A program made the translations under genes and the position numbers. The notes beneath the pieces are model-generated. The model did no database searches. It had not been told where the DNA came from and saw nothing but the letters and a program-made list of their open reading frames with translations. A stretch of 64,000 nt of DNA from assembly GCA_965207885.1 (NCBI GenBank), contig OZ242311.1, positions 1,312,001 to 1,376,000 on the forward strand, given 5' to 3'. Of the stretch, positions 1 to 64,000 are shown piece by piece (within the stretch, counting starts at the first letter, position 1; each line of letters begins with the position of its first letter). The DNA comes from Candidatus Latescibacterota bacterium (GTDB lineage Bacteria; Latescibacterota; UBA2968).

Positions 1-409
1 AAATTTCGTTTTTGGCATTGCGTACAAAGTGATTAAAAACAACTCGTCTTCCCTGATGCTCACCGCTGATGTTTATAAACCCCTCGCCGCCGATGGTTTC
101 TTTTCATTTATTTCCGGCTGGAATGACGACACCTTTGGTTGGAAGCCCAATCCGGGCGGCAATGGTTTTACGGAATTTGACGATATGGATTACCGCGTAG
201 GTGCCGAATGGATGTACCAGCTTTCTGAAGATTCGGCTTTTGCTCTGCGCAGTGGCTATTCCTATGATAAAGACGGCAAACGCAATTTTCCCACCTTTGG
301 GCTGGGCTTGAAATACAACTGGGCAAATTTCGATATCTCGTATTTTGTGCCGACAGAAGATACGCCTGCCAGCAATACATTCCGCTTCACGGGTGGATTT
401 ATATTTTAA
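1..409 (+). CDS. PorV-like outer-membrane beta-barrel (T9SS shuttle), 5'-truncated by the window
   Basis: The frame is open from position 2. The C-terminus ALRSGY..KRNFPTFGLGLKY..FDISYFVP..SNTFRFTGGFIF resembles PorV/FadL-like barrels and ends in Phe. Confidence 0.6.
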   Translation, partial: NFVFGIAYKVIKNNSSSLMLTADVYKPLAADGFFSFISGWNDDTFGWKPNPGGNGFTEFDDMDYRVGAEWMYQLSEDSAFALRSGYSYDKDGKRNFPTFGLGLKYNWANFDISYFVPTEDTPASNTFRFTGGFIF

Positions 410-466
410 TCCTCGCAGGTTCAGCAAACTGACTCTCTTTGCGACGAAGACATCAATTGAAATACA

Positions 467-1810
467 ATGCTAAATCTCTTGAGATATAATGCCAAACCTC
501 GCCTTCTCGCGCTCGGTGCTGCCAGTTTGCTGAACTTCACGCTCTTAATTTCGCCTCTTTTCTCCCAAAATAGTAGTCCCCCCTCTTCGGATTTTAATGG
601 CAATGGTGTCGTCGATTTCCCCGACTTCTTACTATTTGTCACCGCGTTTGGATCTCAAGCTGGTCAAGAGCGGTACGATGCGAAATACGATCTGGATGGA
701 AATGGCGAGATTGCATTTGACGATTTTCTGTTATTTGTCGATAGCTTTGCGGCATCATCACAGCCACCACCCCCCAGCGATCCACGCCTGACGCGGATTG
801 AACTACCTGAAGGATTCCACATTCGCATATACGCCGAAGGGGTAACAGGCGCTCGCTCGATGAGCCTCAGCCCAGACGGCACCCTGTTTGTCGGCACTCG
901 CCCCAGCGGCCGCGTGTACGCACTGCGCGACGAAGACGGCGACCACAAAGCAGAGCGGGTCATCGTCCTCGCCCGCGGCCTGAATAACCCCAACGGCGTC
1001 GCCGTTAAAGATGGCGACCTGTACGTAGCCGAAATCAACCGCATCCTGCGCTATACCAATATCGAAGCACAACTCGACAACCCGCCGCAACCTGAAATCG
1101 TCAACGACGCTTTCCCCACGAATCGATCGCACGGCTGGAAGTTCATCCGCTTTGGTCCCGACGGTTTGCTGTACGTACCTGTCGGCGCGCCGTGCAACAT
1201 CTGCAATCGCGGAGACCCATACGCATCAATCGGAAGATTGGACACCAATAGCAACTTCAGCATCATAGCGCGGGGCATTCGCAACACAGTCGGCTTCGAT
1301 TGGCATCCGGAAACGGGTGAACTGTGGTTCACGGACAATGGAAGAGACAGAATGGGCGACGATGTACCACCGGACGAACTGAACAGAATAACCGCCAATG
1401 AACAGCACTTCGGCTATCCCTACTGCCACGGCACCAACATCGCCGATCCCGTATTCGGCGATCAGCGTAGCTGCGGCGAGTTCGTTGCGCCGGTCCAGAA
1501 TCTCGGCCCGCACGTAGCGGCTCTTGGAATGCGCTTCTACACCGGCGACATGTTTCCAGAGGAATACCGCAATCAAATCTTCATCGCCGAACACGGATCC
1601 TGGAATCGCAGCAGCAAAATCGGCTACCGCGTCACCCTGGTGCGCCTGAATGGCAATAGGGCGGTCAGCTACGAACCATTCGCAAAAGGCTGGCTTCAGG
1701 GCGAATCGAACTGGGGAAGGCCAGTCGATGTGCTCGTTATGCCCGACGGTTCCCTGCTGGTATCGGATGATCAGGCCGGTCTAATCTACCGCATCAGCTA
1801 TTCACACTGA
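467..1810 (+). CDS. PQQ-dependent sugar/sorbosone dehydrogenase with N-terminal dockerin-like Ca-binding repeat pair
   Basis: Signal peptide, then DFNGNGVVDFPDFLLF...DLDGNGEIAFDDFLLF, a Pro linker and GSDH motifs (GIRNTVGFDWHP, DNGRD, EHGSWNR, GRPVDV). Confidence 0.85.
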   Translation: MLNLLRYNAKPRLLALGAASLLNFTLLISPLFSQNSSPPSSDFNGNGVVDFPDFLLFVTAFGSQAGQERYDAKYDLDGNGEIAFDDFLLFVDSFAASSQPPPPSDPRLTRIELPEGFHIRIYAEGVTGARSMSLSPDGTLFVGTRPSGRVYALRDEDGDHKAERVIVLARGLNNPNGVAVKDGDLYVAEINRILRYTNIEAQLDNPPQPEIVNDAFPTNRSHGWKFIRFGPDGLLYVPVGAPCNICNRGDPYASIGRLDTNSNFSIIARGIRNTVGFDWHPETGELWFTDNGRDRMGDDVPPDELNRITANEQHFGYPYCHGTNIADPVFGDQRSCGEFVAPVQNLGPHVAALGMRFYTGDMFPEEYRNQIFIAEHGSWNRSSKIGYRVTLVRLNGNRAVSYEPFAKGWLQGESNWGRPVDVLVMPDGSLLVSDDQAGLIYRISYSH

Positions 1811-1819
1811 TCTCGCATT

Positions 1820-4800
1820 ATGAATCTGAACAGACGCTTGACTATGACCCTCCTGCGCGGATGCTCAATCCTCCTGTATCTTATGGCTCTTTTTGTACAG
1901 CCCATTATGGCTGCGGATACCTATCGCTTCTTAGCCTTGCGCGTCTCCTTCCCCCCCGAAACCCCCGACAACGAAACCACCAGTGGAAACGGCACATTCG
2001 ATCTCAGCACATCCGAAAGTTCTGATCGCATCTATCCCTTTGATGCTCCCCCCCACGACCGCGCATATTTTGAAGCTCACCTGCAAGCTCTTTCCAATTA
2101 TTACCGCGACATATCCCAGGGACAACTGACCATCGAATACGATGTCTATCCACAAGATCCCACCGCGAGTTACGTCCTCGATACCCCCTTGATCGAATAC
2201 GGCAATGGACGCACGAGGCGCGAAATAAATGAGCGCGTCACGCGGCTCTTTCGGGATGGCATTCGCGCTGCAGATGCCGCAGATGGTACAACCATAGATT
2301 TCTCAAAATATCGCGCCTTTGCAGTATTTCACGCGGGACTCGGCGGAGAAGCAGGTCAAAAACTCAACGACATACCCTCGGCTTTTATTTTTCAACGCGA
2401 CCTCATCGAGTTCGCCGACGGCGCGATTGCCGTCAACAACGGAGCTTTTCAGGTGGCATCGGGCATGCTATTGCCCGAAGCCATCAGCACAAACGGTCGG
2501 GGCGGTCTCAATGGCACGCTCGCCCGATTTTTTGCCTCGCAACTCGGCTTGCCCGGTCTTTCGGACTTTGAAAACGATCTGCCCGCCATTGGCGACTGGA
2601 GTTTGATGGATACAGGCGCCAACAATCAAATTGACGCCGCGCGGCTGGGTCTCCAACCCCTGAGAAACGATCCCGAATCCACCAGCACAAATTTGATCGG
2701 ATTTTTGCCCAGTCGCATGACGGCCTGGTCTCGCATGCAACTCGGCTGGCTCGAACCACTCGAGATCACCCACAACGACACTGTAGAAATCGCTGCATCC
2801 GGCAGCGCGTCCGATCTTCCGCAGGCTATTCGCGTCCCCATCAGCGCCACGGAATACTTCCTGATCGAAAATCGCATCTCGCGCCTCAATATTGAAAATC
2901 GCATCCCACAAATCGAATTTTCCACCCCTCATAATGTCTGGCTTTCCGCAGACGACTACGATGCGTTTATACCTGGCTCGGGCATTCTCATCTACCACAT
3001 TGACGATGCGATTATTCGAGCCAGCGACGCAGAAAAACACATCAACAGCCACCCCGATTACAAAATTGCACCTGCTCAATATCGCCGCGGCATTGCTCTC
3101 GAAGAAGCCGATGGCTTGCAAGACATCGGCAATGTATCGGCCAGCCGCATCATTCAAGCTGGTATCATCTCATTAAGCAGTATCGAAGGCGCGCCAGAAG
3201 ACGCCTTTTACGTGGGCAACAACGCCTTATTTGGTCCCGATACCTCGCCAAATACCCGCAGCAATTTGGGCTATGAAAGCGGCATAACCATCGAAGTGCT
3301 CAGTCCACCCGGTGAAGTAATGACGGTTGCAATCCGTTTTGCCAATCGGCTGGACAACTGGCCGATTACAGACTTGAATCCCACGCGAGAGTCGCCCCGC
3401 GTCATCGACCTCGATAGAGATGGAATCAAAGAAATCCTTCACAGTTCTGGCGCGTGGAAAATCGCGGGTGAACAGCACAGCCTGGACGGCCTGCCTTTGG
3501 CATTTGCCACAACCCCTGCAATTGGCGACCTGAAAGAACTTGAATTCATCTATCATCGCGAAGAAACAACCCGAACGCACTGGCGTCCCAGTGGTACAGT
3601 CCACGAAACCGTCGATATCAATCCTCCTTCATCTTTTTCCACAACACCCGTCATAGCAAAATTCCCCACAATCGCTGTCGATATCTGGGGATGGAGCGAT
3701 GGGAAAATCGAATGGGGCAATTTTCTATCTGAAATCGCGGGCAACATCGCCCTGAGCGACGCCATACAATCGCTCGCCGTGGGCAATATCGACAGCGATT
3801 CGGACAATGAACTCATCGCCATTACCAGCAGTGCTCAGATCCACCTCATTCACGACACTGGTCAATCCACGCCACTCGCCACATTTGCGTCTCCCATCAT
3901 CGGCGGCCCGGCAATAGGCGACCTCGACCGCGATGGCAATGACGACATTGCAGTCGTCACAGCAGACGGCATCCTCTCCATCCTCGACGCCAACGGCCTC
4001 GCCTTTGCAAGCGACCCCGTGCCCGGCGGCGCGCATTCACCCCCTGTTGTCGCCGACCTCGACCGGGACGGATTTATCGAAGTCCTCTTTGGCGGCAACG
4101 GCAAACTCTATCTCTATCGCTTCAACGCCATCTTGCAAACCGAAGGCGCACTCGCCCTCCCGATAAAAGACGGCGCCGGCCCCATTGAAGCACCGCCCAT
4201 TCTCGCCGACATCAATAACGACACAACCCCCGATATTTTCGCGGGTACACGCGGTGGCCTCCTCTACGGACTGACCGCCGAAGGACATACTCTACCGGGC
4301 TTTCCCCTATTGGTACCCGGCCCCATTCTCTCATCGCCACTTATCGACGACCTTGACAACGACAGCACCCTGGAACTCATTATCTATACAGCTAACGGCA
4401 GTATGCACCTCTTTCATCTGGAAACAATTGACCCATCTTATACTGGCAACAAAATTATCTGGGGGCAACTCGGAGGAGGACCGGGCAACGCGGGAAAATT
4501 GCTCCAACAGCCTCTCGAAATCGCAACCCCAACAGACACCTCGCTTTTACCTGCGGCGCGAGCATACCTCTACCCCAACCCGATCCGCAATGGCGACAGG
4601 GCGCGCATCCGCTTTTTTTTATTAGAACCCGCCGAAATCAGTATGACCATTTACAACCCCCTCGGTGAAAAGATCGCCGACCTCACACACGACAATCCCA
4701 TGCCCAATACCGACAACGAAATCGCCTGGGATGTAGCCGATTACGCCAGCGGCCTATATATTTGTCGCCTACAAGCGAGCAATAGCACGCGCACAGAGGT

Positions 4801-4831
4801 GCGATTTATCAAAGCCGCGATAATTAAATAA
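1820..4831 (+). CDS. Secreted M6/InhA-like protein with degenerate active site, FG-GAP/VCBS repeats and T9SS-type C-terminal domain
   Basis: M6-type segments FHAG, WSLMDTG, AWSRMQLGW, EYFLIENR, GILIYHID. Repeats DLDRDG/DINNDT. CTD YLYPNP...IYNPLGE...ASGLYICRL...IKAAIIK. Confidence 0.75.
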   Translation: MNLNRRLTMTLLRGCSILLYLMALFVQPIMAADTYRFLALRVSFPPETPDNETTSGNGTFDLSTSESSDRIYPFDAPPHDRAYFEAHLQALSNYYRDISQGQLTIEYDVYPQDPTASYVLDTPLIEYGNGRTRREINERVTRLFRDGIRAADAADGTTIDFSKYRAFAVFHAGLGGEAGQKLNDIPSAFIFQRDLIEFADGAIAVNNGAFQVASGMLLPEAISTNGRGGLNGTLARFFASQLGLPGLSDFENDLPAIGDWSLMDTGANNQIDAARLGLQPLRNDPESTSTNLIGFLPSRMTAWSRMQLGWLEPLEITHNDTVEIAASGSASDLPQAIRVPISATEYFLIENRISRLNIENRIPQIEFSTPHNVWLSADDYDAFIPGSGILIYHIDDAIIRASDAEKHINSHPDYKIAPAQYRRGIALEEADGLQDIGNVSASRIIQAGIISLSSIEGAPEDAFYVGNNALFGPDTSPNTRSNLGYESGITIEVLSPPGEVMTVAIRFANRLDNWPITDLNPTRESPRVIDLDRDGIKEILHSSGAWKIAGEQHSLDGLPLAFATTPAIGDLKELEFIYHREETTRTHWRPSGTVHETVDINPPSSFSTTPVIAKFPTIAVDIWGWSDGKIEWGNFLSEIAGNIALSDAIQSLAVGNIDSDSDNELIAITSSAQIHLIHDTGQSTPLATFASPIIGGPAIGDLDRDGNDDIAVVTADGILSILDANGLAFASDPVPGGAHSPPVVADLDRDGFIEVLFGGNGKLYLYRFNAILQTEGALALPIKDGAGPIEAPPILADINNDTTPDIFAGTRGGLLYGLTAEGHTLPGFPLLVPGPILSSPLIDDLDNDSTLELIIYTANGSMHLFHLETIDPSYTGNKIIWGQLGGGPGNAGKLLQQPLEIATPTDTSLLPAARAYLYPNPIRNGDRARIRFFLLEPAEISMTIYNPLGEKIADLTHDNPMPNTDNEIAWDVADYASGLYICRLQASNSTRTEVRFIKAAIIK

Positions 4832-4836
4832 ACACC

Positions 4837-7800
4837 ATGTCTCACAAACTCACACAAACGATTCTCATTCTCCTGGCCCTGAGCACACAGGTACTCGCGC
4901 AATTTGACGCCAATCATCCCGAACTGAACTGGCGCGTCATTGAAACCGAACACTTCAAAGTCTATTACCATCAGGGTCTGGAAAAACTGGCTCCGCGTGC
5001 TGCCCAGGTCGCCGAAGACGCGTACGGCCCAATCGCGTCCTTTTACAATTTTGACCCCGACAGCAAAGTCCGCATCATCCTCAAAGACACCGAAGATTAT
5101 GCCAATGGCGCGGCGTATTATTACCACAACACCATCGAAATCTGGGTCTCCAACCTCGACTTTGCACTGCGCGGCAGTACAGATTGGCTCCCAAATGTGA
5201 TAACGCACGAATTGACGCACATCATCGCCCTTCAACTCGCCCGAAAATCCTCGCGGCGCATCCCCGCCATCTTCGTCAACTACCTGCAATATCAGGGTGA
5301 AGGCAAACGCGACGACATCCTCGCTGGCTACCCCAATGTCCTGGCTGCTTACGCCATTCCAGCCACCATCATTCCACCCTGGTTTGCCGAAGGGACGGCG
5401 CAATACATGGCACCGGGCGCACAACACGACCGCTGGGACTCGCACCGCGATATGATCTTGCGCCAGGCCACGCGCAATGGGAGCTTGCTCACCCGCGACG
5501 AAATGTCTGTCTTTGGCGCGAAAACAGGTCTCGGATTTGAAAAAGTATATGACCACGGCTATTCGCTCACCCTCTTTATTGTCGATACCTTTGGGCGCGA
5601 CAAACTCCCCGAATTATATCGGCAAATGAAAGTCTGGTGGCGCACGGATTTCGGCGGCGCAATCCGCGCAACTCTGGGCATCTCTGCAAGCGAATTGCAC
5701 ACGCGCTGGGTCGCATCGCTCAAAAAACGCTATGCGGATCAAAACGCACAGATCGAAACCAACCCCGCACAGGGCGACCTCATCCGCGACGATGGCTACC
5801 TCAACCTGCACCCCCGCTGGTCGCCCGATGGCACAAAACTCGCCTACCTCTCCAATAAAGGACGCGATTATGGGCGCACGAGTTTGATGGTCTATACCCT
5901 CGCCGACAGTAGCGTGGAACTCGCCGCTCCCAGCGCGGTTACAGCCTTTGACTGGTCAACCGATGGCGAGCAATTCCTCTACGCGCGCCACAGCCAACCC
6001 AACAAATATGGCGGGCGGCAATGGGACCTCTACACCATAGATCCCAAAGCCTCGAAATCGAGCCTGTTTCAAAATGTCAAAACCGCCATTGGCCTCGCGC
6101 GTGCCACCCTCCCCGGAGAAACGCGTCTCAGCACCGGCTCGCGCGGCATTCACCCGACCTATTCCCCAGACGGAACGCAAATTGCGTTTGTCAAAAATGG
6201 TGGAGGTAACACCAACCTCTGTATCCTCGACATTGCAGCAGACACCATTCGCTACCTCACATCCTTCGACGATGGCTCACAGGTTGCCACCCCGTGCTGG
6301 TCGCCCGATGGATCGCAAATCGCATTCTCGCTCTACCGAATCAGCACCTCGCGGGATATCGCCACCATTTCCACAACAGGTGGCGATTACACAGTGCGCG
6401 TTGCCTCCCGCGAAACCGATCGCGACCCGTGCTGGACACCCGATGGATCATCCCTCGTATTTGCCTCTGATCAAGACGGCATCTTCAACCTGTATCGCGC
6501 CAATCTATCCAGCGGCACAATAGACCGCCTCACCCGCGTGTACGGCGGTGCATTTCAACCCCACGTGCATCCAGATGGCGACCGCATCGCCTATGCCCAC
6601 TACGGCAAAAACGCCTACGAAATTCGCGTTATCTCCCAGCCGTTAAATGAACCCGTGGCGAGCAACATCTTTCAGGTTAACCCCTTCGCAGCCACAACGC
6701 CCAAACCCGCAATAGCGAGCCGCCCATACAAAAATGAATTTTCATCCACCACCATACTTCCGCGTCTGGCAATCGACAGCGGCAAACTCAAACTCGGCGC
6801 CATAGCGGGATCCGACGACGTCTTGCGAAAACAAACCTTTTTCATCAGTGGCCTGCTTGCCCACGACCTGGATATGGACCTGTACGCGCTTTACGAATAC
6901 CGCAAAAAACGGCCCACCTTTTTTCTCGAAGCCTATCGCATATCGCGCCACGTTGAAGAAGATATAATCAGCCGCGACGAAGACTTCCGCATCTACAACC
7001 GCACCTTCGCGCTGACGGGCATTGAAATAGGCGGCAAATACACCCTGAGACGCGGCGGTACGATCGACGCTCGTCTCGTGTATCATCGCACGGGCGCAGT
7101 TCTGGATCAAGCGCGGTTCAACGGCCTCAATCGCGACATAGTCGGTGCCACAACCCTCAATGGGTTCGACCTCGCCCTCACCTATCGTCTCAATGCCATA
7201 GGCCGCTCGCGCGACTCGGAAATCAACCCCCGATCCGGACGCCGTCTCGCGCTGCGTTACGACCGCTATTTCAACTGGTTCATCAGCGGCTTTGAGGAAA
7301 ACACCTCGCTAATTATCGAAACCTACGACCGCTATTTCTACAATCAGCTATCCCTCGACTGGAACGAATTTATCCCGGTTGCTCCCGGCCGCAGTGCGCT
7401 GAGTTTCCGCTTTTTTGGCGGCATAATCGACAGCGAAGTTGACGATACCTTTGACTTCTTCCTCGGTGGCTTGCCCGGCATGAAAGGATATACGTTTTAC
7501 AGCCTGGAAGGCCGCCGCGCCCTGATGTTGCGGTCGGCTTATCGCTTTCCCTTATGGTCGCGCATTGATCGACAAACCGGCCCGATCTACTCCGACCAAC
7601 TCTACGGCGCATTCTTTGCCGGAATCGCCCGCGCCTGGGATGGCACATCCGACGATGCAATACTCAAACGCGGCTGGAAACGCGAACTGGGCACGCAATT
7701 GCGCTACGACGCCACCTCGTTTTATCTTTTTCCCACACGCGCCAGCCTCGACGTAGCCTATGGCTTTGACCATGTGCCTTTGCAACGGGCTGGCGATCCA

Positions 7801-7878
7801 CTTGAACGAAGCGGCTTGAAGATTTATTTTACATTGTTATTTGGATTTGTTACAGATGTTGGGAAAGGCAACTTTTAG
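4837..7878 (+). CDS. Peptidase MA-like domain + PD40/TolB propeller + Omp85/BamA-like beta-barrel
   Basis: Signal peptide, HELTH...WFAEGTAQY, repeated WSPDG motifs, and a C-terminal barrel with GGLPGMKGY (Omp85 loop-6-like). Confidence 0.75.
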   Translation: MSHKLTQTILILLALSTQVLAQFDANHPELNWRVIETEHFKVYYHQGLEKLAPRAAQVAEDAYGPIASFYNFDPDSKVRIILKDTEDYANGAAYYYHNTIEIWVSNLDFALRGSTDWLPNVITHELTHIIALQLARKSSRRIPAIFVNYLQYQGEGKRDDILAGYPNVLAAYAIPATIIPPWFAEGTAQYMAPGAQHDRWDSHRDMILRQATRNGSLLTRDEMSVFGAKTGLGFEKVYDHGYSLTLFIVDTFGRDKLPELYRQMKVWWRTDFGGAIRATLGISASELHTRWVASLKKRYADQNAQIETNPAQGDLIRDDGYLNLHPRWSPDGTKLAYLSNKGRDYGRTSLMVYTLADSSVELAAPSAVTAFDWSTDGEQFLYARHSQPNKYGGRQWDLYTIDPKASKSSLFQNVKTAIGLARATLPGETRLSTGSRGIHPTYSPDGTQIAFVKNGGGNTNLCILDIAADTIRYLTSFDDGSQVATPCWSPDGSQIAFSLYRISTSRDIATISTTGGDYTVRVASRETDRDPCWTPDGSSLVFASDQDGIFNLYRANLSSGTIDRLTRVYGGAFQPHVHPDGDRIAYAHYGKNAYEIRVISQPLNEPVASNIFQVNPFAATTPKPAIASRPYKNEFSSTTILPRLAIDSGKLKLGAIAGSDDVLRKQTFFISGLLAHDLDMDLYALYEYRKKRPTFFLEAYRISRHVEEDIISRDEDFRIYNRTFALTGIEIGGKYTLRRGGTIDARLVYHRTGAVLDQARFNGLNRDIVGATTLNGFDLALTYRLNAIGRSRDSEINPRSGRRLALRYDRYFNWFISGFEENTSLIIETYDRYFYNQLSLDWNEFIPVAPGRSALSFRFFGGIIDSEVDDTFDFFLGGLPGMKGYTFYSLEGRRALMLRSAYRFPLWSRIDRQTGPIYSDQLYGAFFAGIARAWDGTSDDAILKRGWKRELGTQLRYDATSFYLFPTRASLDVAYGFDHVPLQRAGDPLERSGLKIYFTLLFGFVTDVGKGNF

Positions 7879-7892
7879 CCAAAGGACTCCCC

Positions 7893-8564
7893 ATGCGAAA
7901 ATTCACACTCTGCACCCTTGTTTTCGCGCTCATGTGCGGACAGGCCGCTGCGGAAAAATCGCCTAAAACGGCCTTCTTTCTCTCACTACTTGTACCGGGT
8001 CTGGGTGAATTATATGCCGGGGCCAAAATACGCGCAGTCGGGTTTATGGGCGCAGAAGCCCTCACCTGGACCGCTTATGTTTCATGGCGGGGCAAAGGCA
8101 ATGACATTAAGGAAGAATTTCGAGCGTATGCCGATCGGCATTGGCGGGAAGCGCGGTACAGCGCCTGGCGGGAATGGAACAAAACTCAGCCCGAGCCATA
8201 TCACGAAACCCACGCCCTGCCCTCCAAAAGCGAAGACACGCAGCAGTATTACGAACTCATTGGCAAATACCATCAATTTGTCTATGGCTGGGACGATGTG
8301 ACGGCTGACTTTTCCACCGATAACAAGAACGTGCCATCGTCACGCAGACTGGACTATGAAACCCGTCGCAACGACAGCAACAAATACCTCAAACGCGCGT
8401 CTGTTGTCACAGGCCTGGCCGTACTCAACCACATTGCCAGTGCCATACACGCCTCGGCCTATACGCGCACACTGCAAAAACAGACCGGGCCGAGCTTGTG
8501 GATCGACATCACGCCGGTTGATAGCCATGGACGGTCCATGGTCGAATTGAAAACGAGATTTTAG
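7893..8564 (+). CDS. Secreted/membrane protein, DUF5683/TM2-like
   Basis: Signal peptide, then KSPKTAFFLSLLVPGLGELYAG. Paralog of the next gene. Confidence 0.6.
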   Translation: MRKFTLCTLVFALMCGQAAAEKSPKTAFFLSLLVPGLGELYAGAKIRAVGFMGAEALTWTAYVSWRGKGNDIKEEFRAYADRHWREARYSAWREWNKTQPEPYHETHALPSKSEDTQQYYELIGKYHQFVYGWDDVTADFSTDNKNVPSSRRLDYETRRNDSNKYLKRASVVTGLAVLNHIASAIHASAYTRTLQKQTGPSLWIDITPVDSHGRSMVELKTRF

Positions 8565-8568
8565 CATC

Positions 8569-9192
8569 ATGAAAACACCATCCCAAATCCTGATCGTCTG
8601 CGCCTGTTTGCTCACGCCATCTGTCGCATTTGCCCAAGAAGCGAAATCACCCCAAAAAGCCGCCTTTTTGTCGGTTCTTTTACCCGGTTTGGGCGAGCGG
8701 TATGCGGGCGGGCGAAAATCCGCGAAATTTTTTCTCTTCACCGAAGGCATGTTCTGGACGGGCGTATTTGCATTTAAAAAACTCAACACCACGCGAGAAA
8801 ACACCTTCCGCGCCTATGCCGCGGCACGCGCTGGTGCAACCACGGAGGAAAAACCCAACTCTCACTACGACCGCCTGTCCAGTTACAACAGCATCTACGA
8901 CTACAATGCCCGATTGCAATACGTCGAGGGCACATCGGTCACCCCACTGCCAGAAACACCCGAAAACTTTTGGGAATGGGACACACCGTCTTCCCGCGAA
9001 CACTTTCGAGAACTGCGAAGCAAAGCCACCTGGGCGCGCACACGCAGTTTTCTCTTCGTGGGCGCACTCATCTTCAATCGCTTTGCCAGCGCGTTAAACG
9101 CCGCCAGCATCGCCGCCAAAACCCGTCCTATTGCAACAGTCTCCCCCAATACCTCTGGGGACTTACAGGTGAGACTCTCAGTCTGGTTTTGA
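8569..9192 (+). CDS. Secreted/membrane protein, DUF5683/TM2-like (tandem paralog)
   Basis: KSPQKAAFLSVLLPGLGERYAG and FNRFASALNA mirror the upstream gene. Ends in VWF. Confidence 0.6.
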   Translation: MKTPSQILIVCACLLTPSVAFAQEAKSPQKAAFLSVLLPGLGERYAGGRKSAKFFLFTEGMFWTGVFAFKKLNTTRENTFRAYAAARAGATTEEKPNSHYDRLSSYNSIYDYNARLQYVEGTSVTPLPETPENFWEWDTPSSREHFRELRSKATWARTRSFLFVGALIFNRFASALNAASIAAKTRPIATVSPNTSGDLQVRLSVWF

Positions 9193-9194
9193 CA

Positions 9195-10721
9195 ATGCCT
9201 CCGCCAAAAACGCCCAAACGCGATTTGCGTTATATTTTTATTTTTTTTACCTGCTGCATTGCGCTTTCTTGCAGCGTAGCACACGCCCAACCCATCCCCC
9301 AAAGCGGAACCCACCTGATTCCACGCCAAACCACACCCTATCGCCCCGCAACCAAAACATCCTTCTCCTCACCTTTCCGCGTTGGCGATACGCTCACGCT
9401 GCCGGCATACAGTTTTCAACTCGTTGGCGGCGGGAAATACCACACCACAACAACCTGTCGCTATGTAGGCAGCCACTGTTACATTTTTGTAGAAGATGAC
9501 ATGTGGAACACCCCGCGCGTGACACAAACGGGCATTGAATCCCTTGCCCTTGCATTTGATAAATCCACCGCACGCCATCCCGATCGCGGTATTTATGAAA
9601 CTGTCACCGACCTCTTTGGCGATCCTCCAGATGTCGATGCCGATCCCCGCATACTCATCCTGGTACTCGACGTACTCGACAGTCCTATCACTGGCATCAC
9701 ATTTGTCGGTTATATCGATACCGACAACGAAGCCCCACCCGTCTCGCGCGAAATTATTTATATCGACGCCCGTCCTCTCGACATTGGCAGCAACCTCGCA
9801 CGCGCCACACTCGCCCACGAATTTCAGCACTTGATCCACTGGAAAGCCGATTTCGACGAAGCCAAGTGGCTCGACGAAGGGTGCTCGGAATACGCCGAAC
9901 TCGCCTGTGGATACAAAGACACGACAGCAGCAGCGACCGAAAATTTTCTCTCGCTCGCTGTCAATACAGACCTCACCTATTGGGAAGATCAGTTTTTTGA
10001 TTTTGACCAGGCGTATCTCTATATGACGTACTTCGCACAGCGCTATGGCGAGGGCGCACTCCGCAAACTCATCGCAGATCCAGACAGCAGCATAGCGAGC
10101 ATCGACAATGTCCTTCAATCGCTCGACGCGCCCGAACGCTTCGAGCACCTCTTTGGACAATGGGCCGCTGCTATGTACCTCGACGGTGAGGGCGACCTCG
10201 GCTATCGCGCCATTGACCTGCATCCCGCAAAGCGCGAAATCCTCACAATTCCGACCAATAACCTCACGCGACGCGCCACGCGCTGGGGCATAGACTATCT
10301 CGCTTTGGGCGAAACACCCGGCCTCGCCTTCACAATCCAATCCACAGGTGACAACGACCTCCTCGTCACACTCATCGCCGACGGAGAGCACCCCTTTGCC
10401 GCACCGATCCCCATTTCAGCCTTACAGAGCAAACGCATTCACACATCTGGCAATATTGCCAGAACCCTCGCCATCACCTCCACATCTGGCACAACAATCG
10501 GTTACACCCTCTCCGTATCTGAACTCGCGTCCGGCCCTGCAACATCAGACTTTGATGGCGACGGGGAAATCGGCTTCTCGGACTTCCTTGCTTTTGCCTC
10601 TGCCTTTGGCAAAACCGCAGGCGACGTTGGCTTCGACCCCACCTTTGACCTCGACGGCGACCTGCGCGTTACCTTCTCTGACTTCCTCATATTTGTCAAG
10701 AACTTCGGTGCAGACCTTTAA
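9195..10721 (+). CDS. Secreted Zn-metallopeptidase (M30/MA-clan-like) with C-terminal dockerin-like repeat pair
   Basis: Start set at the ATG at 9195, after the upstream stop. TLAHEFQHLIH...WLDEGCSEYA, and C-terminal DFDGDGEIGFSDFLAF...DLDGDLRVTFSDFLIF. Confidence 0.75.
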   Translation: MPPPKTPKRDLRYIFIFFTCCIALSCSVAHAQPIPQSGTHLIPRQTTPYRPATKTSFSSPFRVGDTLTLPAYSFQLVGGGKYHTTTTCRYVGSHCYIFVEDDMWNTPRVTQTGIESLALAFDKSTARHPDRGIYETVTDLFGDPPDVDADPRILILVLDVLDSPITGITFVGYIDTDNEAPPVSREIIYIDARPLDIGSNLARATLAHEFQHLIHWKADFDEAKWLDEGCSEYAELACGYKDTTAAATENFLSLAVNTDLTYWEDQFFDFDQAYLYMTYFAQRYGEGALRKLIADPDSSIASIDNVLQSLDAPERFEHLFGQWAAAMYLDGEGDLGYRAIDLHPAKREILTIPTNNLTRRATRWGIDYLALGETPGLAFTIQSTGDNDLLVTLIADGEHPFAAPIPISALQSKRIHTSGNIARTLAITSTSGTTIGYTLSVSELASGPATSDFDGDGEIGFSDFLAFASAFGKTAGDVGFDPTFDLDGDLRVTFSDFLIFVKNFGADL

Positions 10722-10744
10722 CATAAAAAACGAAAGGCAATCCC

Positions 10745-12337
10745 ATGCCAATCACGACCCTTATTCACTCAGGCAAAATAATCGACGGCACCGGCAACCC
10801 CTATTTCTACGGCGACATAGCTCTTGAGAACGGCAAGGTCTCCACCATCGAACCGCCGGAGACCATCCCCCGCGACGGCATAGACGAAATCGTCGATGCA
10901 TCCGGTCACATCGTCTGTCCCGGCTTCATCGACATCCAGAGCCACTCCATCGTCCCACTCATGCGCGATGGCCGATGCCTCTCCAAAATCACACAGGGCA
11001 TCACGACTGAAATCATGGGCGAAGCGTGGACCCCCGCACCTGTCGGCGGCTCCAATACCCTCTCGCGATCTCTACCCAAAAACTGGCAGGAACGCGCGCG
11101 GGACTGGCATCGTTTCGGCAACTGGCTCGACGCCATGATCGAAGCTGGCGTCTCGCCCAACGTCGGCTCCTTCCTGGGCGCGGGCACCCTGCGCGCGCAG
11201 GCAATGGGCATGCGGATGGGCGAGCCAACCCCCGACGAAATGAAAACCATGCACCGCATCATGGCCGAATCCATGGAAGACGGCGCCTTCGGTCCCTCCT
11301 ATGCCCTCATCTACCCGCCGGACACATATACCAGCACGGATGAAATCGTCGAAATCTGCAAAACAACAGCGCGATTCGGCGGCATCTACATCACCCACAT
11401 GCGATCCGAAGCCGACAAACTTCTCGAAGCCCTGGACGAAGCCATCGAAATCGGACAGCGCGCCAACCTCCCGGTCGAAGTCTATCACCTCAAAGCCGTC
11501 CCCGAGCACAACTACCCCAAGATGCACCAGGTCATTGCGCGCATAAATCAGGTACGCGCCGAGGGCCTCGACATCACCGCCGATATGTATCCCTACACCG
11601 CCAGCGGCACCGGCCTATCCACTGTCCTGCCCACCTGGGTAGCCGCAGACGGCAAATTCTTCGACAACCTGCGCGATCCCGACATCCGCGCGAAAATCGT
11701 CTCCGAAGTCAGAAACCGCCAGGGCGAAATTCCCCGTCGTCCCGACCGAATCGCTCCAGTCGGATTTAAAAAACCTGAAAATCAGCAGTACATCGGCAAG
11801 CGCCTCTCTGAGATTGCCGAGATGCGCGACCAGGGCTGGATAGAAGCCACCATCGACCTCCTGCTCTCGGAAAACCAGCGCATCTTTACCATCTACCACA
11901 CCATATCCGAAGACAATGTCCGTCTCCAACTTCAGCTCCCCTGGATCAAAGTTTCCACCGACGCGGGCGGCGTCGATCCAGAACGGGTGGCTGCTGAAGG
12001 ACCGCTCCACCCCCGGTCGTACGGCACCTATCCCCGCGTCCTCGGCCACTATGTCCGCGACGAAAAGCTCATGCCACTCGAAGAAGCCATCCGTAAAATG
12101 ACCTCCTCAGTCGCCAATCGCCTCTCACTGTGGGACCGCGGGCGGCTCCAGCCCCACTGCTGGGCCGACGTCGTCGTCTTTGATTCCGACACCGTCGCTG
12201 ACCGCTCGACATTCGACGACTCCCACCAGCTCTCTATCGGCATCAGAGATGTCTTCGTCAACGGCATTCACGTCCTCAAAAATGGCGAACACACAGGCGC
12301 AACCCCCGGGATGTTCGTCAAAGGTCCAGGTGCGTAA
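10745..12337 (+). CDS. N-acyl-D-amino-acid deacylase (D-aminoacylase) family amidohydrolase
   Basis: IIDGTGNP, PGFIDIQSHS, QGITTE, THMRSE, YPYTASGT, HPRSYGTYPRVLG, EAIRKMTS. Confidence 0.85.
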   Translation: MPITTLIHSGKIIDGTGNPYFYGDIALENGKVSTIEPPETIPRDGIDEIVDASGHIVCPGFIDIQSHSIVPLMRDGRCLSKITQGITTEIMGEAWTPAPVGGSNTLSRSLPKNWQERARDWHRFGNWLDAMIEAGVSPNVGSFLGAGTLRAQAMGMRMGEPTPDEMKTMHRIMAESMEDGAFGPSYALIYPPDTYTSTDEIVEICKTTARFGGIYITHMRSEADKLLEALDEAIEIGQRANLPVEVYHLKAVPEHNYPKMHQVIARINQVRAEGLDITADMYPYTASGTGLSTVLPTWVAADGKFFDNLRDPDIRAKIVSEVRNRQGEIPRRPDRIAPVGFKKPENQQYIGKRLSEIAEMRDQGWIEATIDLLLSENQRIFTIYHTISEDNVRLQLQLPWIKVSTDAGGVDPERVAAEGPLHPRSYGTYPRVLGHYVRDEKLMPLEEAIRKMTSSVANRLSLWDRGRLQPHCWADVVVFDSDTVADRSTFDDSHQLSIGIRDVFVNGIHVLKNGEHTGATPGMFVKGPGA

Positions 12338-12376
12338 GCAGAATCATAGCTCACTTAAACTCTTGAGAGACGACTA

Positions 12377-13522
12377 ATGCCCGAAAATAAAAATACAGAT
12401 CTGTTACAGCGCAATTTCATCGACATGCTCAAGGCAACAGGTAGTTTGAAGAATAAGGCAATAGAACGTGCCCTCCAATCGACACCGAGACATCTGTTTG
12501 TTGATCGAATCCATGCATTGGGAAAACAGAAAGGCTTAATCGAGGTAGATCCAAAATGCCCCACCTCGAGCCAATTAAAGAGAATTTATTCCGACGAAGC
12601 TCTGCTCAGCCACCTCAATCCACCAAGCTCGACATCGCAGCCTTCTCTCGTCGTTCACATGCTGGACGTCCTATCCGTTCGCGCGGGACATCGCGTATTT
12701 GAAATTGGCGCAGGCACCGGATGGAACGCCGCTCTATTGGCCCATCTCGCGGGTCCCGACGGACGTGTTGTGACAATGGATATTCAACCCGATGTTACTC
12801 GCAGGGCACGCCTTCACTTGGAGCAACAGGGCACAAAAAACGTTCGTGTAATAACGGGTGATGCATCAAAAGGCTACGCGAAAGAAGCACCTTTTGATCG
12901 GCTGATCACCACGGTTACATGCCCAACCCTGTTCTCCGCCTGGTGGGAGCAACTATCGTCCAAAGGCGTAATGGTATTGACGTTGAACGACTTCCCGGGT
13001 GAGATCCAGTGCCTCATGTTGAAGTTACAAAAGCGAAAAGATCATCTCAGTGGGGAGGTAATTTCTCTTCCTGGATTTATGCTATTCACAGGCAGACATG
13101 GAATGACTCCTCAGTGGGATCAGGCTCAGAAATTGGTCGAGGAATTTGCCGAAAAACGACCAGCCGCCAAAGAGCGCGCTTCCTGGGCGGATATACAAGA
13201 CGGAAGGAATAGTTGGACTTTACGGAGGGATCTGGCGTTCTTTGCTCAACTTCAGGGATTAACCGTAATACCTATGCAGAATGCTTTTGTACTCACCACC
13301 CATAATAGATCGAATATCTGTATCATACACGAAAATCACATAACTGCATACGGAGGGAGGGAGTGTTTCGACAAACTCAAAGAAGCGCAAACAAAATGGC
13401 TTCATTCAGGTACACCATCCCGCCAGGACTACTGCGTAGAAGTATGGCCGAGTACTGTCTATCGAAAAAATAGCTGGGAGCTACGCCACGAAGATGTAAC
13501 CTTCATTTTTAGCCTAAAATGA
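12377..13522 (+). CDS. PIMT-like (protein-L-isoaspartate O-methyltransferase) with C-terminal extension, FxlM-like
   Basis: PRHLFV, SSTSQPSLVVHML, EIGAGTGWNAALLA, APFDRLI, then a long non-PIMT tail. Confidence 0.75.
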   Translation: MPENKNTDLLQRNFIDMLKATGSLKNKAIERALQSTPRHLFVDRIHALGKQKGLIEVDPKCPTSSQLKRIYSDEALLSHLNPPSSTSQPSLVVHMLDVLSVRAGHRVFEIGAGTGWNAALLAHLAGPDGRVVTMDIQPDVTRRARLHLEQQGTKNVRVITGDASKGYAKEAPFDRLITTVTCPTLFSAWWEQLSSKGVMVLTLNDFPGEIQCLMLKLQKRKDHLSGEVISLPGFMLFTGRHGMTPQWDQAQKLVEEFAEKRPAAKERASWADIQDGRNSWTLRRDLAFFAQLQGLTVIPMQNAFVLTTHNRSNICIIHENHITAYGGRECFDKLKEAQTKWLHSGTPSRQDYCVEVWPSTVYRKNSWELRHEDVTFIFSLK

Positions 13523-13541
13523 CACGGACGCGGACAGACCA

Positions 13542-14459
13542 CTATGTGATCACACCGCGCTTGCGAAGCACATCATCCACCTCATCATCGCCCGTCAATT
13601 TGTCGGCAAAGTTGAACTCCGATCCCGCATTGAGCAGCAATTCGATCACTCCCGCATAATCGGCGTCTGGCGCAGGATGATTTGCCAGAAAATACATTGT
13701 TGAACCAAGCGCTGTACCACCATAGTCATTTTTTGACTCAACAGAAGCCCCGCAATCCAGAAGCATCTCGACCGTATCTCTTCGACCGCGTTGTGATGCC
13801 AGCATCAATCCCGTATTATTCGCCCCGCCCCTTGCGTCTATATCCACGCCGCGTTTGAGAAGACATTCTGCCACCCCAGTGTGTCCATACTTGCAAGCAG
13901 ACCAGAATGCCTCTTCCAATTCCCCACGGGATATACCTCCCTCATCGACAAATCTCTCGACCAGTTCAAGCTCCCCCAGGCCAGCGGCGACTTCGACATT
14001 CATAATCTTTGCACCGCATTTGAGAAGAGCCTGAACCGACTCGGGATACTCAGAACTAAGCGCGAGCCTCAGTGGTTCACCATCTCCCTTTATCCCATCT
14101 ACTCCGGCACCCGCATTGACGAATACGCTCACAAGCTCAGCAGCGACACCCGATTTATGTGGGTAAAAACTGGTCACCAGTGAAACAAGGGGTGTCGTCC
14201 CCGATCTCCCATCCAAAAACGTAGCATCTATCTCAGCACCAGCATCAATAAGCACATTTGCAACATCGACTGCGTTAGTCGGTGTCCTCTGCCGTTCATC
14301 TTCCACGCCATTTGCCGCCACATAGTGAATCAACATCGCCCTATGCGCTCTGGATGATCGCATGCGAATCAGATCAGGCTCTCTCTCGAGCAGCGATTTG
14401 AGCGTCTCAATATCACCGGAAATCACAGCATCAACTGCTTCCTCAAATTTCTTAGCCAT
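13542..14459 (-). CDS. Ankyrin-repeat protein
   Basis: Repeats TPLVSL, ACKYGHTGVAECLL, TGLMLASQRG, GGTALG. Confidence 0.85.
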   Translation of the reverse strand: MAKKFEEAVDAVISGDIETLKSLLEREPDLIRMRSSRAHRAMLIHYVAANGVEDERQRTPTNAVDVANVLIDAGAEIDATFLDGRSGTTPLVSLVTSFYPHKSGVAAELVSVFVNAGAGVDGIKGDGEPLRLALSSEYPESVQALLKCGAKIMNVEVAAGLGELELVERFVDEGGISRGELEEAFWSACKYGHTGVAECLLKRGVDIDARGGANNTGLMLASQRGRRDTVEMLLDCGASVESKNDYGGTALGSTMYFLANHPAPDADYAGVIELLLNAGSEFNFADKLTGDDEVDDVLRKRGVIT

Positions 14460-14556
14460 ATTTATTTATTCCTTAACAGTTAGAATTGCAAAAACGGTCG
14501 AGGTTTGCGATATTATCCAATATGCTGTGCAAAAAACCTTATAGTGTGGGGAACTT

Positions 14557-14706
14557 ATGAAAACGATTCAAATGGAAATTTTAGAAAAAAAACATCGCGA
14601 TGGATATAAAAAACACCCTGTAACAGAAGGTGAATTTGACATCTGGGAAACAGAACAAGTTTGGGGTGATCAATGTTGTATAGAAGGAGCTCAAAATGAA
14701 ATTTGA
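14557..14706 (+). pseudogene. Internally deleted CopG/RHH antitoxin remnant
   Basis: 49-aa ORF MKTIQMEILEKKHRDGYKKHPVTEGEFDIWETEQVWGDQ.... Its N- and C-termini match my recollection of MazF-associated CopG antitoxins, and the RHH core is missing. Confidence 0.55.
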
Positions 14707-14929
14707 CCGCATAACCTTTGATCCTAAAATGATGGGGGGACGCGCGTGTATCCGCGGCATGCGTGTAACGGTTTCTCTTTTGGTCAATTTGGTTGCAAAT
14801 CGGATGTCAACAGAAGAGATTCTTGAAGCTTATCCCTATCTCGAAGCTGAGGATATTCAACAAGCACTTCAATACGCTGCATGGCTCGCTGAAGAATCTA
14901 TCCATCCACTCGAACATGCGGCCCCATGA
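14696..14929 (+). CDS. DUF433 antitoxin (VapB45-like)
   Basis: RITFDPKMMGGRACIRGMRVTV...YPYLEAEDIQQALQYAA. Confidence 0.85.
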   Translation: MKFDRITFDPKMMGGRACIRGMRVTVSLLVNLVANRMSTEEILEAYPYLEAEDIQQALQYAAWLAEESIHPLEHAAP

Positions 14930-15291
14930 AATTTCTTGCCGACATGGGTATATCCCCTCATACCGTATCTTTTCTTCAAACACAGGGATATGACGCGATT
15001 CACCTCCTTGAGCAACACCTTGAGCAACTATCAGATATTGAAATTTTTGAAAAAGCGCGTTATGAATCTCGCATCATCCTGACACACGATTTAGACTTTG
15101 CCGATATTCTTGCGGCCACTCAGGTTATCCTTCCCAGCGTAATCATCTTCCGTCTTAGAAATATGACACCACAAAATGTGAATCTATATCTTCTAACGAT
15201 TCTCAAACAGCATCAAAATGATTTAAGGCAAGGTACTGTTATCAGTGTTACAGAAGGACAAATCCGCAAGCGCCAACTACCAATCCCTTAA
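14926..15291 (+). CDS. DUF5615 PIN-like toxin (VapC45-like)
   Basis: MKFLADMGIS...SDIEIF...ILTHDLDF. Overlaps the antitoxin by ATGA. Confidence 0.85.
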   Translation: MKFLADMGISPHTVSFLQTQGYDAIHLLEQHLEQLSDIEIFEKARYESRIILTHDLDFADILAATQVILPSVIIFRLRNMTPQNVNLYLLTILKQHQNDLRQGTVISVTEGQIRKRQLPIP

Positions 15292-15318
15292 CCGCATCTG
15301 ATCAAAACATTTACCTGT

Positions 15319-15993
15319 TCAAACCCCCTCATCCTTCACCACTTCCCCATCGAGCAAATGCACAATGCGTTTGCTATAGCCCGCCCACTTTTCCGAATGC
15401 GTCACCTGCACAATCGTTGTCCCTCCCTCGTGCAAACTGGTAAACAGATTCATCACATGTTCGCCCTGCGTGGAATTTAAGTTTCCAGTAGGTTCATCGG
15501 CCAGAATCACACGCGGTTTAATCACCACCGCACGCGCAACACCTACGCGCTGTTGTTCGCCGCCAGACAATTGATGAGGAAACAAATCCTTCTTCTCCAC
15601 CAGATCAAACTCATCCAGCATCGCATTCACCATCTCTTCGCGTTCATCGCTCTTCACCTTCTTGTACAACAAAGGTGTCTCGATATTGCCGTACACAGTC
15701 AACTCATCAATCAAATGATAGCTCTGAAACACAAAGCCGATATTGTTCTTGTGGCAATCTGACCGCTCGCGCTCGCGCATCTTATGCACGGCATCGCCGT
15801 CAAACAAATATTCCCCTCTATTCGACGAATCCAGCATACCCATAATGTGCAACAACGTAGATTTGCCCGAACCGGAAGGCCCCATAATAGATACAAACTC
15901 CCCAGACGCAACCTCCAGATCAATCCCCTGCAACACAACCGTCCGAATAAAACGCGACGAATACCACTTTTGAATACCCGACATCTGAATCAT
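15319..15993 (-). CDS. ABC transporter ATP-binding protein (MacB/LolD-like)
   Basis: Walker A GPSGSGKS, signature LSGGEQQR, ADEPTGNL, VTH. RBS AGAGGAGG. Confidence 0.9.
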   Translation of the reverse strand: MIQMSGIQKWYSSRFIRTVVLQGIDLEVASGEFVSIMGPSGSGKSTLLHIMGMLDSSNRGEYLFDGDAVHKMRERERSDCHKNNIGFVFQSYHLIDELTVYGNIETPLLYKKVKSDEREEMVNAMLDEFDLVEKKDLFPHQLSGGEQQRVGVARAVVIKPRVILADEPTGNLNSTQGEHVMNLFTSLHEGGTTIVQVTHSEKWAGYSKRIVHLLDGEVVKDEGV

Positions 15994-16052
15994 CTCGGAC
16001 CTCCTCTATAAACTAATTTTGAACGACGGATCAAATTGTAACGCCCATCCTA

Positions 16053-16068
16053 TGCAATATCCGTGCCA
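16053..16068 (-). promoter_or_regulatory. Sigma54 (-24/-12) promoter
   Basis: Minus strand reads TGGCACG-GATA-TTGCA, the canonical consensus, about 60 bp upstream of the ABC ATPase. Confidence 0.8.
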
Positions 16069-16132
16069 AAATACATATTTTATTATTTTTCAACATGTTA
16101 TAAAAAATCGGCCAAATTGCACAACACTGCAA

Positions 16133-16171
16133 GTGTCCGATATTGATACACAGGTGTCCGAAAATGAACAC
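16133..16171. promoter_or_regulatory. Tandem enhancer-like (bEBP UAS) sites
   Basis: GTGTCCGATATTGATACAC (16133-16151) and GTGTCCGAAAATGAACAC (16154-16171), upstream of the sigma54 promoter. IHF-like TTTCAACATGTTA at 16088-16100. Confidence 0.55.
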
Positions 16172-16181
16172 TTAAAACCAA

Positions 16182-17057
16182 CTATACCTTCACCTTCAAC
16201 GCACCCGGAACAACCTCAATCTTTGCGGGAACCTCACACATCGGTTCGCCATCGGCAAAAATCCACAAGGGATCATCGGACTCAATCTGCAAAGTTCTCG
16301 TCTGCACAACGCGCACAGCAGAATGACCAACATGAGCGCCGGAATACGCGCGCAAAAACATCCGCAAAACCGTCCAGCGCGAAACATCTGCCACAATGCA
16401 CACATCCAGCACCCCATCGTCAACAATGGCATCAGGTGCAATTTTAATCCCACTCCCATAAAAAGGCGCGTTTGCCGTTGCCGCCAGTAAAATACGCCCT
16501 TCAAAAACGCCAAAATCTCCCCTCAAACGCACAAAAGGAGATCGATATCCAGATAGTGTTCGCAAAACCGCCAGACAATAGGACGCTGTCCCACCCAATC
16601 TCGAAGGTCGAGACCGCGCCCTTTGCGCCACCACAGTATCGAAACCCAAACTCGCAACAGTCGCAAAAAATCGGTCACCCACTTTCCCCAGATCAATCGC
16701 GCGATCCACCCCATGCACCAGCGTATTGACCACATCCTTCACATCTCTGGACAAACCCAATGCCCGCGCCAAATCATTCCCCCGACCACAGGGCACAACC
16801 CCCAAAACCGCGTCTGAATTTGCAAGCCCATTGACCACCTCATGCACTGTCCCATCGCCCCCACATGCAGCAACCTGTCGCACCCCTCGCGCCAACGCTT
16901 CCCGCGCTAACCGCTCGCAATCGCCCGGTGCTCCCGACATCATCAAATCGACATATACACCGCGCTTGTGCAACAAATCCGCAACCCGCTCACCTGTACG
17001 CCTTGCACGGCCACGTCCCGAAACGGGATTTGCAATAATTGTCCAGTGATTTGACAT
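16182..17057 (-). CDS. Diacylglycerol-kinase-family lipid kinase (YegS/DagK-like)
   Basis: IIANPVSGRG, GGDGTVHEVVNG, PCGRGNDLA, ADGE. Start placed at MSNHW because the ORF-track start lies inside the IS end. Confidence 0.85.
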   Translation of the reverse strand: MSNHWTIIANPVSGRGRARRTGERVADLLHKRGVYVDLMMSGAPGDCERLAREALARGVRQVAACGGDGTVHEVVNGLANSDAVLGVVPCGRGNDLARALGLSRDVKDVVNTLVHGVDRAIDLGKVGDRFFATVASLGFDTVVAQRARSRPSRLGGTASYCLAVLRTLSGYRSPFVRLRGDFGVFEGRILLAATANAPFYGSGIKIAPDAIVDDGVLDVCIVADVSRWTVLRMFLRAYSGAHVGHSAVRVVQTRTLQIESDDPLWIFADGEPMCEVPAKIEVVPGALKVKV

Positions 17058-17063
17058 CAAATT

Positions 17064-17095
17064 AAAAAGAAAACTCATCTCATGATGAGATGAGT
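17064..17095 (-). terminator. Intrinsic terminator (minus strand)
   Basis: Perfect 10-bp stem ACTCATCTCA-tga-TGAGATGAGT (17073-17095), followed on the minus strand by TTTCTTTTT. Confidence 0.6.
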
Positions 17096-17104
17096 AAAAA
17101 TAAG

Positions 17105-18302
17105 CATGGTACACGACAAAACTTAAATTGTTTTAAACAGTGGCGGATTACTCAGTAAACGAATGCATATGAGGAACTGTTGGGTTTGTTGGTTTATATT
17201 GAGCAGGACATACTGCAAATAGTCCAACCCATATCGGAAGAGACTTTTCTCCATCCGCCCGTGATTTTTGATCGTCAAAGGATTTGTTTTTGCTATCCAT
17301 TCGCCGATGATATGCGCCCAGATGCAGGCAATGGCCAAAAGCGCGATGAGTTTCTCAATGCGGTCTTGATGTATAAGATGGGTCTCTTCCAGATTAAATC
17401 CTCGACTTTTAAGATTGGCAAAAAGGACTTCAATGCCCCATCGTTTTTTATAGGTATCCAATGCGGCTTGACCTTTTTGGTTGCTGGCAAGAATGAGGTA
17501 TTGGTCCTTCAATCTTAGTGCAGACAGATATACAGGCAGGTCATAAACGCGGTGGCGTTTGCACAAGTTGACCTGCTGATGGATATTAAGATTTTCAAAC
17601 CGTTTTCTTATGGGGATCTCTCTACCGCCTGATGAGACAAGAGCGTTTTCCTTGATGCGAATAACAAAGGGTATATTTTGTGTGTCTAACCACCTAAACC
17701 ATTCTCTTCCAATAAATTCTCTGTCTGCGACGACAACGCGGATATGCGATTTGCAGATGCAGTTGAGCATTTCTTGCATCAAATGGATACGCTCATCACT
17801 ATTGGAATTGCCCCGTTTTTTTAACAAGTGCCAACAGATAGGAAAGGCGACCCCTTCATAGATAATGCCTGCGGTTAGGATGTTGATATTGAATTTTCCC
17901 AACTTCCAATTGGTGCGATCTATTGAGACTATAAAATCCGACTTTATAGGTAATAAGTGCAAGATCAATTGTCTCACACACGCATAGGGTAAGGCAAAGT
18001 GGGCAAAGAAGCGTTGGATACGACGATAATTAGATTTCTGCTTGACGGTTCCATTGAGTGCGTTTGCCAGTTTCATAAAATTGACGCTACGCAATTTTAT
18101 CAGCGACAATATGAACGCAGCGGTAAACGTTATTCGGGCTTTATGCCAGTGAAAATATCCTTGCATAATCGTTTGAAGTTCAATAGTTTCAGGAGACATA
18201 GACCTGTGCCTTGTTAAGATGAGAAAGGTTTGTCTTGGGACATTCAAACCTAACTCTTTTTAGCTTTTTTCACAGGTCTTTTATTTTTTGTCGTGTACTA
18301 TG
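17105..18302 (-). mobile_element. IS4-family insertion sequence, copy 1 (1,198 bp)
   Basis: TIRs CAT(G/A)GTACACGACAAAA. 9-bp TSD AAAAATAAG at 17096-17104 and 18303-18311. Confidence 0.92.
17123..18199 (-). CDS. IS4-family DDE transposase
   Basis: IDRTNW, VADREFIG, YKKRWGIEVLFANLK (YREK motif). ATG start MSPET is used; the track's alternative TTG start is at 18247. Confidence 0.92.
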   Translation of the reverse strand: MSPETIELQTIMQGYFHWHKARITFTAAFILSLIKLRSVNFMKLANALNGTVKQKSNYRRIQRFFAHFALPYACVRQLILHLLPIKSDFIVSIDRTNWKLGKFNINILTAGIIYEGVAFPICWHLLKKRGNSNSDERIHLMQEMLNCICKSHIRVVVADREFIGREWFRWLDTQNIPFVIRIKENALVSSGGREIPIRKRFENLNIHQQVNLCKRHRVYDLPVYLSALRLKDQYLILASNQKGQAALDTYKKRWGIEVLFANLKSRGFNLEETHLIHQDRIEKLIALLAIACIWAHIIGEWIAKTNPLTIKNHGRMEKSLFRYGLDYLQYVLLNINQQTQQFLICIRLLSNPPLFKTI

Positions 18303-18335
18303 AAAAATAAGTTAAAAGTCGAACTTCTGGAGCAA

Positions 18336-18422
18336 CTACCCCGGTAACTTCCCCGGTAATTTGAACTCAAGCGTCGTGCCTTCCCCTTCTTGAATAAGAA
18401 TTTCAAGGTCAGAAGACGTCAC
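18336..18422 (-). pseudogene. AlbA_2/Schlafen-domain gene remnant
   Basis: RBS GGGAGAG, GTG, then MTSSDLEILIQEGEGTTLEFK (AlbA_2-type N-terminus). It runs into a frameshifted TGEVTGVVAPEVRLL segment. Confidence 0.5.
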
Positions 18423-18432
18423 ATTCTCTCCC

Positions 18433-19488
18433 TTAAATCCCGAACCTCTGCTTCAATTTTTGAATCCGATTAAAAGATTCGCAAATGCGATCTTCTCCAA
18501 CAACGCCATCTGCTACCGCCTGTACAATGGCCTTTTTTACCTCGTACACCTGCTCAATATTGTATTCCCCAATCTGGTTGGCGAGCAAAATCATATCAAC
18601 ACCTGCTTTTATCGCTTCAACAACCGCTTCCGTCAGACCATACGCCTCGACAATCGCCCCCATCTGCATATCATCGGAAATAACGACCCCATCAAAGCCC
18701 ATCTCATATCTGAGGAGTCTCGTCATAATATCATACGACAAAGTTGCCGGCCTCCCACTTTTGTCGAGCCTCCGATTCACGATATGCGCGGTAAGAATCG
18801 GATCATCATAGCCTTTCTGGATAAATTTTTGATACGGCAAAAGCTCTTTAGCACGTCGGTATGTCTGTGTGACATCGGTAACACCGAGATGCGTATCGCC
18901 CGCCGCGCTTCCGTGTCCGGGAAAGTGTTTCAGCGTCGGTATCACCTGCTGTTCTTGATGCGCCATAATAAAAACATTGGCATGCGCTACCACAGCCCTC
19001 GGAACATCGCTAAACGACCGCTCTATCGCGCCAATAGCCGGACTTTTGGGATCTATATTCACATCGACAACCGGAGCAAAATTCCAGTTAATCCCCAAGT
19101 CTTTCAATTCGCGCGCAAGAGCATCTGCTACCTTTTTCGTCTTACCTGGGGACTGCCTGCCGAGTTCTTGAGCAGAAGGCACAGAAACCGAAAATTCATA
19201 TTCCTCTTTCAGTCGGTTGACATACCCACCCTCTGCGTCAACCGCGATAAAATATGACGCTATGTCCTGAAGTGCTGAGGTCAACCTGCGCAGTTGACGC
19301 GGAGACGTAATATTCCGCACCACCTCACCTTTACTCGGCAGATCATAATCAAAAAGCACAACCCCACCGGGTTGAATATCCCGCAGTAGCGCAACAATAT
19401 CCCCATATAGAACATCGCCGCGAAAACCGATCATCAGCATCTGTCCCACGGCTTCCTCTATGGAAGTTCCAAGATCATCGGGCGTCAC
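18433..19488 (-). CDS. GH3 glycoside hydrolase (NagZ-like beta-N-acetylhexosaminidase)
   Basis: GQMLMIGF, VDAEGGYVNRL, FAPVVDV, KHFPGHG, SDDMQMGA. The GTG start overlaps the SDR stop (GTGA). Confidence 0.85.
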   Translation of the reverse strand: MTPDDLGTSIEEAVGQMLMIGFRGDVLYGDIVALLRDIQPGGVVLFDYDLPSKGEVVRNITSPRQLRRLTSALQDIASYFIAVDAEGGYVNRLKEEYEFSVSVPSAQELGRQSPGKTKKVADALARELKDLGINWNFAPVVDVNIDPKSPAIGAIERSFSDVPRAVVAHANVFIMAHQEQQVIPTLKHFPGHGSAAGDTHLGVTDVTQTYRRAKELLPYQKFIQKGYDDPILTAHIVNRRLDKSGRPATLSYDIMTRLLRYEMGFDGVVISDDMQMGAIVEAYGLTEAVVEAIKAGVDMILLANQIGEYNIEQVYEVKKAIVQAVADGVVGEDRICESFNRIQKLKQRFGI

Positions 19489-20297
19489 GCCATATCTCCC
19501 AAACCCTGATCCTTCATCTTCCTCTTCACCAGCCACTCGACAATTTTGGGATGAATCACTTGAAGAAAGGGCAATGCGCGGTGGTGCCAGGGAAGCACCA
19601 ATTCGCGCTTCTGTTTTCGCATAGCTTTCAAAATTGCCCTGCAACAATATTCTACAGAAAGTGCCTCTTTATTGTGCCGCTGTGAGGAATCGCCCAGTGC
19701 TTCACCATCCTTCCCAAAAGCGCGTCGTCTCAAATTCGTCCCCTGAAGCCAATGCGGCAAAACCGTCAACACCTGCACATCTTCCACTTCCAGACGCAGA
19801 GCGTTTAAAAAACCCAGCACCGCGTGCTTTGACGCGCCATATCCCGTATGCAGAGGCACGCCAAATTTGCCCTGCAAAGATGCAATGGCCACGATCATAC
19901 CCTTCGAAACTTTCAAATGTGGCAATGCCGCGTGCACGCAATAAACCAAACCGAGATAATTGGTATCCATCAGCTTGCGAAACACCCCCAAATCTTCCAC
20001 CTCGTCAAACCGCGCCCACATACTAATCCCGGCATTGGCAATCAAATAATCTACACGACCAAATGCAGCAATCGTCGCCTCAATCAATTGTTCGCAATCT
20101 TCGACCTGTGCCACATCCCCCACCACCGTCACCACCTGTGCGCCCAAATCCCGACACTGCTCAGCCGTCTCGCTCAGCTTTCCCTCTCGCCGAGCAAACA
20201 ATGCCAGATGTGCGCCCTGCTTCGCAAGTTCCAGAGCCAACGTCGCCCCAAGTCCCGAAGACGCGCCTGTAATAATCGCTACCTTATTGCAAAACAT
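19485..20297 (-). CDS. SDR oxidoreductase (DHRS7/DHRS7B-like), candidate acyl/alkyl-DHAP reductase
   Basis: TGASSGLG, NAGIS, YGASK. The substrate is inferred from context only. Confidence 0.8.
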   Translation of the reverse strand: MFCNKVAIITGASSGLGATLALELAKQGAHLALFARREGKLSETAEQCRDLGAQVVTVVGDVAQVEDCEQLIEATIAAFGRVDYLIANAGISMWARFDEVEDLGVFRKLMDTNYLGLVYCVHAALPHLKVSKGMIVAIASLQGKFGVPLHTGYGASKHAVLGFLNALRLEVEDVQVLTVLPHWLQGTNLRRRAFGKDGEALGDSSQRHNKEALSVEYCCRAILKAMRKQKRELVLPWHHRALPFLQVIHPKIVEWLVKRKMKDQGLGDMA

Positions 20298-20331
20298 CGC
20301 GCCATTCAAAATCAGTTGGTCCTTTCCATTT

Positions 20332-22164
20332 TCAATCCGCAAACGCCCCATTGCCAATGGCAAAGATATTATTTGGATCCATCGCCTTTTTCATCTGCCG
20401 CAGCACTGCAATGCTATTTTCGCTTTGAATCTGCGGCAAAAAGCCACTGCGGAGCTTGCCCACGCCGTGATGGTGCGACAAAGACCCGCCGTGGTCTAAA
20501 ATCTCCTGCCGCAGCCGGCGCTCAATCGCGTGATAAACGCCAACCGAATCCTCAAGCCCCTGCGCGCAAAAACCCATAGTAAAATAAATACACACACCCG
20601 TGTGATAGGTCTGCGTCACGCGATAGGCCAAAAAGGGCTTGCCCGGCACGCCGTATTCTTCACACAAAACAACCAACTTCTTTTCCACCGCACCAATAAC
20701 ATCGTGAATATTAGTCCACGGCACAGAAGTCTCAAATGTCTCGCCCAAAATGTGAAACTGAGTAAAAAAATCGCGAATATACGCAATCCCAAACGTCAAC
20801 ATATACCCCCGCTCGCCCCTGTGCGCTCCGCCCGAAATACCACCGTATTTCTTCGCCAAACGAAAAATCGTCTTTGCCTGCTGCCGGACCTCGTCTTTTG
20901 TGCCTTCCATCACAATCGTACACGCCACCAACTGCTCTGGATCAAATCCCTTGACCTTAACCAAAAAAAATTGCTGAATATCCTGCTGGAGCTTCTTGAA
21001 TCCTTTTACCTCGGGCTTCAGCGCCTGCCCAAGCTGTAATTCCGTATTGTTCACCAGCCGAATACTCGCCGGAACTTGCCCTGTCTGCCGAAGTGCCTTT
21101 AAGTAAGCCACACCCCGTTCAAATGACGGAAACACCAGCGAGCCAAACTCCTGTGCTTCGGGCTGTTTATGGATCTTTATCGTCGCCCGGGTAATAATCC
21201 CCAAATTGCCCTCGCTACCAAACAAAAACGACCTGGGCTGCACACCTGTCGAATTGCGCGGCGTCGCATGGTGTGTCTTCACCTCCCCCGTCGGCGTCAC
21301 CAGCGTGGCCTCTATCACAATATCCTCAATATTGCCATACCGGTTCTTTTTCATACCACTGGCATTGGTCGCAATCCATCCCCCCAGAGTTGAAAACTCC
21401 AGACTATCGGGATCGTGTCCCGATGTGTATCCCAACTCATTCAGCGCAATCTCCAATTGCTTACCCGAAATACCCGCCTGCACACACGCTTGAAAATTCT
21501 CTTCATCCACCTGCACAATGCGATTCATGCGACGCATATCCACCGACGCGACCATCCGCGTCTCCGAAGTCGGAATTGCGAGCGCACCGCTCACATTCGT
21601 CCCACCACCATAGGGCACCAGCGCCACATTGTGGTCATTTGCAAGCTGGATAATAGCCTGAATATCCGCTTCTTCCTCTGGAAACAACACCACATCCACC
21701 AGACGTTCGGGCGGTCGATGGTACAAAATTTGATACACCTCATCCACGCTCAACTGCCCATGACTATGCACCAGACGCTCTATGTCCTCCTGAGAAACCC
21801 CATCTTCATTGAGCGCATCGCGCACCGCCCTCAAAAATTCATCATTTGCCACGGGCGCGGGCAAATCGCGGTGCTCGACCTCTTGCCCCATATCTTCGGG
21901 ACGGACCGGCACATTGAGCACCCCTTCGACAAAAGGCAAAAAATACGGCATCCGATAGCCACATAACGGATACCGCGTTCCCGTCACATGCACGGTCCTG
22001 TCATCGTCAAACTCAAACCGCGTATCCTTATACCCCCACTTGTGTGCAAACCGCTCGCCTTCTGCCCCCTCAGAAAAACGGTCTTTACTGGCAAAAGCGC
22101 GACGCCCTCGAACGAACAAAAATATCAACACCAGTAAAAAAGCGACAACCATCAGTTCATTCAT
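20332..22164 (-). CDS. Alkyl-dihydroxyacetonephosphate synthase (AGPS/ADHAPS), FAD-linked
   Basis: PYGGGTNV, GHDPDSLEFSTLGGWIATNASGMKKNRYGNIEDIV, GETFETSVPW, RVTQTY..GVCIYF, SLSHHHGVGK. N-terminal TM helix and RBS GAGGTG. Confidence 0.9.
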   Translation of the reverse strand: MNELMVVAFLLVLIFLFVRGRRAFASKDRFSEGAEGERFAHKWGYKDTRFEFDDDRTVHVTGTRYPLCGYRMPYFLPFVEGVLNVPVRPEDMGQEVEHRDLPAPVANDEFLRAVRDALNEDGVSQEDIERLVHSHGQLSVDEVYQILYHRPPERLVDVVLFPEEEADIQAIIQLANDHNVALVPYGGGTNVSGALAIPTSETRMVASVDMRRMNRIVQVDEENFQACVQAGISGKQLEIALNELGYTSGHDPDSLEFSTLGGWIATNASGMKKNRYGNIEDIVIEATLVTPTGEVKTHHATPRNSTGVQPRSFLFGSEGNLGIITRATIKIHKQPEAQEFGSLVFPSFERGVAYLKALRQTGQVPASIRLVNNTELQLGQALKPEVKGFKKLQQDIQQFFLVKVKGFDPEQLVACTIVMEGTKDEVRQQAKTIFRLAKKYGGISGGAHRGERGYMLTFGIAYIRDFFTQFHILGETFETSVPWTNIHDVIGAVEKKLVVLCEEYGVPGKPFLAYRVTQTYHTGVCIYFTMGFCAQGLEDSVGVYHAIERRLRQEILDHGGSLSHHHGVGKLRSGFLPQIQSENSIAVLRQMKKAMDPNNIFAIGNGAFAD

Positions 22165-22179
22165 TTCACACCTCAATTT

Positions 22180-24120
22180 TCACGACTCTTCCGGATTCAA
22201 CAACGTCGCAATATGCACCGCTTGAAACAGCGCGGCAGCCTCGGACTGAATCCGCAGCGACCGTCTTTTGGGCAGTAAAGTCGTCTCCCCCAACATGGGC
22301 GGTGAGACCCACACATTGACCTGCCCCGGATTGATATTAATATTGCCCTTTGGACACTTGGGCCACAGCGCGTGAAGCCCGCGGTACGCAATCGGCACAA
22401 TCACCACATCCTGGGGCAATTGTGCAAACACTCCGTGTTGAAGCGGAAATTGCTGAACCGCAAAAGCAGCGGTCGTCGCCATGGGATAAATAACGCCCGG
22501 ACGCTCTGTCAATGCCTGTGCCACGCGCTGTGTCGTATGGCCCGCAGCACGGGATCGCTCGAGCATCACATAGCCATCGACATTTTCCAGAATCTGATCA
22601 AAAACCTCAGACGTCATCCCAAACTGCGTGATCTGTTTCGACCCAATTTTGATACCCGAGCGCGCCAGCCCAGTACGCGCCAGAATCACACAAGGTTCGG
22701 GTCTTTCCCATCCCATCGCATTCATAAACTCTCGAGACTGCAAAACTTTGTACAAAACGGGATGGTCAAACAAACTCTGATGCGTTGGCAAAAAGATAAG
22801 ACGCCGATCTTCTGCATCGGCTCCCAAATCTCGTACAATGGCTTCAAAATGGGGATCGATATAAACGTTGACGCGAATATCAAAAATATCCAGCGTGCGA
22901 CGTCCCCAATCGAGCCAGGTGCGCCATCCGGCTTCGCGGCGACGGATGGGATCGACTTCTCTTTCCAACAATTTCTTTTTTTGACGTCCTATCTTGAGCG
23001 AAGTCCCCATCCACCGGGCAAAACGCATTCCTCGCTGCAACTTTGAAAATTGCCCCCGACGTCCGACATTGGGATATTCCAAAAATCGTCCCCGTGCCGT
23101 ATCTGCGAGCAAAGCGGGAATTTCCATACGCGAAACACTTTGTCCAACACGATCGATTTGCGCGTTCACATCGCATATTAGCTTAACCGACAAATCAATC
23201 ATATCCCGCGTCAAATAACTATATTCCTGCCCATACCAATACAACCTGGGACGCAGCCTGGTGGGATCTTCCTGATGCGCGTGCAAAAATTCAATCAACA
23301 GCGCCTTGATGTCCAGCACATCATCATCTATCCCATCCGCATCCACATCGTCGCGCAACTGCGCCAAAGCCACCTCCGCATCCACAATAACCTTCCACAC
23401 CGACACGCCAAACCAGCCAAAATTCGTCAAATAATTATACCGCGTTGACAGCAACCCTCCCGCGGCGATCAAATTGAGCGTGCGCTGTGCCACATCTTGC
23501 AGCAAATCACGCAAAGATCCCTCAATCCGCTCGCCATCTCGTTCACAACTGTACTCCTCGGCCCAGTGCGCATCCTCATCCGCCTCCACATTGTCAAGCG
23601 CCTCTGCAACAGCGCGGGCGTGCGACATTGGCACTTGTGTAATATGCACCTGAGCCAATGCCTCTTCCACGGCTTCGGGCGCGTGTAGCTCCGCCTGTGC
23701 CAGAGCCTTCAAATACAGGGATTGATACAACCTCAAAAAATCTTTCGCATCCCCGCGGCCTCGCTCGACAAATTGTCGCCTGAGTTGCAAATAAATTCGG
23801 CTGCCCAGGTGATATTGCGGAAGCAACTCCGCAAAAGGACGATACGCCTCGTCCAAACGCTCATCGCGAACCTCGGGCAAGCCTTGAAAAATCGCATCCA
23901 CAAGCTGTGCGCGAAATTGCAGCGCCTCCATATCCATCGCACCGCTCTGACTTTTGGGCCAGACAAGCGCATCTGGATCGAGACCGTCAAAATAGCCATC
24001 ATGACGCACCGCTTCGAGCATAAGCTGAACCGATTGGTCATAAATAGCTAACATCTGCTCCAGATCGTCGAGCAGTGTTTCGTGCAATGGACGAGTATCC
24101 GATCTATCGCGTGAGGTCAT
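22180..24120 (-). CDS. Glycerolipid acyltransferase-family protein with long unknown N-terminal domain
   Basis: C-terminal FLPTHQSLFD (HxxxxD), IYPMATT and IVPIAYRG. The first ~400 aa are unrecognised. Confidence 0.65.
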   Translation of the reverse strand: MTSRDRSDTRPLHETLLDDLEQMLAIYDQSVQLMLEAVRHDGYFDGLDPDALVWPKSQSGAMDMEALQFRAQLVDAIFQGLPEVRDERLDEAYRPFAELLPQYHLGSRIYLQLRRQFVERGRGDAKDFLRLYQSLYLKALAQAELHAPEAVEEALAQVHITQVPMSHARAVAEALDNVEADEDAHWAEEYSCERDGERIEGSLRDLLQDVAQRTLNLIAAGGLLSTRYNYLTNFGWFGVSVWKVIVDAEVALAQLRDDVDADGIDDDVLDIKALLIEFLHAHQEDPTRLRPRLYWYGQEYSYLTRDMIDLSVKLICDVNAQIDRVGQSVSRMEIPALLADTARGRFLEYPNVGRRGQFSKLQRGMRFARWMGTSLKIGRQKKKLLEREVDPIRRREAGWRTWLDWGRRTLDIFDIRVNVYIDPHFEAIVRDLGADAEDRRLIFLPTHQSLFDHPVLYKVLQSREFMNAMGWERPEPCVILARTGLARSGIKIGSKQITQFGMTSEVFDQILENVDGYVMLERSRAAGHTTQRVAQALTERPGVIYPMATTAAFAVQQFPLQHGVFAQLPQDVVIVPIAYRGLHALWPKCPKGNININPGQVNVWVSPPMLGETTLLPKRRSLRIQSEAAALFQAVHIATLLNPEES

Positions 24121-24129
24121 GGGAGAAGC

Positions 24130-25734
24130 CTAAACACCTGTCTTGAGCACATGGCGTTGCAAGCCGGGAATGTGAACCTCTTTTACGTAAGAGGGCCAAT
24201 TGATGCGCGAAACATCACAATTAAAAATTTCTCTATCTTCTGCATCCATGCTGTCAAACAACTGATTCATATTGTCGTTTTGAAATACGCAATCCAGAGA
24301 AATATAAGAACCATAAATATCGGTAAGCGACAGCGTATTTTCCAAAGTGGCATTCAAAATCGACAAATGGCGTTTCTGCTTTGAAATATCGACCAGAGGC
24401 ACCAAATTCAGTGCCCGTTGCAAAATTTTGAGGGGCAACAAATACTTATAGCGCAACTTTCGACGAAATTGTGACAGCGTCGGATAGGTCCACGGCGTCA
24501 CCGCAATGGGTTTGCCATTGCGGTCTCGCATTGGATTGTTCACAAAATACTCGTACACATACTGGACGACCTCACCTACCTTCACCGGATTCTTTGCACT
24601 TGTTGTCACATGGTAAACCTTCAAATCGGCATTTTCATGGATGGAAGGCAAAACACCGATAATCACATTGATAATAATATCCACGGGAATAACGTCTAAA
24701 ACCGCTTCTGGACGCGCGGGAAAATCCGTCAAACGCCCCTTGCCGTAGTGTACAATAAGTGGATCGGCCACTTTTAGCCCTTCCAGCCATCCCGGTTCTG
24801 GATCGGACAAACTGCTCTCAATAATAGAAGGGCGCACGATCACAGTTGGCAAATCGCCCCGGGTCTTGGCAACCATCTGCTCGCCCATGGCCTTGGTAAA
24901 AGAATAACTGTCGTGCCAGCCCAACTCTCGCCCGCGCTTTATCCCGCGTGCCACCATCCGTTCTCGCACCCATCGCTGGCGCAAAGCCTCCAACTGGTGT
25001 TCCCGCCGATGCGCTGTAACGCGCTTGCCCCGGTCCTGTCGGTCGAGTAAACGCGTGAATTCCGCAAACCGCTCCGGACTTCGCGACGCCGCCTCTACTT
25101 CGCGGCTATACGCCAGAATACCTTCAATTTCAGAATCCAGACTATAATCGGGCGCGCGACCATTTCCCATTTGTTGTGCCACCGTTTGATCGGGCACGGG
25201 CGCGTCTTCAGAAATGATCCGCTTTTGCCGTCCATTGACATAAGCCGTTGAAACATGCACGAGCACGGCATCGCGACACGCCTTGGCAAATTCGACAACG
25301 CGCCTGGCCCCAAGCGTATTTTGCATCAGCGCCGTATCCAGAGGCGCGTCGAAAACCACATTGGCTGCGCTGTTAATCACAATATCGACTTCACTGGCCA
25401 ACTGTGCATATGTCTCGGCGTCCATGCCGAGGTGATCTTGTGTCAAATCGCTCGGCACCGCAATGACTTTTTCGCGCATCACAAAGTCAAAACGATCCCC
25501 GAGTTTTGCGCGCAATCGCGCAAAAGCACTGGATTGCAAAATCTCCCTTTGCAGCCGGTCTTCGGCACTAATGGGCTTGCCCCCTCCCCGCCTTTGAGGG
25601 CGCACCATAAGATAAATGCGCCCAACATCTGGCGCATGGCAAAGGATTTTCCCCACCAATCCCTTGGCCAAAAAACCAGTTGCACCCGTAACAAAAAGAA
25701 CCTTGTGGTTCAAAAATGGAATAACAACACTCAT
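24130..25734 (-). CDS. Fatty acyl-CoA/ACP reductase (alcohol-forming FAR)
   Basis: VTGATGFLAK, HVSTAYV, YSFTKAMGE, RPSIIES..PEPGWLEG, DVIPVD and a C-terminal Sterile domain (FNCDVSRINW..HIPGL). Confidence 0.9.
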   Translation of the reverse strand: MSVVIPFLNHKVLFVTGATGFLAKGLVGKILCHAPDVGRIYLMVRPQRRGGGKPISAEDRLQREILQSSAFARLRAKLGDRFDFVMREKVIAVPSDLTQDHLGMDAETYAQLASEVDIVINSAANVVFDAPLDTALMQNTLGARRVVEFAKACRDAVLVHVSTAYVNGRQKRIISEDAPVPDQTVAQQMGNGRAPDYSLDSEIEGILAYSREVEAASRSPERFAEFTRLLDRQDRGKRVTAHRREHQLEALRQRWVRERMVARGIKRGRELGWHDSYSFTKAMGEQMVAKTRGDLPTVIVRPSIIESSLSDPEPGWLEGLKVADPLIVHYGKGRLTDFPARPEAVLDVIPVDIIINVIIGVLPSIHENADLKVYHVTTSAKNPVKVGEVVQYVYEYFVNNPMRDRNGKPIAVTPWTYPTLSQFRRKLRYKYLLPLKILQRALNLVPLVDISKQKRHLSILNATLENTLSLTDIYGSYISLDCVFQNDNMNQLFDSMDAEDREIFNCDVSRINWPSYVKEVHIPGLQRHVLKTGV

Positions 25735-25795
25735 AAAAGACCCCGGTATCCACAAAAAAAATTAAAACGCAACAGCACTAAAAACCACCTTCCCA

Positions 25796-25824
25796 ATTAA
25801 AGGAGTCCATTGGACTTATGTCAA
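25796..25824 (-). promoter_or_regulatory. Sigma70-like promoter of the FAR-AGPS operon, with a palindrome in the spacer
   Basis: Minus strand TTGACA-N17-TTTAAT. AGTCCA-T-TGGACT at 25804-25816. Confidence 0.6.
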
Positions 25825-25872
25825 CCTCTTTCTCGCGCAGTTCACAAGCGCAAATCCTTATCAAAAATGGGG

Positions 25873-25901
25873 TTGACAAAAAAAAGCCCAACTCCTATCT
25901 T
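25873..25901 (+). promoter_or_regulatory. Sigma70-like promoter of the ndk-fab operon
   Basis: TTGACA-N17-TATCTT. Confidence 0.6.
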
Positions 25902-25951
25902 GTCCATCTTCAAGCCGATACAAGCCGTATTTCTCACATGGAATTTTATGC

Positions 25952-26350
25952 ATGGAACGCACCCTGCTCATCGTCAAACCCGACGCTGTTGCACAAAATG
26001 TAATCGGTGAAATCATTCGCCGTCTCGAAGAAAAAAATTTTCGAATTGTAAATCTGGAAATGGTTCGCCTCACGCGCCAACAGGCCGCCGAATTTTATAC
26101 AGTACATCGCCAACGGCCTTTTTACAACGACCTGCTCGATTTTATGACCTCTGGCCCCTGTGTGCCCGTGGCACTTGAGCGGGACAATGCCGTTGCATTT
26201 TTGCGCGAGGCCATTGGCAGCACCAATCCCGAAGAAGCCGCAGAAGGCACCATTCGCAAAGACTTTGCAACCAATATTCAAAACAATGCCGTACACGCCT
26301 CAGATTCACTGGAAAACGCAGCCAAAGAAGTGGCTTTCTTTTTTGGGTAA
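25952..26350 (+). CDS. ndk: Nucleoside-diphosphate kinase
   Basis: ERTLLIVKPDAV, GTIRKDF, NAVHASDS. Confidence 0.95.
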   Translation: MERTLLIVKPDAVAQNVIGEIIRRLEEKNFRIVNLEMVRLTRQQAAEFYTVHRQRPFYNDLLDFMTSGPCVPVALERDNAVAFLREAIGSTNPEEAAEGTIRKDFATNIQNNAVHASDSLENAAKEVAFFFG

Positions 26351-26367
26351 AAGAGATCACCTAACTT

Positions 26368-26883
26368 ATGAAAATCGACCTGAGAGATATACAGGAAGGC
26401 GAAACCGAATTTGCGTTTGAAGAAACGCCAGCCGACCTGCACATTACCGAAGAAGACTCCCAATTTGCAGGTGCCATCAACACCCGTCTCGTCGTGTACA
26501 AATACGGCGACTCGCTCTCGGCCAAAGGGCAAACCACCTGTCTGGTGCGCCCCGAATGCGCGCGGTGCCTGGAACCCATCGAATTTCCCATCGTCATCTC
26601 ATACACATTCATCTTTCAAAAGGGTCGTCCCGACCAGATGGACGATGACGATGACGAAACGCTGATCTGGCTCAATGAAGAACCCGGCGAAATAGACCTT
26701 GGCAATGACGTAAAAGATTATATTTTGCTTGAACTACCCATGATCCCAACCTGCGCTGCATCGCCTTCTGGCCCTTGTGAACGCTATGAGCAAGATCCCC
26801 ACGAATTGCTGGAATACGAGCGTGAAAAGAGCCCTGACCCGCGTTGGGATGCTCTCCGCGCACTCAAAGAAAGCGAACAGTAA
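26368..26883 (+). CDS. YceD/DUF177 family protein
   Basis: ECARCLEP, LELPM, DPRWDAL. Lies upstream of rpmF. Confidence 0.9.
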   Translation: MKIDLRDIQEGETEFAFEETPADLHITEEDSQFAGAINTRLVVYKYGDSLSAKGQTTCLVRPECARCLEPIEFPIVISYTFIFQKGRPDQMDDDDDETLIWLNEEPGEIDLGNDVKDYILLELPMIPTCAASPSGPCERYEQDPHELLEYEREKSPDPRWDALRALKESEQ

Positions 26884-26912
26884 ACAGAGCATTAATCAAA
26901 AAGGATACCACC

Positions 26913-27095
26913 ATGGCCAACCCCAAACGAAAAAGTTCAAATTCTCGCACCGGTAAACGCCGTGCCAATTGGAAATTGCGTTTACCCACCTTTAACGAAT
27001 GCCCCAACTGCGGGTATCAAAAAATACCCCATCGGGTCTGTGGAAATTGCGGTTATTACAATGGGCGCGAAGTGATTGAAACCGATGGCTTTTAG
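26913..27095 (+). CDS. rpmF: 50S ribosomal protein L32
   Basis: MANPKRKSSNSR...CPNCG...PHRVCGNCGYY. Confidence 0.95.
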   Translation: MANPKRKSSNSRTGKRRANWKLRLPTFNECPNCGYQKIPHRVCGNCGYYNGREVIETDGF

Positions 27096-27139
27096 TTTGG
27101 TCTAACACCGCGCAGACTTTGAGGAGCAGAGTAATTATC

Positions 27140-28132
27140 ATGTATCCCCTTACAGCCACTATCAGCGGGGTGGGGCACTACGTCCCAGAACAAAAGCTGA
27201 CCAATGCCGACCTCGAAAAAATGGTCGATACATCCGACGAGTGGATCACTTCCCGCACAGGCATTAAAGAACGCCGCATCCTCAACGAGGGGTTGGGCAC
27301 ATCTTTTATGGCTCTAAAATCTATGGAAGCCATTCTGCACAACAAAGGACTCGATGCCAGAGATATCGACTTGATCATCGTTGCGACCATCACCCCCGAC
27401 ATGGTATTTCCGTCATCAGCCTGTCTGGTACAGGACCAAATTGGTGCCACAAATGCCTGGGCTTTCGACCTATCGGCAGCATGTAGCGGTTTTCTATATG
27501 CCCTAATGGTGGGAGGGCAATTTGTTGAAACGGGCGCACACAAACGCGTGGTCGTCATTGGGGCCGACAAAATGAGCAGCATCACAGACTACACCGACCG
27601 CGAGACCTGTGTGCTCTTTGGCGATGGCGCGGGCGCGGTTTTACTCGAACCCGGCGAACCCGGTTTGGGGCTTAAAGACTTTATTCTCTATTCTGATGGC
27701 AGCGGCGTAAAACATCTGCGACAACCCGCTGGCGGCAGTCTGCTTCCGGCCTCTCGTGAAACCGTTGATAAGAAAATGCACTATATTTATCAAGATGGTC
27801 GCGAAGTTTTCAAATTTGCAGTTCCCAAGATGGCCGAAGTTTCCGCTCAAATCCTCGAACGCAACGGCCTTGTCGGCAAAGACATCGCGCTTTTTGTGCC
27901 ACATCAGGCCAACAAGCGCATTATCGACGCCTGTGTTAAACGCACAGATATACCTAAAGATCGCGTTGTAGTCAATATCGACCGCTATGCCAACACCTCG
28001 GCTGCCACTATTCCCATTGGCCTGTCTGAAGCAGTCGAACAGGGCCGTCTCAGCCGCGGTGACAATGTGCTGCTCGCCAGTGCCGGTGCGGGATATACCT
28101 GGGGCAGCACCCTGCTAACCTGGGCTTATTAA
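27140..28132 (+). CDS. fabH: Beta-ketoacyl-ACP synthase III
   Basis: DTSDEWITSRTGI, AACSGF, FGDGAGA, PHQAN, ANTSAA. Confidence 0.95.
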   Translation: MYPLTATISGVGHYVPEQKLTNADLEKMVDTSDEWITSRTGIKERRILNEGLGTSFMALKSMEAILHNKGLDARDIDLIIVATITPDMVFPSSACLVQDQIGATNAWAFDLSAACSGFLYALMVGGQFVETGAHKRVVVIGADKMSSITDYTDRETCVLFGDGAGAVLLEPGEPGLGLKDFILYSDGSGVKHLRQPAGGSLLPASRETVDKKMHYIYQDGREVFKFAVPKMAEVSAQILERNGLVGKDIALFVPHQANKRIIDACVKRTDIPKDRVVVNIDRYANTSAATIPIGLSEAVEQGRLSRGDNVLLASAGAGYTWGSTLLTWAY

Positions 28133-29050
28133 ATGACAAAAAAAGCTTTCCTATTTCCAGGGCAAGGCTCCCAATTTGTTGGCATGGGATACGACCTGTA
28201 CAGGGCCGCACCAGAAGCGCACAAAATTTTTGATCTTGCCGACGATGTGCTCGACATAGACATCAAATCATTCTGCTTTAGCGGTCCTGCCGAGTCACTC
28301 AAACAAACCGCAGTCACACAACCGGCAATTTTTGCCCACAGCATTGCCGCTCTTGAAGTACTTAAAAGCCGGGGACTGAAACCCGACCTCGTGGCGGGAC
28401 ACAGTGTCGGAGAACTCGCCGCCCTCGTTGCAGCAGGTGTCATGCGCGTCGAAGACGGCTTTCGGGTCGTCAGCGTTCGCGGACATGCCATGCAAGTCGC
28501 GGGAAAAATTCGGCCAGGCACCATGGCTGCAGTGCTCGGTCTCGACGACGACGTAATGATTCGTCTTTGCGCTGACCTCAGTTCTTCGGGCCATGTTACA
28601 ACAGCCAATTTCAATTGCCCCGGGCAAGTGGTCCTATCTGGCGAGGAAAATGCCGTTGACGAAGCACTCGAAAAAGCCAAAGCACTGGGAGCCAAACGCG
28701 CCGTGCTCTTGCCCGTAGGCGGCGCATTTCACTCGGCCCTGATGCAGCCAGCCGTAACAGCACTGACCGATATACTCGACGATGTGCCATTTGCTCAAGC
28801 GCAAATTCCCGTAATACCCAATGTCACTGCTGAATCCACACGCGATCCAGATCTGCTCAAAGACCTGTTGATCGAGCAAGTTATTTCGCCGGTTCGCTGG
28901 ACCGAATCCATGCAACGACTCATTGCAGAAGGCATGACCGAAGCCCTCGAAGTGGGGCCAGGCAATGTACTCAAAGGACTCCTGCGCCGAATTGACCGAA
29001 ATATTCCAGTCCACGAAGCCGGCACATTGGAAGCTATAGAACAACTTTAG
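28133..29050 (+). CDS. fabD: Malonyl-CoA:ACP transacylase
   Basis: FPGQGSQ, GHSVGE, AFHS. Confidence 0.95.
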   Translation: MTKKAFLFPGQGSQFVGMGYDLYRAAPEAHKIFDLADDVLDIDIKSFCFSGPAESLKQTAVTQPAIFAHSIAALEVLKSRGLKPDLVAGHSVGELAALVAAGVMRVEDGFRVVSVRGHAMQVAGKIRPGTMAAVLGLDDDVMIRLCADLSSSGHVTTANFNCPGQVVLSGEENAVDEALEKAKALGAKRAVLLPVGGAFHSALMQPAVTALTDILDDVPFAQAQIPVIPNVTAESTRDPDLLKDLLIEQVISPVRWTESMQRLIAEGMTEALEVGPGNVLKGLLRRIDRNIPVHEAGTLEAIEQL

Positions 29051-29077
29051 AGTGTTCAACTAACAGGTAACCATCCC

Positions 29078-29824
29078 ATGAACCGACTCACAGGTAAAAC
29101 AGCCCTTGTAACGGGCGGATCCCGCGGCATTGGCGAGGCCATTGCCCTGCGCCTTGCACGCGAAGGGGCCAACATCGCCGTATGTGCCAGCCAAAGCACA
29201 GAAGCTGCAGAAGCAGTGGCCGAAAAAATCCGCGCACAAGGCCGTGAAGCCCTTGTACAACAGACCGATGTCTCCAATGCCGAATCTGTTGAATCCCTTG
29301 TCGAAACCGTCCTCGACACCTGGGGCAAAATCGATGTGCTCGTCAACAATGCGGGTATCACCCGCGACAATTTGTTGATGCGTATGAAAGAAGACGAGTG
29401 GGATGCAGTTCTTGACGTCAATCTCAAAGGTGCGTACCATTGTATCAAAGCCGTCACCCGTCCCATGATGAGAGCGCGAGCCGGTCGCATCATCAATGTC
29501 TCATCGGTCGTGGGGCTTCTGGGCAATGCAGGGCAGATCAATTACGCCGCATCCAAATCGGGTCTTATTGGCCTGACCAAATCCGTAGCCAGGGAATTGG
29601 CCAGCCGCAATATTACGGCCAACGCCATTGCGCCCGGTTTTATTCCAACGGACATGACCGCCAAACTCAACGACAAAATACAAGAACAGTTGATCGCACA
29701 GATTCCACTGGGCAAACTCGGCAGTCCCGAAGATGTCGCCGCTGCCGCAGCCTTTCTCGCTTCTGATGACGCGGCCTATATTACCGGACAGGTTCTCGTT
29801 GTCGATGGCGGAATGGTGATGTAA
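29078..29824 (+). CDS. fabG: 3-oxoacyl-ACP reductase
   Basis: TGGSRGIG, NNAGITRD, NYAASK. Confidence 0.95.
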   Translation: MNRLTGKTALVTGGSRGIGEAIALRLAREGANIAVCASQSTEAAEAVAEKIRAQGREALVQQTDVSNAESVESLVETVLDTWGKIDVLVNNAGITRDNLLMRMKEDEWDAVLDVNLKGAYHCIKAVTRPMMRARAGRIINVSSVVGLLGNAGQINYAASKSGLIGLTKSVARELASRNITANAIAPGFIPTDMTAKLNDKIQEQLIAQIPLGKLGSPEDVAAAAAFLASDDAAYITGQVLVVDGGMVM

Positions 29825-29858
29825 ATAATCACTACACACTAATCACGGAGGGCTTCAC

Positions 29859-30098
29859 ATGACCGATGATATTCAACAAAAAGTTACTGACCTGATCGTT
29901 GACCAACTCGGCGTTGATGCCGATAGCGTCAATGCCGACGCCCATTTTATTGACGATCTGGGCGCAGACTCGCTCGACACAGTCGAATTGGTCATGGCTT
30001 TCGAAGAAGAATTTGACATGGAAATTTCCGATGAAGACGCCGAGAAGCTCGAAACAGTTGGCGATGCCATCGCATACTTAGACGAGCGTCTGGATTAA
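29859..30098 (+). CDS. acpP: Acyl carrier protein
   Basis: [20 protein letters not shown]. Confidence 0.97.
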
Positions 30099-30106
30099 CT
30101 CGGAAA

Positions 30107-30137
30107 CTGGAGGCTGGAACCAATCTCCAGCCTCCAG
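30107..30137 (+). other. Intergenic stem-loop between acpP and fabF
   Basis: Perfect 12-bp stem CTGGAGGCTGGA-accaatc-TCCAGCCTCCAG with no U-tract, abutting the fabF RBS. Confidence 0.6.
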
Positions 30138-30148
30138 GAGGTCATTTA

Positions 30149-31399
30149 GTGAACAGACAACGCAGAGTGGTCATCACCGGCATGGGCGCACTTGCCCCCA
30201 ATGGCAATACTACGGAAAGCTATTGGGAAGCATTGTGCAATGGACAAACAGGTGTTGGCCCCATAACAAAATTTGACGCCACTGATTTCCGCGTGCAGTT
30301 TGCCGCCGAAATCAAAAACTTTGACCCAGCGCACTTTGGCATTGACCCTCGAAGCCAGCGCCGCATGGATCTCTTTACCCAGTACGCCATTGCAGCATCT
30401 GTTCAGGCCGTAGAAAATGCAGGTCTCGATATCAATAATGAACAGGCCGAACGCATCGGGGTTGTATTCGGCTCGGGTATTGGCGGCATCCAAACCTTTG
30501 AGGATCAGCACGAAGCCTATCGCAAAGACGGTCCAAGACGCATCAGTCCACTTTTTGTGCCCATGATGATCCCCGACATGTCCGCAGGTCAAGTATCCAT
30601 TCACCTCGGTGCCAAAGGCCCCAATTATACCACCGTCACGGCTTGCGCCTCGGCAGCCCATGCCATTGGCAATGCAGCCCGCGAAATTTGGGACGACGAG
30701 GCCGATGTCATGATCACGGGCGGGGCAGAAGCCGCCATTACCCCAATGTCAGTCGGAGGATTTGCCGCGGCGCGAACGCTTTCAACCCGCAACGACGCCC
30801 CAACGCAAGCCAGCCGCCCCTTTGACGCAGACCGAGATGGATTTGTAATTGGAGAAGGTGCCGGTGGGCTTGTTCTGGAAGAACTCGAACGCGCAACACA
30901 ACGGGGTGCCACCATCTATGCCGAAGTAGTGGGGACTGGCTACACTGGCGATGCCTATCACATTACCGGTATGGCACCTGGCGGTGAGGGAGGTGCCCGC
31001 GCCATGTGCCGTGCCATGCGGCAGGCACAGATCAATCCCGGAGACGTAGCTTATATCAATGCACACGGCACATCAACACCTGTGGGCGATCCGGCAGAAA
31101 CAGCCGCCATCAAATCCGTATTTGGCGACCGGGCCAAAAAGCTCGCCGTCAGTTCGACAAAATCCATGACCGGACATCTTCTGGGAGCTTCGGGTGCGAT
31201 TGAAACCATTGCAGCAACCCTGGCGGTTCACCACAATGTGGTACCGCCCACGATCAACTATGAAACACCCGACCCAGAATGCGACCTCGATTACGTGCCC
31301 AATGAAGCGCGAGAAATACCCGTTGAAATCGCCATCAGCAACTCCTTTGGCTTCGGAGGTCACAACGCAGTAATCATCCTGCGTAAGTTTCGCAACTAA
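30149..31399 (+). CDS. fabF: Beta-ketoacyl-ACP synthase II
   Basis: TACASA, NAHGTST, KSMTGHLLGA, SNSFGFGG. Confidence 0.95.
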   Translation: MNRQRRVVITGMGALAPNGNTTESYWEALCNGQTGVGPITKFDATDFRVQFAAEIKNFDPAHFGIDPRSQRRMDLFTQYAIAASVQAVENAGLDINNEQAERIGVVFGSGIGGIQTFEDQHEAYRKDGPRRISPLFVPMMIPDMSAGQVSIHLGAKGPNYTTVTACASAAHAIGNAAREIWDDEADVMITGGAEAAITPMSVGGFAAARTLSTRNDAPTQASRPFDADRDGFVIGEGAGGLVLEELERATQRGATIYAEVVGTGYTGDAYHITGMAPGGEGGARAMCRAMRQAQINPGDVAYINAHGTSTPVGDPAETAAIKSVFGDRAKKLAVSSTKSMTGHLLGASGAIETIAATLAVHHNVVPPTINYETPDPECDLDYVPNEAREIPVEIAISNSFGFGGHNAVIILRKFRN

Positions 31400-31410
31400 C
31401 GAGACCATGC

Positions 31411-32187
31411 ATGCTACGTGAATTGAAAGGGGGCGGTTTTATCCGACTCGGAACCGTCTTACAAACAATCAGGCGCTGGTCCGCGGGCGTCAGAGTGCGT
31501 TCCCAGGAAGAACTCCAACGCAAACTCGGTTATACCTTTTCCAATACCGCTTTACTCGAACAAGCCCTTAAACACCGGTCCCATGTTTACGTCACTCAAG
31601 AAGGCAGCATTGCTTCCAACGAACGCCTGGAATTTTTGGGCGATGCCGTGCTCGATCTCATTGTGACAGAACATCTCTACAATCAGTTTAAAAATAAAAG
31701 AGAAGGCGAACTCACACAGATCAAGTCTCTGCTCGTCAGCAAGGTCGTCCTGGCCGAAAAAGGCCGCAAAATCCAACTCGGAGAATATCTCTATTTGAGC
31801 AAAGAAGAAATCTCATCTGGCGGGCGCCAACGCACCTCAATTATCGGCGATGCTTTTGAAGCGCTCTTAGGTGCGATTTACCTCGATGGTGGACTTGAAG
31901 CTGCCCGCTCATTTGTCGAACGCACAATTCTAACCAATGTTGAAGAAATCCTCGCCGACGGCAACTATCTCAACTTCAAAAGCCTGCTTCTCGAACACAC
32001 GCAGAGTACGGGACAGGGCCATCCGCGATATCAGCCCATATCCGAGGAAGGTCCAGATCACCGAAAAATTTTCTTTATTGAAGTAACCCTTCAGGGCAAT
32101 CGATTGGGCGAAGGACAGGGGCGCAGTAAAAAAGAAGCCCAACAGATGGCCGCAAAAGACGCGCTCAGACATCTGGGCCTGCACTAA
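31411..32187 (+). CDS. rnc: Ribonuclease III
   Basis: NERLEFLGDAVL, DAFEALLGAIYLDGG and a dsRBD (GPDH...SKKEAQQ). Confidence 0.95.
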   Translation: MLRELKGGGFIRLGTVLQTIRRWSAGVRVRSQEELQRKLGYTFSNTALLEQALKHRSHVYVTQEGSIASNERLEFLGDAVLDLIVTEHLYNQFKNKREGELTQIKSLLVSKVVLAEKGRKIQLGEYLYLSKEEISSGGRQRTSIIGDAFEALLGAIYLDGGLEAARSFVERTILTNVEEILADGNYLNFKSLLLEHTQSTGQGHPRYQPISEEGPDHRKIFFIEVTLQGNRLGEGQGRSKKEAQQMAAKDALRHLGLH

Positions 32188-32189
32188 CC

Positions 32190-33029
32190 GTGACACAATA
32201 CGATCCCCCCAAATGGCGTTTCCTGAATACCCAACATGGAAACGCCTTTTTTAATATGGCAGTAGATGAAGCCCTCGTGCGCTCGATAGCAACAGGTGCT
32301 CGGCCCGCATTTCGCGTTTACGGGTGGCAACCGCCCGCGGTCTCCTTTGGATATGCACAGCGCATCAGCCGCGAAGTCGATGCCCAAAAAGTTCGCGAGC
32401 GCGGTATCGACATTGTCCGTCGTCCCACCGGTGGCCGCGCTGTCTTGCACTGGAACGAACTGACCTACAGCGTTGTCTGCCCTGCCGACAATCCCGTGAT
32501 GGGGGGCAATATCAACGAAGCCTATCGCAAAATCAGCGAAGGCCTCCTGGCGGGTATTCGCGCTCTCGGCGTCGATGCGACCTTTGAATCCCGTCGCCAA
32601 ACACAGCCCTCACCGCGCGGCAAAGAACTCACCGCGCCCTGTTTTACCAGTACGGCGCAATACGAAGTCACATTTAAGGGGCGCAAACTCATCGGCAGCG
32701 CGCAACAGCGCATCGGTACAATGCTCTTGCAACACGGATCACTCCTGCTCGGCGCAGAGCACAAACAAATCGCCGACCTTCTGCCCGGCGACAAACCAGG
32801 CCTACAAAAGCGTTTTGCACGCGAACTCGACCGCCACACCACCTCGCTCTCTGAAGCTCTCGCATACCCCATCAATTTCGACACGGCGGCCACAGCCATC
32901 CGGCAAGGCATTCAAAATACCTTTAACATCCAACTTGTTGAAGCCTCACTCAGCGAAACAGAAATCGCCGAAACCCAACGCCTTATCGCCGAGAAATACG
33001 CAACCTATGAATGGAATGACAAGTATTGA
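32190..33029 (+). CDS. Lipoate-protein ligase/octanoyltransferase (LipM/LplA-like)
   Basis: NMAVDEAL, RRPTGGRAVLH, KLIGSAQ, QHGS. Confidence 0.88.
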   Translation: MTQYDPPKWRFLNTQHGNAFFNMAVDEALVRSIATGARPAFRVYGWQPPAVSFGYAQRISREVDAQKVRERGIDIVRRPTGGRAVLHWNELTYSVVCPADNPVMGGNINEAYRKISEGLLAGIRALGVDATFESRRQTQPSPRGKELTAPCFTSTAQYEVTFKGRKLIGSAQQRIGTMLLQHGSLLLGAEHKQIADLLPGDKPGLQKRFARELDRHTTSLSEALAYPINFDTAATAIRQGIQNTFNIQLVEASLSETEIAETQRLIAEKYATYEWNDKY

Positions 33030-33438
33030 TTCTTCAAAGGCCTGGACCTCGCATCCCTTGCGCGAAGAGCCTTTGGCAAAATCTGTTTTACTCGTGCTCA
33101 TCATCCTGGGCGTCGCGTTTATTGTCGGCGTGAGCTTTCAGAGCATCTCTTTCGCCTTTCTTTCACTCGCATTGCTCACCGCGGCGATGACCCGCTATTT
33201 TTTCACAACGCGCTATGTTATCGACCCTCGCGGTTTTACCATTTCACATATCGGTATGCGCAGGCAGTATTTGTGGACAAATTTTCGCCGCGCCGCACGC
33301 CATCCCAACGGCGTCTTCTTAAGTCCTTTTGCCAAACCGCATCGCCTCGACACATTTCGAGGTCAATTCCTGCGCTCGAAAAACCCCGCTGAGATCTACC
33401 ATGTCGTCCAAAAACACATCGCTATTGACCCGACTTAA
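33016..33438 (+). CDS. Hypothetical membrane protein (2 TM plus small beta domain)
   Basis: Two hydrophobic helices and GVFLSPF..P.RLD.FRG. Overlaps both neighbours. Confidence 0.6.
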   Translation: MTSIDSSKAWTSHPLREEPLAKSVLLVLIILGVAFIVGVSFQSISFAFLSLALLTAAMTRYFFTTRYVIDPRGFTISHIGMRRQYLWTNFRRAARHPNGVFLSPFAKPHRLDTFRGQFLRSKNPAEIYHVVQKHIAIDPT

Positions 33439-33754
33439 AAATTATTGCACCCATGCCTTTGCCGTTTCTCCCCCCGAAAGTGCTATCACTGAAGACGATG
33501 AAGTTCTCGCCGAAAAAGCCGCCGCCTTCATCGTGAGGCGCAGACTCACAGCGCCAGCTATTATGTTACTTGAAACCGGGCGACCCTTTAACTATATTGG
33601 CAGCCAACTTTTGACTTTTTTGTCGCCCTTCGTATCCATCATCTTCTCCTCAACAGCCGAGTTTGACCGCTTCACGCGCTTTCTGGAAAAACGGGAAAGC
33701 ATTCCCTGCCTCATTCGCCATATTGAAACCCTGGAAAACAAAAACCATGGATAA
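33401..33754 (+). CDS. Conserved hypothetical protein upstream of the GlmL-like gene
   Basis: EKAAAFIVRRRLTAPAIMLLETGRPFNYIGSQLL. Coupled to the next gene. Confidence 0.6.
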   Translation: MSSKNTSLLTRLKNYCTHAFAVSPPESAITEDDEVLAEKAAAFIVRRRLTAPAIMLLETGRPFNYIGSQLLTFLSPFVSIIFSSTAEFDRFTRFLEKRESIPCLIRHIETLENKNHG

Positions 33755-35534
33755 ACTCGACGTCATCATCGCTACCGATTGCGGCAGCACCACGACCAAA
33801 GCCATCTTGATAGAAAAAAAGGGCGATGTCTATCGCCAGACCTATCGAGGCGAAGCACCTACCACAGTTGAAGCCCCCTATGAAGACGTCACGCGCGGCG
33901 TACTCAACGCCATTCAAGAAGTCGAAGAACTCTCTAACAGACAAATTCTCGACGGCGAAACCATCATCACACCCGCAGAAGATCATCGCGGGGTTGACAT
34001 CTACATTTCTACCAGCAGCGCAGGCGGCGGTCTGCAAATGATGGTCGGCGGCGTCATTCAGGCCATGACCGGCGAAAGCGCACAGCGCTGCGCCCTCGGC
34101 GCAGGCGCAATTGTCATGGACATTCTCGCGTCCAACGACGGGCGGCAGCCCCACGAAAAAATCGAACGCATTCGCCAGTTGCGCCCCGATATGGTGCTCC
34201 TTTCGGGCGGCACAGATGGCGGCACCATTTCGCACGTTGTCGAACTGGCCGAATTCATTTCGGCAGCCGACCCCAAACCGCGATTTGGATCGGGATACCA
34301 ACTGCCCGTCATTTACGCTGGAAACAAAGATGCCGCGCAGGAAATCGAACGCACCCTGGGCGACAAAACTGCCCTCACCATCACGGAAAACATCCGCCCC
34401 ACGCTCGAAGAAGAAAACCTTGGACCAGCTCGCCACGTGATCCACGACCTCTTTCTCGAACACGTCATGGCGCAAGCACCGGGCTATCGAAAACTCATCT
34501 CCTGGACAGGCGCACCCATCATGCCCACGCCCGGCGCAGTTGGCCTCATGATGCAAACCGTATCCAAACAACAAAATATCAATGTCGTGGGCGTTGACAT
34601 AGGCGGCGCCACCACCGACGTATTCAGCGTCTTTGACGATATCTTCAACCGCACGGTATCTGCCAATCTCGGCATGTCCTACAGCGTATCCAACGTACTC
34701 GCCGAAGCGGGCCTCAACGATGTCATGCGCTGGGTGCCTTTCAAAATCGACGAAGCCGACCTGCGAGACCGCATCAAAAACAAAATGATCCGCCCCACCA
34801 CAATTCCGCAAATGCTCGAAGAACTTCAGGTCGAACAGGCCATTGCCCGCGAAGCCTTGCGCCTGGCCTTTATCCAGCACCGTGCACTGGCCGTGGGTCT
34901 CAAAGGCGTACAGGCAGAGCGCACCCTGTCCGATGTATTCGACCAATCCGAAGGCGGCGAAAGCCTCATCAAAATGCGCGACCTCGATCTCCTCGTCGGA
35001 AGCGGCGGCGTTCTATCTCACGCTCCGCGTCGAATGCAAACAGCCGCTATGCTCATTGACGCCTTCCAGCCCGAAGGCATCACGCGCCTCGCCGTTGACA
35101 GCATCTTTATGATGCCACACCTCGGCGTGCTTTCATCGGTCAACGAAATCGCCGCCACGCAGGTTTTTGAACGCGACTGCCTCATTTACCTCGGCACCTG
35201 TATCGCACCCATCGCCCAGGGCAAAATCGGCACGCCCTGTGCGCAATACGAAATCGGCCTTCCCGACGGAACCCAATCGGGCACCCTGAATATTGGCGAT
35301 CTTCTACATTTCCCGCTCGAAGCAGGTCAGGAAGCACACCTCACCTTACAGCCCGAGCGCAACACAGACGCAGGTGCCGGGCCGGGCCGAGAACTGAACA
35401 CCACAGTCAAAGGGGGCACCGCCGGGCTGATCCTTGACGGACGCGGGCGCCCCATTGTATTTGCCGAAAATCAATCCGAACGCGCCGATCAAATAAGCCA
35501 GTGGAGCGAGACCCTCGACCTCTATCCCCGGTAA
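33747..35534 (+). CDS. GlmL/MutL(Clostridium)-family ASKHA ATPase
   Basis: IATDCGSTTTKA, SSAGGGL, GGTDGG, MPTPGAV, VDIGGATTDVFS, GSGGVL. Confidence 0.85.
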   Translation: MDKLDVIIATDCGSTTTKAILIEKKGDVYRQTYRGEAPTTVEAPYEDVTRGVLNAIQEVEELSNRQILDGETIITPAEDHRGVDIYISTSSAGGGLQMMVGGVIQAMTGESAQRCALGAGAIVMDILASNDGRQPHEKIERIRQLRPDMVLLSGGTDGGTISHVVELAEFISAADPKPRFGSGYQLPVIYAGNKDAAQEIERTLGDKTALTITENIRPTLEEENLGPARHVIHDLFLEHVMAQAPGYRKLISWTGAPIMPTPGAVGLMMQTVSKQQNINVVGVDIGGATTDVFSVFDDIFNRTVSANLGMSYSVSNVLAEAGLNDVMRWVPFKIDEADLRDRIKNKMIRPTTIPQMLEELQVEQAIAREALRLAFIQHRALAVGLKGVQAERTLSDVFDQSEGGESLIKMRDLDLLVGSGGVLSHAPRRMQTAAMLIDAFQPEGITRLAVDSIFMMPHLGVLSSVNEIAATQVFERDCLIYLGTCIAPIAQGKIGTPCAQYEIGLPDGTQSGTLNIGDLLHFPLEAGQEAHLTLQPERNTDAGAGPGRELNTTVKGGTAGLILDGRGRPIVFAENQSERADQISQWSETLDLYPR

Positions 35535-35619
35535 GAGAAAGGCCATAATTTAAATTTATTTTCTTGTAAAGTAACCCACGCATTGTATATTCCGTTATCC
35601 GTAACCCAGGTATTACTCT

Positions 35620-36738
35620 ATGGCACACGCATACACACCCGGTCTTCGCGTTACCCCACAGACCCTTCTTCAACGCCAGCGCCAACTCCCCCTCAAAGGT
35701 GAAGTCGTCGTATCACAAGGCGATAGCGTGACGCGCGATCAGGTCGTTGCCCACACGCACTTGCCCGGCAACGTCACCACTCTCAATCTGGTCAATATCC
35801 TGAGTTGCACACCAGAAGAATTGCCCAATTACATGCTCAAACGCGAAGGCGACCCCGTCGAAGTAGGCGAACCCATTGCCGAAACCCGCCCCTTCATCAA
35901 ATGGTTCAAAACCACCGTTAAAGCACCTATTAGTGGCACCCTTGAAAGCATCTCCAAAATCACTGGACAGGTCATCTTTCGCGCCCCTCCGCGCCCCGTT
36001 CAGGTACAGGCATACATCGATGGCAACATAGTTGAAATCCTGCCCGAAGAAGGCGTCATTGTCGAAACCACAGGTGCATTTGTGCAGGGCATCTTTGGCG
36101 TAGGCGGTGAGACCTGGGGACCTCTACACGTCATCTCCGAAGAGCCAGATCAAATATTAACCCCCGACCAAATCGACGACTCGTGCGCGGGAAAAATCGT
36201 CGTAGGCGGCAATTTGCTCACTCTCGATGTGATCGACAAAGCGCGGGAAATCGGCGCCGTTGGCATCATTGGCGGCGGCATCCGCGACGCCGACTTGCGC
36301 GACCTGCTCGGTTACGACCTCGGCGTAGCCATCACCGGCACCGAAAATATCGGCCTCACCGTCATCCTCACCGAAGGCTTTGGCTCCATCTCAATGGCGC
36401 ACAAAACCTTTGGCATACTGAGCGAAAACAACGGCAAAGAAGCCTCTGTCTCGGGCGCCACCCAGATCCGCGCAGGTGTTCTGCGTCCCGAAATCATCAT
36501 TCCAGAATCCAGCATCCACGAACAAACCGAAGAATCCGATCATCCGGGCCTCATCGAAGGGGCACTCTTGCGCGTGATTCGCGCGCCCTATTTTGGTCAG
36601 GTGGGCAAAGTCACGGCACTGCCACCCGAATTGCAAACAGTCGAATCCGAAACCCATGTGCGCGTACTCGAAGTCGAATTTGACAATGGCGAACGCGCCA
36701 CTGTCCCGCGTGCCAACGTCGAACTCATCCAAGAGTAA
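35620..36738 (+). CDS. Conserved hypothetical protein with barrel-sandwich-hybrid-like and C-terminal KOW/SH3-like segments
   Basis: EGDPVEVGEPIAE...KAPISGTLE, VILTEGFG, GATQIRAGVLRPE, VIRAPYFGQVG...VPRANVE. Confidence 0.7.
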   Translation: MAHAYTPGLRVTPQTLLQRQRQLPLKGEVVVSQGDSVTRDQVVAHTHLPGNVTTLNLVNILSCTPEELPNYMLKREGDPVEVGEPIAETRPFIKWFKTTVKAPISGTLESISKITGQVIFRAPPRPVQVQAYIDGNIVEILPEEGVIVETTGAFVQGIFGVGGETWGPLHVISEEPDQILTPDQIDDSCAGKIVVGGNLLTLDVIDKAREIGAVGIIGGGIRDADLRDLLGYDLGVAITGTENIGLTVILTEGFGSISMAHKTFGILSENNGKEASVSGATQIRAGVLRPEIIIPESSIHEQTEESDHPGLIEGALLRVIRAPYFGQVGKVTALPPELQTVESETHVRVLEVEFDNGERATVPRANVELIQE

Positions 36739-36760
36739 ACGACCCATCGGGAGATTGCGT

Positions 36761-37966
36761 ATGAGATATTTTTTAACTTGCATCACACTCGTGCTCTGCA
36801 CGGCACAGGTGTATGCACAACAACCCACCGGTGTCAAAGCAGAAGACACCCCCAACGACTCGGGAGGCAGCATCACCGTTGTGTGGAACCGCGCAGAACT
36901 TCCCGACGGTGCAATGTATAAAATTGTAGTCAGTGAATCGGAAACCGGTCCTTTTCACCCCGCAGCCAATATCGACCCATCGGGCAACCTGCAATCCAGC
37001 GATCCAGGCACTTTTGGGCATGGCGAAGAAACATCCCAAATGCACTTTGCCAAAATCGCTGAATATACTGATCCCACCGATCCGTCTAAAAAGATCGCCA
37101 TCGAAAACGGCAAAACCTATTATGTACAGGTTATATCCCTATCTCCCTCTGGCGAATCATTTCCCTCTGCAGTCGCAAGCGCAGAAGCGTCTGAAAATTT
37201 ATTCAACTTCCTCAAAACCAATAATTTCATCATCGGCACGATCTTCTCCCTCATCATTTTAGGCGGCATTTTCCTCGCCCAAAAACGCGAACTCTTCATC
37301 CGCCGCATCGCCGGTCTCGAAGCCCTTAACGAAGCCCTCGGTCGCGCAACTGAAATGGGCAAACCCGTGCTTTTTGCACACGGATTGCATCCCATGGGTA
37401 GTGTTTCTACCATTGCGGCGATCAATGTTCTCGCGCGCGTGGCAAATCGCACTGCCGAATTTAACACCGAATTGCGCGTGGCCAACAATGATCCCGTAGT
37501 AATGGCTGTGAGTCAGGAGGTCGTCAAAGAATCCTATCTCAACGCAGGTCGGCCCGATGCCTACTCAGAGGACATGGTCTTTATGGTTGCCACCGAGCAA
37601 TTCAGCTATGCCGCAGCTCTCGACGGCATGATGGTGCGCGACAGACCAGCTACCAATATCATGATGGGCTATTTCTACGCAGAATCGCTCTTGCTGGCAG
37701 AAACAGGTGCTTCCATAGGCGCAATCCAAATCGCGGGTACTGACTCCTACACCCAACTGCCCTTTTTCATTACCACCTGTGACTATACGCTCATGGGCGA
37801 AGAACTCTATGCGGCAAGCGCGTATCTCGCCCGCGAACCCAAATTGCTGGGTAGCCTCAAAGGTCAAGACATCGGCAAAGCAGTGCTCTTAATCGTCATG
37901 ATTTTGGGCACGATCCTGGCGACTCTTGGAAGTCAAACACTCACGCATATTTTCACGGCATATTAG
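36761..37966 (+). CDS. DUF6754-like membrane protein with N-terminal FN3-like extracytoplasmic domain
   Basis: Signal peptide, DTPNDSGGSITVVW, IRRIAGLEAL.EA.GRATEMGKP, QLPFFITTCDYTLMGEELYAASAYL. Confidence 0.7.
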   Translation: MRYFLTCITLVLCTAQVYAQQPTGVKAEDTPNDSGGSITVVWNRAELPDGAMYKIVVSESETGPFHPAANIDPSGNLQSSDPGTFGHGEETSQMHFAKIAEYTDPTDPSKKIAIENGKTYYVQVISLSPSGESFPSAVASAEASENLFNFLKTNNFIIGTIFSLIILGGIFLAQKRELFIRRIAGLEALNEALGRATEMGKPVLFAHGLHPMGSVSTIAAINVLARVANRTAEFNTELRVANNDPVVMAVSQEVVKESYLNAGRPDAYSEDMVFMVATEQFSYAAALDGMMVRDRPATNIMMGYFYAESLLLAETGASIGAIQIAGTDSYTQLPFFITTCDYTLMGEELYAASAYLAREPKLLGSLKGQDIGKAVLLIVMILGTILATLGSQTLTHIFTAY

Positions 37967-37980
37967 CAGAGGATTCTTTC

Positions 37981-38637
37981 ATGCTTTTTTTAAGACGTAC
38001 TCTTCCGCTAATCATCGCCTTTGTCCTGGGTATGATTGGCATTCTCGTTTTCTATATCCCATACAGCGGTGCTCAAAGTCTCGAACAAGAATTGGCAACA
38101 TGGGATCGAATTGTCGCTGCCTTTGCTATGATATTGGGCATCTATAGCCTGATGCGATTGCACTGGAACCGCGTTCAACGCCAGCAAGCTGCATGGGGAT
38201 ATAGTTTCCTGGTATTCGTGGGTTTTGTAATTACAACTCTCTTTGCAATCTACAATGATGGTATAGGTCCATTCGAGCCACAGGTACTCAATTCGGGACC
38301 TTTTGACTGGATGTATAAATACGTCCAGGTACCTGCCGATGCCACCATGTTCTCCATACTCGCGTTTTTCATCGCCTCGGCAGCCTATCGCACTTTTCGA
38401 GCCCGCACGCCCGAAGCGGCAATCCTGCTCGTATCCGCCATTATCGTGATGATCGGCCGTGTACCCATTGGCGCGTCAATTTACCATGGACTTCCCGAAA
38501 TTGCCCAGTGGATGATGGATGTGCCCAATCTGGCAGCCAAACGCGGCATCTTGCTCGGCGTCAGCCTTGGTGCTGTCGCCACGGCATTGCGTATCATCTT
38601 TGGCATCGAACGCTCTTATCTCGGCGGAGGTGAATAA
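37981..38637 (+). CDS. Integral membrane protein (about 6 TM)
   Basis: TMFSILAFFIASAAYRTFRART.EA, and LRIIFGIER.YLG. Confidence 0.75.
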   Translation: MLFLRRTLPLIIAFVLGMIGILVFYIPYSGAQSLEQELATWDRIVAAFAMILGIYSLMRLHWNRVQRQQAAWGYSFLVFVGFVITTLFAIYNDGIGPFEPQVLNSGPFDWMYKYVQVPADATMFSILAFFIASAAYRTFRARTPEAAILLVSAIIVMIGRVPIGASIYHGLPEIAQWMMDVPNLAAKRGILLGVSLGAVATALRIIFGIERSYLGGGE

Positions 38638-39467
38638 TGAAAGAATTTTTGCTCAATATCGACCGCCGCATCATCTTCATTTTTGTCGCGCTCGGCATCA
38701 TCATTCCATCGTTGGCAGCCGTGCGCCTGCCTATTCCCATCACAAAAGATGTGAAAGCGATTTACGACACCATCGAAGAAGTGAGTGCAAAAAACGGCAC
38801 CATTCTCATCTCCTTTGACTACGGTCCCGGCTCCATGCCCGAAGTACAGCCCATGGCCCTTGCAGTTTTGCGCCACTGTTTTCGCAAAAATGTCAAAGTT
38901 GTTGGAATGTCTCACTGGCCAACTGCTGTGGGGCTTGCACAAGAAGCATTTGATACCGCATCAAAAGAATTTGTCACACAATACGGTGAGGATTATACGT
39001 ATCTGGGTTATAAACCGGGTGGGGGTTCTCTGGTCATCAATATGGGCAGAAACTTTCACGATGCATTTCAAAAAGATTTGCAAGGTAGCGATACGACCGA
39101 ATTACCTGTCACCAAAAACATAAAGGGATTGGCGGACTTCGACTATGTGATCTGCCTGGCATCGGGCAACACACCCGATGGGATATGGATACCTTTCGGG
39201 CAAGAACGCTACAAATTCAAATTTGGCATTGGCTGTACTGCTGTTATGGCACCCGATCAATACCCCTATTTGCAATCGGGCCAAATGAACGGCATGATGG
39301 GCGGATTGGCCGGTGCCGCCGAATATGAAACCCTGATTGAAACATCGGACAAAGCCACCGCAGGCATGGGTGCACAATCCTTTGTTCATCTCATCATCAT
39401 CGCCTTCATCATATTGGGCAATGTGATGTACTTCCTCTATGGCCGCCAGAAAGGGGGCGTCCAGTGA
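38637..39467 (+). CDS. Membrane-anchored protein, possibly a distant relative of the DUF6754 protein
   Basis: N- and C-terminal TM helices. SFDYGPGSMPE, YPYLQSGQ..G.MGGL.GAAEYE. Confidence 0.7.
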   Translation: MKEFLLNIDRRIIFIFVALGIIIPSLAAVRLPIPITKDVKAIYDTIEEVSAKNGTILISFDYGPGSMPEVQPMALAVLRHCFRKNVKVVGMSHWPTAVGLAQEAFDTASKEFVTQYGEDYTYLGYKPGGGSLVINMGRNFHDAFQKDLQGSDTTELPVTKNIKGLADFDYVICLASGNTPDGIWIPFGQERYKFKFGIGCTAVMAPDQYPYLQSGQMNGMMGGLAGAAEYETLIETSDKATAGMGAQSFVHLIIIAFIILGNVMYFLYGRQKGGVQ

Positions 39468-40195
39468 AACGCGATCATATAATTTTTATTGCCTTCTTGT
39501 TCCTCTTTGCCGCCATCAATATTTACCTCTTTGGCTCAGACAAGCTCTCTCTGGATTGGGCCGGCTTTGGCATATTTATTGCGGCTGGCATTACCCTGTC
39601 GCTTTACAGCTTTCTCTACGAAGACAACCCCCTCTTCAAATTTGCCGAAAATCTCTATGTAGGAGTCGCAGCCGCGTACACGCTCACACAGGTCTGGTAC
39701 AACGTGCTTTTGGTCGATGTCGTGAATCCCCTCTCCGAACTCGGCAGCGAAAGCATGAACAACTTGTGGCTCATTGTCCCCACATTGCTCGGTTTCTTTA
39801 TGCTCACCCAACTCTCCTCAGCAAAATTTAGCTGGCTCAGTCGTATCGCATTCGCGTTTGTGGTTGGCCTGGGATCGGGGCTGGCTATTCCGCGCACCAT
39901 TGCGGCCAATGTTTTGGCTCAACTAGAACCGACCATGCAACCCATAACAGCCACCTGGGCTGGATTAGACCTCTTCATTATTCTGGTCGGTGTCGTTACA
40001 GTACTCGTGTATTTCTTTTACTCTGTCGAACACACTGGCCCCGTGGGCGTGGCGTCCAAAATCGGTATCTGGTTCCTCATGATCTCGTTCGGTGCATCAT
40101 TTGGCTACACCATCATGGCGCGTCTCTCGCTGCTGATTGGGCGCGTCGGATTCTTACTTGAAGACTGGCTCGTGCTCGAATTGCCTCTATTTTGA
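39464..40195 (+). CDS. Integral membrane protein
   Basis: YSFLYEDNPLFKFAENLYVG, FLMISFGASFGYTIMARLSLL. About 7 TM. Confidence 0.75.
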   Translation: MKRDHIIFIAFLFLFAAINIYLFGSDKLSLDWAGFGIFIAAGITLSLYSFLYEDNPLFKFAENLYVGVAAAYTLTQVWYNVLLVDVVNPLSELGSESMNNLWLIVPTLLGFFMLTQLSSAKFSWLSRIAFAFVVGLGSGLAIPRTIAANVLAQLEPTMQPITATWAGLDLFIILVGVVTVLVYFFYSVEHTGPVGVASKIGIWFLMISFGASFGYTIMARLSLLIGRVGFLLEDWLVLELPLF

Positions 40196-40280
40196 TTTGG
40201 GGAGCAGCGCGTGTCCATTCACTCATTGCAAAAAAACGGGAACGTTCAAACCTGTATAGAAGTCCAAAGAAAAATCTTAC

Positions 40281-41243
40281 ATGCCCAATTCCGTGCTGAC
40301 AGTTGACAACCTCCAAACGCATTTTCACACAGACAGCGGAACAGCGAGGGCGGTAGATGGTGTATCATTCACACTCAACAAGGGCGAAACTTACGGCCTT
40401 GTTGGTGAATCGGGGTGCGGAAAAAGTGTTACTTCGCTGTCAATCATGCGATTGGTACCTCATCCTGGCCGCATTGAAGGTGGGCATATTTTTTTTCAAA
40501 ACCGAGACCTGGTATCCCTTTCGGATACCGAAATGCGCGACATACGCGGCAATGACATTGCCATGATCTTTCAGGAACCCATGACCAGCCTCAACCCGGT
40601 TTACACCTGTGGGTTCCAGATTGATGAAGCCGTGAGGCGGCATCAGGGATTAGAAAAAACAGAAGCGCGAAAAAAAACAGTTGAAATGCTCCACCTCGTG
40701 GGCCTGCCCGATCCCGAGCAACGCGCAAACGAATACCCGCACCAATTATCGGGCGGACAACGCCAGCGCGTCATGATCGCCATGGCCCTCTCGTGCAATC
40801 CCAAAGTGCTGATAGCCGACGAACCCACAACAGCACTCGATGTCACTATTCAGGCGCAAATCCTGGACCTGTTGCGCGACTTGCAACAACAACTCGGCAT
40901 GGCCGTCCTGCTCATCACACACGATTTGGGTATTATTGCCGAAGCCGCCGATCAGGTCGCGGTCATGTACGCAGGCAAAATTGTAGAAACCGGACCATCA
41001 GATGCGATCTTTCACAACCCCAGGCATCCTTACACGCAGGGTTTACTCGCATCAGTACCCCGTCTGGATATCGCGAATAATCGCCTCAGAACCATTCCGG
41101 GCACAGTGCCCGAAGCCACGCGATTTCCACCGGGATGTCGATTTGCAGATCGATGTGAAAAAGTCGATTCAATTTGCAGGGAAACCACACCGCAACTGCA
41201 ACCAATTGACGGCGATCACCAGACCGCATGTTGGATGGCATAA
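40281..41243 (+). CDS. Oligopeptide/dipeptide ABC ATPase (OppD/DppD-like)
   Basis: [24 protein letters not shown] and C-terminal Cys motif. Confidence 0.92.
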
Positions 41244-41254
41244 GGCGAGAAATA

Positions 41255-42205
41255 GTGCTTCTTCAAGTTCAAAAACTAAAAAAATACTACCCCATTTCTC
41301 AGGGACTCTGGGGGCGCAACGCCGGGCATGTCAAAGCAGTAGATGACGTGAGCTTCGATATCTCTCCCGGCGAAACCCTCGGCCTGGTCGGCGAATCCGG
41401 ATGCGGAAAAACCACAACGGGACGCGCTATCTTGCGCCTTATTGATGCAACATCAGGCACCGTGCGATTCAAAAATACCGACATCCTCTCCCTGGGAAAA
41501 AAACAACTTCGAACACTGCGCCGGCACATGCAAATCATCTTTCAGGACCCTTACGGATCGCTCAACCCCCGTCTCACCATTGGCGGCATCCTCTCGGAAC
41601 CCCTGAAAATCCACGGCGACAAAACAAAAGATCGAGTCGCCGACCTGCTCAACACCGTGGGCTTATCTCCTGACGTCGCCCGCCGATATCCGCACGAATT
41701 TTCCGGTGGACAGCGACAGCGCATTGGCATTGCCCGCGCATTGGCTGTAAAACCGCAATTCATTGTCGCGGACGAACCCGTGTCTGCACTCGACGTATCG
41801 ATTCAGGCACAAATTGTAAACTTGCTCCAGGATTTACAGACACAGTTCGGCCTCGCCTATCTCTTTATCGCGCACGACCTGAGCGTGGTCAAACACATCT
41901 CCAACCGCGTGGCAGTCATGTACCTGGGCAAAATTGTCGAACTGGCAGAAAGCCAGGAACTCTACGACAATCCGCAGCATCCCTATACACGCGCATTGCT
42001 CTCATCAATCCCCATACCCGACCCGCGCGTCAGGGGATCGCGCACCATTTTAACAGGCGATGTGCCCAGCCCGGTCAACATACCTTCGGGTTGTGCATTT
42101 CATCCGCGCTGTCCCGAAGCAACGCCGGACTGCGCCCACCGCAAACCCGAACTCTTAGACATCGAACCCGGTCACAGCGTGGCCTGTATCTTGCGGCACA
42201 ACTAA
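41255..42205 (+). CDS. Oligopeptide/dipeptide ABC ATPase (OppF/DppF-like)
   Basis: [32 protein letters not shown]. Confidence 0.92.
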
Positions 42206-42253
42206 GGCGCAGAACCCGTGTGCCAACTCACCCACTATTTCAAGGAGTCATAA

Positions 42254-45200
42254 GTGAAGGTCTTCAAAATATTAACGTTGCTGTGCCTCACCGGCCTCAT
42301 ATCCCACACCGTCCAGGCACAGCCCCCCTCTTTAGGTCCCGCCAAAGCCATTGGGGTTGACCTCGCCAATACCCCGCTGAACCGTCCGTCTCCCGATCAG
42401 AAAAGCTACACCTATTGGAAGCCCGAAACAGCCGACGGCTTTTTTCCATCGCTTTTGGGACTGCGTACGGCTGGCGCTCAAATGATCCGCACCAGATATT
42501 TCAATATCTACTTCTCTACAGCCGAAAAAACCGCCCGTCACATTGCCGATTTCTGCGATGAGGTTCTCTCGAATCTCATGCGCCATTACCCCACCTTTGT
42601 CGATCGCATTGCACCCATCCACGTCGTCGTTGACGATCAGGCGGATTATCTGGGCAATGCCTTTGCCGTGTACAGCGCCAATTACATCCACTTTTGGACC
42701 AACCCCATCGACTGGGAAATCCGCGGCACCAGTGACTGGGTACGCAATGTTTTTGTCCATGAACTCGCCCACATCGTAACACTGAAAGCCGCCTATAAGG
42801 GCTTGCCATTCCAAATTGGCATAGTCAACGCCTCTCGCGCCAATGAAAATCCCGATTTCAGCTTTACACTTGGCCTGTATCACCTCGCTGTCAACTCGGG
42901 TTTTGCCGAAGGCATCTCGCAATACGAAGCCACCGAATACGGCGACGACCGCTGGGACACACACCGCGATATGCTCCTGCGCATGGCCGCGCTCGAAAAT
43001 GACTTACTCTCCCTCCCCAGCATGGGGCAACTCGGCGGCAAGGGCAATTTCCACGGCGAAATGGTCTATAATCAGGGATATGCCATGCTCAACTACATTG
43101 GCGAACGCTTTAGTCCGAGTGTCGTCAGACAGATCTTTGAACACAGACCCATTATCAACTTCAACTCCTCGCTCAAAAAAGCCACTGGCGTATCGGCCAA
43201 ACAACTCTACCGCGACTGGAAAGCGCATATCGAAGAACAATACAGCGCAGTTCAAAGCGACATCCAAGAAGCCGGCGAACGCGAAGGCGAATTGATCGTC
43301 GATAGGGGCAATTTGGACTATCACCCGGTCTATTCCCCGCAAGGCGACAAGCTGGGCTTTATCTCCAACGACGACAGCGACTATTTCATCACCGAACTCA
43401 AAGTGATGGATCTCACCACCAAAAAAGTCACAAAAATAGCCGACCGCGTCGATAATCGCTTTGTCTGGACAGCCAGCGGCGACAGCCTGATGTACATCAA
43501 AGCCGTAGGCGCGCGTTGGGACATCTTCACCTATGACATCAAAACGAAAAAAGAAACCCGCGTCACCGTTGGTCTGCGCGGCAAAGACCCCACCCTCTCC
43601 CCCGATGGCAAACAAATCGCCTTTGTAACCATGAGAGATGGCACGGCGAACATCGGCCTTGTAAACACCGACGGCACCGATGTGCGGTACCTCACAAATA
43701 ACAACGACGCCACACAGTATTTTGGCCCAAAATGGTCGCCCGACGGCAAACACCTGCTCTTCAGCATATTCCGCACGGGCGAAGACCGCGACATTGCCAT
43801 CATCGACGTGAATGCCACAACCTGGGAAAAGAAAAAAGGCCGGCGTTCGCTGGAAAAAAAAGAAGTTGACACACAACTCGACAGCCTCCAGCAGGCAAAA
43901 GCCGACAGCCTCAAGGCATTTCCCGACAGCCTCGCCTATGCCAACAATGCCAACTTCAAAGCCATCGTACACTCCACAGCCGACGAACGCGATCCCGTCT
44001 GGCTGCCCGATGGCAGTGGATTTGTCTTCAGTTCGGACCGCACGGGCATCTTCAACCTCTACACCCACGACATGGCCACCGGAGAACAAAAGCAACTGAC
44101 CAATGTTGTGGGCGGCGCGTTTTTGCCCACGATATCCCCCGACGCCAAAGACGTGATCTACGCAGGGTATCATGCAGCGAACTACAACCTCTACCGCATT
44201 CCCCTATCCGAGGCCGTTGCCGTTGATCCCCCCGAGGGTATTGCGCGAGACTATGCCGAAATTTACACCGGCAAATCCATCACCGACCTTCACGACATCG
44301 GAAGGTATTCCACGCGCCTCGTCTCCTACGGCATCACACCCATCGCATTGCTGGGCCCCACATTTATCGGCAACCGATTCGGCCTGGATCAAATCAGCGC
44401 GGGTGTTCAATGGGCCTGGGGCGACCTGCTCGGCAGCGACGTTTTTGTAACCACCGCCCTGATCGGCAAAAACTTCAGACGGCAACAAGACTTCAACTCG
44501 GAATTCGCCTTCTACTACCAGAACAGCCTCACCCCCATTCTATCTGAACAAAGCACCTATGTCCCCCGCATCTTCTTTGGAGGCAGCAGGCAAACCATCA
44601 ACAGCATCGTGGATTTGGGTACCGTCCAAACCGTGCGCGATACACTGACCGGCACATTGATCACTCAAAACGACGAAGGACAACAGGTTTTAATCCCCAA
44701 TGTCACGCAGCACTTAGACCTCACGGTCACAGAAGAAGACGATTTTAAGGATGTATTCTCCGATTTTACGGTAGGCGCCGAAATGGGGGTAGGCCGCGGA
44801 CACTATTTCAGTCTGGCCTATGGCTACCGCAAGTATTCTGAAAACCTGCACGCCGTTCAGGTCCTCCACGACAGCTCTCGCGTCTTTCAGACCAATTTGG
44901 GGACAGGTGAGGTTGAAGACATCACCGATCAGATTCCCGGTCCGGGCTATGCATCGCAGGAAACCCTTCTCGACGATTTTCTCTACAAAGAACTCGACTT
45001 CTTCAAAAGTAACGAATGGATGGGCGGTTGGAGCTACATCACCCTCAAACCCGCCACCGACCTCTACATCAACCCATCGGGCGGTCGCGCATTATCCTTC
45101 CGCTATCGGCGCATCAACGCAACCGTGATAGATTCGCTGGCCCGCACGCCAGATCTGAACGAGGACTTTGTCCCGGATGCAATCGGCGAAGACCTGTCAC

Positions 45201-45829
45201 CCGCATTTTTCCGGGGCGATAAAGTCAACGTGGGATTCAACGAATACATCGCCTCCTTCAATGAATTTATCCCGCTCGTTGGCCGCTCAACACTCGCCCT
45301 ACAGGTCTTTGGAGCCTACAAAGACAGCTACGTTAAAGAAGTACAACAAGAAGGCGGCACATTTGAAGGCGTATTCTATTACCCCCTGCGCTATTATCTC
45401 GGTGGTCTGGGCACCTTGCGCGGCTATCCGTATTTCACAATCGCAGGCGGCAAAGCCCTCTTTGGTCGCACCACGCTGACCCTGCCCATCTTTAAGCACA
45501 TCGGTGCGGAACTGCCGCCCCTCTTTTTTGACAAAGTTTACGCCTCGCTCTTCTTTGAGTTTGGCGGCACATCCAATGCCGCCAGCATCGGCGATATTTT
45601 TGACGTAAATGAAGAAGTACACAGTGGGCGGTGGGACAAATTCAAAGACTCTTTCCTATTCGACTACGGCGCCGAAATTCGATTCCAGGTGTTTTCACAT
45701 TACCGCTTGCCCATGTTCGGCTATTTCATAGTTGCCCGTCCCACCAAACTCGAAGTCCCGTCCCGCAACAATCCCGACATTATCGAAGAAGTAAGCGGGA
45801 TGCGATTCTATTTTGGCCTGTCATTGTAA
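42254..45829 (+). CDS. Peptidase MA-like + PD40 propeller + Omp85-like barrel (paralog of 4837-7878)
   Basis: HELAH...FAEGISQY, DRWDTHRDMLLR, WSPDG repeats, GGLGTLRGYPY. Confidence 0.75.
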   Translation: MKVFKILTLLCLTGLISHTVQAQPPSLGPAKAIGVDLANTPLNRPSPDQKSYTYWKPETADGFFPSLLGLRTAGAQMIRTRYFNIYFSTAEKTARHIADFCDEVLSNLMRHYPTFVDRIAPIHVVVDDQADYLGNAFAVYSANYIHFWTNPIDWEIRGTSDWVRNVFVHELAHIVTLKAAYKGLPFQIGIVNASRANENPDFSFTLGLYHLAVNSGFAEGISQYEATEYGDDRWDTHRDMLLRMAALENDLLSLPSMGQLGGKGNFHGEMVYNQGYAMLNYIGERFSPSVVRQIFEHRPIINFNSSLKKATGVSAKQLYRDWKAHIEEQYSAVQSDIQEAGEREGELIVDRGNLDYHPVYSPQGDKLGFISNDDSDYFITELKVMDLTTKKVTKIADRVDNRFVWTASGDSLMYIKAVGARWDIFTYDIKTKKETRVTVGLRGKDPTLSPDGKQIAFVTMRDGTANIGLVNTDGTDVRYLTNNNDATQYFGPKWSPDGKHLLFSIFRTGEDRDIAIIDVNATTWEKKKGRRSLEKKEVDTQLDSLQQAKADSLKAFPDSLAYANNANFKAIVHSTADERDPVWLPDGSGFVFSSDRTGIFNLYTHDMATGEQKQLTNVVGGAFLPTISPDAKDVIYAGYHAANYNLYRIPLSEAVAVDPPEGIARDYAEIYTGKSITDLHDIGRYSTRLVSYGITPIALLGPTFIGNRFGLDQISAGVQWAWGDLLGSDVFVTTALIGKNFRRQQDFNSEFAFYYQNSLTPILSEQSTYVPRIFFGGSRQTINSIVDLGTVQTVRDTLTGTLITQNDEGQQVLIPNVTQHLDLTVTEEDDFKDVFSDFTVGAEMGVGRGHYFSLAYGYRKYSENLHAVQVLHDSSRVFQTNLGTGEVEDITDQIPGPGYASQETLLDDFLYKELDFFKSNEWMGGWSYITLKPATDLYINPSGGRALSFRYRRINATVIDSLARTPDLNEDFVPDAIGEDLSPAFFRGDKVNVGFNEYIASFNEFIPLVGRSTLALQVFGAYKDSYVKEVQQEGGTFEGVFYYPLRYYLGGLGTLRGYPYFTIAGGKALFGRTTLTLPIFKHIGAELPPLFFDKVYASLFFEFGGTSNAASIGDIFDVNEEVHSGRWDKFKDSFLFDYGAEIRFQVFSHYRLPMFGYFIVARPTKLEVPSRNNPDIIEEVSGMRFYFGLSL

Positions 45830-45846
45830 AGCCATCTCTCGCAATC

Positions 45847-45881
45847 AAGTGCCCCGCCTTATAAACCGGTGGGGCACTTTT
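45847..45881 (+). terminator. Intrinsic terminator
   Basis: AAGTGCCCCGCC...GGTGGGGCACTT stem running into a short T tract. Confidence 0.65.
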
Positions 45882-45897
45882 CGCTGTTCTAACGCTT

Positions 45898-46764
45898 ATG
45901 CTCCAACTCATCCACGCGATGCGCCCGCGCGAATGGGTCAAAAATGTCTTTGTATTGGCCGCACTCGTTTTTACCAAACGCATTTTTGAACCCAGCGACC
46001 TCCTGCAAGGCAGTCTGGCCTTTCTCTGTTTCTGCCTCATATCTGGCGCAGCGTATCTTTTCAACGACATCCGAGACAAAGAAAACGACCACCAGCATCC
46101 TCTAAAACGCAACCGCCCGATAGCTTCGGGTGCTCTCCGCGTCTCTGTCGCCGCCATCGCCGCTGTTCTCCTCGCCCTGACCGCCCTGATCGGGGGATTT
46201 TATGTGCATCCCCATTTTGGCATCGTCCTCCTTATCTATGCAGTAATGAACATCGCCTATACGCTGTACCTCAAACACATCGTCATACTCGATGTGATGA
46301 TCATTGCCGCGGGATTTCTTCTGCGCGCCATCGGCGGTGCAGTGGCGATTCAGGTCGCCATTTCCTCCTGGTTCATCCTCTGTACCATGCTACTGGCTCT
46401 TTTCCTCGGCTTTGCCAAGCGCCGGCATGAACTCGCCCTGCTCGAAGGAGATGCCAGCGCCCACCGCCGCATCCTCGCAGAATATTCCCCACAATTTCTC
46501 GACCAGATGATCGCCATCGTCACAGCCGGCGCACTGGTATCCTACGCACTTTACACCATGTCGCCCGAAGTCATTGAAAAACTCGGCACCAAATACCTCA
46601 ACCTCACCATACCCTTTGTGATCTACGGTATGTTGCGCTACCTCTATCTCATCTACAAAAAAGATGGGGGCGGCAACCCCACCTCCACTGTATTAGGCGA
46701 TATCCCTCTCCTGATCGCCTGCGCCCTGTGGTTACTAACCCTGGGTGTAATACTCTACGTCTAA
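45898..46764 (+). CDS. UbiA-family polyprenyl-phosphate phosphoribosyltransferase (DPPR-synthase-like)
   Basis: RPREWVKN, YLFNDIRDKEND..HP.KR.RPIASG, KRRHE. Confidence 0.85.
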   Translation: MLQLIHAMRPREWVKNVFVLAALVFTKRIFEPSDLLQGSLAFLCFCLISGAAYLFNDIRDKENDHQHPLKRNRPIASGALRVSVAAIAAVLLALTALIGGFYVHPHFGIVLLIYAVMNIAYTLYLKHIVILDVMIIAAGFLLRAIGGAVAIQVAISSWFILCTMLLALFLGFAKRRHELALLEGDASAHRRILAEYSPQFLDQMIAIVTAGALVSYALYTMSPEVIEKLGTKYLNLTIPFVIYGMLRYLYLIYKKDGGGNPTSTVLGDIPLLIACALWLLTLGVILYV

Positions 46765-46893
46765 CCTCTCAGCCGCTCTGTCACTGAATCAGTTTTTATT
46801 TTCACCCCTGCACGCGGGCATTGTGAAAAGACTTCGTATTTTGTATTTTGAACCCCTGATCGTTTTTAATCCCTTCACACAAGGAGTTCCCGA

Positions 46894-48462
46894 ATGCCAG
46901 AGCGACCAAATATTTTGCTGATTATGAACGACGATATGGGCTATTCTGATATTGGATGTTACGGAGGTGAAATCCACACGCCAAATTTAGATCTACTTGC
47001 TGCCAATGGGTTGCGATTCACCCAATTTTACAACACAGCGCGGTGCTGCCCTACGCGGGCATCGCTGCTCACGGGATTGCACCCCCATCAAGCCAGTGTG
47101 GGACACATGATGGATGACCGGGAATACGAAGGGTATCGGGGCGATCTGAACTTTAAGAGCGTAACCATTGCCGAAGTACTCAAGACCGTGGGATATGCGA
47201 CCTATATGAGCGGCAAATGGCATATTACGCGGCATACAGATGCAGACGGTCCCAAACACAGTTGGCCCTGTCAGCGCGGATTTGATCGCTTTTTTGGCAT
47301 CATTACCGGTGCCGCCAATTATTGGAAGCCACAAACACTCACACGAGACAACGAGCAAATTACAGTGGATGAATTTCCAGAGGATTTCTTTTTGACCGAC
47401 GCCATCAGCGATCAGGCAGCGGATTATATCCGCGAACACGCGCAGACAAACGGAGATCAGCCATTCTTTTTATATACCGCATATACCGCACCCCATTGGC
47501 CCCTGCACGCGCATGATGAAGATATTGCAAAATACAAAGACCGTTTTGCCGCGGGATGGGATCAACTGCGCGAAGAGCGTTTGGCGCGCATGCGCGAAAT
47601 GGGCATCTTGAAACCCGAATGGGGACTGAGCGACCGCGACCCTTCTCAAGTGCCCTGGGAAGAAGCCGATCACAAGGCGTGGCAGCAACGGCGCATGGAA
47701 GTCTATGCCGCACAAGTCGATCGCATGGATCAGGGCATTGGGCGCATCGTCCAATCCCTCGAAGAGACCGGGCAACTGGACAACACCCTGATCGTATTTT
47801 TAGCCGACAATGGGGGATGTGCCGAAGAGCTGGGAGGCGGCATGAGACGCAGCGCGATTGCACCGGCCACCACGCGCAATGGACGGCCAGTCCAACGCGG
47901 CAACGATCCAAACATCATGCCGGGTGACGAAACCACGTACCAGAGCTACGGCGTACCCTGGGCCAATGTATCCAACACGCCATTTCGCCTGTACAAGCAC
48001 TGGGTTCACGAAGGCGGCATTGCAACGCCCTTTATCGTACACTGGCCCGCTCATGTAACAGATCACGGCACATTGCGCGAGCAACCCGGCCAGCTTACCG
48101 ATGTCATGGCAACCTGTCTCGATATATCGGGCGCCGAGTATCCCGAGACCTATAATGGACACGAGATTTTGCCACTCGAAGGTACATCGCTGACACCGAT
48201 CTTTGATAACCAGGACAACGGCAAAGAATATCTGATCTGGGAACACGAAGGCAATGGCGCAGTTCGCAAAGGCAAGTGGAAACTGGTCAAGCGCTACCCG
48301 GGCGATTGGGAGCTATACGATATTGAAGCCGACAGATCGGAACTCGACGATCTGGCAAATGACAATCCCGATGTCGTATCCGAACTCGCGGCAATTTACG
48401 ACGCCTGGGCAGAGCGTTGTGGGATTGAGCCCTGGGCCAATATCCTCGCAAAGCGCGGGTAA
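46894..48462 (+). CDS. Arylsulfatase (FGly-dependent)
   Basis: DDMGYSD, CCPTRASLLTG, GKWH, YTAPHWP. Confidence 0.92.
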   Translation: MPERPNILLIMNDDMGYSDIGCYGGEIHTPNLDLLAANGLRFTQFYNTARCCPTRASLLTGLHPHQASVGHMMDDREYEGYRGDLNFKSVTIAEVLKTVGYATYMSGKWHITRHTDADGPKHSWPCQRGFDRFFGIITGAANYWKPQTLTRDNEQITVDEFPEDFFLTDAISDQAADYIREHAQTNGDQPFFLYTAYTAPHWPLHAHDEDIAKYKDRFAAGWDQLREERLARMREMGILKPEWGLSDRDPSQVPWEEADHKAWQQRRMEVYAAQVDRMDQGIGRIVQSLEETGQLDNTLIVFLADNGGCAEELGGGMRRSAIAPATTRNGRPVQRGNDPNIMPGDETTYQSYGVPWANVSNTPFRLYKHWVHEGGIATPFIVHWPAHVTDHGTLREQPGQLTDVMATCLDISGAEYPETYNGHEILPLEGTSLTPIFDNQDNGKEYLIWEHEGNGAVRKGKWKLVKRYPGDWELYDIEADRSELDDLANDNPDVVSELAAIYDAWAERCGIEPWANILAKRG

Positions 48463-48479
48463 GTAAAAAGGAAAAAACC

Positions 48480-49235
48480 ATGACACCGACAGATATCACA
48501 GATGAAATGCTGGCAACATACCGGCGCGATGGCGTCATAAAAATCCCGCAGATCATCTCACCGGATGAAGTTGCAAAATTTCGTCAGGCATCTCTGGATA
48601 TACTGGAAGCCATGCCAAAAGATCCAAACCGTCCATTTAACCAAAAAGTGAATGTATGGCGAGAAGACGAAGTATTGCGAAACTTGACGCAACACCCAAA
48701 TGTCGGCGCAGTCGCAGAAAAAATTGCGGACGTGCGATTGCGGATCTGGCACGATCACATCCTGGCAAAAATGCCAGAACTCGAAGTACCGACAGCATTC
48801 CATCAAGACCTGGTGAAATGGCCCTATGATCGCAATTCCAATGCCCTATCGGCGTGGATCGCGCTACAGGATACCCCCGTAGAAATGGGATGCATGTCAT
48901 TTGTACAGGGATCGCACGAAATGAAAGACATACCGGACATGGCGACAAATAACCAGGAGGGATGGCGGGAATTCGCACCGGAAATCGCGTGGCGCACCAG
49001 GGTAACGCACCCGCTTCAGGCGGGGGATTGCACATTTCATCACGGAATGACATTTCACACCGCGGGACCGAATCAGACAGATAATTGGCGGGTGGGATAC
49101 GTGATAATTTTCGTCGATGCAGCAGCAAAATACACCGGCAAAAAACATGTCGTCACAGATCCCCTGGAATTGGCACCCGATACATTGCCGCCAGATGATC
49201 ATTTTCCACCCGTAGTGAAATTTTATGGAGACTGA
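48480..49235 (+). CDS. Phytanoyl-CoA dioxygenase (PhyH) family
   Basis: FHQD, WIALQD..VEMGCM..V.GSH, FHHGMTFH. Confidence 0.88.
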   Translation: MTPTDITDEMLATYRRDGVIKIPQIISPDEVAKFRQASLDILEAMPKDPNRPFNQKVNVWREDEVLRNLTQHPNVGAVAEKIADVRLRIWHDHILAKMPELEVPTAFHQDLVKWPYDRNSNALSAWIALQDTPVEMGCMSFVQGSHEMKDIPDMATNNQEGWREFAPEIAWRTRVTHPLQAGDCTFHHGMTFHTAGPNQTDNWRVGYVIIFVDAAAKYTGKKHVVTDPLELAPDTLPPDDHFPPVVKFYGD

Positions 49236-49238
49236 AAA

Positions 49239-50657
49239 ATGAGCACCCCCAACATAATTTTAATGATGTGCGACGACCTGGGATATGGCGACGTGGGATT
49301 TAACGGGAACGAAGTAATCAAAACGCCAAATTTAGACCGCCTGGCGAGCAATGGGATTCGGTTCACGCGATTTTATGCGGGAGGACCAGTGTGTTCCCCA
49401 ACGCGGGGAACGTGTTTGACCGGGCGACACTATTTTCGATATGGCGTAACACATGCCAATCGCGGACACTTGCCCACACAGGAAATAACACTGGCACGAA
49501 TGTTAAAATCCTTCGGCTATGCGACCGGACACTTTGGCAAATGGCATCTGGGAACCCTGGACCCGAATTATTCGGGCAAACCCAATCGCAATCCAGCGCG
49601 CAATTACGCCCCACCCTGGGATCGGGATTACGATGCGTCTTTTGCCACGGAATACGCGGTTCCCACCTGGGATCCAGCAGTAGATATTAACCAGAGATCC
49701 GGAAAGCGTTTGGACCGTCCCTGGGCCTCTCCGTACTACGAAAATGGAAAACTGGCAACGGAAAATCTGGAAGGATGCGACTCCCGGGTATTGATGGATC
49801 GCGCAATACCATTTATCGAACAAGCTGTTGAAAATGGTGAGCAATTCCTTACGACAATCTGGTTTCACGCACCCCACAGCCCCGTCGTTGCCGGACCGGA
49901 ATATCGCGCAATGTACGCCGAATACAGCGAAGATGAGCAGCACTATTACGGCTGTATCACCGCCATAGACGATCAGGTGGGGCGGTTGTATCACGCATTG
50001 GAAGCATGGGGCGTAGCCGACAACACCATGATCTGGTTCTGTTCGGACAACGGCCCCGAAGGCCGCACAGGTCAAAGTGGCCGCAGCCGGGGATCAACAG
50101 GCGGATTACGTGGACGCAAACGATCTTTGTTTGACGGCGGCGTGGGCGTACCCGCGCTATTGCACTGGCCAGGTCATGCAGAACCCGGGCGCACAGTGGA
50201 AATGCCGTGCAGCACACTGGATTACTTCCCCACAATCGCCGAGGTCATGGGATATGAAATGCCCGATAATCGCCCCATTGACGGCATCAGTCTCCTGCCC
50301 GTGATTGAAGGAAACATGACAGAACGTCCCGTTCCCATTCCATATCGATTCAACAGCGGAAAAAACTCAATGTTTGGCGCCCCGACCATCTCAAGGATCG
50401 ACAATCGCTATAAATGCCTGACCAATTTATCGAGCGACGGCAGTGAAGATCTGTGTTTTGACATGATTGAAGACCGCGCAGAAACGATCAATTTGGCGAA
50501 CGAGCAACGCGAGCGGATGGGACAAACCCGCGAGACCCTGCGCCAATGGCTCCGCTCCTGCGAAGCCAGCCACAACGGTGGGGATTACGACGAGGCTTAT
50601 GAACCCGTCGCGCCATTTGAAGAAGTCACCGGAGACTGGCCTGGAAGAAGAAATTAG
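49239..50657 (+). CDS. Sulfatase (FGly-dependent)
   Basis: DDLGYGD, CSPTRGTCLTG, GKWHLG, SDNG. Confidence 0.92.
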   Translation: MSTPNIILMMCDDLGYGDVGFNGNEVIKTPNLDRLASNGIRFTRFYAGGPVCSPTRGTCLTGRHYFRYGVTHANRGHLPTQEITLARMLKSFGYATGHFGKWHLGTLDPNYSGKPNRNPARNYAPPWDRDYDASFATEYAVPTWDPAVDINQRSGKRLDRPWASPYYENGKLATENLEGCDSRVLMDRAIPFIEQAVENGEQFLTTIWFHAPHSPVVAGPEYRAMYAEYSEDEQHYYGCITAIDDQVGRLYHALEAWGVADNTMIWFCSDNGPEGRTGQSGRSRGSTGGLRGRKRSLFDGGVGVPALLHWPGHAEPGRTVEMPCSTLDYFPTIAEVMGYEMPDNRPIDGISLLPVIEGNMTERPVPIPYRFNSGKNSMFGAPTISRIDNRYKCLTNLSSDGSEDLCFDMIEDRAETINLANEQRERMGQTRETLRQWLRSCEASHNGGDYDEAYEPVAPFEEVTGDWPGRRN

Positions 50658-50666
50658 AGGTATTGA

Positions 50667-51905
50667 ATGGCAACTCAATTTGGCGATGAACGCGATTGGT
50701 TTTTGGAAAAGCGATTTGGTATGTTCGTCCACTGGGGAATTTACGCAATCCCCGGATGGCAAGAACAGCATCAATGGCGCGGACGCATGCCCGCAAATGA
50801 ATACGTGAAATTAGCCGAGCAGTGGAATCCCACAAACTTCAATCCCGACGCGTGGTTAGATCTCGCAGAAGAAGCCGAGATGCAATACATCATCGTCACA
50901 ACCAAACACCACGATGGATTCTGCTTGTGGGATACAGCGCACACGGCATTCAACACAATGAATACGCCGTACGGAAAAGACCTGATGGCAATGCTCGCCG
51001 ATGCGTGTCACAAGCGCAACTTCCCCCTGGGCTTTTATTATTCAATTGCCGACTGGCACCACTCCAATTACCCCAATCAGGGACGACATCACGAACTGCC
51101 CCAACCCAAGCCTGGAGATGATCCCGACTTGATGAAATACCTCGAATTTCTGAAGGCGCAGGTATGGGAATTGTGTACCCATTACGGAAAATTGCACGCA
51201 TTCTGGTGGGATATGAACGTGGATGAACACTTCGATCCATCTATCAACGCGATGATTCGGTCGCTACAACCCGCGGCAGTAATCAACAATCGGGGATTTG
51301 ACCCCGGTGATTTTGGAACGCCCGAGCGCGATCATGTGCAAGGCATAGATACCCAGCAGTCATTTGATCGACTGACCGAAGCGTGTCAGTCCGTGGGAAT
51401 TGAAAGCTGGGGCTATCGGGTAGATGAGGATTATTATACAGATCGCCATTTGATACGGAGCATTGATCGGTATCTCGCGCGCGACGCAAACTACTTACTC
51501 AACGTAGGCCCCAAACCCGACGGCACAATTCCAGACGCATCCAGAGGCATCTTGAAACGCATAGGAAAATGGTATCGCGCAGTAGAAGAAGCGGTCAAAG
51601 ACGTAGAACCCGCGTCGCACTTAACGCGCAATCGCGATATACTATTAACGCGCCGGGACAATGTGATCTACGTACACCTGGTAAACGACCCGCGAACAAG
51701 CGGCGTAAAACTCGACCCAATCGCAATCGCACCAAAGAAAGCGACCCTGCTAAACACAGGTGAACCTGTGGATTTTACCGTGGATCTGGTACCGACCAAT
51801 CACATAGAACACAAACCCTATTTGAGGTTACAGAACTTGCCAGTAAATGAACTGGTCAATACCGTAATAGTAGTAAAACTCGAATTTGACGAAGTAATTG
51901 AATAA
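50667..51905 (+). CDS. Alpha-L-fucosidase (GH29)
   Basis: FGMFVHWGIY, TTKHHDGFCLW, WWD, NYLLNVGP. Confidence 0.9.
   Translation: MATQFGDERDWFLEKRFGMFVHWGIYAIPGWQEQHQWRGRMPANEYVKLAEQWNPTNFNPDAWLDLAEEAEMQYIIVTTKHHDGFCLWDTAHTAFNTMNTPYGKDLMAMLADACHKRNFPLGFYYSIADWHHSNYPNQGRHHELPQPKPGDDPDLMKYLEFLKAQVWELCTHYGKLHAFWWDMNVDEHFDPSINAMIRSLQPAAVINNRGFDPGDFGTPERDHVQGIDTQQSFDRLTEACQSVGIESWGYRVDEDYYTDRHLIRSIDRYLARDANYLLNVGPKPDGTIPDASRGILKRIGKWYRAVEEAVKDVEPASHLTRNRDILLTRRDNVIYVHLVNDPRTSGVKLDPIAIAPKKATLLNTGEPVDFTVDLVPTNHIEHKPYLRLQNLPVNELVNTVIVVKLEFDEVIE
50679..50707 (+). repeat. 29-bp direct repeat, copy A
   Basis: TTTGGCGATGAACGCGATTGGTTTTTGGA, 28/29 identical to 52042-52070. Confidence 0.75.
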
Positions 51906-52021
51906 AGTGCAAGGTGGGATGACTTAGGTGTATTGCGGGTGAGCAAGGACTTGATATAACTCAGAACTTCCTCGGCAATATGTATTAAAAAAGAAGAGCA
52001 GTTTGTGCGTCCAATCTATTT

Positions 52022-52040
52022 GTGCAACCAACGGTTGCAC
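52022..52040. promoter_or_regulatory. Perfect inverted repeat, putative operator
   Basis: GTGCAACC-aac-GGTTGCAC. Confidence 0.4.
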
Positions 52041-52041
52041 T

Positions 52042-52070
52042 TTTGGCGATGAACGCGATTTGTTTTTGGA
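52042..52070 (+). repeat. 29-bp direct repeat, copy B
   Basis: TTTGGCGATGAACGCGATTTGTTTTTGGA. Confidence 0.75.
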
Positions 52071-52077
52071 GAAAATC

Positions 52078-52800
52078 ATGTTTGGCGACATTCGAAATAA
52101 AAACGGTGAAAAATTGGATTATGCTTTTCATAGTGGAAATGCCGAAAGCAAACACATCGTAGTCTTAGGCCATGGCGTAACCGGCAACAAAGACAGGCCA
52201 TTTCTGGTCGCGCTGGCACATGCACTGGAAGCCGAAGGACTCAACGTCCTGCGTTTCTCTTTCGCAGGTAATGGAAACTCAGAAGGTCGGTTTGAGGACG
52301 CAACCATAACAAAAGAAGTAGAAGACCTGGGTTCAGTCCTGGATGCCCTAAATGGACATACAATTTGTTATGCCGGGCACAGTATGGGAGGTGCCGTAGG
52401 CGTATTGCGGGCGAGCACAGATACGCGCATTCAACATCTCATCTCGTTGGCAGGCATGGTAGATACAAAGGGATTTGCGCAGCGCGAATTTGGAGATGTC
52501 ACCCCCGACAAAGGCAACATGTGGGATGACCCGGATTGCCCGCTATCCAGCGCGTATATGGATGACCTGACAGCGATTGACACAGTAGTAGATCGCGCGT
52601 CTCAAATCTCGGTCCCGTGGTTGCTCGTACACGGCACAGAAGACGATGTAGTGCCCCTTGAAGACTCCCAGACAATATTCGAGCAAGCCAACGAACCAAA
52701 AGAACTGGTAGTACTACCCGGTGCAGATCACGTATTCAGCGATGACGCAACCCCCGCCATGATACAGGCCGTTATAAATTGGATTGCAAAACAGGAGTAA
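52078..52800 (+). CDS. Alpha/beta hydrolase
   Basis: HGVTG, GHSMGG, HGTEDDVVP, GADH. Confidence 0.88.
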   Translation: MFGDIRNKNGEKLDYAFHSGNAESKHIVVLGHGVTGNKDRPFLVALAHALEAEGLNVLRFSFAGNGNSEGRFEDATITKEVEDLGSVLDALNGHTICYAGHSMGGAVGVLRASTDTRIQHLISLAGMVDTKGFAQREFGDVTPDKGNMWDDPDCPLSSAYMDDLTAIDTVVDRASQISVPWLLVHGTEDDVVPLEDSQTIFEQANEPKELVVLPGADHVFSDDATPAMIQAVINWIAKQE

Positions 52801-52802
52801 TA

Positions 52803-53840
52803 ATGTCTTCTAAAACATACCGAGCCGCGGTAATCGGCCTGGGAATGATCGGCGGAGCAGATCAAGTCTCAGGAGATGTATTGGGTCAGCGCGTGGACAG
52901 TATGGACGGCACGCATACTTTTGCGTATCAAAACCATCCGCGTATCGATCTCGTGGCCGGATCAAGCCGCGACCAGGGGCGGCGCGAGCGCTATGAAGCG
53001 CGCACGGGTGCTGTAACTTATGAGAGTTGGCACACAATGATCGCCAACGAAACACTCGATATCGTCAGCATAGCGACCTACACCCCTACCCACGCGGAAA
53101 TTGCCATAGCCTGTGCCGAACGTGGAATTCCCGTCATCTACTGCGAAAAACCCGCGGCAACCACGGTGGTAGATGCCCAGCGCATGCTCGAAGCACAAAA
53201 ACACGGATTATTGGTCTTCAACCATCAGCGAAGATTTGATCCCAATTACCGCCGGCTCAGCGCGCTAATTGCCGAAGGAAAACTGGGCACACTTATTTCC
53301 GCTTCTCTCCAATGGCCGACGGGGCGATTGGGCAATGTGGGAACCCATGCGATTGATGCCCTCTTGATGCTCACCGGGCATCGCGTCCAATCAGTCTCTG
53401 CAACGCTTGATCTGGCTGGAAAGCCAGATTGTCGCGGCGATGAATTTCGCGATCCCGGAGGATGGGGCGTCATGCGTATGAACGATGGGCTAATGGTTAC
53501 AGTGAGCGCACCCGATTATTCCACCGCACCGCCGCGCACGGAAATTAACGGACATAAGGGACGGGCAATTATCGAGGCAAAAGGCATCACACTCGAATAC
53601 TGGACTGGTGAGACAGAACATTGGCCGCCCCATAAGGATAGTGTTTCAGGGATGGACCGCGCCGTATCGGAAATCGTCGCCTGCCTAGACGATCGCGTCC
53701 CATTTTCTTATAACCCGGAAGAAGCTGTCCATACACTCGAAGCCATTGTCGCTTTCCACGCTTCTCATAACAAAAACGCAGCCTATGTTGATCTACCCCT
53801 ATCGGGCAGTGACCGCGAGATAGTTGTGTTAAGTGGATAG
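52803..53840 (+). CDS. Gfo/Idh/MocA oxidoreductase
   Basis: GLGMIG, CEKP, NHQRRF, GTHAID. Confidence 0.88.
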   Translation: MSSKTYRAAVIGLGMIGGADQVSGDVLGQRVDSMDGTHTFAYQNHPRIDLVAGSSRDQGRRERYEARTGAVTYESWHTMIANETLDIVSIATYTPTHAEIAIACAERGIPVIYCEKPAATTVVDAQRMLEAQKHGLLVFNHQRRFDPNYRRLSALIAEGKLGTLISASLQWPTGRLGNVGTHAIDALLMLTGHRVQSVSATLDLAGKPDCRGDEFRDPGGWGVMRMNDGLMVTVSAPDYSTAPPRTEINGHKGRAIIEAKGITLEYWTGETEHWPPHKDSVSGMDRAVSEIVACLDDRVPFSYNPEEAVHTLEAIVAFHASHNKNAAYVDLPLSGSDREIVVLSG

Positions 53841-53908
53841 AGATAGCTGTTGTATGAATTAATATGAATTAAATAGTAGGAGCACAGCAGGGATAAAACG
53901 GAGGTGCC

Positions 53909-54103
53909 ATGAAATTTACACGTATTACAACTGATCCCAACGTATTTGGCGGTAAGCCTTGTATTCGAGGGATGCGCTTTCCCGTGTCGCGTCTTTTGGG
54001 ACTTCTGGCATCTCACGAAACCGAAGAAACCATACTCAAGGCATATCCCTATTTAGAGGCAGAAGACATACACGAGGCATTGCAATATGCAGCTTTTAAA
54101 TGA
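53909..54103 (+). CDS. DUF433 protein (solo antitoxin-like)
   Basis: RITTDPNVFGGKPCIRGMRFPV...YPYLEAEDI. No toxin gene follows. Confidence 0.8.
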   Translation: MKFTRITTDPNVFGGKPCIRGMRFPVSRLLGLLASHETEETILKAYPYLEAEDIHEALQYAAFK

Positions 54104-54116
54104 ATGAAAGGAATAT

Positions 54117-55298
54117 ATGCCAATCATTGGAACACCGCTTTCACCCACCGCAACCAAGGTACTCATGTGTGGCTCTGGCGAATTGGGAAAAGAAGTTGTC
54201 ATTGAACTCCAGCGCTATGGCGTTGAAGTAATCGCCGTAGATCGCTACGCCAATGCGCCCGCGATGCAAGTAGCACACCGGTCGCACGTCATTACCATGC
54301 TGGATGGAGCTGCCCTGCGCGAAGTCATAGAAAAAGAACAGCCCGACTTAATCGTGCCCGAAATTGAAGCAATCGCCACAGACACACTCGTCGAATTGGA
54401 AAAAGAAAGATTCACAGTAATCCCAACAGCCAGAGCGGCCCGACTGACAATGAATCGCGAGGGCATTCGCAGATTAGCTGCCGAAGAACTGGGCCTAAAG
54501 ACCTCGCCTTACCGGTTTGCGTCGAATTTGGAAGAATACCGCGCAGCAGTTCGGGAAATCGGCGTACCGTGCGTCATAAAGCCAACCATGAGTTCATCGG
54601 GCAAAGGGCAAAGCACCGTAAAAAATATGGCAGACGCCGAAAAATCGTGGACCTATGCACAGGAAGGAGCGCGCGGAGGTGCAGATGCGGTCATCGTGGA
54701 AGGCTTTGTGGATTTTGATTATGAAATTACGCTATTGACCCTGCGCCACGAAGGAGGCACGAGTTTTTGCGCGCCAATAGGGCATCGACAGGTAGATGGC
54801 GACTATCACGAATCGTGGCAACCACAGCCAATGAGCGAGGCCGCACTTGCAGAATCACAACGGATGGGCAAAGCAATCACCGACGCGCTGGGCGGCCGCG
54901 GCATATTTGGCGTGGAATTATTCGTAAAAGGCGACGACATCTACTTCAGCGAAGTATCACCCCGACCACACGACACGGGCATGGTAACCATGATATCACA
55001 AGACCTGTCTGAATTTGCCCTGCATGCGCGGGCAATCCTGGGATTGCCAGTGCCAAACATCAAACACCACGGTCCCTCTGCCTCGCATGTAATCCTGGTA
55101 GAAGGACATTCGCAACAGGTGCAATTCGGCAACCTGAGCGCAGCACTCACCAAACCCGATACAGAAATCCGCTTATTTGGCAAACCCGAAGTACAGGGAG
55201 AACGGCGAATGGGAGTCGTCCTTGCAAGAGGCGCGTCATTGGAAGAAGCGCGCGAAAAGGCAAAAGCGGGAGCAAAGGCGGTCAGTATCGCACTTTGA
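54117..55298 (+). CDS. purT: Formate-dependent GAR transformylase
   Basis: [42 protein letters not shown]. Confidence 0.96.
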
Positions 55299-55319
55299 GA
55301 AAATCTCTTATGATGTATT

Positions 55320-56517
55320 CATAGTACACGACAAAAAATAAAAGACCTGTGAAAAAAGCTAAAAAGAGTTAGGTTTGAATGTCCCAAGACAAACCTTTCT
55401 CATCTTAACAAGGCACAGGTCTATGTCTCCTGAAACTATTGAACTTCAAACGATTATGCAAGGATATTTTCACTGGCATAAAGCCCGAATAACGTTTACC
55501 GCTGCGTTCATATTGTCGCTGATAAAATTGCGTAGCGTCAATTTTATGAAACTGGCAAACGCACTCAATGGAACCGTCAAGCAGAAATCTAATTATCGTC
55601 GTATCCAACGCTTCTTTGCCCACTTTGCCTTACCCTATGCGTGTGTGAGACAATTGATCTTGCACTTATTACCTATAAAGTCGGATTTTATAGTCTCAAT
55701 AGATCGCACCAATTGGAAGTTGGGAAAATTCAATATCAACATCCTAACCGCAGGCATTATCTATGAAGGGGTCGCCTTTCCTATCTGTTGGCACTTGTTA
55801 AAAAAACGGGGCAATTCCAATAGTGATGAGCGTATCCATTTGATGCAAGAAATGCTCAACTGCATCTGCAAATCGCATATCCGCGTTGTCGTCGCAGACA
55901 GAGAATTTATTGGAAGAGAATGGTTTAGGTGGTTAGACACACAAAATATACCCTTTGTTATTCGCATCAAGGAAAACGCTCTTGTCTCATCAGGCGGTAG
56001 AGAGATCCCCATAAGAAAACGGTTTGAAAATCTTAATATCCATCAGCAGGTCAACTTGTGCAAACGCCACCGCGTTTATGACCTGCCTGTATATCTGTCT
56101 GCACTAAGATTGAAGGACCAATACCTCATTCTTGCCAGCAACCAAAAAGGTCAAGCCGCATTGGATACCTATAAAAAACGATGGGGCATTGAAGTCCTTT
56201 TTGCCAATCTTAAAAGTCGAGGATTTAATCTGGAAGAGACCCATCTTATACATCAAGACCGCATTGAGAAACTCATCGCGCTTTTGGCCATTGCCTGCAT
56301 CTGGGCGCATATCATCGGCGAATGGATAGCAAAAACAAATCCTTTGACGATCAAAAATCACGGGCGGATGGAGAAAAGTCTCTTCCGATATGGGTTGGAC
56401 TATTTGCAGTATGTCCTGCTCAATATAAACCAACAAACCCAACAGTTCCTCATATGCATTCGTTTACTGAGTAATCCGCCACTGTTTAAAACAATTTAAG
56501 TTTTGTCGTGTACCATG
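55320..56517 (+). mobile_element. IS4-family insertion sequence, copy 2 (1,198 bp)
   Basis: Same TIRs as copy 1. 8-bp TSD GATGTATT at 55312-55319 and 56518-56525. The transposase and shadow ORFs are identical to copy 1. Confidence 0.92.
55423..56499 (+). CDS. IS4-family DDE transposase
   Basis: Identical protein to copy 1. Confidence 0.92.
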   Translation: MSPETIELQTIMQGYFHWHKARITFTAAFILSLIKLRSVNFMKLANALNGTVKQKSNYRRIQRFFAHFALPYACVRQLILHLLPIKSDFIVSIDRTNWKLGKFNINILTAGIIYEGVAFPICWHLLKKRGNSNSDERIHLMQEMLNCICKSHIRVVVADREFIGREWFRWLDTQNIPFVIRIKENALVSSGGREIPIRKRFENLNIHQQVNLCKRHRVYDLPVYLSALRLKDQYLILASNQKGQAALDTYKKRWGIEVLFANLKSRGFNLEETHLIHQDRIEKLIALLAIACIWAHIIGEWIAKTNPLTIKNHGRMEKSLFRYGLDYLQYVLLNINQQTQQFLICIRLLSNPPLFKTI

Positions 56518-56527
56518 GATGTATTAT

Positions 56528-56559
56528 AAAACTGCCGTGCTTATTGCGCGGCAGTTTTT
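56528..56559. terminator. Probably bidirectional intrinsic terminator
   Basis: AAAACTGCCGTGC-ttatt-GCGCGGCAGTTTTT, between convergent genes. Confidence 0.7.
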
Positions 56560-56561
56560 GT

Positions 56562-57767
56562 TTAAGATAGAATCAGTTGCGCAACAGCATCCTCATTAAG
56601 CGCAATACCCAAACCGGGTCCTTCACTCAGCGTAATATGCCCATTTTCAAGCGACAAAGGTTCTGTAAGAAGCTCGTTGCCAAAAGGCCCGCGCGCAAAA
56701 CCACTGGGACATTCAGAGATAAAGCAATTGGGAGTCGCCGCGCCGACATGCAGACCCGCCATGAGATGAACAGGAGTACTCGTACTCACATGAGACGCCC
56801 ATGAGACGCCAAAAACATCGGCTAATTGTGCGATACGCAACGTCTCAGAAATGCCCCCAGCCCGACAAACATCGGGAAGAATGAGATCGCATTCCTCGTT
56901 CAGCAACCGGTCTCGCACAACATAGCGGTTGCAGTCCGTCTCCCCAACAGCGATTCGAACAGAAGTCGATTGGGTCAGCTGCCGATACCCCTGATGGTCT
57001 TCGGGAAGCAGAGCATCTTCAAACCATTCTACATTGCCGAGATCTTCGAGCAATCGGACAAAGCGAAGAGCATCTTTAATATCGAATCCGCCGTGCGCAT
57101 CAACAAGCAACTTGCCGCGATCTCCCACAGCGCGGGACATCTCGCTGACAACGTGCATTTGTTCGTCTATCGTCCCTCGTCCACAGGACGTTTTCACCAC
57201 AGAAAAGCCTTCATCCAGAACCCTTTCAATCCCCTCGCAACGAGATTCAATAGTCTGACCCGGCGTCCCCGATGAATACACGGGAATTTGCAAGCGATAA
57301 GCACCGCCGAGCAACCGCCAGATCGGTTCATTGTAGTACTTCCCGCGTATATCCCAAAGCGCGATATCGATCCCCGCAATCGCCTCCAGCGTAAACCCCT
57401 GCGTATGAGAGCGCAGGCGCATCGTCGAAAACATGCGCTCCCACAAAACGTCGATTGAGCGCGGATCCTCCCCGATGAGCACAGGACACAACAGATCTTC
57501 AACAATCGTTTTGACAACGCGGGGCGCAGCCGGAGCGTGGGCTTCGCCAATACCCTCAATACCGTTATCTGTACGCACGCGAATAAGCGCTGTTGATCGC
57601 CCCGAAGGATAGACACAGAGATGTCGCGTATCGGCTCTGCCGGGAAAGATCTGTGTGGATTGGGGCGCGACTTGCGGAAATTTTAATCCTGCGGTATCTT
57701 CATATTGCGTCGCACCCTGCTGGCGAGCGGTGGAGAGAATATCGCAGGTAATAGCGGTAATTTTCAT
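56562..57767 (-). CDS. Mandelate racemase/muconate lactonizing enzyme family (enolase superfamily)
   Basis: GIDIALWDIRGK, VDAH, WFED, GE, PDVCRAGGISE. Confidence 0.88.
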   Translation of the reverse strand: MKITAITCDILSTARQQGATQYEDTAGLKFPQVAPQSTQIFPGRADTRHLCVYPSGRSTALIRVRTDNGIEGIGEAHAPAAPRVVKTIVEDLLCPVLIGEDPRSIDVLWERMFSTMRLRSHTQGFTLEAIAGIDIALWDIRGKYYNEPIWRLLGGAYRLQIPVYSSGTPGQTIESRCEGIERVLDEGFSVVKTSCGRGTIDEQMHVVSEMSRAVGDRGKLLVDAHGGFDIKDALRFVRLLEDLGNVEWFEDALLPEDHQGYRQLTQSTSVRIAVGETDCNRYVVRDRLLNEECDLILPDVCRAGGISETLRIAQLADVFGVSWASHVSTSTPVHLMAGLHVGAATPNCFISECPSGFARGPFGNELLTEPLSLENGHITLSEGPGLGIALNEDAVAQLILS

Positions 57768-57825
57768 TTGCGGCTCCTGGGGTGTGTTATCGTGGAATAT
57801 GTCGAAAAATAAAAATAGGACGGAA

Positions 57826-57842
57826 ATTTGCTATTAGCAAAT
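57826..57842. promoter_or_regulatory. Palindrome in divergent intergenic region
   Basis: ATTTGCTA-t-TAGCAAAT. Confidence 0.4.
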
Positions 57843-57874
57843 CTCTGTCAAAAAAATATTAACAGGAGGTAGCC

Positions 57875-59236
57875 GTGGCCGAACAATCACATTTATTAAA
57901 CGACGAGGCGATATTGCATTTCATAGCGCGTGGATATTGCGTCGTCAAAACCAGTGTTGCGCCGCATATCCACGCACAAATACTGACAGACGCAAAAAAA
58001 GCTCTGGCAGAGGGAAACCCGGGCAATGACATATTACACGCCGCACCGGGATTGCGCGAAATTTTTGACGACGAAGCAATGATCGGTGCGCTATCGAGTA
58101 TCCTCGGCGAATCGTATGTCATGCACTGCCACAGACATTGCCATCGCAATACCGCGGGTACAGAAGGCCGAAATTTTCACCAGGACGGATCAACGCGCCG
58201 ATTCGCCGGCTGGAGCCGACCCTGGCGACGTCACCATCGCCCCCGAACTGTAATGGCAATTTGTTATCCGCACCAGACGCCGATTGAAATGGGCCCCACT
58301 GGCGTGATACCCGGAACGCAATATTACAGTGCCAAACCCAAAAATGAGTTCGATTACGAATTCCCATTTGCGGTTGTCGATCCCGGCGATGTATTGCTCG
58401 TACATTTTGATTTGTTCCATCGCGTATCCAGCAACACAAGCAATCGTGATCGGTACATGATGAAATTTTTGTTCAAGCGCACAGAAGAGCCAACAGCACC
58501 GAATTGGCATGCCGCATCGGATTTCGATCCCGATTTCGACACCCTTGCCCACCGGATAAAACCCGACCATCCATCCGACGTCTTATTGCGCCATCCCCTC
58601 GTATGGGAATTTATGTGGCGCTGGATGCGCGGTGAACCCCTGCCCGAGTGGGGTGATGACGCACCCGTCTCCGTGGATGACATGATGCACAACCTGAACA
58701 GCGATGATCCAGGTATTGTGCTAAATGCGACATACGCACTGGGGAGATTGGGCAAACGCGCAGTACCCGCATTGATGGACGTATTGCTGGGACCAGATGA
58801 AGCACTTCGAGAGCAAGTACCCGCGGCACTATCAGCAGCAGGTGGCCACGCGGTAGATCCACTCGTCCAGGCATTGACACATTCGGATGACTGGGTGCGC
58901 GCAACGGCTGCGGATACCCTGGGCGACATTGGCTTACCAGCCCTCGACGCGCTACCCGCTATTCGCAACGCACTTTCAGACCGGGACGACTGGGTGCGCC
59001 ACAATGCCACGCGCGCATTGACCATCTGGAGCAAAGCTGCTGAAATCGCCCGCGATGACTTGCTCACAGCACTAAAAGACGCCGAGCCTTTTGTCGGCTT
59101 CAACGCGCTAACAGCTCTGGAACACATGGACAGCGTTGACGATATACAGGTACTGCCATTGTTAAAAACAATGCAAAACCACAAACACAGCCGACTGCGC
59201 TACCAGGTAAACGAAATGCTACAACGCGTAGCCTGA
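57875..59236 (+). CDS. PhyH-like dioxygenase fused to HEAT/PBS-lyase repeats
   Basis: FHQDG, MGPTGVIPGTQ, FDLFHR, then repeats such as VRATAADTLGDIG. Confidence 0.8.
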   Translation: MAEQSHLLNDEAILHFIARGYCVVKTSVAPHIHAQILTDAKKALAEGNPGNDILHAAPGLREIFDDEAMIGALSSILGESYVMHCHRHCHRNTAGTEGRNFHQDGSTRRFAGWSRPWRRHHRPRTVMAICYPHQTPIEMGPTGVIPGTQYYSAKPKNEFDYEFPFAVVDPGDVLLVHFDLFHRVSSNTSNRDRYMMKFLFKRTEEPTAPNWHAASDFDPDFDTLAHRIKPDHPSDVLLRHPLVWEFMWRWMRGEPLPEWGDDAPVSVDDMMHNLNSDDPGIVLNATYALGRLGKRAVPALMDVLLGPDEALREQVPAALSAAGGHAVDPLVQALTHSDDWVRATAADTLGDIGLPALDALPAIRNALSDRDDWVRHNATRALTIWSKAAEIARDDLLTALKDAEPFVGFNALTALEHMDSVDDIQVLPLLKTMQNHKHSRLRYQVNEMLQRVA

Positions 59237-59255
59237 CCGAACGTTAAGGAATACA

Positions 59256-60083
59256 ATGCCTTCCAAACGCGAACAGCTAATTCAAGATGGATTCTGTGTA
59301 TTTGAAAATGTGCTCACCCCCGAAATGGTTGAGCGGACAAACGCGGTGTCCAATCGCCTGTTAGACGCGCAAGACGCCGAGTACTTTGAAGCACAGAAAT
59401 CAACGGGAAGTTTGATCAGTATTTACAATGATGATTTTTTTGCCGAATTGGTCACATGGCCAAAGGCACTAAATGCTTTGCGAGAAATGGGCTTTGATCA
59501 CCCTACCTTTTCATCAGGCTATATAATCAGCAAACCCCCGCATAGCCCATCCCTGTTCTGGCATCAGGACTGGTGGGGATGGAATGATCCCATCAGCTAC
59601 GAACCCCTGCCACAGCAGGTATTTTTGATGTATTATCTCGTAGATACCTCGCGTGAAAATGGATGTTTAAGGTTAATCGAAGGTTCGCATTTGAACCGAC
59701 ATCCCCTGCACGACATAACTCCCGAGGCACACACCGAAGATTTGCGGCGCGTATCCGATCCGGACCATCCGGCCTATCAGTCGTATCCCGACGAGCGGGA
59801 TGTTCCCGTGCGTGCTGGCGATCTGGTCATCGGCGATTCGCGGTTATTGCACAGCGCACACGCCAATAAAACGGATCAGCGGCGGACAGTCATCACACTT
59901 TGGTACCACCCGATATACAACGAACTGCCCGACGGCATGCGCGCCCGCCTGGCGAACCGGCACCCCATACCAGATCACTGGTCTGAAGACGCCGCCCGCA
60001 AAATCGCGCCCCTAATGCCCGTTTACGAAGGCAATAGCGAAGAACTCGAATGGAATCGTGTCCCAGGCCCGGCGTTGGTGTGA
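59256..60083 (+). CDS. PhyH family dioxygenase
   Basis: WHQD, ENGCLRLIEGSH, LLHSAHAN. Confidence 0.88.
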   Translation: MPSKREQLIQDGFCVFENVLTPEMVERTNAVSNRLLDAQDAEYFEAQKSTGSLISIYNDDFFAELVTWPKALNALREMGFDHPTFSSGYIISKPPHSPSLFWHQDWWGWNDPISYEPLPQQVFLMYYLVDTSRENGCLRLIEGSHLNRHPLHDITPEAHTEDLRRVSDPDHPAYQSYPDERDVPVRAGDLVIGDSRLLHSAHANKTDQRRTVITLWYHPIYNELPDGMRARLANRHPIPDHWSEDAARKIAPLMPVYEGNSEELEWNRVPGPALV

Positions 60084-60113
60084 TGAGCTAAAACCACTAT
60101 AAAAGACAAAAAC

Positions 60114-61166
60114 ATGAAAATCGCCGCTCTCATCTCCGGTGGTGTCGATAGTTCGGTGGCTTTGAACATATTAAAAAACGAAGGCCACGATCTGACGGCA
60201 TTTTACTTAAAAGTATGGCTCGAAGACGAACTCGCTTTCTTAGGGGAGTGTCCCTGGGAAGCCGACCTGAAATTTGTCCGTGCCGTATGTGATCAACTCC
60301 ATGTACCACTGGAGGTAATCTCCTTACAGTCGGAATACCTCGAGCGCGTGGTATCTTATGCACTCGACGAATTGCACGCTGGACGCACACCCAGCCCAGA
60401 TATATTTTGCAACCAGCGGATCAAATTCGGCGCATTCTTTGACCACATAGACAGCAGCTATGAAAAAGTGGCAACCGGACACTACGCCCAAATCGCACAG
60501 AGCAACGGAACTTATCATCTAAAACGCGCACCCGACCCCATCAAAGATCAGACCTATTTCTTATCTGGCATGTATCAATCACAGGTCGCGCGGGCATTAT
60601 TTCCCATCGGAAACATGATGAAAAGCGAAGTGCGCCAACTCGCGCGAGATTTTAACCTGCCAAATCAAGCGCGAAAAGACAGCCAGGGAATATGTTTCCT
60701 GGGCAAAATCAGATATCCAGACTTTATCGCATTTCATCTGGGCGAAAAAAAAGGCGATATTATCAACAGAGAAACCGGACAAATCCTGGGACCTCATCGA
60801 GGCTACTATTATTACACAATTGGACAGCGGTATGGCTTGGGATTGAGCGGAGGACCCTGGTACGTCGTGCAAAAAGATATTGAGCGCAACATCATCTATG
60901 TATCCCACGCCACGAAGCACAAGAACACATCGCGGAACCAATTTGTCGCCACAAAACCCAATTGGATAGCAGAACCACCTGACAAAACCGCCCTGCAATT
61001 GAAACTGCGTCACGGCCCAGAATTGATCAACTGTGAAATCGAAGCAATGAATAACAACCGCTTATCCGTAACCATAGCAGAAAAAGATTCCGGCATTGCA
61101 CCCGGACAATTCGCTGTATTTTACGATGGCGACCTCTGTCTCGGCAGCGCGGTAATTGACCACTGA
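60114..61166 (+). CDS. mnmA: tRNA-specific 2-thiouridylase
   Basis: SGGVDS, PDIFCN, ATGHYA, KDQTYFL, DSQGICFLG, APGQFAVFY. Confidence 0.96.
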   Translation: MKIAALISGGVDSSVALNILKNEGHDLTAFYLKVWLEDELAFLGECPWEADLKFVRAVCDQLHVPLEVISLQSEYLERVVSYALDELHAGRTPSPDIFCNQRIKFGAFFDHIDSSYEKVATGHYAQIAQSNGTYHLKRAPDPIKDQTYFLSGMYQSQVARALFPIGNMMKSEVRQLARDFNLPNQARKDSQGICFLGKIRYPDFIAFHLGEKKGDIINRETGQILGPHRGYYYYTIGQRYGLGLSGGPWYVVQKDIERNIIYVSHATKHKNTSRNQFVATKPNWIAEPPDKTALQLKLRHGPELINCEIEAMNNNRLSVTIAEKDSGIAPGQFAVFYDGDLCLGSAVIDH

Positions 61167-61180
61167 AACGGGAGAGCACA

Positions 61181-61930
61181 ATGAGCATTGAACAGGCGCG
61201 TGCTGCCGTTGAATCCGGCGATGTACATACCCTGAAAAAACTGATAGCAAAAGATCCGCAACTGGTCAATAAAACCACATCGGACAATCCCCGCACACTT
61301 CTGCACACACTCTGCGACTATCCCGCGCACAGACCCAGAGGCCGCGAATCCGCAGAAATTTTGATACGTTCAGGCGCAAATGTAAATGCGCGGGCAAAAT
61401 TCGAGGGAAAAACCGACCCTGGCGAAACACCCCTGCATTGGGCAGCCAGCAGCGACGATGCGGAAATGATTGAAATACTTCTCGACAGCGGTGCAGAAAT
61501 CGACATCGATGGCGGGAATATTGCAAACGGCACACCGCTCTGGGAAGCCGTGATATTCGGCATGCAAAACGCAGCGATAAAACTAATCCAGCGCGGGGCA
61601 ACCTGCAACCTGATGATCGCTGCTGGCGCGGGGCAACTCGATCTCGTTGAGAAATTTTTCGATAAGGAAGGCAATATAACCGATACGGCGGGCGTCCTGC
61701 CCGGATGGTCGGAACCACGATCTGCGCGAGATTGTATCGACAGTGCCTTCGGAATGGCCTGCCGCAATGGGCACCTCGAAACCGCCAGATGGTTGCTGGA
61801 GAAAAAACCGGATATCAACCGCAAAAATCCCGTTGGCGAAACGCCTCTGGATCAAGCTGTGGACAGAAAACACACCGAAGTTGCGAACTGGTTGATGACA
61901 ATTGGCGCGAAACGATCCACGAACTTATAA
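61181..61930 (+). CDS. Ankyrin-repeat protein
   Basis: GETPLHWAAS, GTPLWEA, ACRNGH, GETPLDQA. Confidence 0.88.
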   Translation: MSIEQARAAVESGDVHTLKKLIAKDPQLVNKTTSDNPRTLLHTLCDYPAHRPRGRESAEILIRSGANVNARAKFEGKTDPGETPLHWAASSDDAEMIEILLDSGAEIDIDGGNIANGTPLWEAVIFGMQNAAIKLIQRGATCNLMIAAGAGQLDLVEKFFDKEGNITDTAGVLPGWSEPRSARDCIDSAFGMACRNGHLETARWLLEKKPDINRKNPVGETPLDQAVDRKHTEVANWLMTIGAKRSTNL

Positions 61931-61956
61931 TGCCATCGCATTGAAGGAAACCTAAC

Positions 61957-62901
61957 ATGAACAAAGTAGGACTGGTTCAGCATCCCGATTTTCAAAAACA
62001 CGACACGGGAGGCGCGCATCCCGAGCGACCCGAGCGCTTACAAACACTACATGCCCATCTGGACGCAACGGGACTGACAAAAGACCTCATAACACTCGAA
62101 CCCCGACATGTCGATACATCCTGGTTGGAAAAAGCGCACACCCCCGAACATATTGCAAACGTAAAATCTCGATGTACACAAGGCATCACGTACATGGACG
62201 ATTTTGACACCAGAATCTGTCCACTATCTTTTGACATAGCCCGACTCGCTGTTGGCGCGACATTTGAAGCCATTGACGCGGTCATGGACGTGCGTGTACA
62301 CACGGCTTTTTGTGCCGTGCGTCCCCCCGGGCACCATGCCGAACGCAATCACGCAATGGGATTCTGTCTATTTAGCAACGCGGTCATAGCCGCGCGATAT
62401 ATACAAGAAACATATTCCCTTGAACGCGTGGCAATTGTAGATTGGGACGTGCATCACGGCAATGGCACACAGCACATATTAGAAACCGACCCCTCGGTAT
62501 TCTTCTTTAGCATCCACCAATACCCCCATTATCCCGGCACGGGACGGGCCGACGAAACCGGTATTGGCGCAGGAGAAGGATTCACACTAAATGCACCCGT
62601 GCCCGCAGGCAGCGATGACGCAATGTACTTGCGCATATTCGACGACGTATTCTTGCCCGCTATGCACGCATTTAAACCGCAATTTGTCATTATCTCCGCT
62701 GGATTTGACGCGCATCGGTCCGATCCCTTATCGGCCACTCAAGTGACGGAATCCGGTTTTGCCGAAATGACAAAGCGCGTAATGACTGTCGCACGAGATC
62801 ACGCAGCAGGAAGACTAATCTCTCTCCTTGAAGGTGGATATGATCTAGGCGGCCTCGCGCGCAGCGTCGAATCTCATATAAAGGAACTAATGAATGGGTA
62901 A
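61957..62901 (+). CDS. Histone-deacetylase-family amidohydrolase
   Basis: HPERPERL, RPPGHHA, DWDVHHGNGTQ, SAGFDAH, LEGGY. Confidence 0.93.
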   Translation: MNKVGLVQHPDFQKHDTGGAHPERPERLQTLHAHLDATGLTKDLITLEPRHVDTSWLEKAHTPEHIANVKSRCTQGITYMDDFDTRICPLSFDIARLAVGATFEAIDAVMDVRVHTAFCAVRPPGHHAERNHAMGFCLFSNAVIAARYIQETYSLERVAIVDWDVHHGNGTQHILETDPSVFFFSIHQYPHYPGTGRADETGIGAGEGFTLNAPVPAGSDDAMYLRIFDDVFLPAMHAFKPQFVIISAGFDAHRSDPLSATQVTESGFAEMTKRVMTVARDHAAGRLISLLEGGYDLGGLARSVESHIKELMNG

Positions 62902-63781
62902 TACGAAAAAAATTGTAGCATTTCAAGGTGAACGCGGTGCATTCAGTGAAATGGCCGCGCGCTCGTACTTTGGCAAAGATGTCGAAGTCGTACCACAACG
63001 CAATTTTGCCGCCCTCTTCGCAGCTATCGAACACGAAGAATGTACGCACGGCATGGTACCCATTGAAAATTCATTAATGGGCAGCATCCACGAAAATTAC
63101 GACCACCTGTCAGCGCACCATTTACAGATCGTCGGCGAACTAAAATTGCGCATTGTACACAACTTGATTGTAAATCCAGGCGTGAAATTAAAAGACATCC
63201 GCTATATCTATTCGCAAGCACCTGCCCTGGCTCAGTGTACACAATTCACTGCATCTCTATCGCAGGCCGAAACAGTTATGACCTCCGATACCGCAGGAGC
63301 CGTAAAAGCTTTGAAAACATCGGGCGCACGCGATGCGGCTGCAATAGCGAGTGCCCAGGCAGCCTGGGATTACGATCTGGAAATTTTGCAGGCGGGCATT
63401 GAAGACGACCATCAAAACTACACGCGATTTTTAGTCGTCACATCCGAAGCGCTATCACCTGAAAATCCAGACATCCAGATGCCCGCAAAAACATCGATCG
63501 TATTCGCCATGAAAAATGTGCCCGGCGCATTATTTAAAAGTCTGAGCGTATTTGCATTGCGCGACCTCAACCTGCTCAAAATTGAATCTCGCCCCCTTGC
63601 GGGCAAACCCTGGGAATACGCCTTCTCACTCGACTTTGAGGGCCATATCCGTCAAGAACCCTGTGCCCGCGCCATTGAACACCTGCGCGAAATCGCCACC
63701 TTTGTAAAAATCCTCGGTTCTTATCGACAAGGGGACATGGTCGAAGGCAAAGTTTGGAAAGACGAAAAACGTAAAACGTGA
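62894..63781 (+). CDS. pheA: Prephenate dehydratase with ACT domain
   Basis: FQGERGAFSE, PIENSLMG, NYTRF, KIESRP. Confidence 0.9.
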   Translation: MGNTKKIVAFQGERGAFSEMAARSYFGKDVEVVPQRNFAALFAAIEHEECTHGMVPIENSLMGSIHENYDHLSAHHLQIVGELKLRIVHNLIVNPGVKLKDIRYIYSQAPALAQCTQFTASLSQAETVMTSDTAGAVKALKTSGARDAAAIASAQAAWDYDLEILQAGIEDDHQNYTRFLVVTSEALSPENPDIQMPAKTSIVFAMKNVPGALFKSLSVFALRDLNLLKIESRPLAGKPWEYAFSLDFEGHIRQEPCARAIEHLREIATFVKILGSYRQGDMVEGKVWKDEKRKT

Positions 63782-63812
63782 AAGCCCTCTCACCTTCTTT
63801 TAAGGATTCTAC

Positions 63813-64000
63813 ATGGCAAGCCAAAGATACGAAAATCTGTATGCACAAATAGAAACCGCACTGCGAGAAAAACCAAAACGCACACAGCTTTACAACGCAG
63901 TCAAACGGGCGCGAGATGCACGGCGCACGGCAATTGATATCTTGCCACAAGGAGAGGCATTTCGCAAAGAAGTCCGCGACATCAAAGTGCGGTGTCTGCA
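63813..64000 (+). CDS. Partial CDS, possibly LutB/LUD-domain N-terminus
   Basis: Open to the window end: MASQRYENLYAQIETALREK...EAFRKEVRDIKVRCL. Confidence 0.45.
   Translation, partial: MASQRYENLYAQIETALREKPKRTQLYNAVKRARDARRTAIDILPQGEAFRKEVRDIKVRCL

Follow-up and report, generated by a model that had tools for sequence, protein, structure and literature searches.

The closest described relatives of the ATPase encoded at this locus are the GlmL/MutL accessory proteins that assist the coenzyme B12-dependent glutamate mutase (PF13941, NF040745) and Or-4 (NF040744; ornithine degradation), which share with it a Pfam family and the ASKHA fold over ~470 aligned residues. The one role described for the GlmL family, in the account drawn on here, is that of a chaperone in glutamate mutase reactivation (PMC4682846). 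The glycerol dehydratase reactivase, as described in another such account, consists of an Hsp70-like ATPase domain, a swiveling domain and an exchangeable beta subunit (PMC7674605). At positions 33016-40195 of the window (the whole 64,000-nt stretch of DNA that was analysed), a GlmL-like protein is instead encoded next to a set of membrane proteins, among eight densely packed genes that all lie on the + strand:

g1, 33016-33438, + strand: 140 aa; small membrane protein with a hydrophobic N-terminal stretch (ORF, hydropathy)
g2, 33401-33754, + strand: 117 aa; small helical protein
g3, 33747-35534, + strand: 595 aa; ATPase of ASKHA fold in Pfam MutL/GlmL, extended by an additional domain at the C-terminus
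g4, 35620-36738, + strand: 372 aa; soluble protein of three domains (barrel-sandwich hybrid, alpha/beta, KOW-like barrel)
g5, 36761-37966, + strand: 401 aa; signal peptide, FN3, TM helix, DUF6754 alpha/beta domain, TM helix
g6, 37981-38637, + strand: 218 aa; polytopic, ~6 hydrophobic segments/TM (hydropathy)
g7, 38637-39467, + strand: 276 aa; TM helix at either end of a soluble domain (hydropathy)
g8, 39464-40195, + strand: 243 aa; polytopic, ~6 hydrophobic segments/TM (hydropathy); last of the conserved set

The ORF coordinates confirm the original prediction of eight co-oriented, often overlapping genes: overlaps occur at g1/g2 (38 nt), g2/g3 (8 nt), g6/g7 (1 nt) and g7/g8 (4 nt), gaps measure 85 nt (g3-g4), 22 nt (g4-g5) and 14 nt (g5-g6), and the start of g1 overlaps the 3' end of an upstream LplA-like gene by 14 nt. 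The predicted gene inventory also stands; the order in which it was listed, with both polytopic proteins last, does not, the actual order being g5, polytopic g6, g7, polytopic g8. Pfam has no family for five of the eight proteins, PADLOC matched none of the set (0/8), and a literature search found no paper mentioning DUF6754.

The cluster is far beyond chance, since other phyla carry these genes in an identical order. We assembled 79 genome loci anchored on DUF6754, with enough downstream sequence at 66 and enough upstream sequence at 69. At all 66 of the former, g6-g7-g8 followed g5 in unchanged order; g6 was immediately 3' of g5 at every one of the 79 loci, and g8 was present at 71 of them, including 66/66 where downstream sequence suffices. 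Immediately 5' of g5, g3 and g4 were found at 53 of 69 loci, spanning Latescibacterota, Nitrospirota, Planctomycetota (including anammox bacteria), Methylomirabilota and Eisenbacteria, and the order at loci bearing them was always g2-g3-g4-g5-g6-g7-g8. This neighbourhood check thus bears out the co-conservation of the genes. The small gene g2 was present at 51 of 79 loci, always directly 5' of g3, and homologues of g1 at only 18 of 79, mostly in Latescibacterota; g1 is a lineage-specific accessory, and it has no Pfam family at E<=0.01 and noise alone at E<=1. No flanking gene family recurred across phyla around the 79 loci, and therefore the conserved unit is just these genes. DUF6754 is found in at least 2198 clusters at 50% identity, with at least 621 confirmed matches in a collection holding one genome per species. 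We conclude that the operon is real, widespread and uncharacterised, occurring in many little-studied bacterial phyla.

The other 16 of the 69 membrane modules (WOR-3, Poribacteria, Edwards- and Stahlbacteria, one Brocadiaceae locus, one Nitrospirota locus and others) had no g3/g4 in the fetched flank. That these modules sit alone amid unrelated housekeeping genes would be expected if the locus joined two separate neighbouring systems, in which g5-g8 is self-sufficient, for example as a secondary transporter or structural complex, and g2-g4 acts, as an ATP-dependent soluble enzyme or chaperone, on a separate client in the cytoplasm. Five of the 79 loci point the same way, with a second g5-g8 set that lacks g2-g4 genes of its own, as does an N-terminal HTH on 2 of 14 distant g3-g4 fusions scanned, which hints at other contexts. 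Such a separation is nevertheless unlikely, given that order and direct adjacency are kept at 53 of 69 loci, drawn from five or more named phyla, and that the surroundings hold no other conserved gene. Furthermore, the g3 tree and the g6 tree both follow phyla, and the g3 copy in the window is 64-69% identical to those of Nitrospirota and Planctomycetota; therefore both modules look vertically co-inherited. Mean column identity is highest for g3 (67%), followed by g4 (47%, alignment A2), g6 (45%, A4), g7 (43%, A3) and g8 (28%, A5), and the conservation of g3, which matches that of core housekeeping proteins, suggests an important role.

The g3 protein falls within Pfam MutL (PF13941; 422.5 bits against a gathering cut-off of 27, 2.5e-126), and its nucleotide-binding motifs D11-C-G-S-T-T-T-K18, D284-I-G-G-A-T-T-D291 and G418-S-G-G421 were invariant in 24/24 orthologues (alignment A6). 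We take DxGSTTTK, DIGGATTD and GSGG to be the phosphate-1, phosphate-2 and adenosine motifs. Family membership and intact motifs agree with the earlier assignment of g3 as an ASKHA ATPase of the GlmL-type family. Its score was under the cut-off for the GlmL equivalog NF040745 (222.3 bits; cut-off 475), for Or-4 (NF040744; 200.9 bits; cut-off 600) and for TIGR01319 (157.6 bits; cut-off 204.05), in the first two cases at less than half of the equivalog cut-off, and in comparison with GlmL and Or-4 it adds a C-terminal domain of ~115 aa, whose 116 aa have no Pfam match. On the 222-bit score against a cut-off of 475 and this extra domain, g3 was rejected as a GlmL equivalog. It differs from GlmL also in a much higher conservation across phyla and in being fused or adjacent to g4 and a four-gene membrane module, and not to a mutase.

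A GlmL would be expected beside glmS/glmE, and an Or-4 beside oraS/oraE. Scanning 55 ORFs of the window (20 + 35) detected no B12-binding, MM_CoA_mutase or Met_asp_mut_E domain. Beyond the window, no B12-binding/mutase domain turned up among 44 ORFs flanking stand-alone membrane modules or among 16 proteins representing the 24 flank families that recur most often at the 79 loci; the claim that no B12 mutase accompanies g3 therefore holds for the window and the recurrent flanks. Public databases name relatives of g3 "glutamate mutase L" or "methylaspartate mutase", a label that is very likely wrong for g3 and could mislead metabolic reconstructions. Together with Pfam MutL membership, these names would be consistent with a true GlmL whose neighbours are irrelevant and which reactivates a B12-dependent mutase from another part of the genome. 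As the scores lie far under the GlmL and Or-4 cut-offs, the C-terminal domain is additional, the scanned window and recurrent flanks hold no mutase, and g3 is instead joined to g4 in fusions and tied to DUF6754 operons, this explanation is strongly disfavoured and keeps the slimmest of chances. The one characterised role that PMC4682846 gives for the GlmL family is enzyme reactivation and not the powering of a membrane complex, which counts against a membrane machine.

The partner g4 had been described as a soluble protein with barrel-sandwich-hybrid and KOW-like segments, a description supported by weak Pfam matches (RnfC_N, 25.1 bits with a cut-off of 25.6; Biotin_lipoyl, 19 bits with a cut-off of 22.1), an AF2 model (pLDDT 85.9) and a Foldseek match of the C-terminal barrel of that model to Spt5/NusG KOW domains (target-normalised TM 0.80-0.81). 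The N-terminal barrel-sandwich hybrid is of the NqrA_N/RnfC_N type, with NQRA_N above its cut-off in 2 of 14 fused g3-g4 homologues scanned, and the central domain is alpha/beta. Foldseek matches were at the level of single domains, those to RraA, the pyruvate kinase C-terminal domain and rifampin phosphotransferase being weak (TM 0.16-0.48). The motifs GVAITG.E, TEGFG and GATQIRAGV.RPE were invariant in alignment A2. A role for g4 as a biotinyl or lipoyl carrier was rejected, as such a carrier would keep a modifiable lysine at the hairpin tip of the barrel-sandwich hybrid, no Lys is invariant (K94 in 19/26, K97 in 18/26) and the Biotin_lipoyl match is below cut-off. Fusions that join g3 to g4 in gene order make up all but one of the 74 long homologues found (73 protein clusters), and these sequences support the view that g3 and g4 act as one functional unit. 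The g2 protein, which has no Pfam family, has a conserved core, R-x-x-APA..FLES..PLNF(L/I)GSQ; the 23 sequences of alignment A7 are 28-51% identical to the window copy, with A53, P62, Q69, P76 and R98 invariant.

These features of g3 and g4 could also describe a reactivase-like maintenance factor, comparable to GlmL, EutA and the diol and glycerol dehydratase reactivases, that uses ATP to pry open DUF6754 and so exchange or release a ligand or cofactor, while the membrane complex does its own chemistry or ion translocation. Consistent with this, g3 lies within the Pfam family described in PMC4682846 as a glutamate mutase reactivation chaperone, the glycerol dehydratase reactivase is described in PMC7674605 as pairing an Hsp70-like ATPase with a swiveling domain, the central domain of g4 weakly matches swivelling-fold proteins, and DUF6754 is an alpha/beta domain. 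However, those fold matches have TM <0.5 and the 50 listed Foldseek matches of g4 include no reactivase, the invariant set of DUF6754 carries no cofactor-binding signature (no His, a single Cys), and conservation is stronger in g3 than in the presumed client, an unusual pattern if g3/g4 were a maintenance factor. We regard this explanation as distinctly improbable.

In the membrane module, the assignment of g5 as an FN3 and DUF6754 membrane protein was upheld. It matches PF20539 DUF6754 with 375.4 bits (gathering cut-off 27, 1.4e-112) over profile positions 2-257 of 257, and its FN3 domain, not called by Pfam, is seen in the AF2 model (pLDDT 91.7) as a beta-sandwich at residues 26-143 with FN3 structure matches in Foldseek at a target-normalised TM of 0.64-0.68. 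In the same model, a six-strand alpha/beta domain (184-357) lies between helices 150-175 and 360-388. From K+R counts, we infer that the DUF6754 alpha/beta domain is cytoplasmic and the FN3 domain periplasmic. DUF6754 is the sole sizeable cytoplasmic domain of the module and is dense in invariant residues, 33 being invariant in alignment A1, including a Q-x-PFF...CD...GEEL-x-AA-x-AY block. For g7, K+R counts in 36 orthologues predict a periplasmic soluble domain (~220 aa) and both termini inside the cell; the protein has no Pfam, PDB or named Atlas relative, and hhalign detected no homology to g5. R137, R188 and E210 of g6 were invariant, and g8 has a conserved loop, Y-x-DNP-x-F-x-x-AE. Pfam searches with g6 and g8 gave noise-level matches only, the two show no homology to one another, and none of g6, g7 and g8 matched known transporter, ion-pump, secretion or defence families above noise in Pfam, NCBIfam or PADLOC.

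The ectodomain of g5 varies by lineage, with a BamB-like propeller in 5/47, fn3 in 2/47 and one FN3 domain in the window copy. Ectodomains of this scaffold type, partners that are bitopic proteins with periplasmic domains and polytopic proteins, and an actin-fold g3 with 64-69% cross-phylum identity would suit a system for morphogenesis or scaffolding that resembles MreB-MreC-MreD-RodZ, with g3 as a membrane-associated actin-fold organiser of bitopic and polytopic envelope partners. Cytoskeletal proteins show cross-phylum identity comparable to that of g3. Yet we know of no polymerisation in the GlmL/hydantoinase branch, and a scaffold of this kind is highly unlikely.

A membrane machine with an ASKHA ATPase is, we infer, the best-supported reading of the locus, and calling it a transporter would be a guess. 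We assign a probability of roughly 0.45 to g2-g8 forming one machine of two modules that is driven by ATP through g3/g4. The soluble module would comprise g2, g3 as the ASKHA ATPase and g4 as its obligate partner, and the membrane module g5, g6, g7 and g8, which would place DUF6754 in the cytoplasm and the g7 alpha/beta domain and the lineage-variable ectodomain (here one FN3) in the periplasm. g3/g4 may dock on the cytoplasmic face, most likely at the DUF6754 domain, and its cycle of ATP binding and hydrolysis could, by way of the TM helices in g5, g6 and g8, impose a change of conformation on the periplasmic parts, where a substrate would be moved or a periplasmic or envelope process switched. 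The original prediction of a multi-subunit membrane machine with a GlmL-like ATPase is thus partly supported, by the co-conserved unit, the g3-g4 fusions, the intact ATPase motifs and the absence of a B12 mutase from the scanned window ORFs and recurrent flanks; the 16 of 69 membrane modules without g3/g4 stand against it. To our knowledge, no ASKHA-fold ATPase powers a membrane complex or transporter, and if the two modules cooperate, ATP would here be coupled to a membrane process in a new way.

More tentatively, the locus might represent a novel class of machine that uses ATP at the inner membrane or across the envelope, with an ASKHA GlmL-like motor and its adaptor g4 in place of an ABC, AAA+, P-type or rotary ATPase, a four-protein membrane complex and alpha/beta domains on both membrane faces. 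It would then be a housekeeping system of ancient origin, inherited vertically in Nitrospirota, Planctomycetota (including anammox bacteria), Methylomirabilota, Latescibacterota, Marinimicrobia and allied phyla, overlooked because model phyla lack it. The hosts include the nitrogen-cycle organisms Nitrospira, anammox bacteria and Methylomirabilis, and also sponge symbionts.

Several known systems resemble parts of this arrangement. The DdrAB/GdrAB reactivases, as described in PMC7674605, place an Hsp70/actin-fold ATPase and a swiveling-type domain on an alpha/beta partner, and g3, the g4 central domain and DUF6754 could be read likewise; however, we found no sequence match or significant structural match to a reactivase, the presumed client here sits in the membrane as an integral protein, and the ORFs scanned contain no B12 enzyme. 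With NqrA and RnfC (Na+-NQR, Rnf), g4 shares the type of its N-terminal barrel-sandwich hybrid, whereas its NqrA structure match is weak (probability 0.16) and the cluster has no flavin or Fe-S domains. Homology to Rnf/Na+-NQR beyond this barrel was rejected on hhalign probabilities of 0.7% (g4 and E. coli RsxC), 0.6% (g6 and RsxA) and 0.2% (g8 and RsxE). In PilM-PilN-PilO of type IV pili and GspL of type II secretion, one operon encodes a cytoplasmic ASKHA-fold protein and bitopic partners with periplasmic domains, as in g2-g8, and these systems are powered by separate hexameric ATPases. The cluster has no Pfam match to PilM, PilN, PilO or GspL, and no secretin or pilin genes are conserved nearby. 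We found no homology of g6 or g8 to any ABC membrane domain. In the mechanotransmitting (type VII) ABC systems FtsEX, MacB and LolCDE, a cytoplasmic ATPase drives periplasmic domains through a small TM bundle; the proposed machine would follow a similar logic, by analogy only, with an actin-fold ASKHA ATPase as its motor in place of an ABC ATPase.

The cluster lies on the forward strand, and its eight genes were annotated as follows from open reading frames (ORFs), Pfam and hydropathy.

33016-33438, + strand: g1, ORF for a small protein
33401-33754, + strand: g2, ORF for a small protein
33747-35534, + strand: g3, ASKHA ATPase (MutL/GlmL, PF13941, 2.5e-126, Pfam)
35620-36738, + strand: g4, soluble partner of g3 (weak Pfam matches to RnfC_N and Biotin_lipoyl)
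36761-37966, + strand: g5, membrane protein (DUF6754, PF20539, 1.4e-112, Pfam)
37981-38637, + strand: g6, about six transmembrane (TM) segments (hydropathy)
38637-39467, + strand: g7, one TM helix at either end (hydropathy)
39464-40195, + strand: g8, about six TM segments (hydropathy)

Neighbouring genes either overlap (g1/g2 by 38 nt, g2/g3 by 8 nt, g6/g7 by 1 nt and g7/g8 by 4 nt) or are separated by gaps of 14-85 nt. Five of the eight proteins (g1, g2, g6, g7 and g8) matched no Pfam family, and one (g5) belongs to a DUF family. These results bear out the original prediction's description of the cluster, which is corrected only in the order of g6 and g7. A gene for an LplA-like ligase (LplA/LipB-type lipoate/biotin protein ligase; 32190-33029) overlaps the start of g1 with its end by 14 nt, and is itself preceded by fabH, fabD, fabG, acpP, fabF and rnc. 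Rfam found no riboswitch or other RNA in the window or in seven of the loci fetched for comparison, promoter-like sites were at chance level with no site informative, terminator-like sites numbered 25 against a shuffle mean of 15.0 with none informative, and a PADLOC defence search matched none of g1-g8.

Several other features of the window were recorded.

17105-18304 and 55318-56517: two 1200-nt insertion sequence (IS) copies with a DDE_Tnp_1 transposase, 100% identical and inverted
20332-22176, - strand: FAD-linked oxidase (FAD_binding_4 and FAD-oxidase_C)
22180-24120, - strand: 646-aa ORF, no Pfam family
24130-25755, - strand: fatty acyl-CoA reductase-like gene (NAD_binding_4 and Sterile)
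13542-14459 (- strand), 61181-61930 (+ strand), 46894-48462, 49239-50657 and 50667-51905: ankyrin-repeat proteins, two sulfatases and an alpha-L-fucosidase
4837-7878 (1013 aa) and 42254-45829 (1191 aa): large, paralogous-looking genes with PD40 repeats and a Peptidase_MA_2-like region
40281-42205: two OppD/OppF-like ABC ATPase genes with no permease gene alongside

The inverted IS copies flank 37 kb containing the whole g1-g8 cluster, and this segment could be an inversion substrate, behave like a composite transposon or be an unreliable site in the assembly. The three adjacent genes at 20332-25755 appear to resemble ether-lipid clusters of the alkylglycerone-phosphate synthase type. Ankyrin-repeat, sulfatase and fucosidase genes are often reported in sponge-associated symbionts. 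The OppD/OppF-like genes lie between g8 and the larger of the two PD40-repeat genes, and six of the loci fetched for comparison (L001-L004, L010 and L016) retain the same genes downstream of g8 as the window.

For both g5 and g3, the nearest homologues (94-98% identical) are in metagenome-assembled genomes labelled Latescibacteria, Latescibacterota or Gemmatimonadetes. The DUF6754 family is large, with at least 2198 clusters (50% identity, E<=0.001) and at least 621 confirmed matches in a one-genome-per-species collection. Around DUF6754 genes we collected 79 loci, taking no more than 10 kb per side, and screened the ORFs in them with iterated g1-g8 profiles. The original prediction took the genes to form one multi-subunit machine, and the DUF6754 neighbourhoods proved to be co-conserved: g6, g7 and g8 followed in fixed order in all 66 loci having at least 2.4 kb beyond g5, and g3 and g4 lay immediately upstream of g5, with g2 before them, in 53 of the 69 loci with sufficient upstream sequence. 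The linked loci, 53 in all, belong to Latescibacterota, Nitrospirota, Planctomycetota (Scalindua, Anammoxibacter, Phycisphaerae and Planctomycetaceae), Methylomirabilis and Eisenbacteria. Flanking genes varied by lineage, and no flank family recurred across phyla; the conserved unit is therefore g2-g8, a soluble module (g2-g4) joined to a membrane module (g5-g8). Since g1 was found in only 18 of the 79 loci, it is a lineage-specific addition. The same is true of a gene for a Memo-like protein (PF01875, ~416-432 aa) beside the operon, directly downstream of g8 in 22 Nitrospirota loci (L026 and L029 among them). The B12 mutase that the original prediction found missing from the window was likewise absent from the flank families scanned.

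The remaining 16 of the 69 loci lack g3 and g4 upstream of g5 (one keeps g4 only) and derive from WOR-3, Poribacteria, Edwardsbacteria, Stahlbacteria, one Brocadiaceae, one Nitrospirota, one genome labelled Latescibacterota, and others. A second g5-g8 set is present in five loci. The g6 tree matches the phyla, and on it linkage to g4 switches at least five times, the unlinked copies being those of a WOR-3-like clade, those of Poribacteria and some of the second copies. In the main rival reading, g2-g4 and g5-g8 are independent neighbours. The 16 membrane modules that stand alone speak for this reading and the 53 linked loci against it, and we consider it unlikely.

The g3 protein aligns across the entire MutL model and falls below all curated GlmL-type cut-offs (222 against 475 bits for GlmL, 201 against 600 for Or-4 and 158 against 204 for TIGR01319), with ~115 additional C-terminal residues that have no Pfam match. 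Over 24 orthologues its three glycine-rich nucleotide-binding motifs of ASKHA type are invariant and mean column identity is 67%, making it the most constrained member of the set. Identity to the g3 of the window was 67-69% in Nitrospirota (n=23), 64-67% in Planctomycetota (n=6) and 69% in Methylomirabilis, and in the g3 tree Nitrospirota and Planctomycetota each form one clade (support 100 and 78, respectively). Together, these identities and the phylum-wise tree point to an old, probably vertically inherited gene under very strong constraint and not recently transferred. A sequence search with g3 and its profile detected no solved structure. The public name of g3 (glutamate mutase L or methylaspartate mutase) is contradicted by its gene context, and we regard it as extremely improbable that g3 is a genuine B12-mutase reactivase.

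In the AF2 model of g4 (pLDDT 85.9), a beta barrel-sandwich at the N terminus is followed by a central alpha/beta domain and, at the C terminus, a small barrel. Foldseek returned domain-level matches only: good ones to Spt5/NusG KOW domains (target-normalised TM-score up to 0.81), weak ones (TM-score <0.5) to the swivelling-fold proteins RraA, pyruvate kinase C-terminal domain and rifampin phosphotransferase, and a very weak one to NqrA (probability 0.16). Searching solved structures with the g4 sequence gave only noise, and the ESM Atlas gave only unnamed or weakly named clusters, most commonly from Planctomycetota, Fidelibacterota, Zixibacteria and Chloroflexota. The LplA-like ligase overlapping g1 seemed suggestive given the lipoyl-like barrel of g4. 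The barrel was ruled out as a lipoyl or biotinyl carrier because the conserved lysine is absent; in relatives the ligase gene is not adjacent, lying ~5 kb upstream in locus L001.

A search confined to long proteins gave 74 g4 homologues, and in 73 of them PF13941 preceded the g4 region. This fusion indicates that g3 and g4 are a single functional unit. The fusions are ~990-1005 aa long and carry names from Planctomycetota, Neomarinimicrobiota, Ozemobacteraceae and Aegiribacteria. The barrel of distant fusions is recognised as NqrA_N or RnfC_N, and two of the 14 that were scanned exceed the cut-off. When E. coli RsxC, RsxA and RsxE were compared directly at profile level, no homology emerged, and a relationship to Rnf or Nqr was therefore ruled out, except in the type of N-terminal barrel. 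Two of the 14 fusions (proteins P0453 and P0455) carry an Xre-type HTH_3 domain N-terminal to the GlmL-like ATPase, a hint that a distant branch may bind DNA or act in another context. One 707-aa cluster (P0391) appears to be a read-through fusion of g4 to g5, with the g5 signal peptide kept as an internal TM helix in a topologically consistent manner; its DUF6754 match, however, is cut short (profile position 128 of 257). The fusion may be an artefact of assembly or of a frameshift, and we set it aside as evidence.

The AF2 model of g5 (pLDDT 91.7) contains a signal-like helix, an FN3 sandwich (residues 26-143; TM-score 0.64-0.68 to FN3 structures, Foldseek), a TM helix (150-175), a six-stranded alpha/beta domain (184-357) and a final TM helix (360-388). 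Outside FN3, fold searches gave weak Rossmann-like matches (TM-score <=0.32), and sequence and profile searches found no relatives among solved structures. In 40 diverse homologues, 33 residues are invariant; nearly all lie in the alpha/beta domain or where the last helix begins. The ectodomain is highly variable (family total lengths 229-1276 aa); of 47 long members, five carry BamB-like propellers, two carry fn3 repeats and the remainder have no Pfam family. Mean column identity is 45% for g6 and 28% for g8; both have conserved arginines and acidic residues, and neither has Pfam relatives. Paralogy within the pairs g5/g7 and g6/g8 was rejected, with no homology by BLASTP or hhalign; by eye only, a shared G-T...P-(F/Y)...AA-x-Y pattern can be seen close to the final TM helix. 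For g7, sequence searches of solved structures gave only noise and the ESM Atlas gave no usable match. From K+R counts over orthologues, we infer that the DUF6754 domain is probably cytoplasmic and the g7 domain periplasmic, with both g7 termini intracellular.

By comparative genomics, an ATPase unit (g2, g3 and g4) and a four-protein membrane complex appear to have been co-inherited, with their gene order unchanged, from a time before these phyla separated. Everything beyond this co-inheritance we infer, and our working reading, to which we tentatively give a probability of about 45%, begins with g3/g4 docking onto the DUF6754 alpha/beta domain, the only large part of the membrane complex on the cytoplasmic side. 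ATP use by g3/g4 would then cause a conformational change that is passed along the TM helices to the periplasmic g7 domain and g5 ectodomain, and a substrate would be moved or an envelope process switched.

Passages of one report describe GlmL as a chaperone in glutamate mutase reactivation (PMC4682846), and passages of another describe the glycerol dehydratase reactivase as an Hsp70-like ATPase with a swiveling domain and an exchangeable beta subunit (PMC7674605). A reactivase-like reading, in which g3/g4 services a ligand-bearing DUF6754 domain and is not its motor, would retain this known chemistry of the GlmL family; however, DUF6754 carries no cofactor signature and the structural resemblance is weak, and we think this reading quite unlikely. 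A scaffold role like that of MreBCD is very unlikely, and it and a genuine B12-mutase reactivase are less likely than the other readings. Literature searches found no paper mentioning DUF6754, nothing related for TIGR01319, PF13941 and the GlmL family or for methylaspartate mutase in Nitrospira, only noise for GlmL with membrane, nothing relevant on an ASKHA membrane complex in a gene neighbourhood, and, in the library covered, no account of a g2-g8 system. We tentatively prefer the ATP-driven membrane complex, and rate g2-g8 as a real and widespread system of a kind that matches none known.
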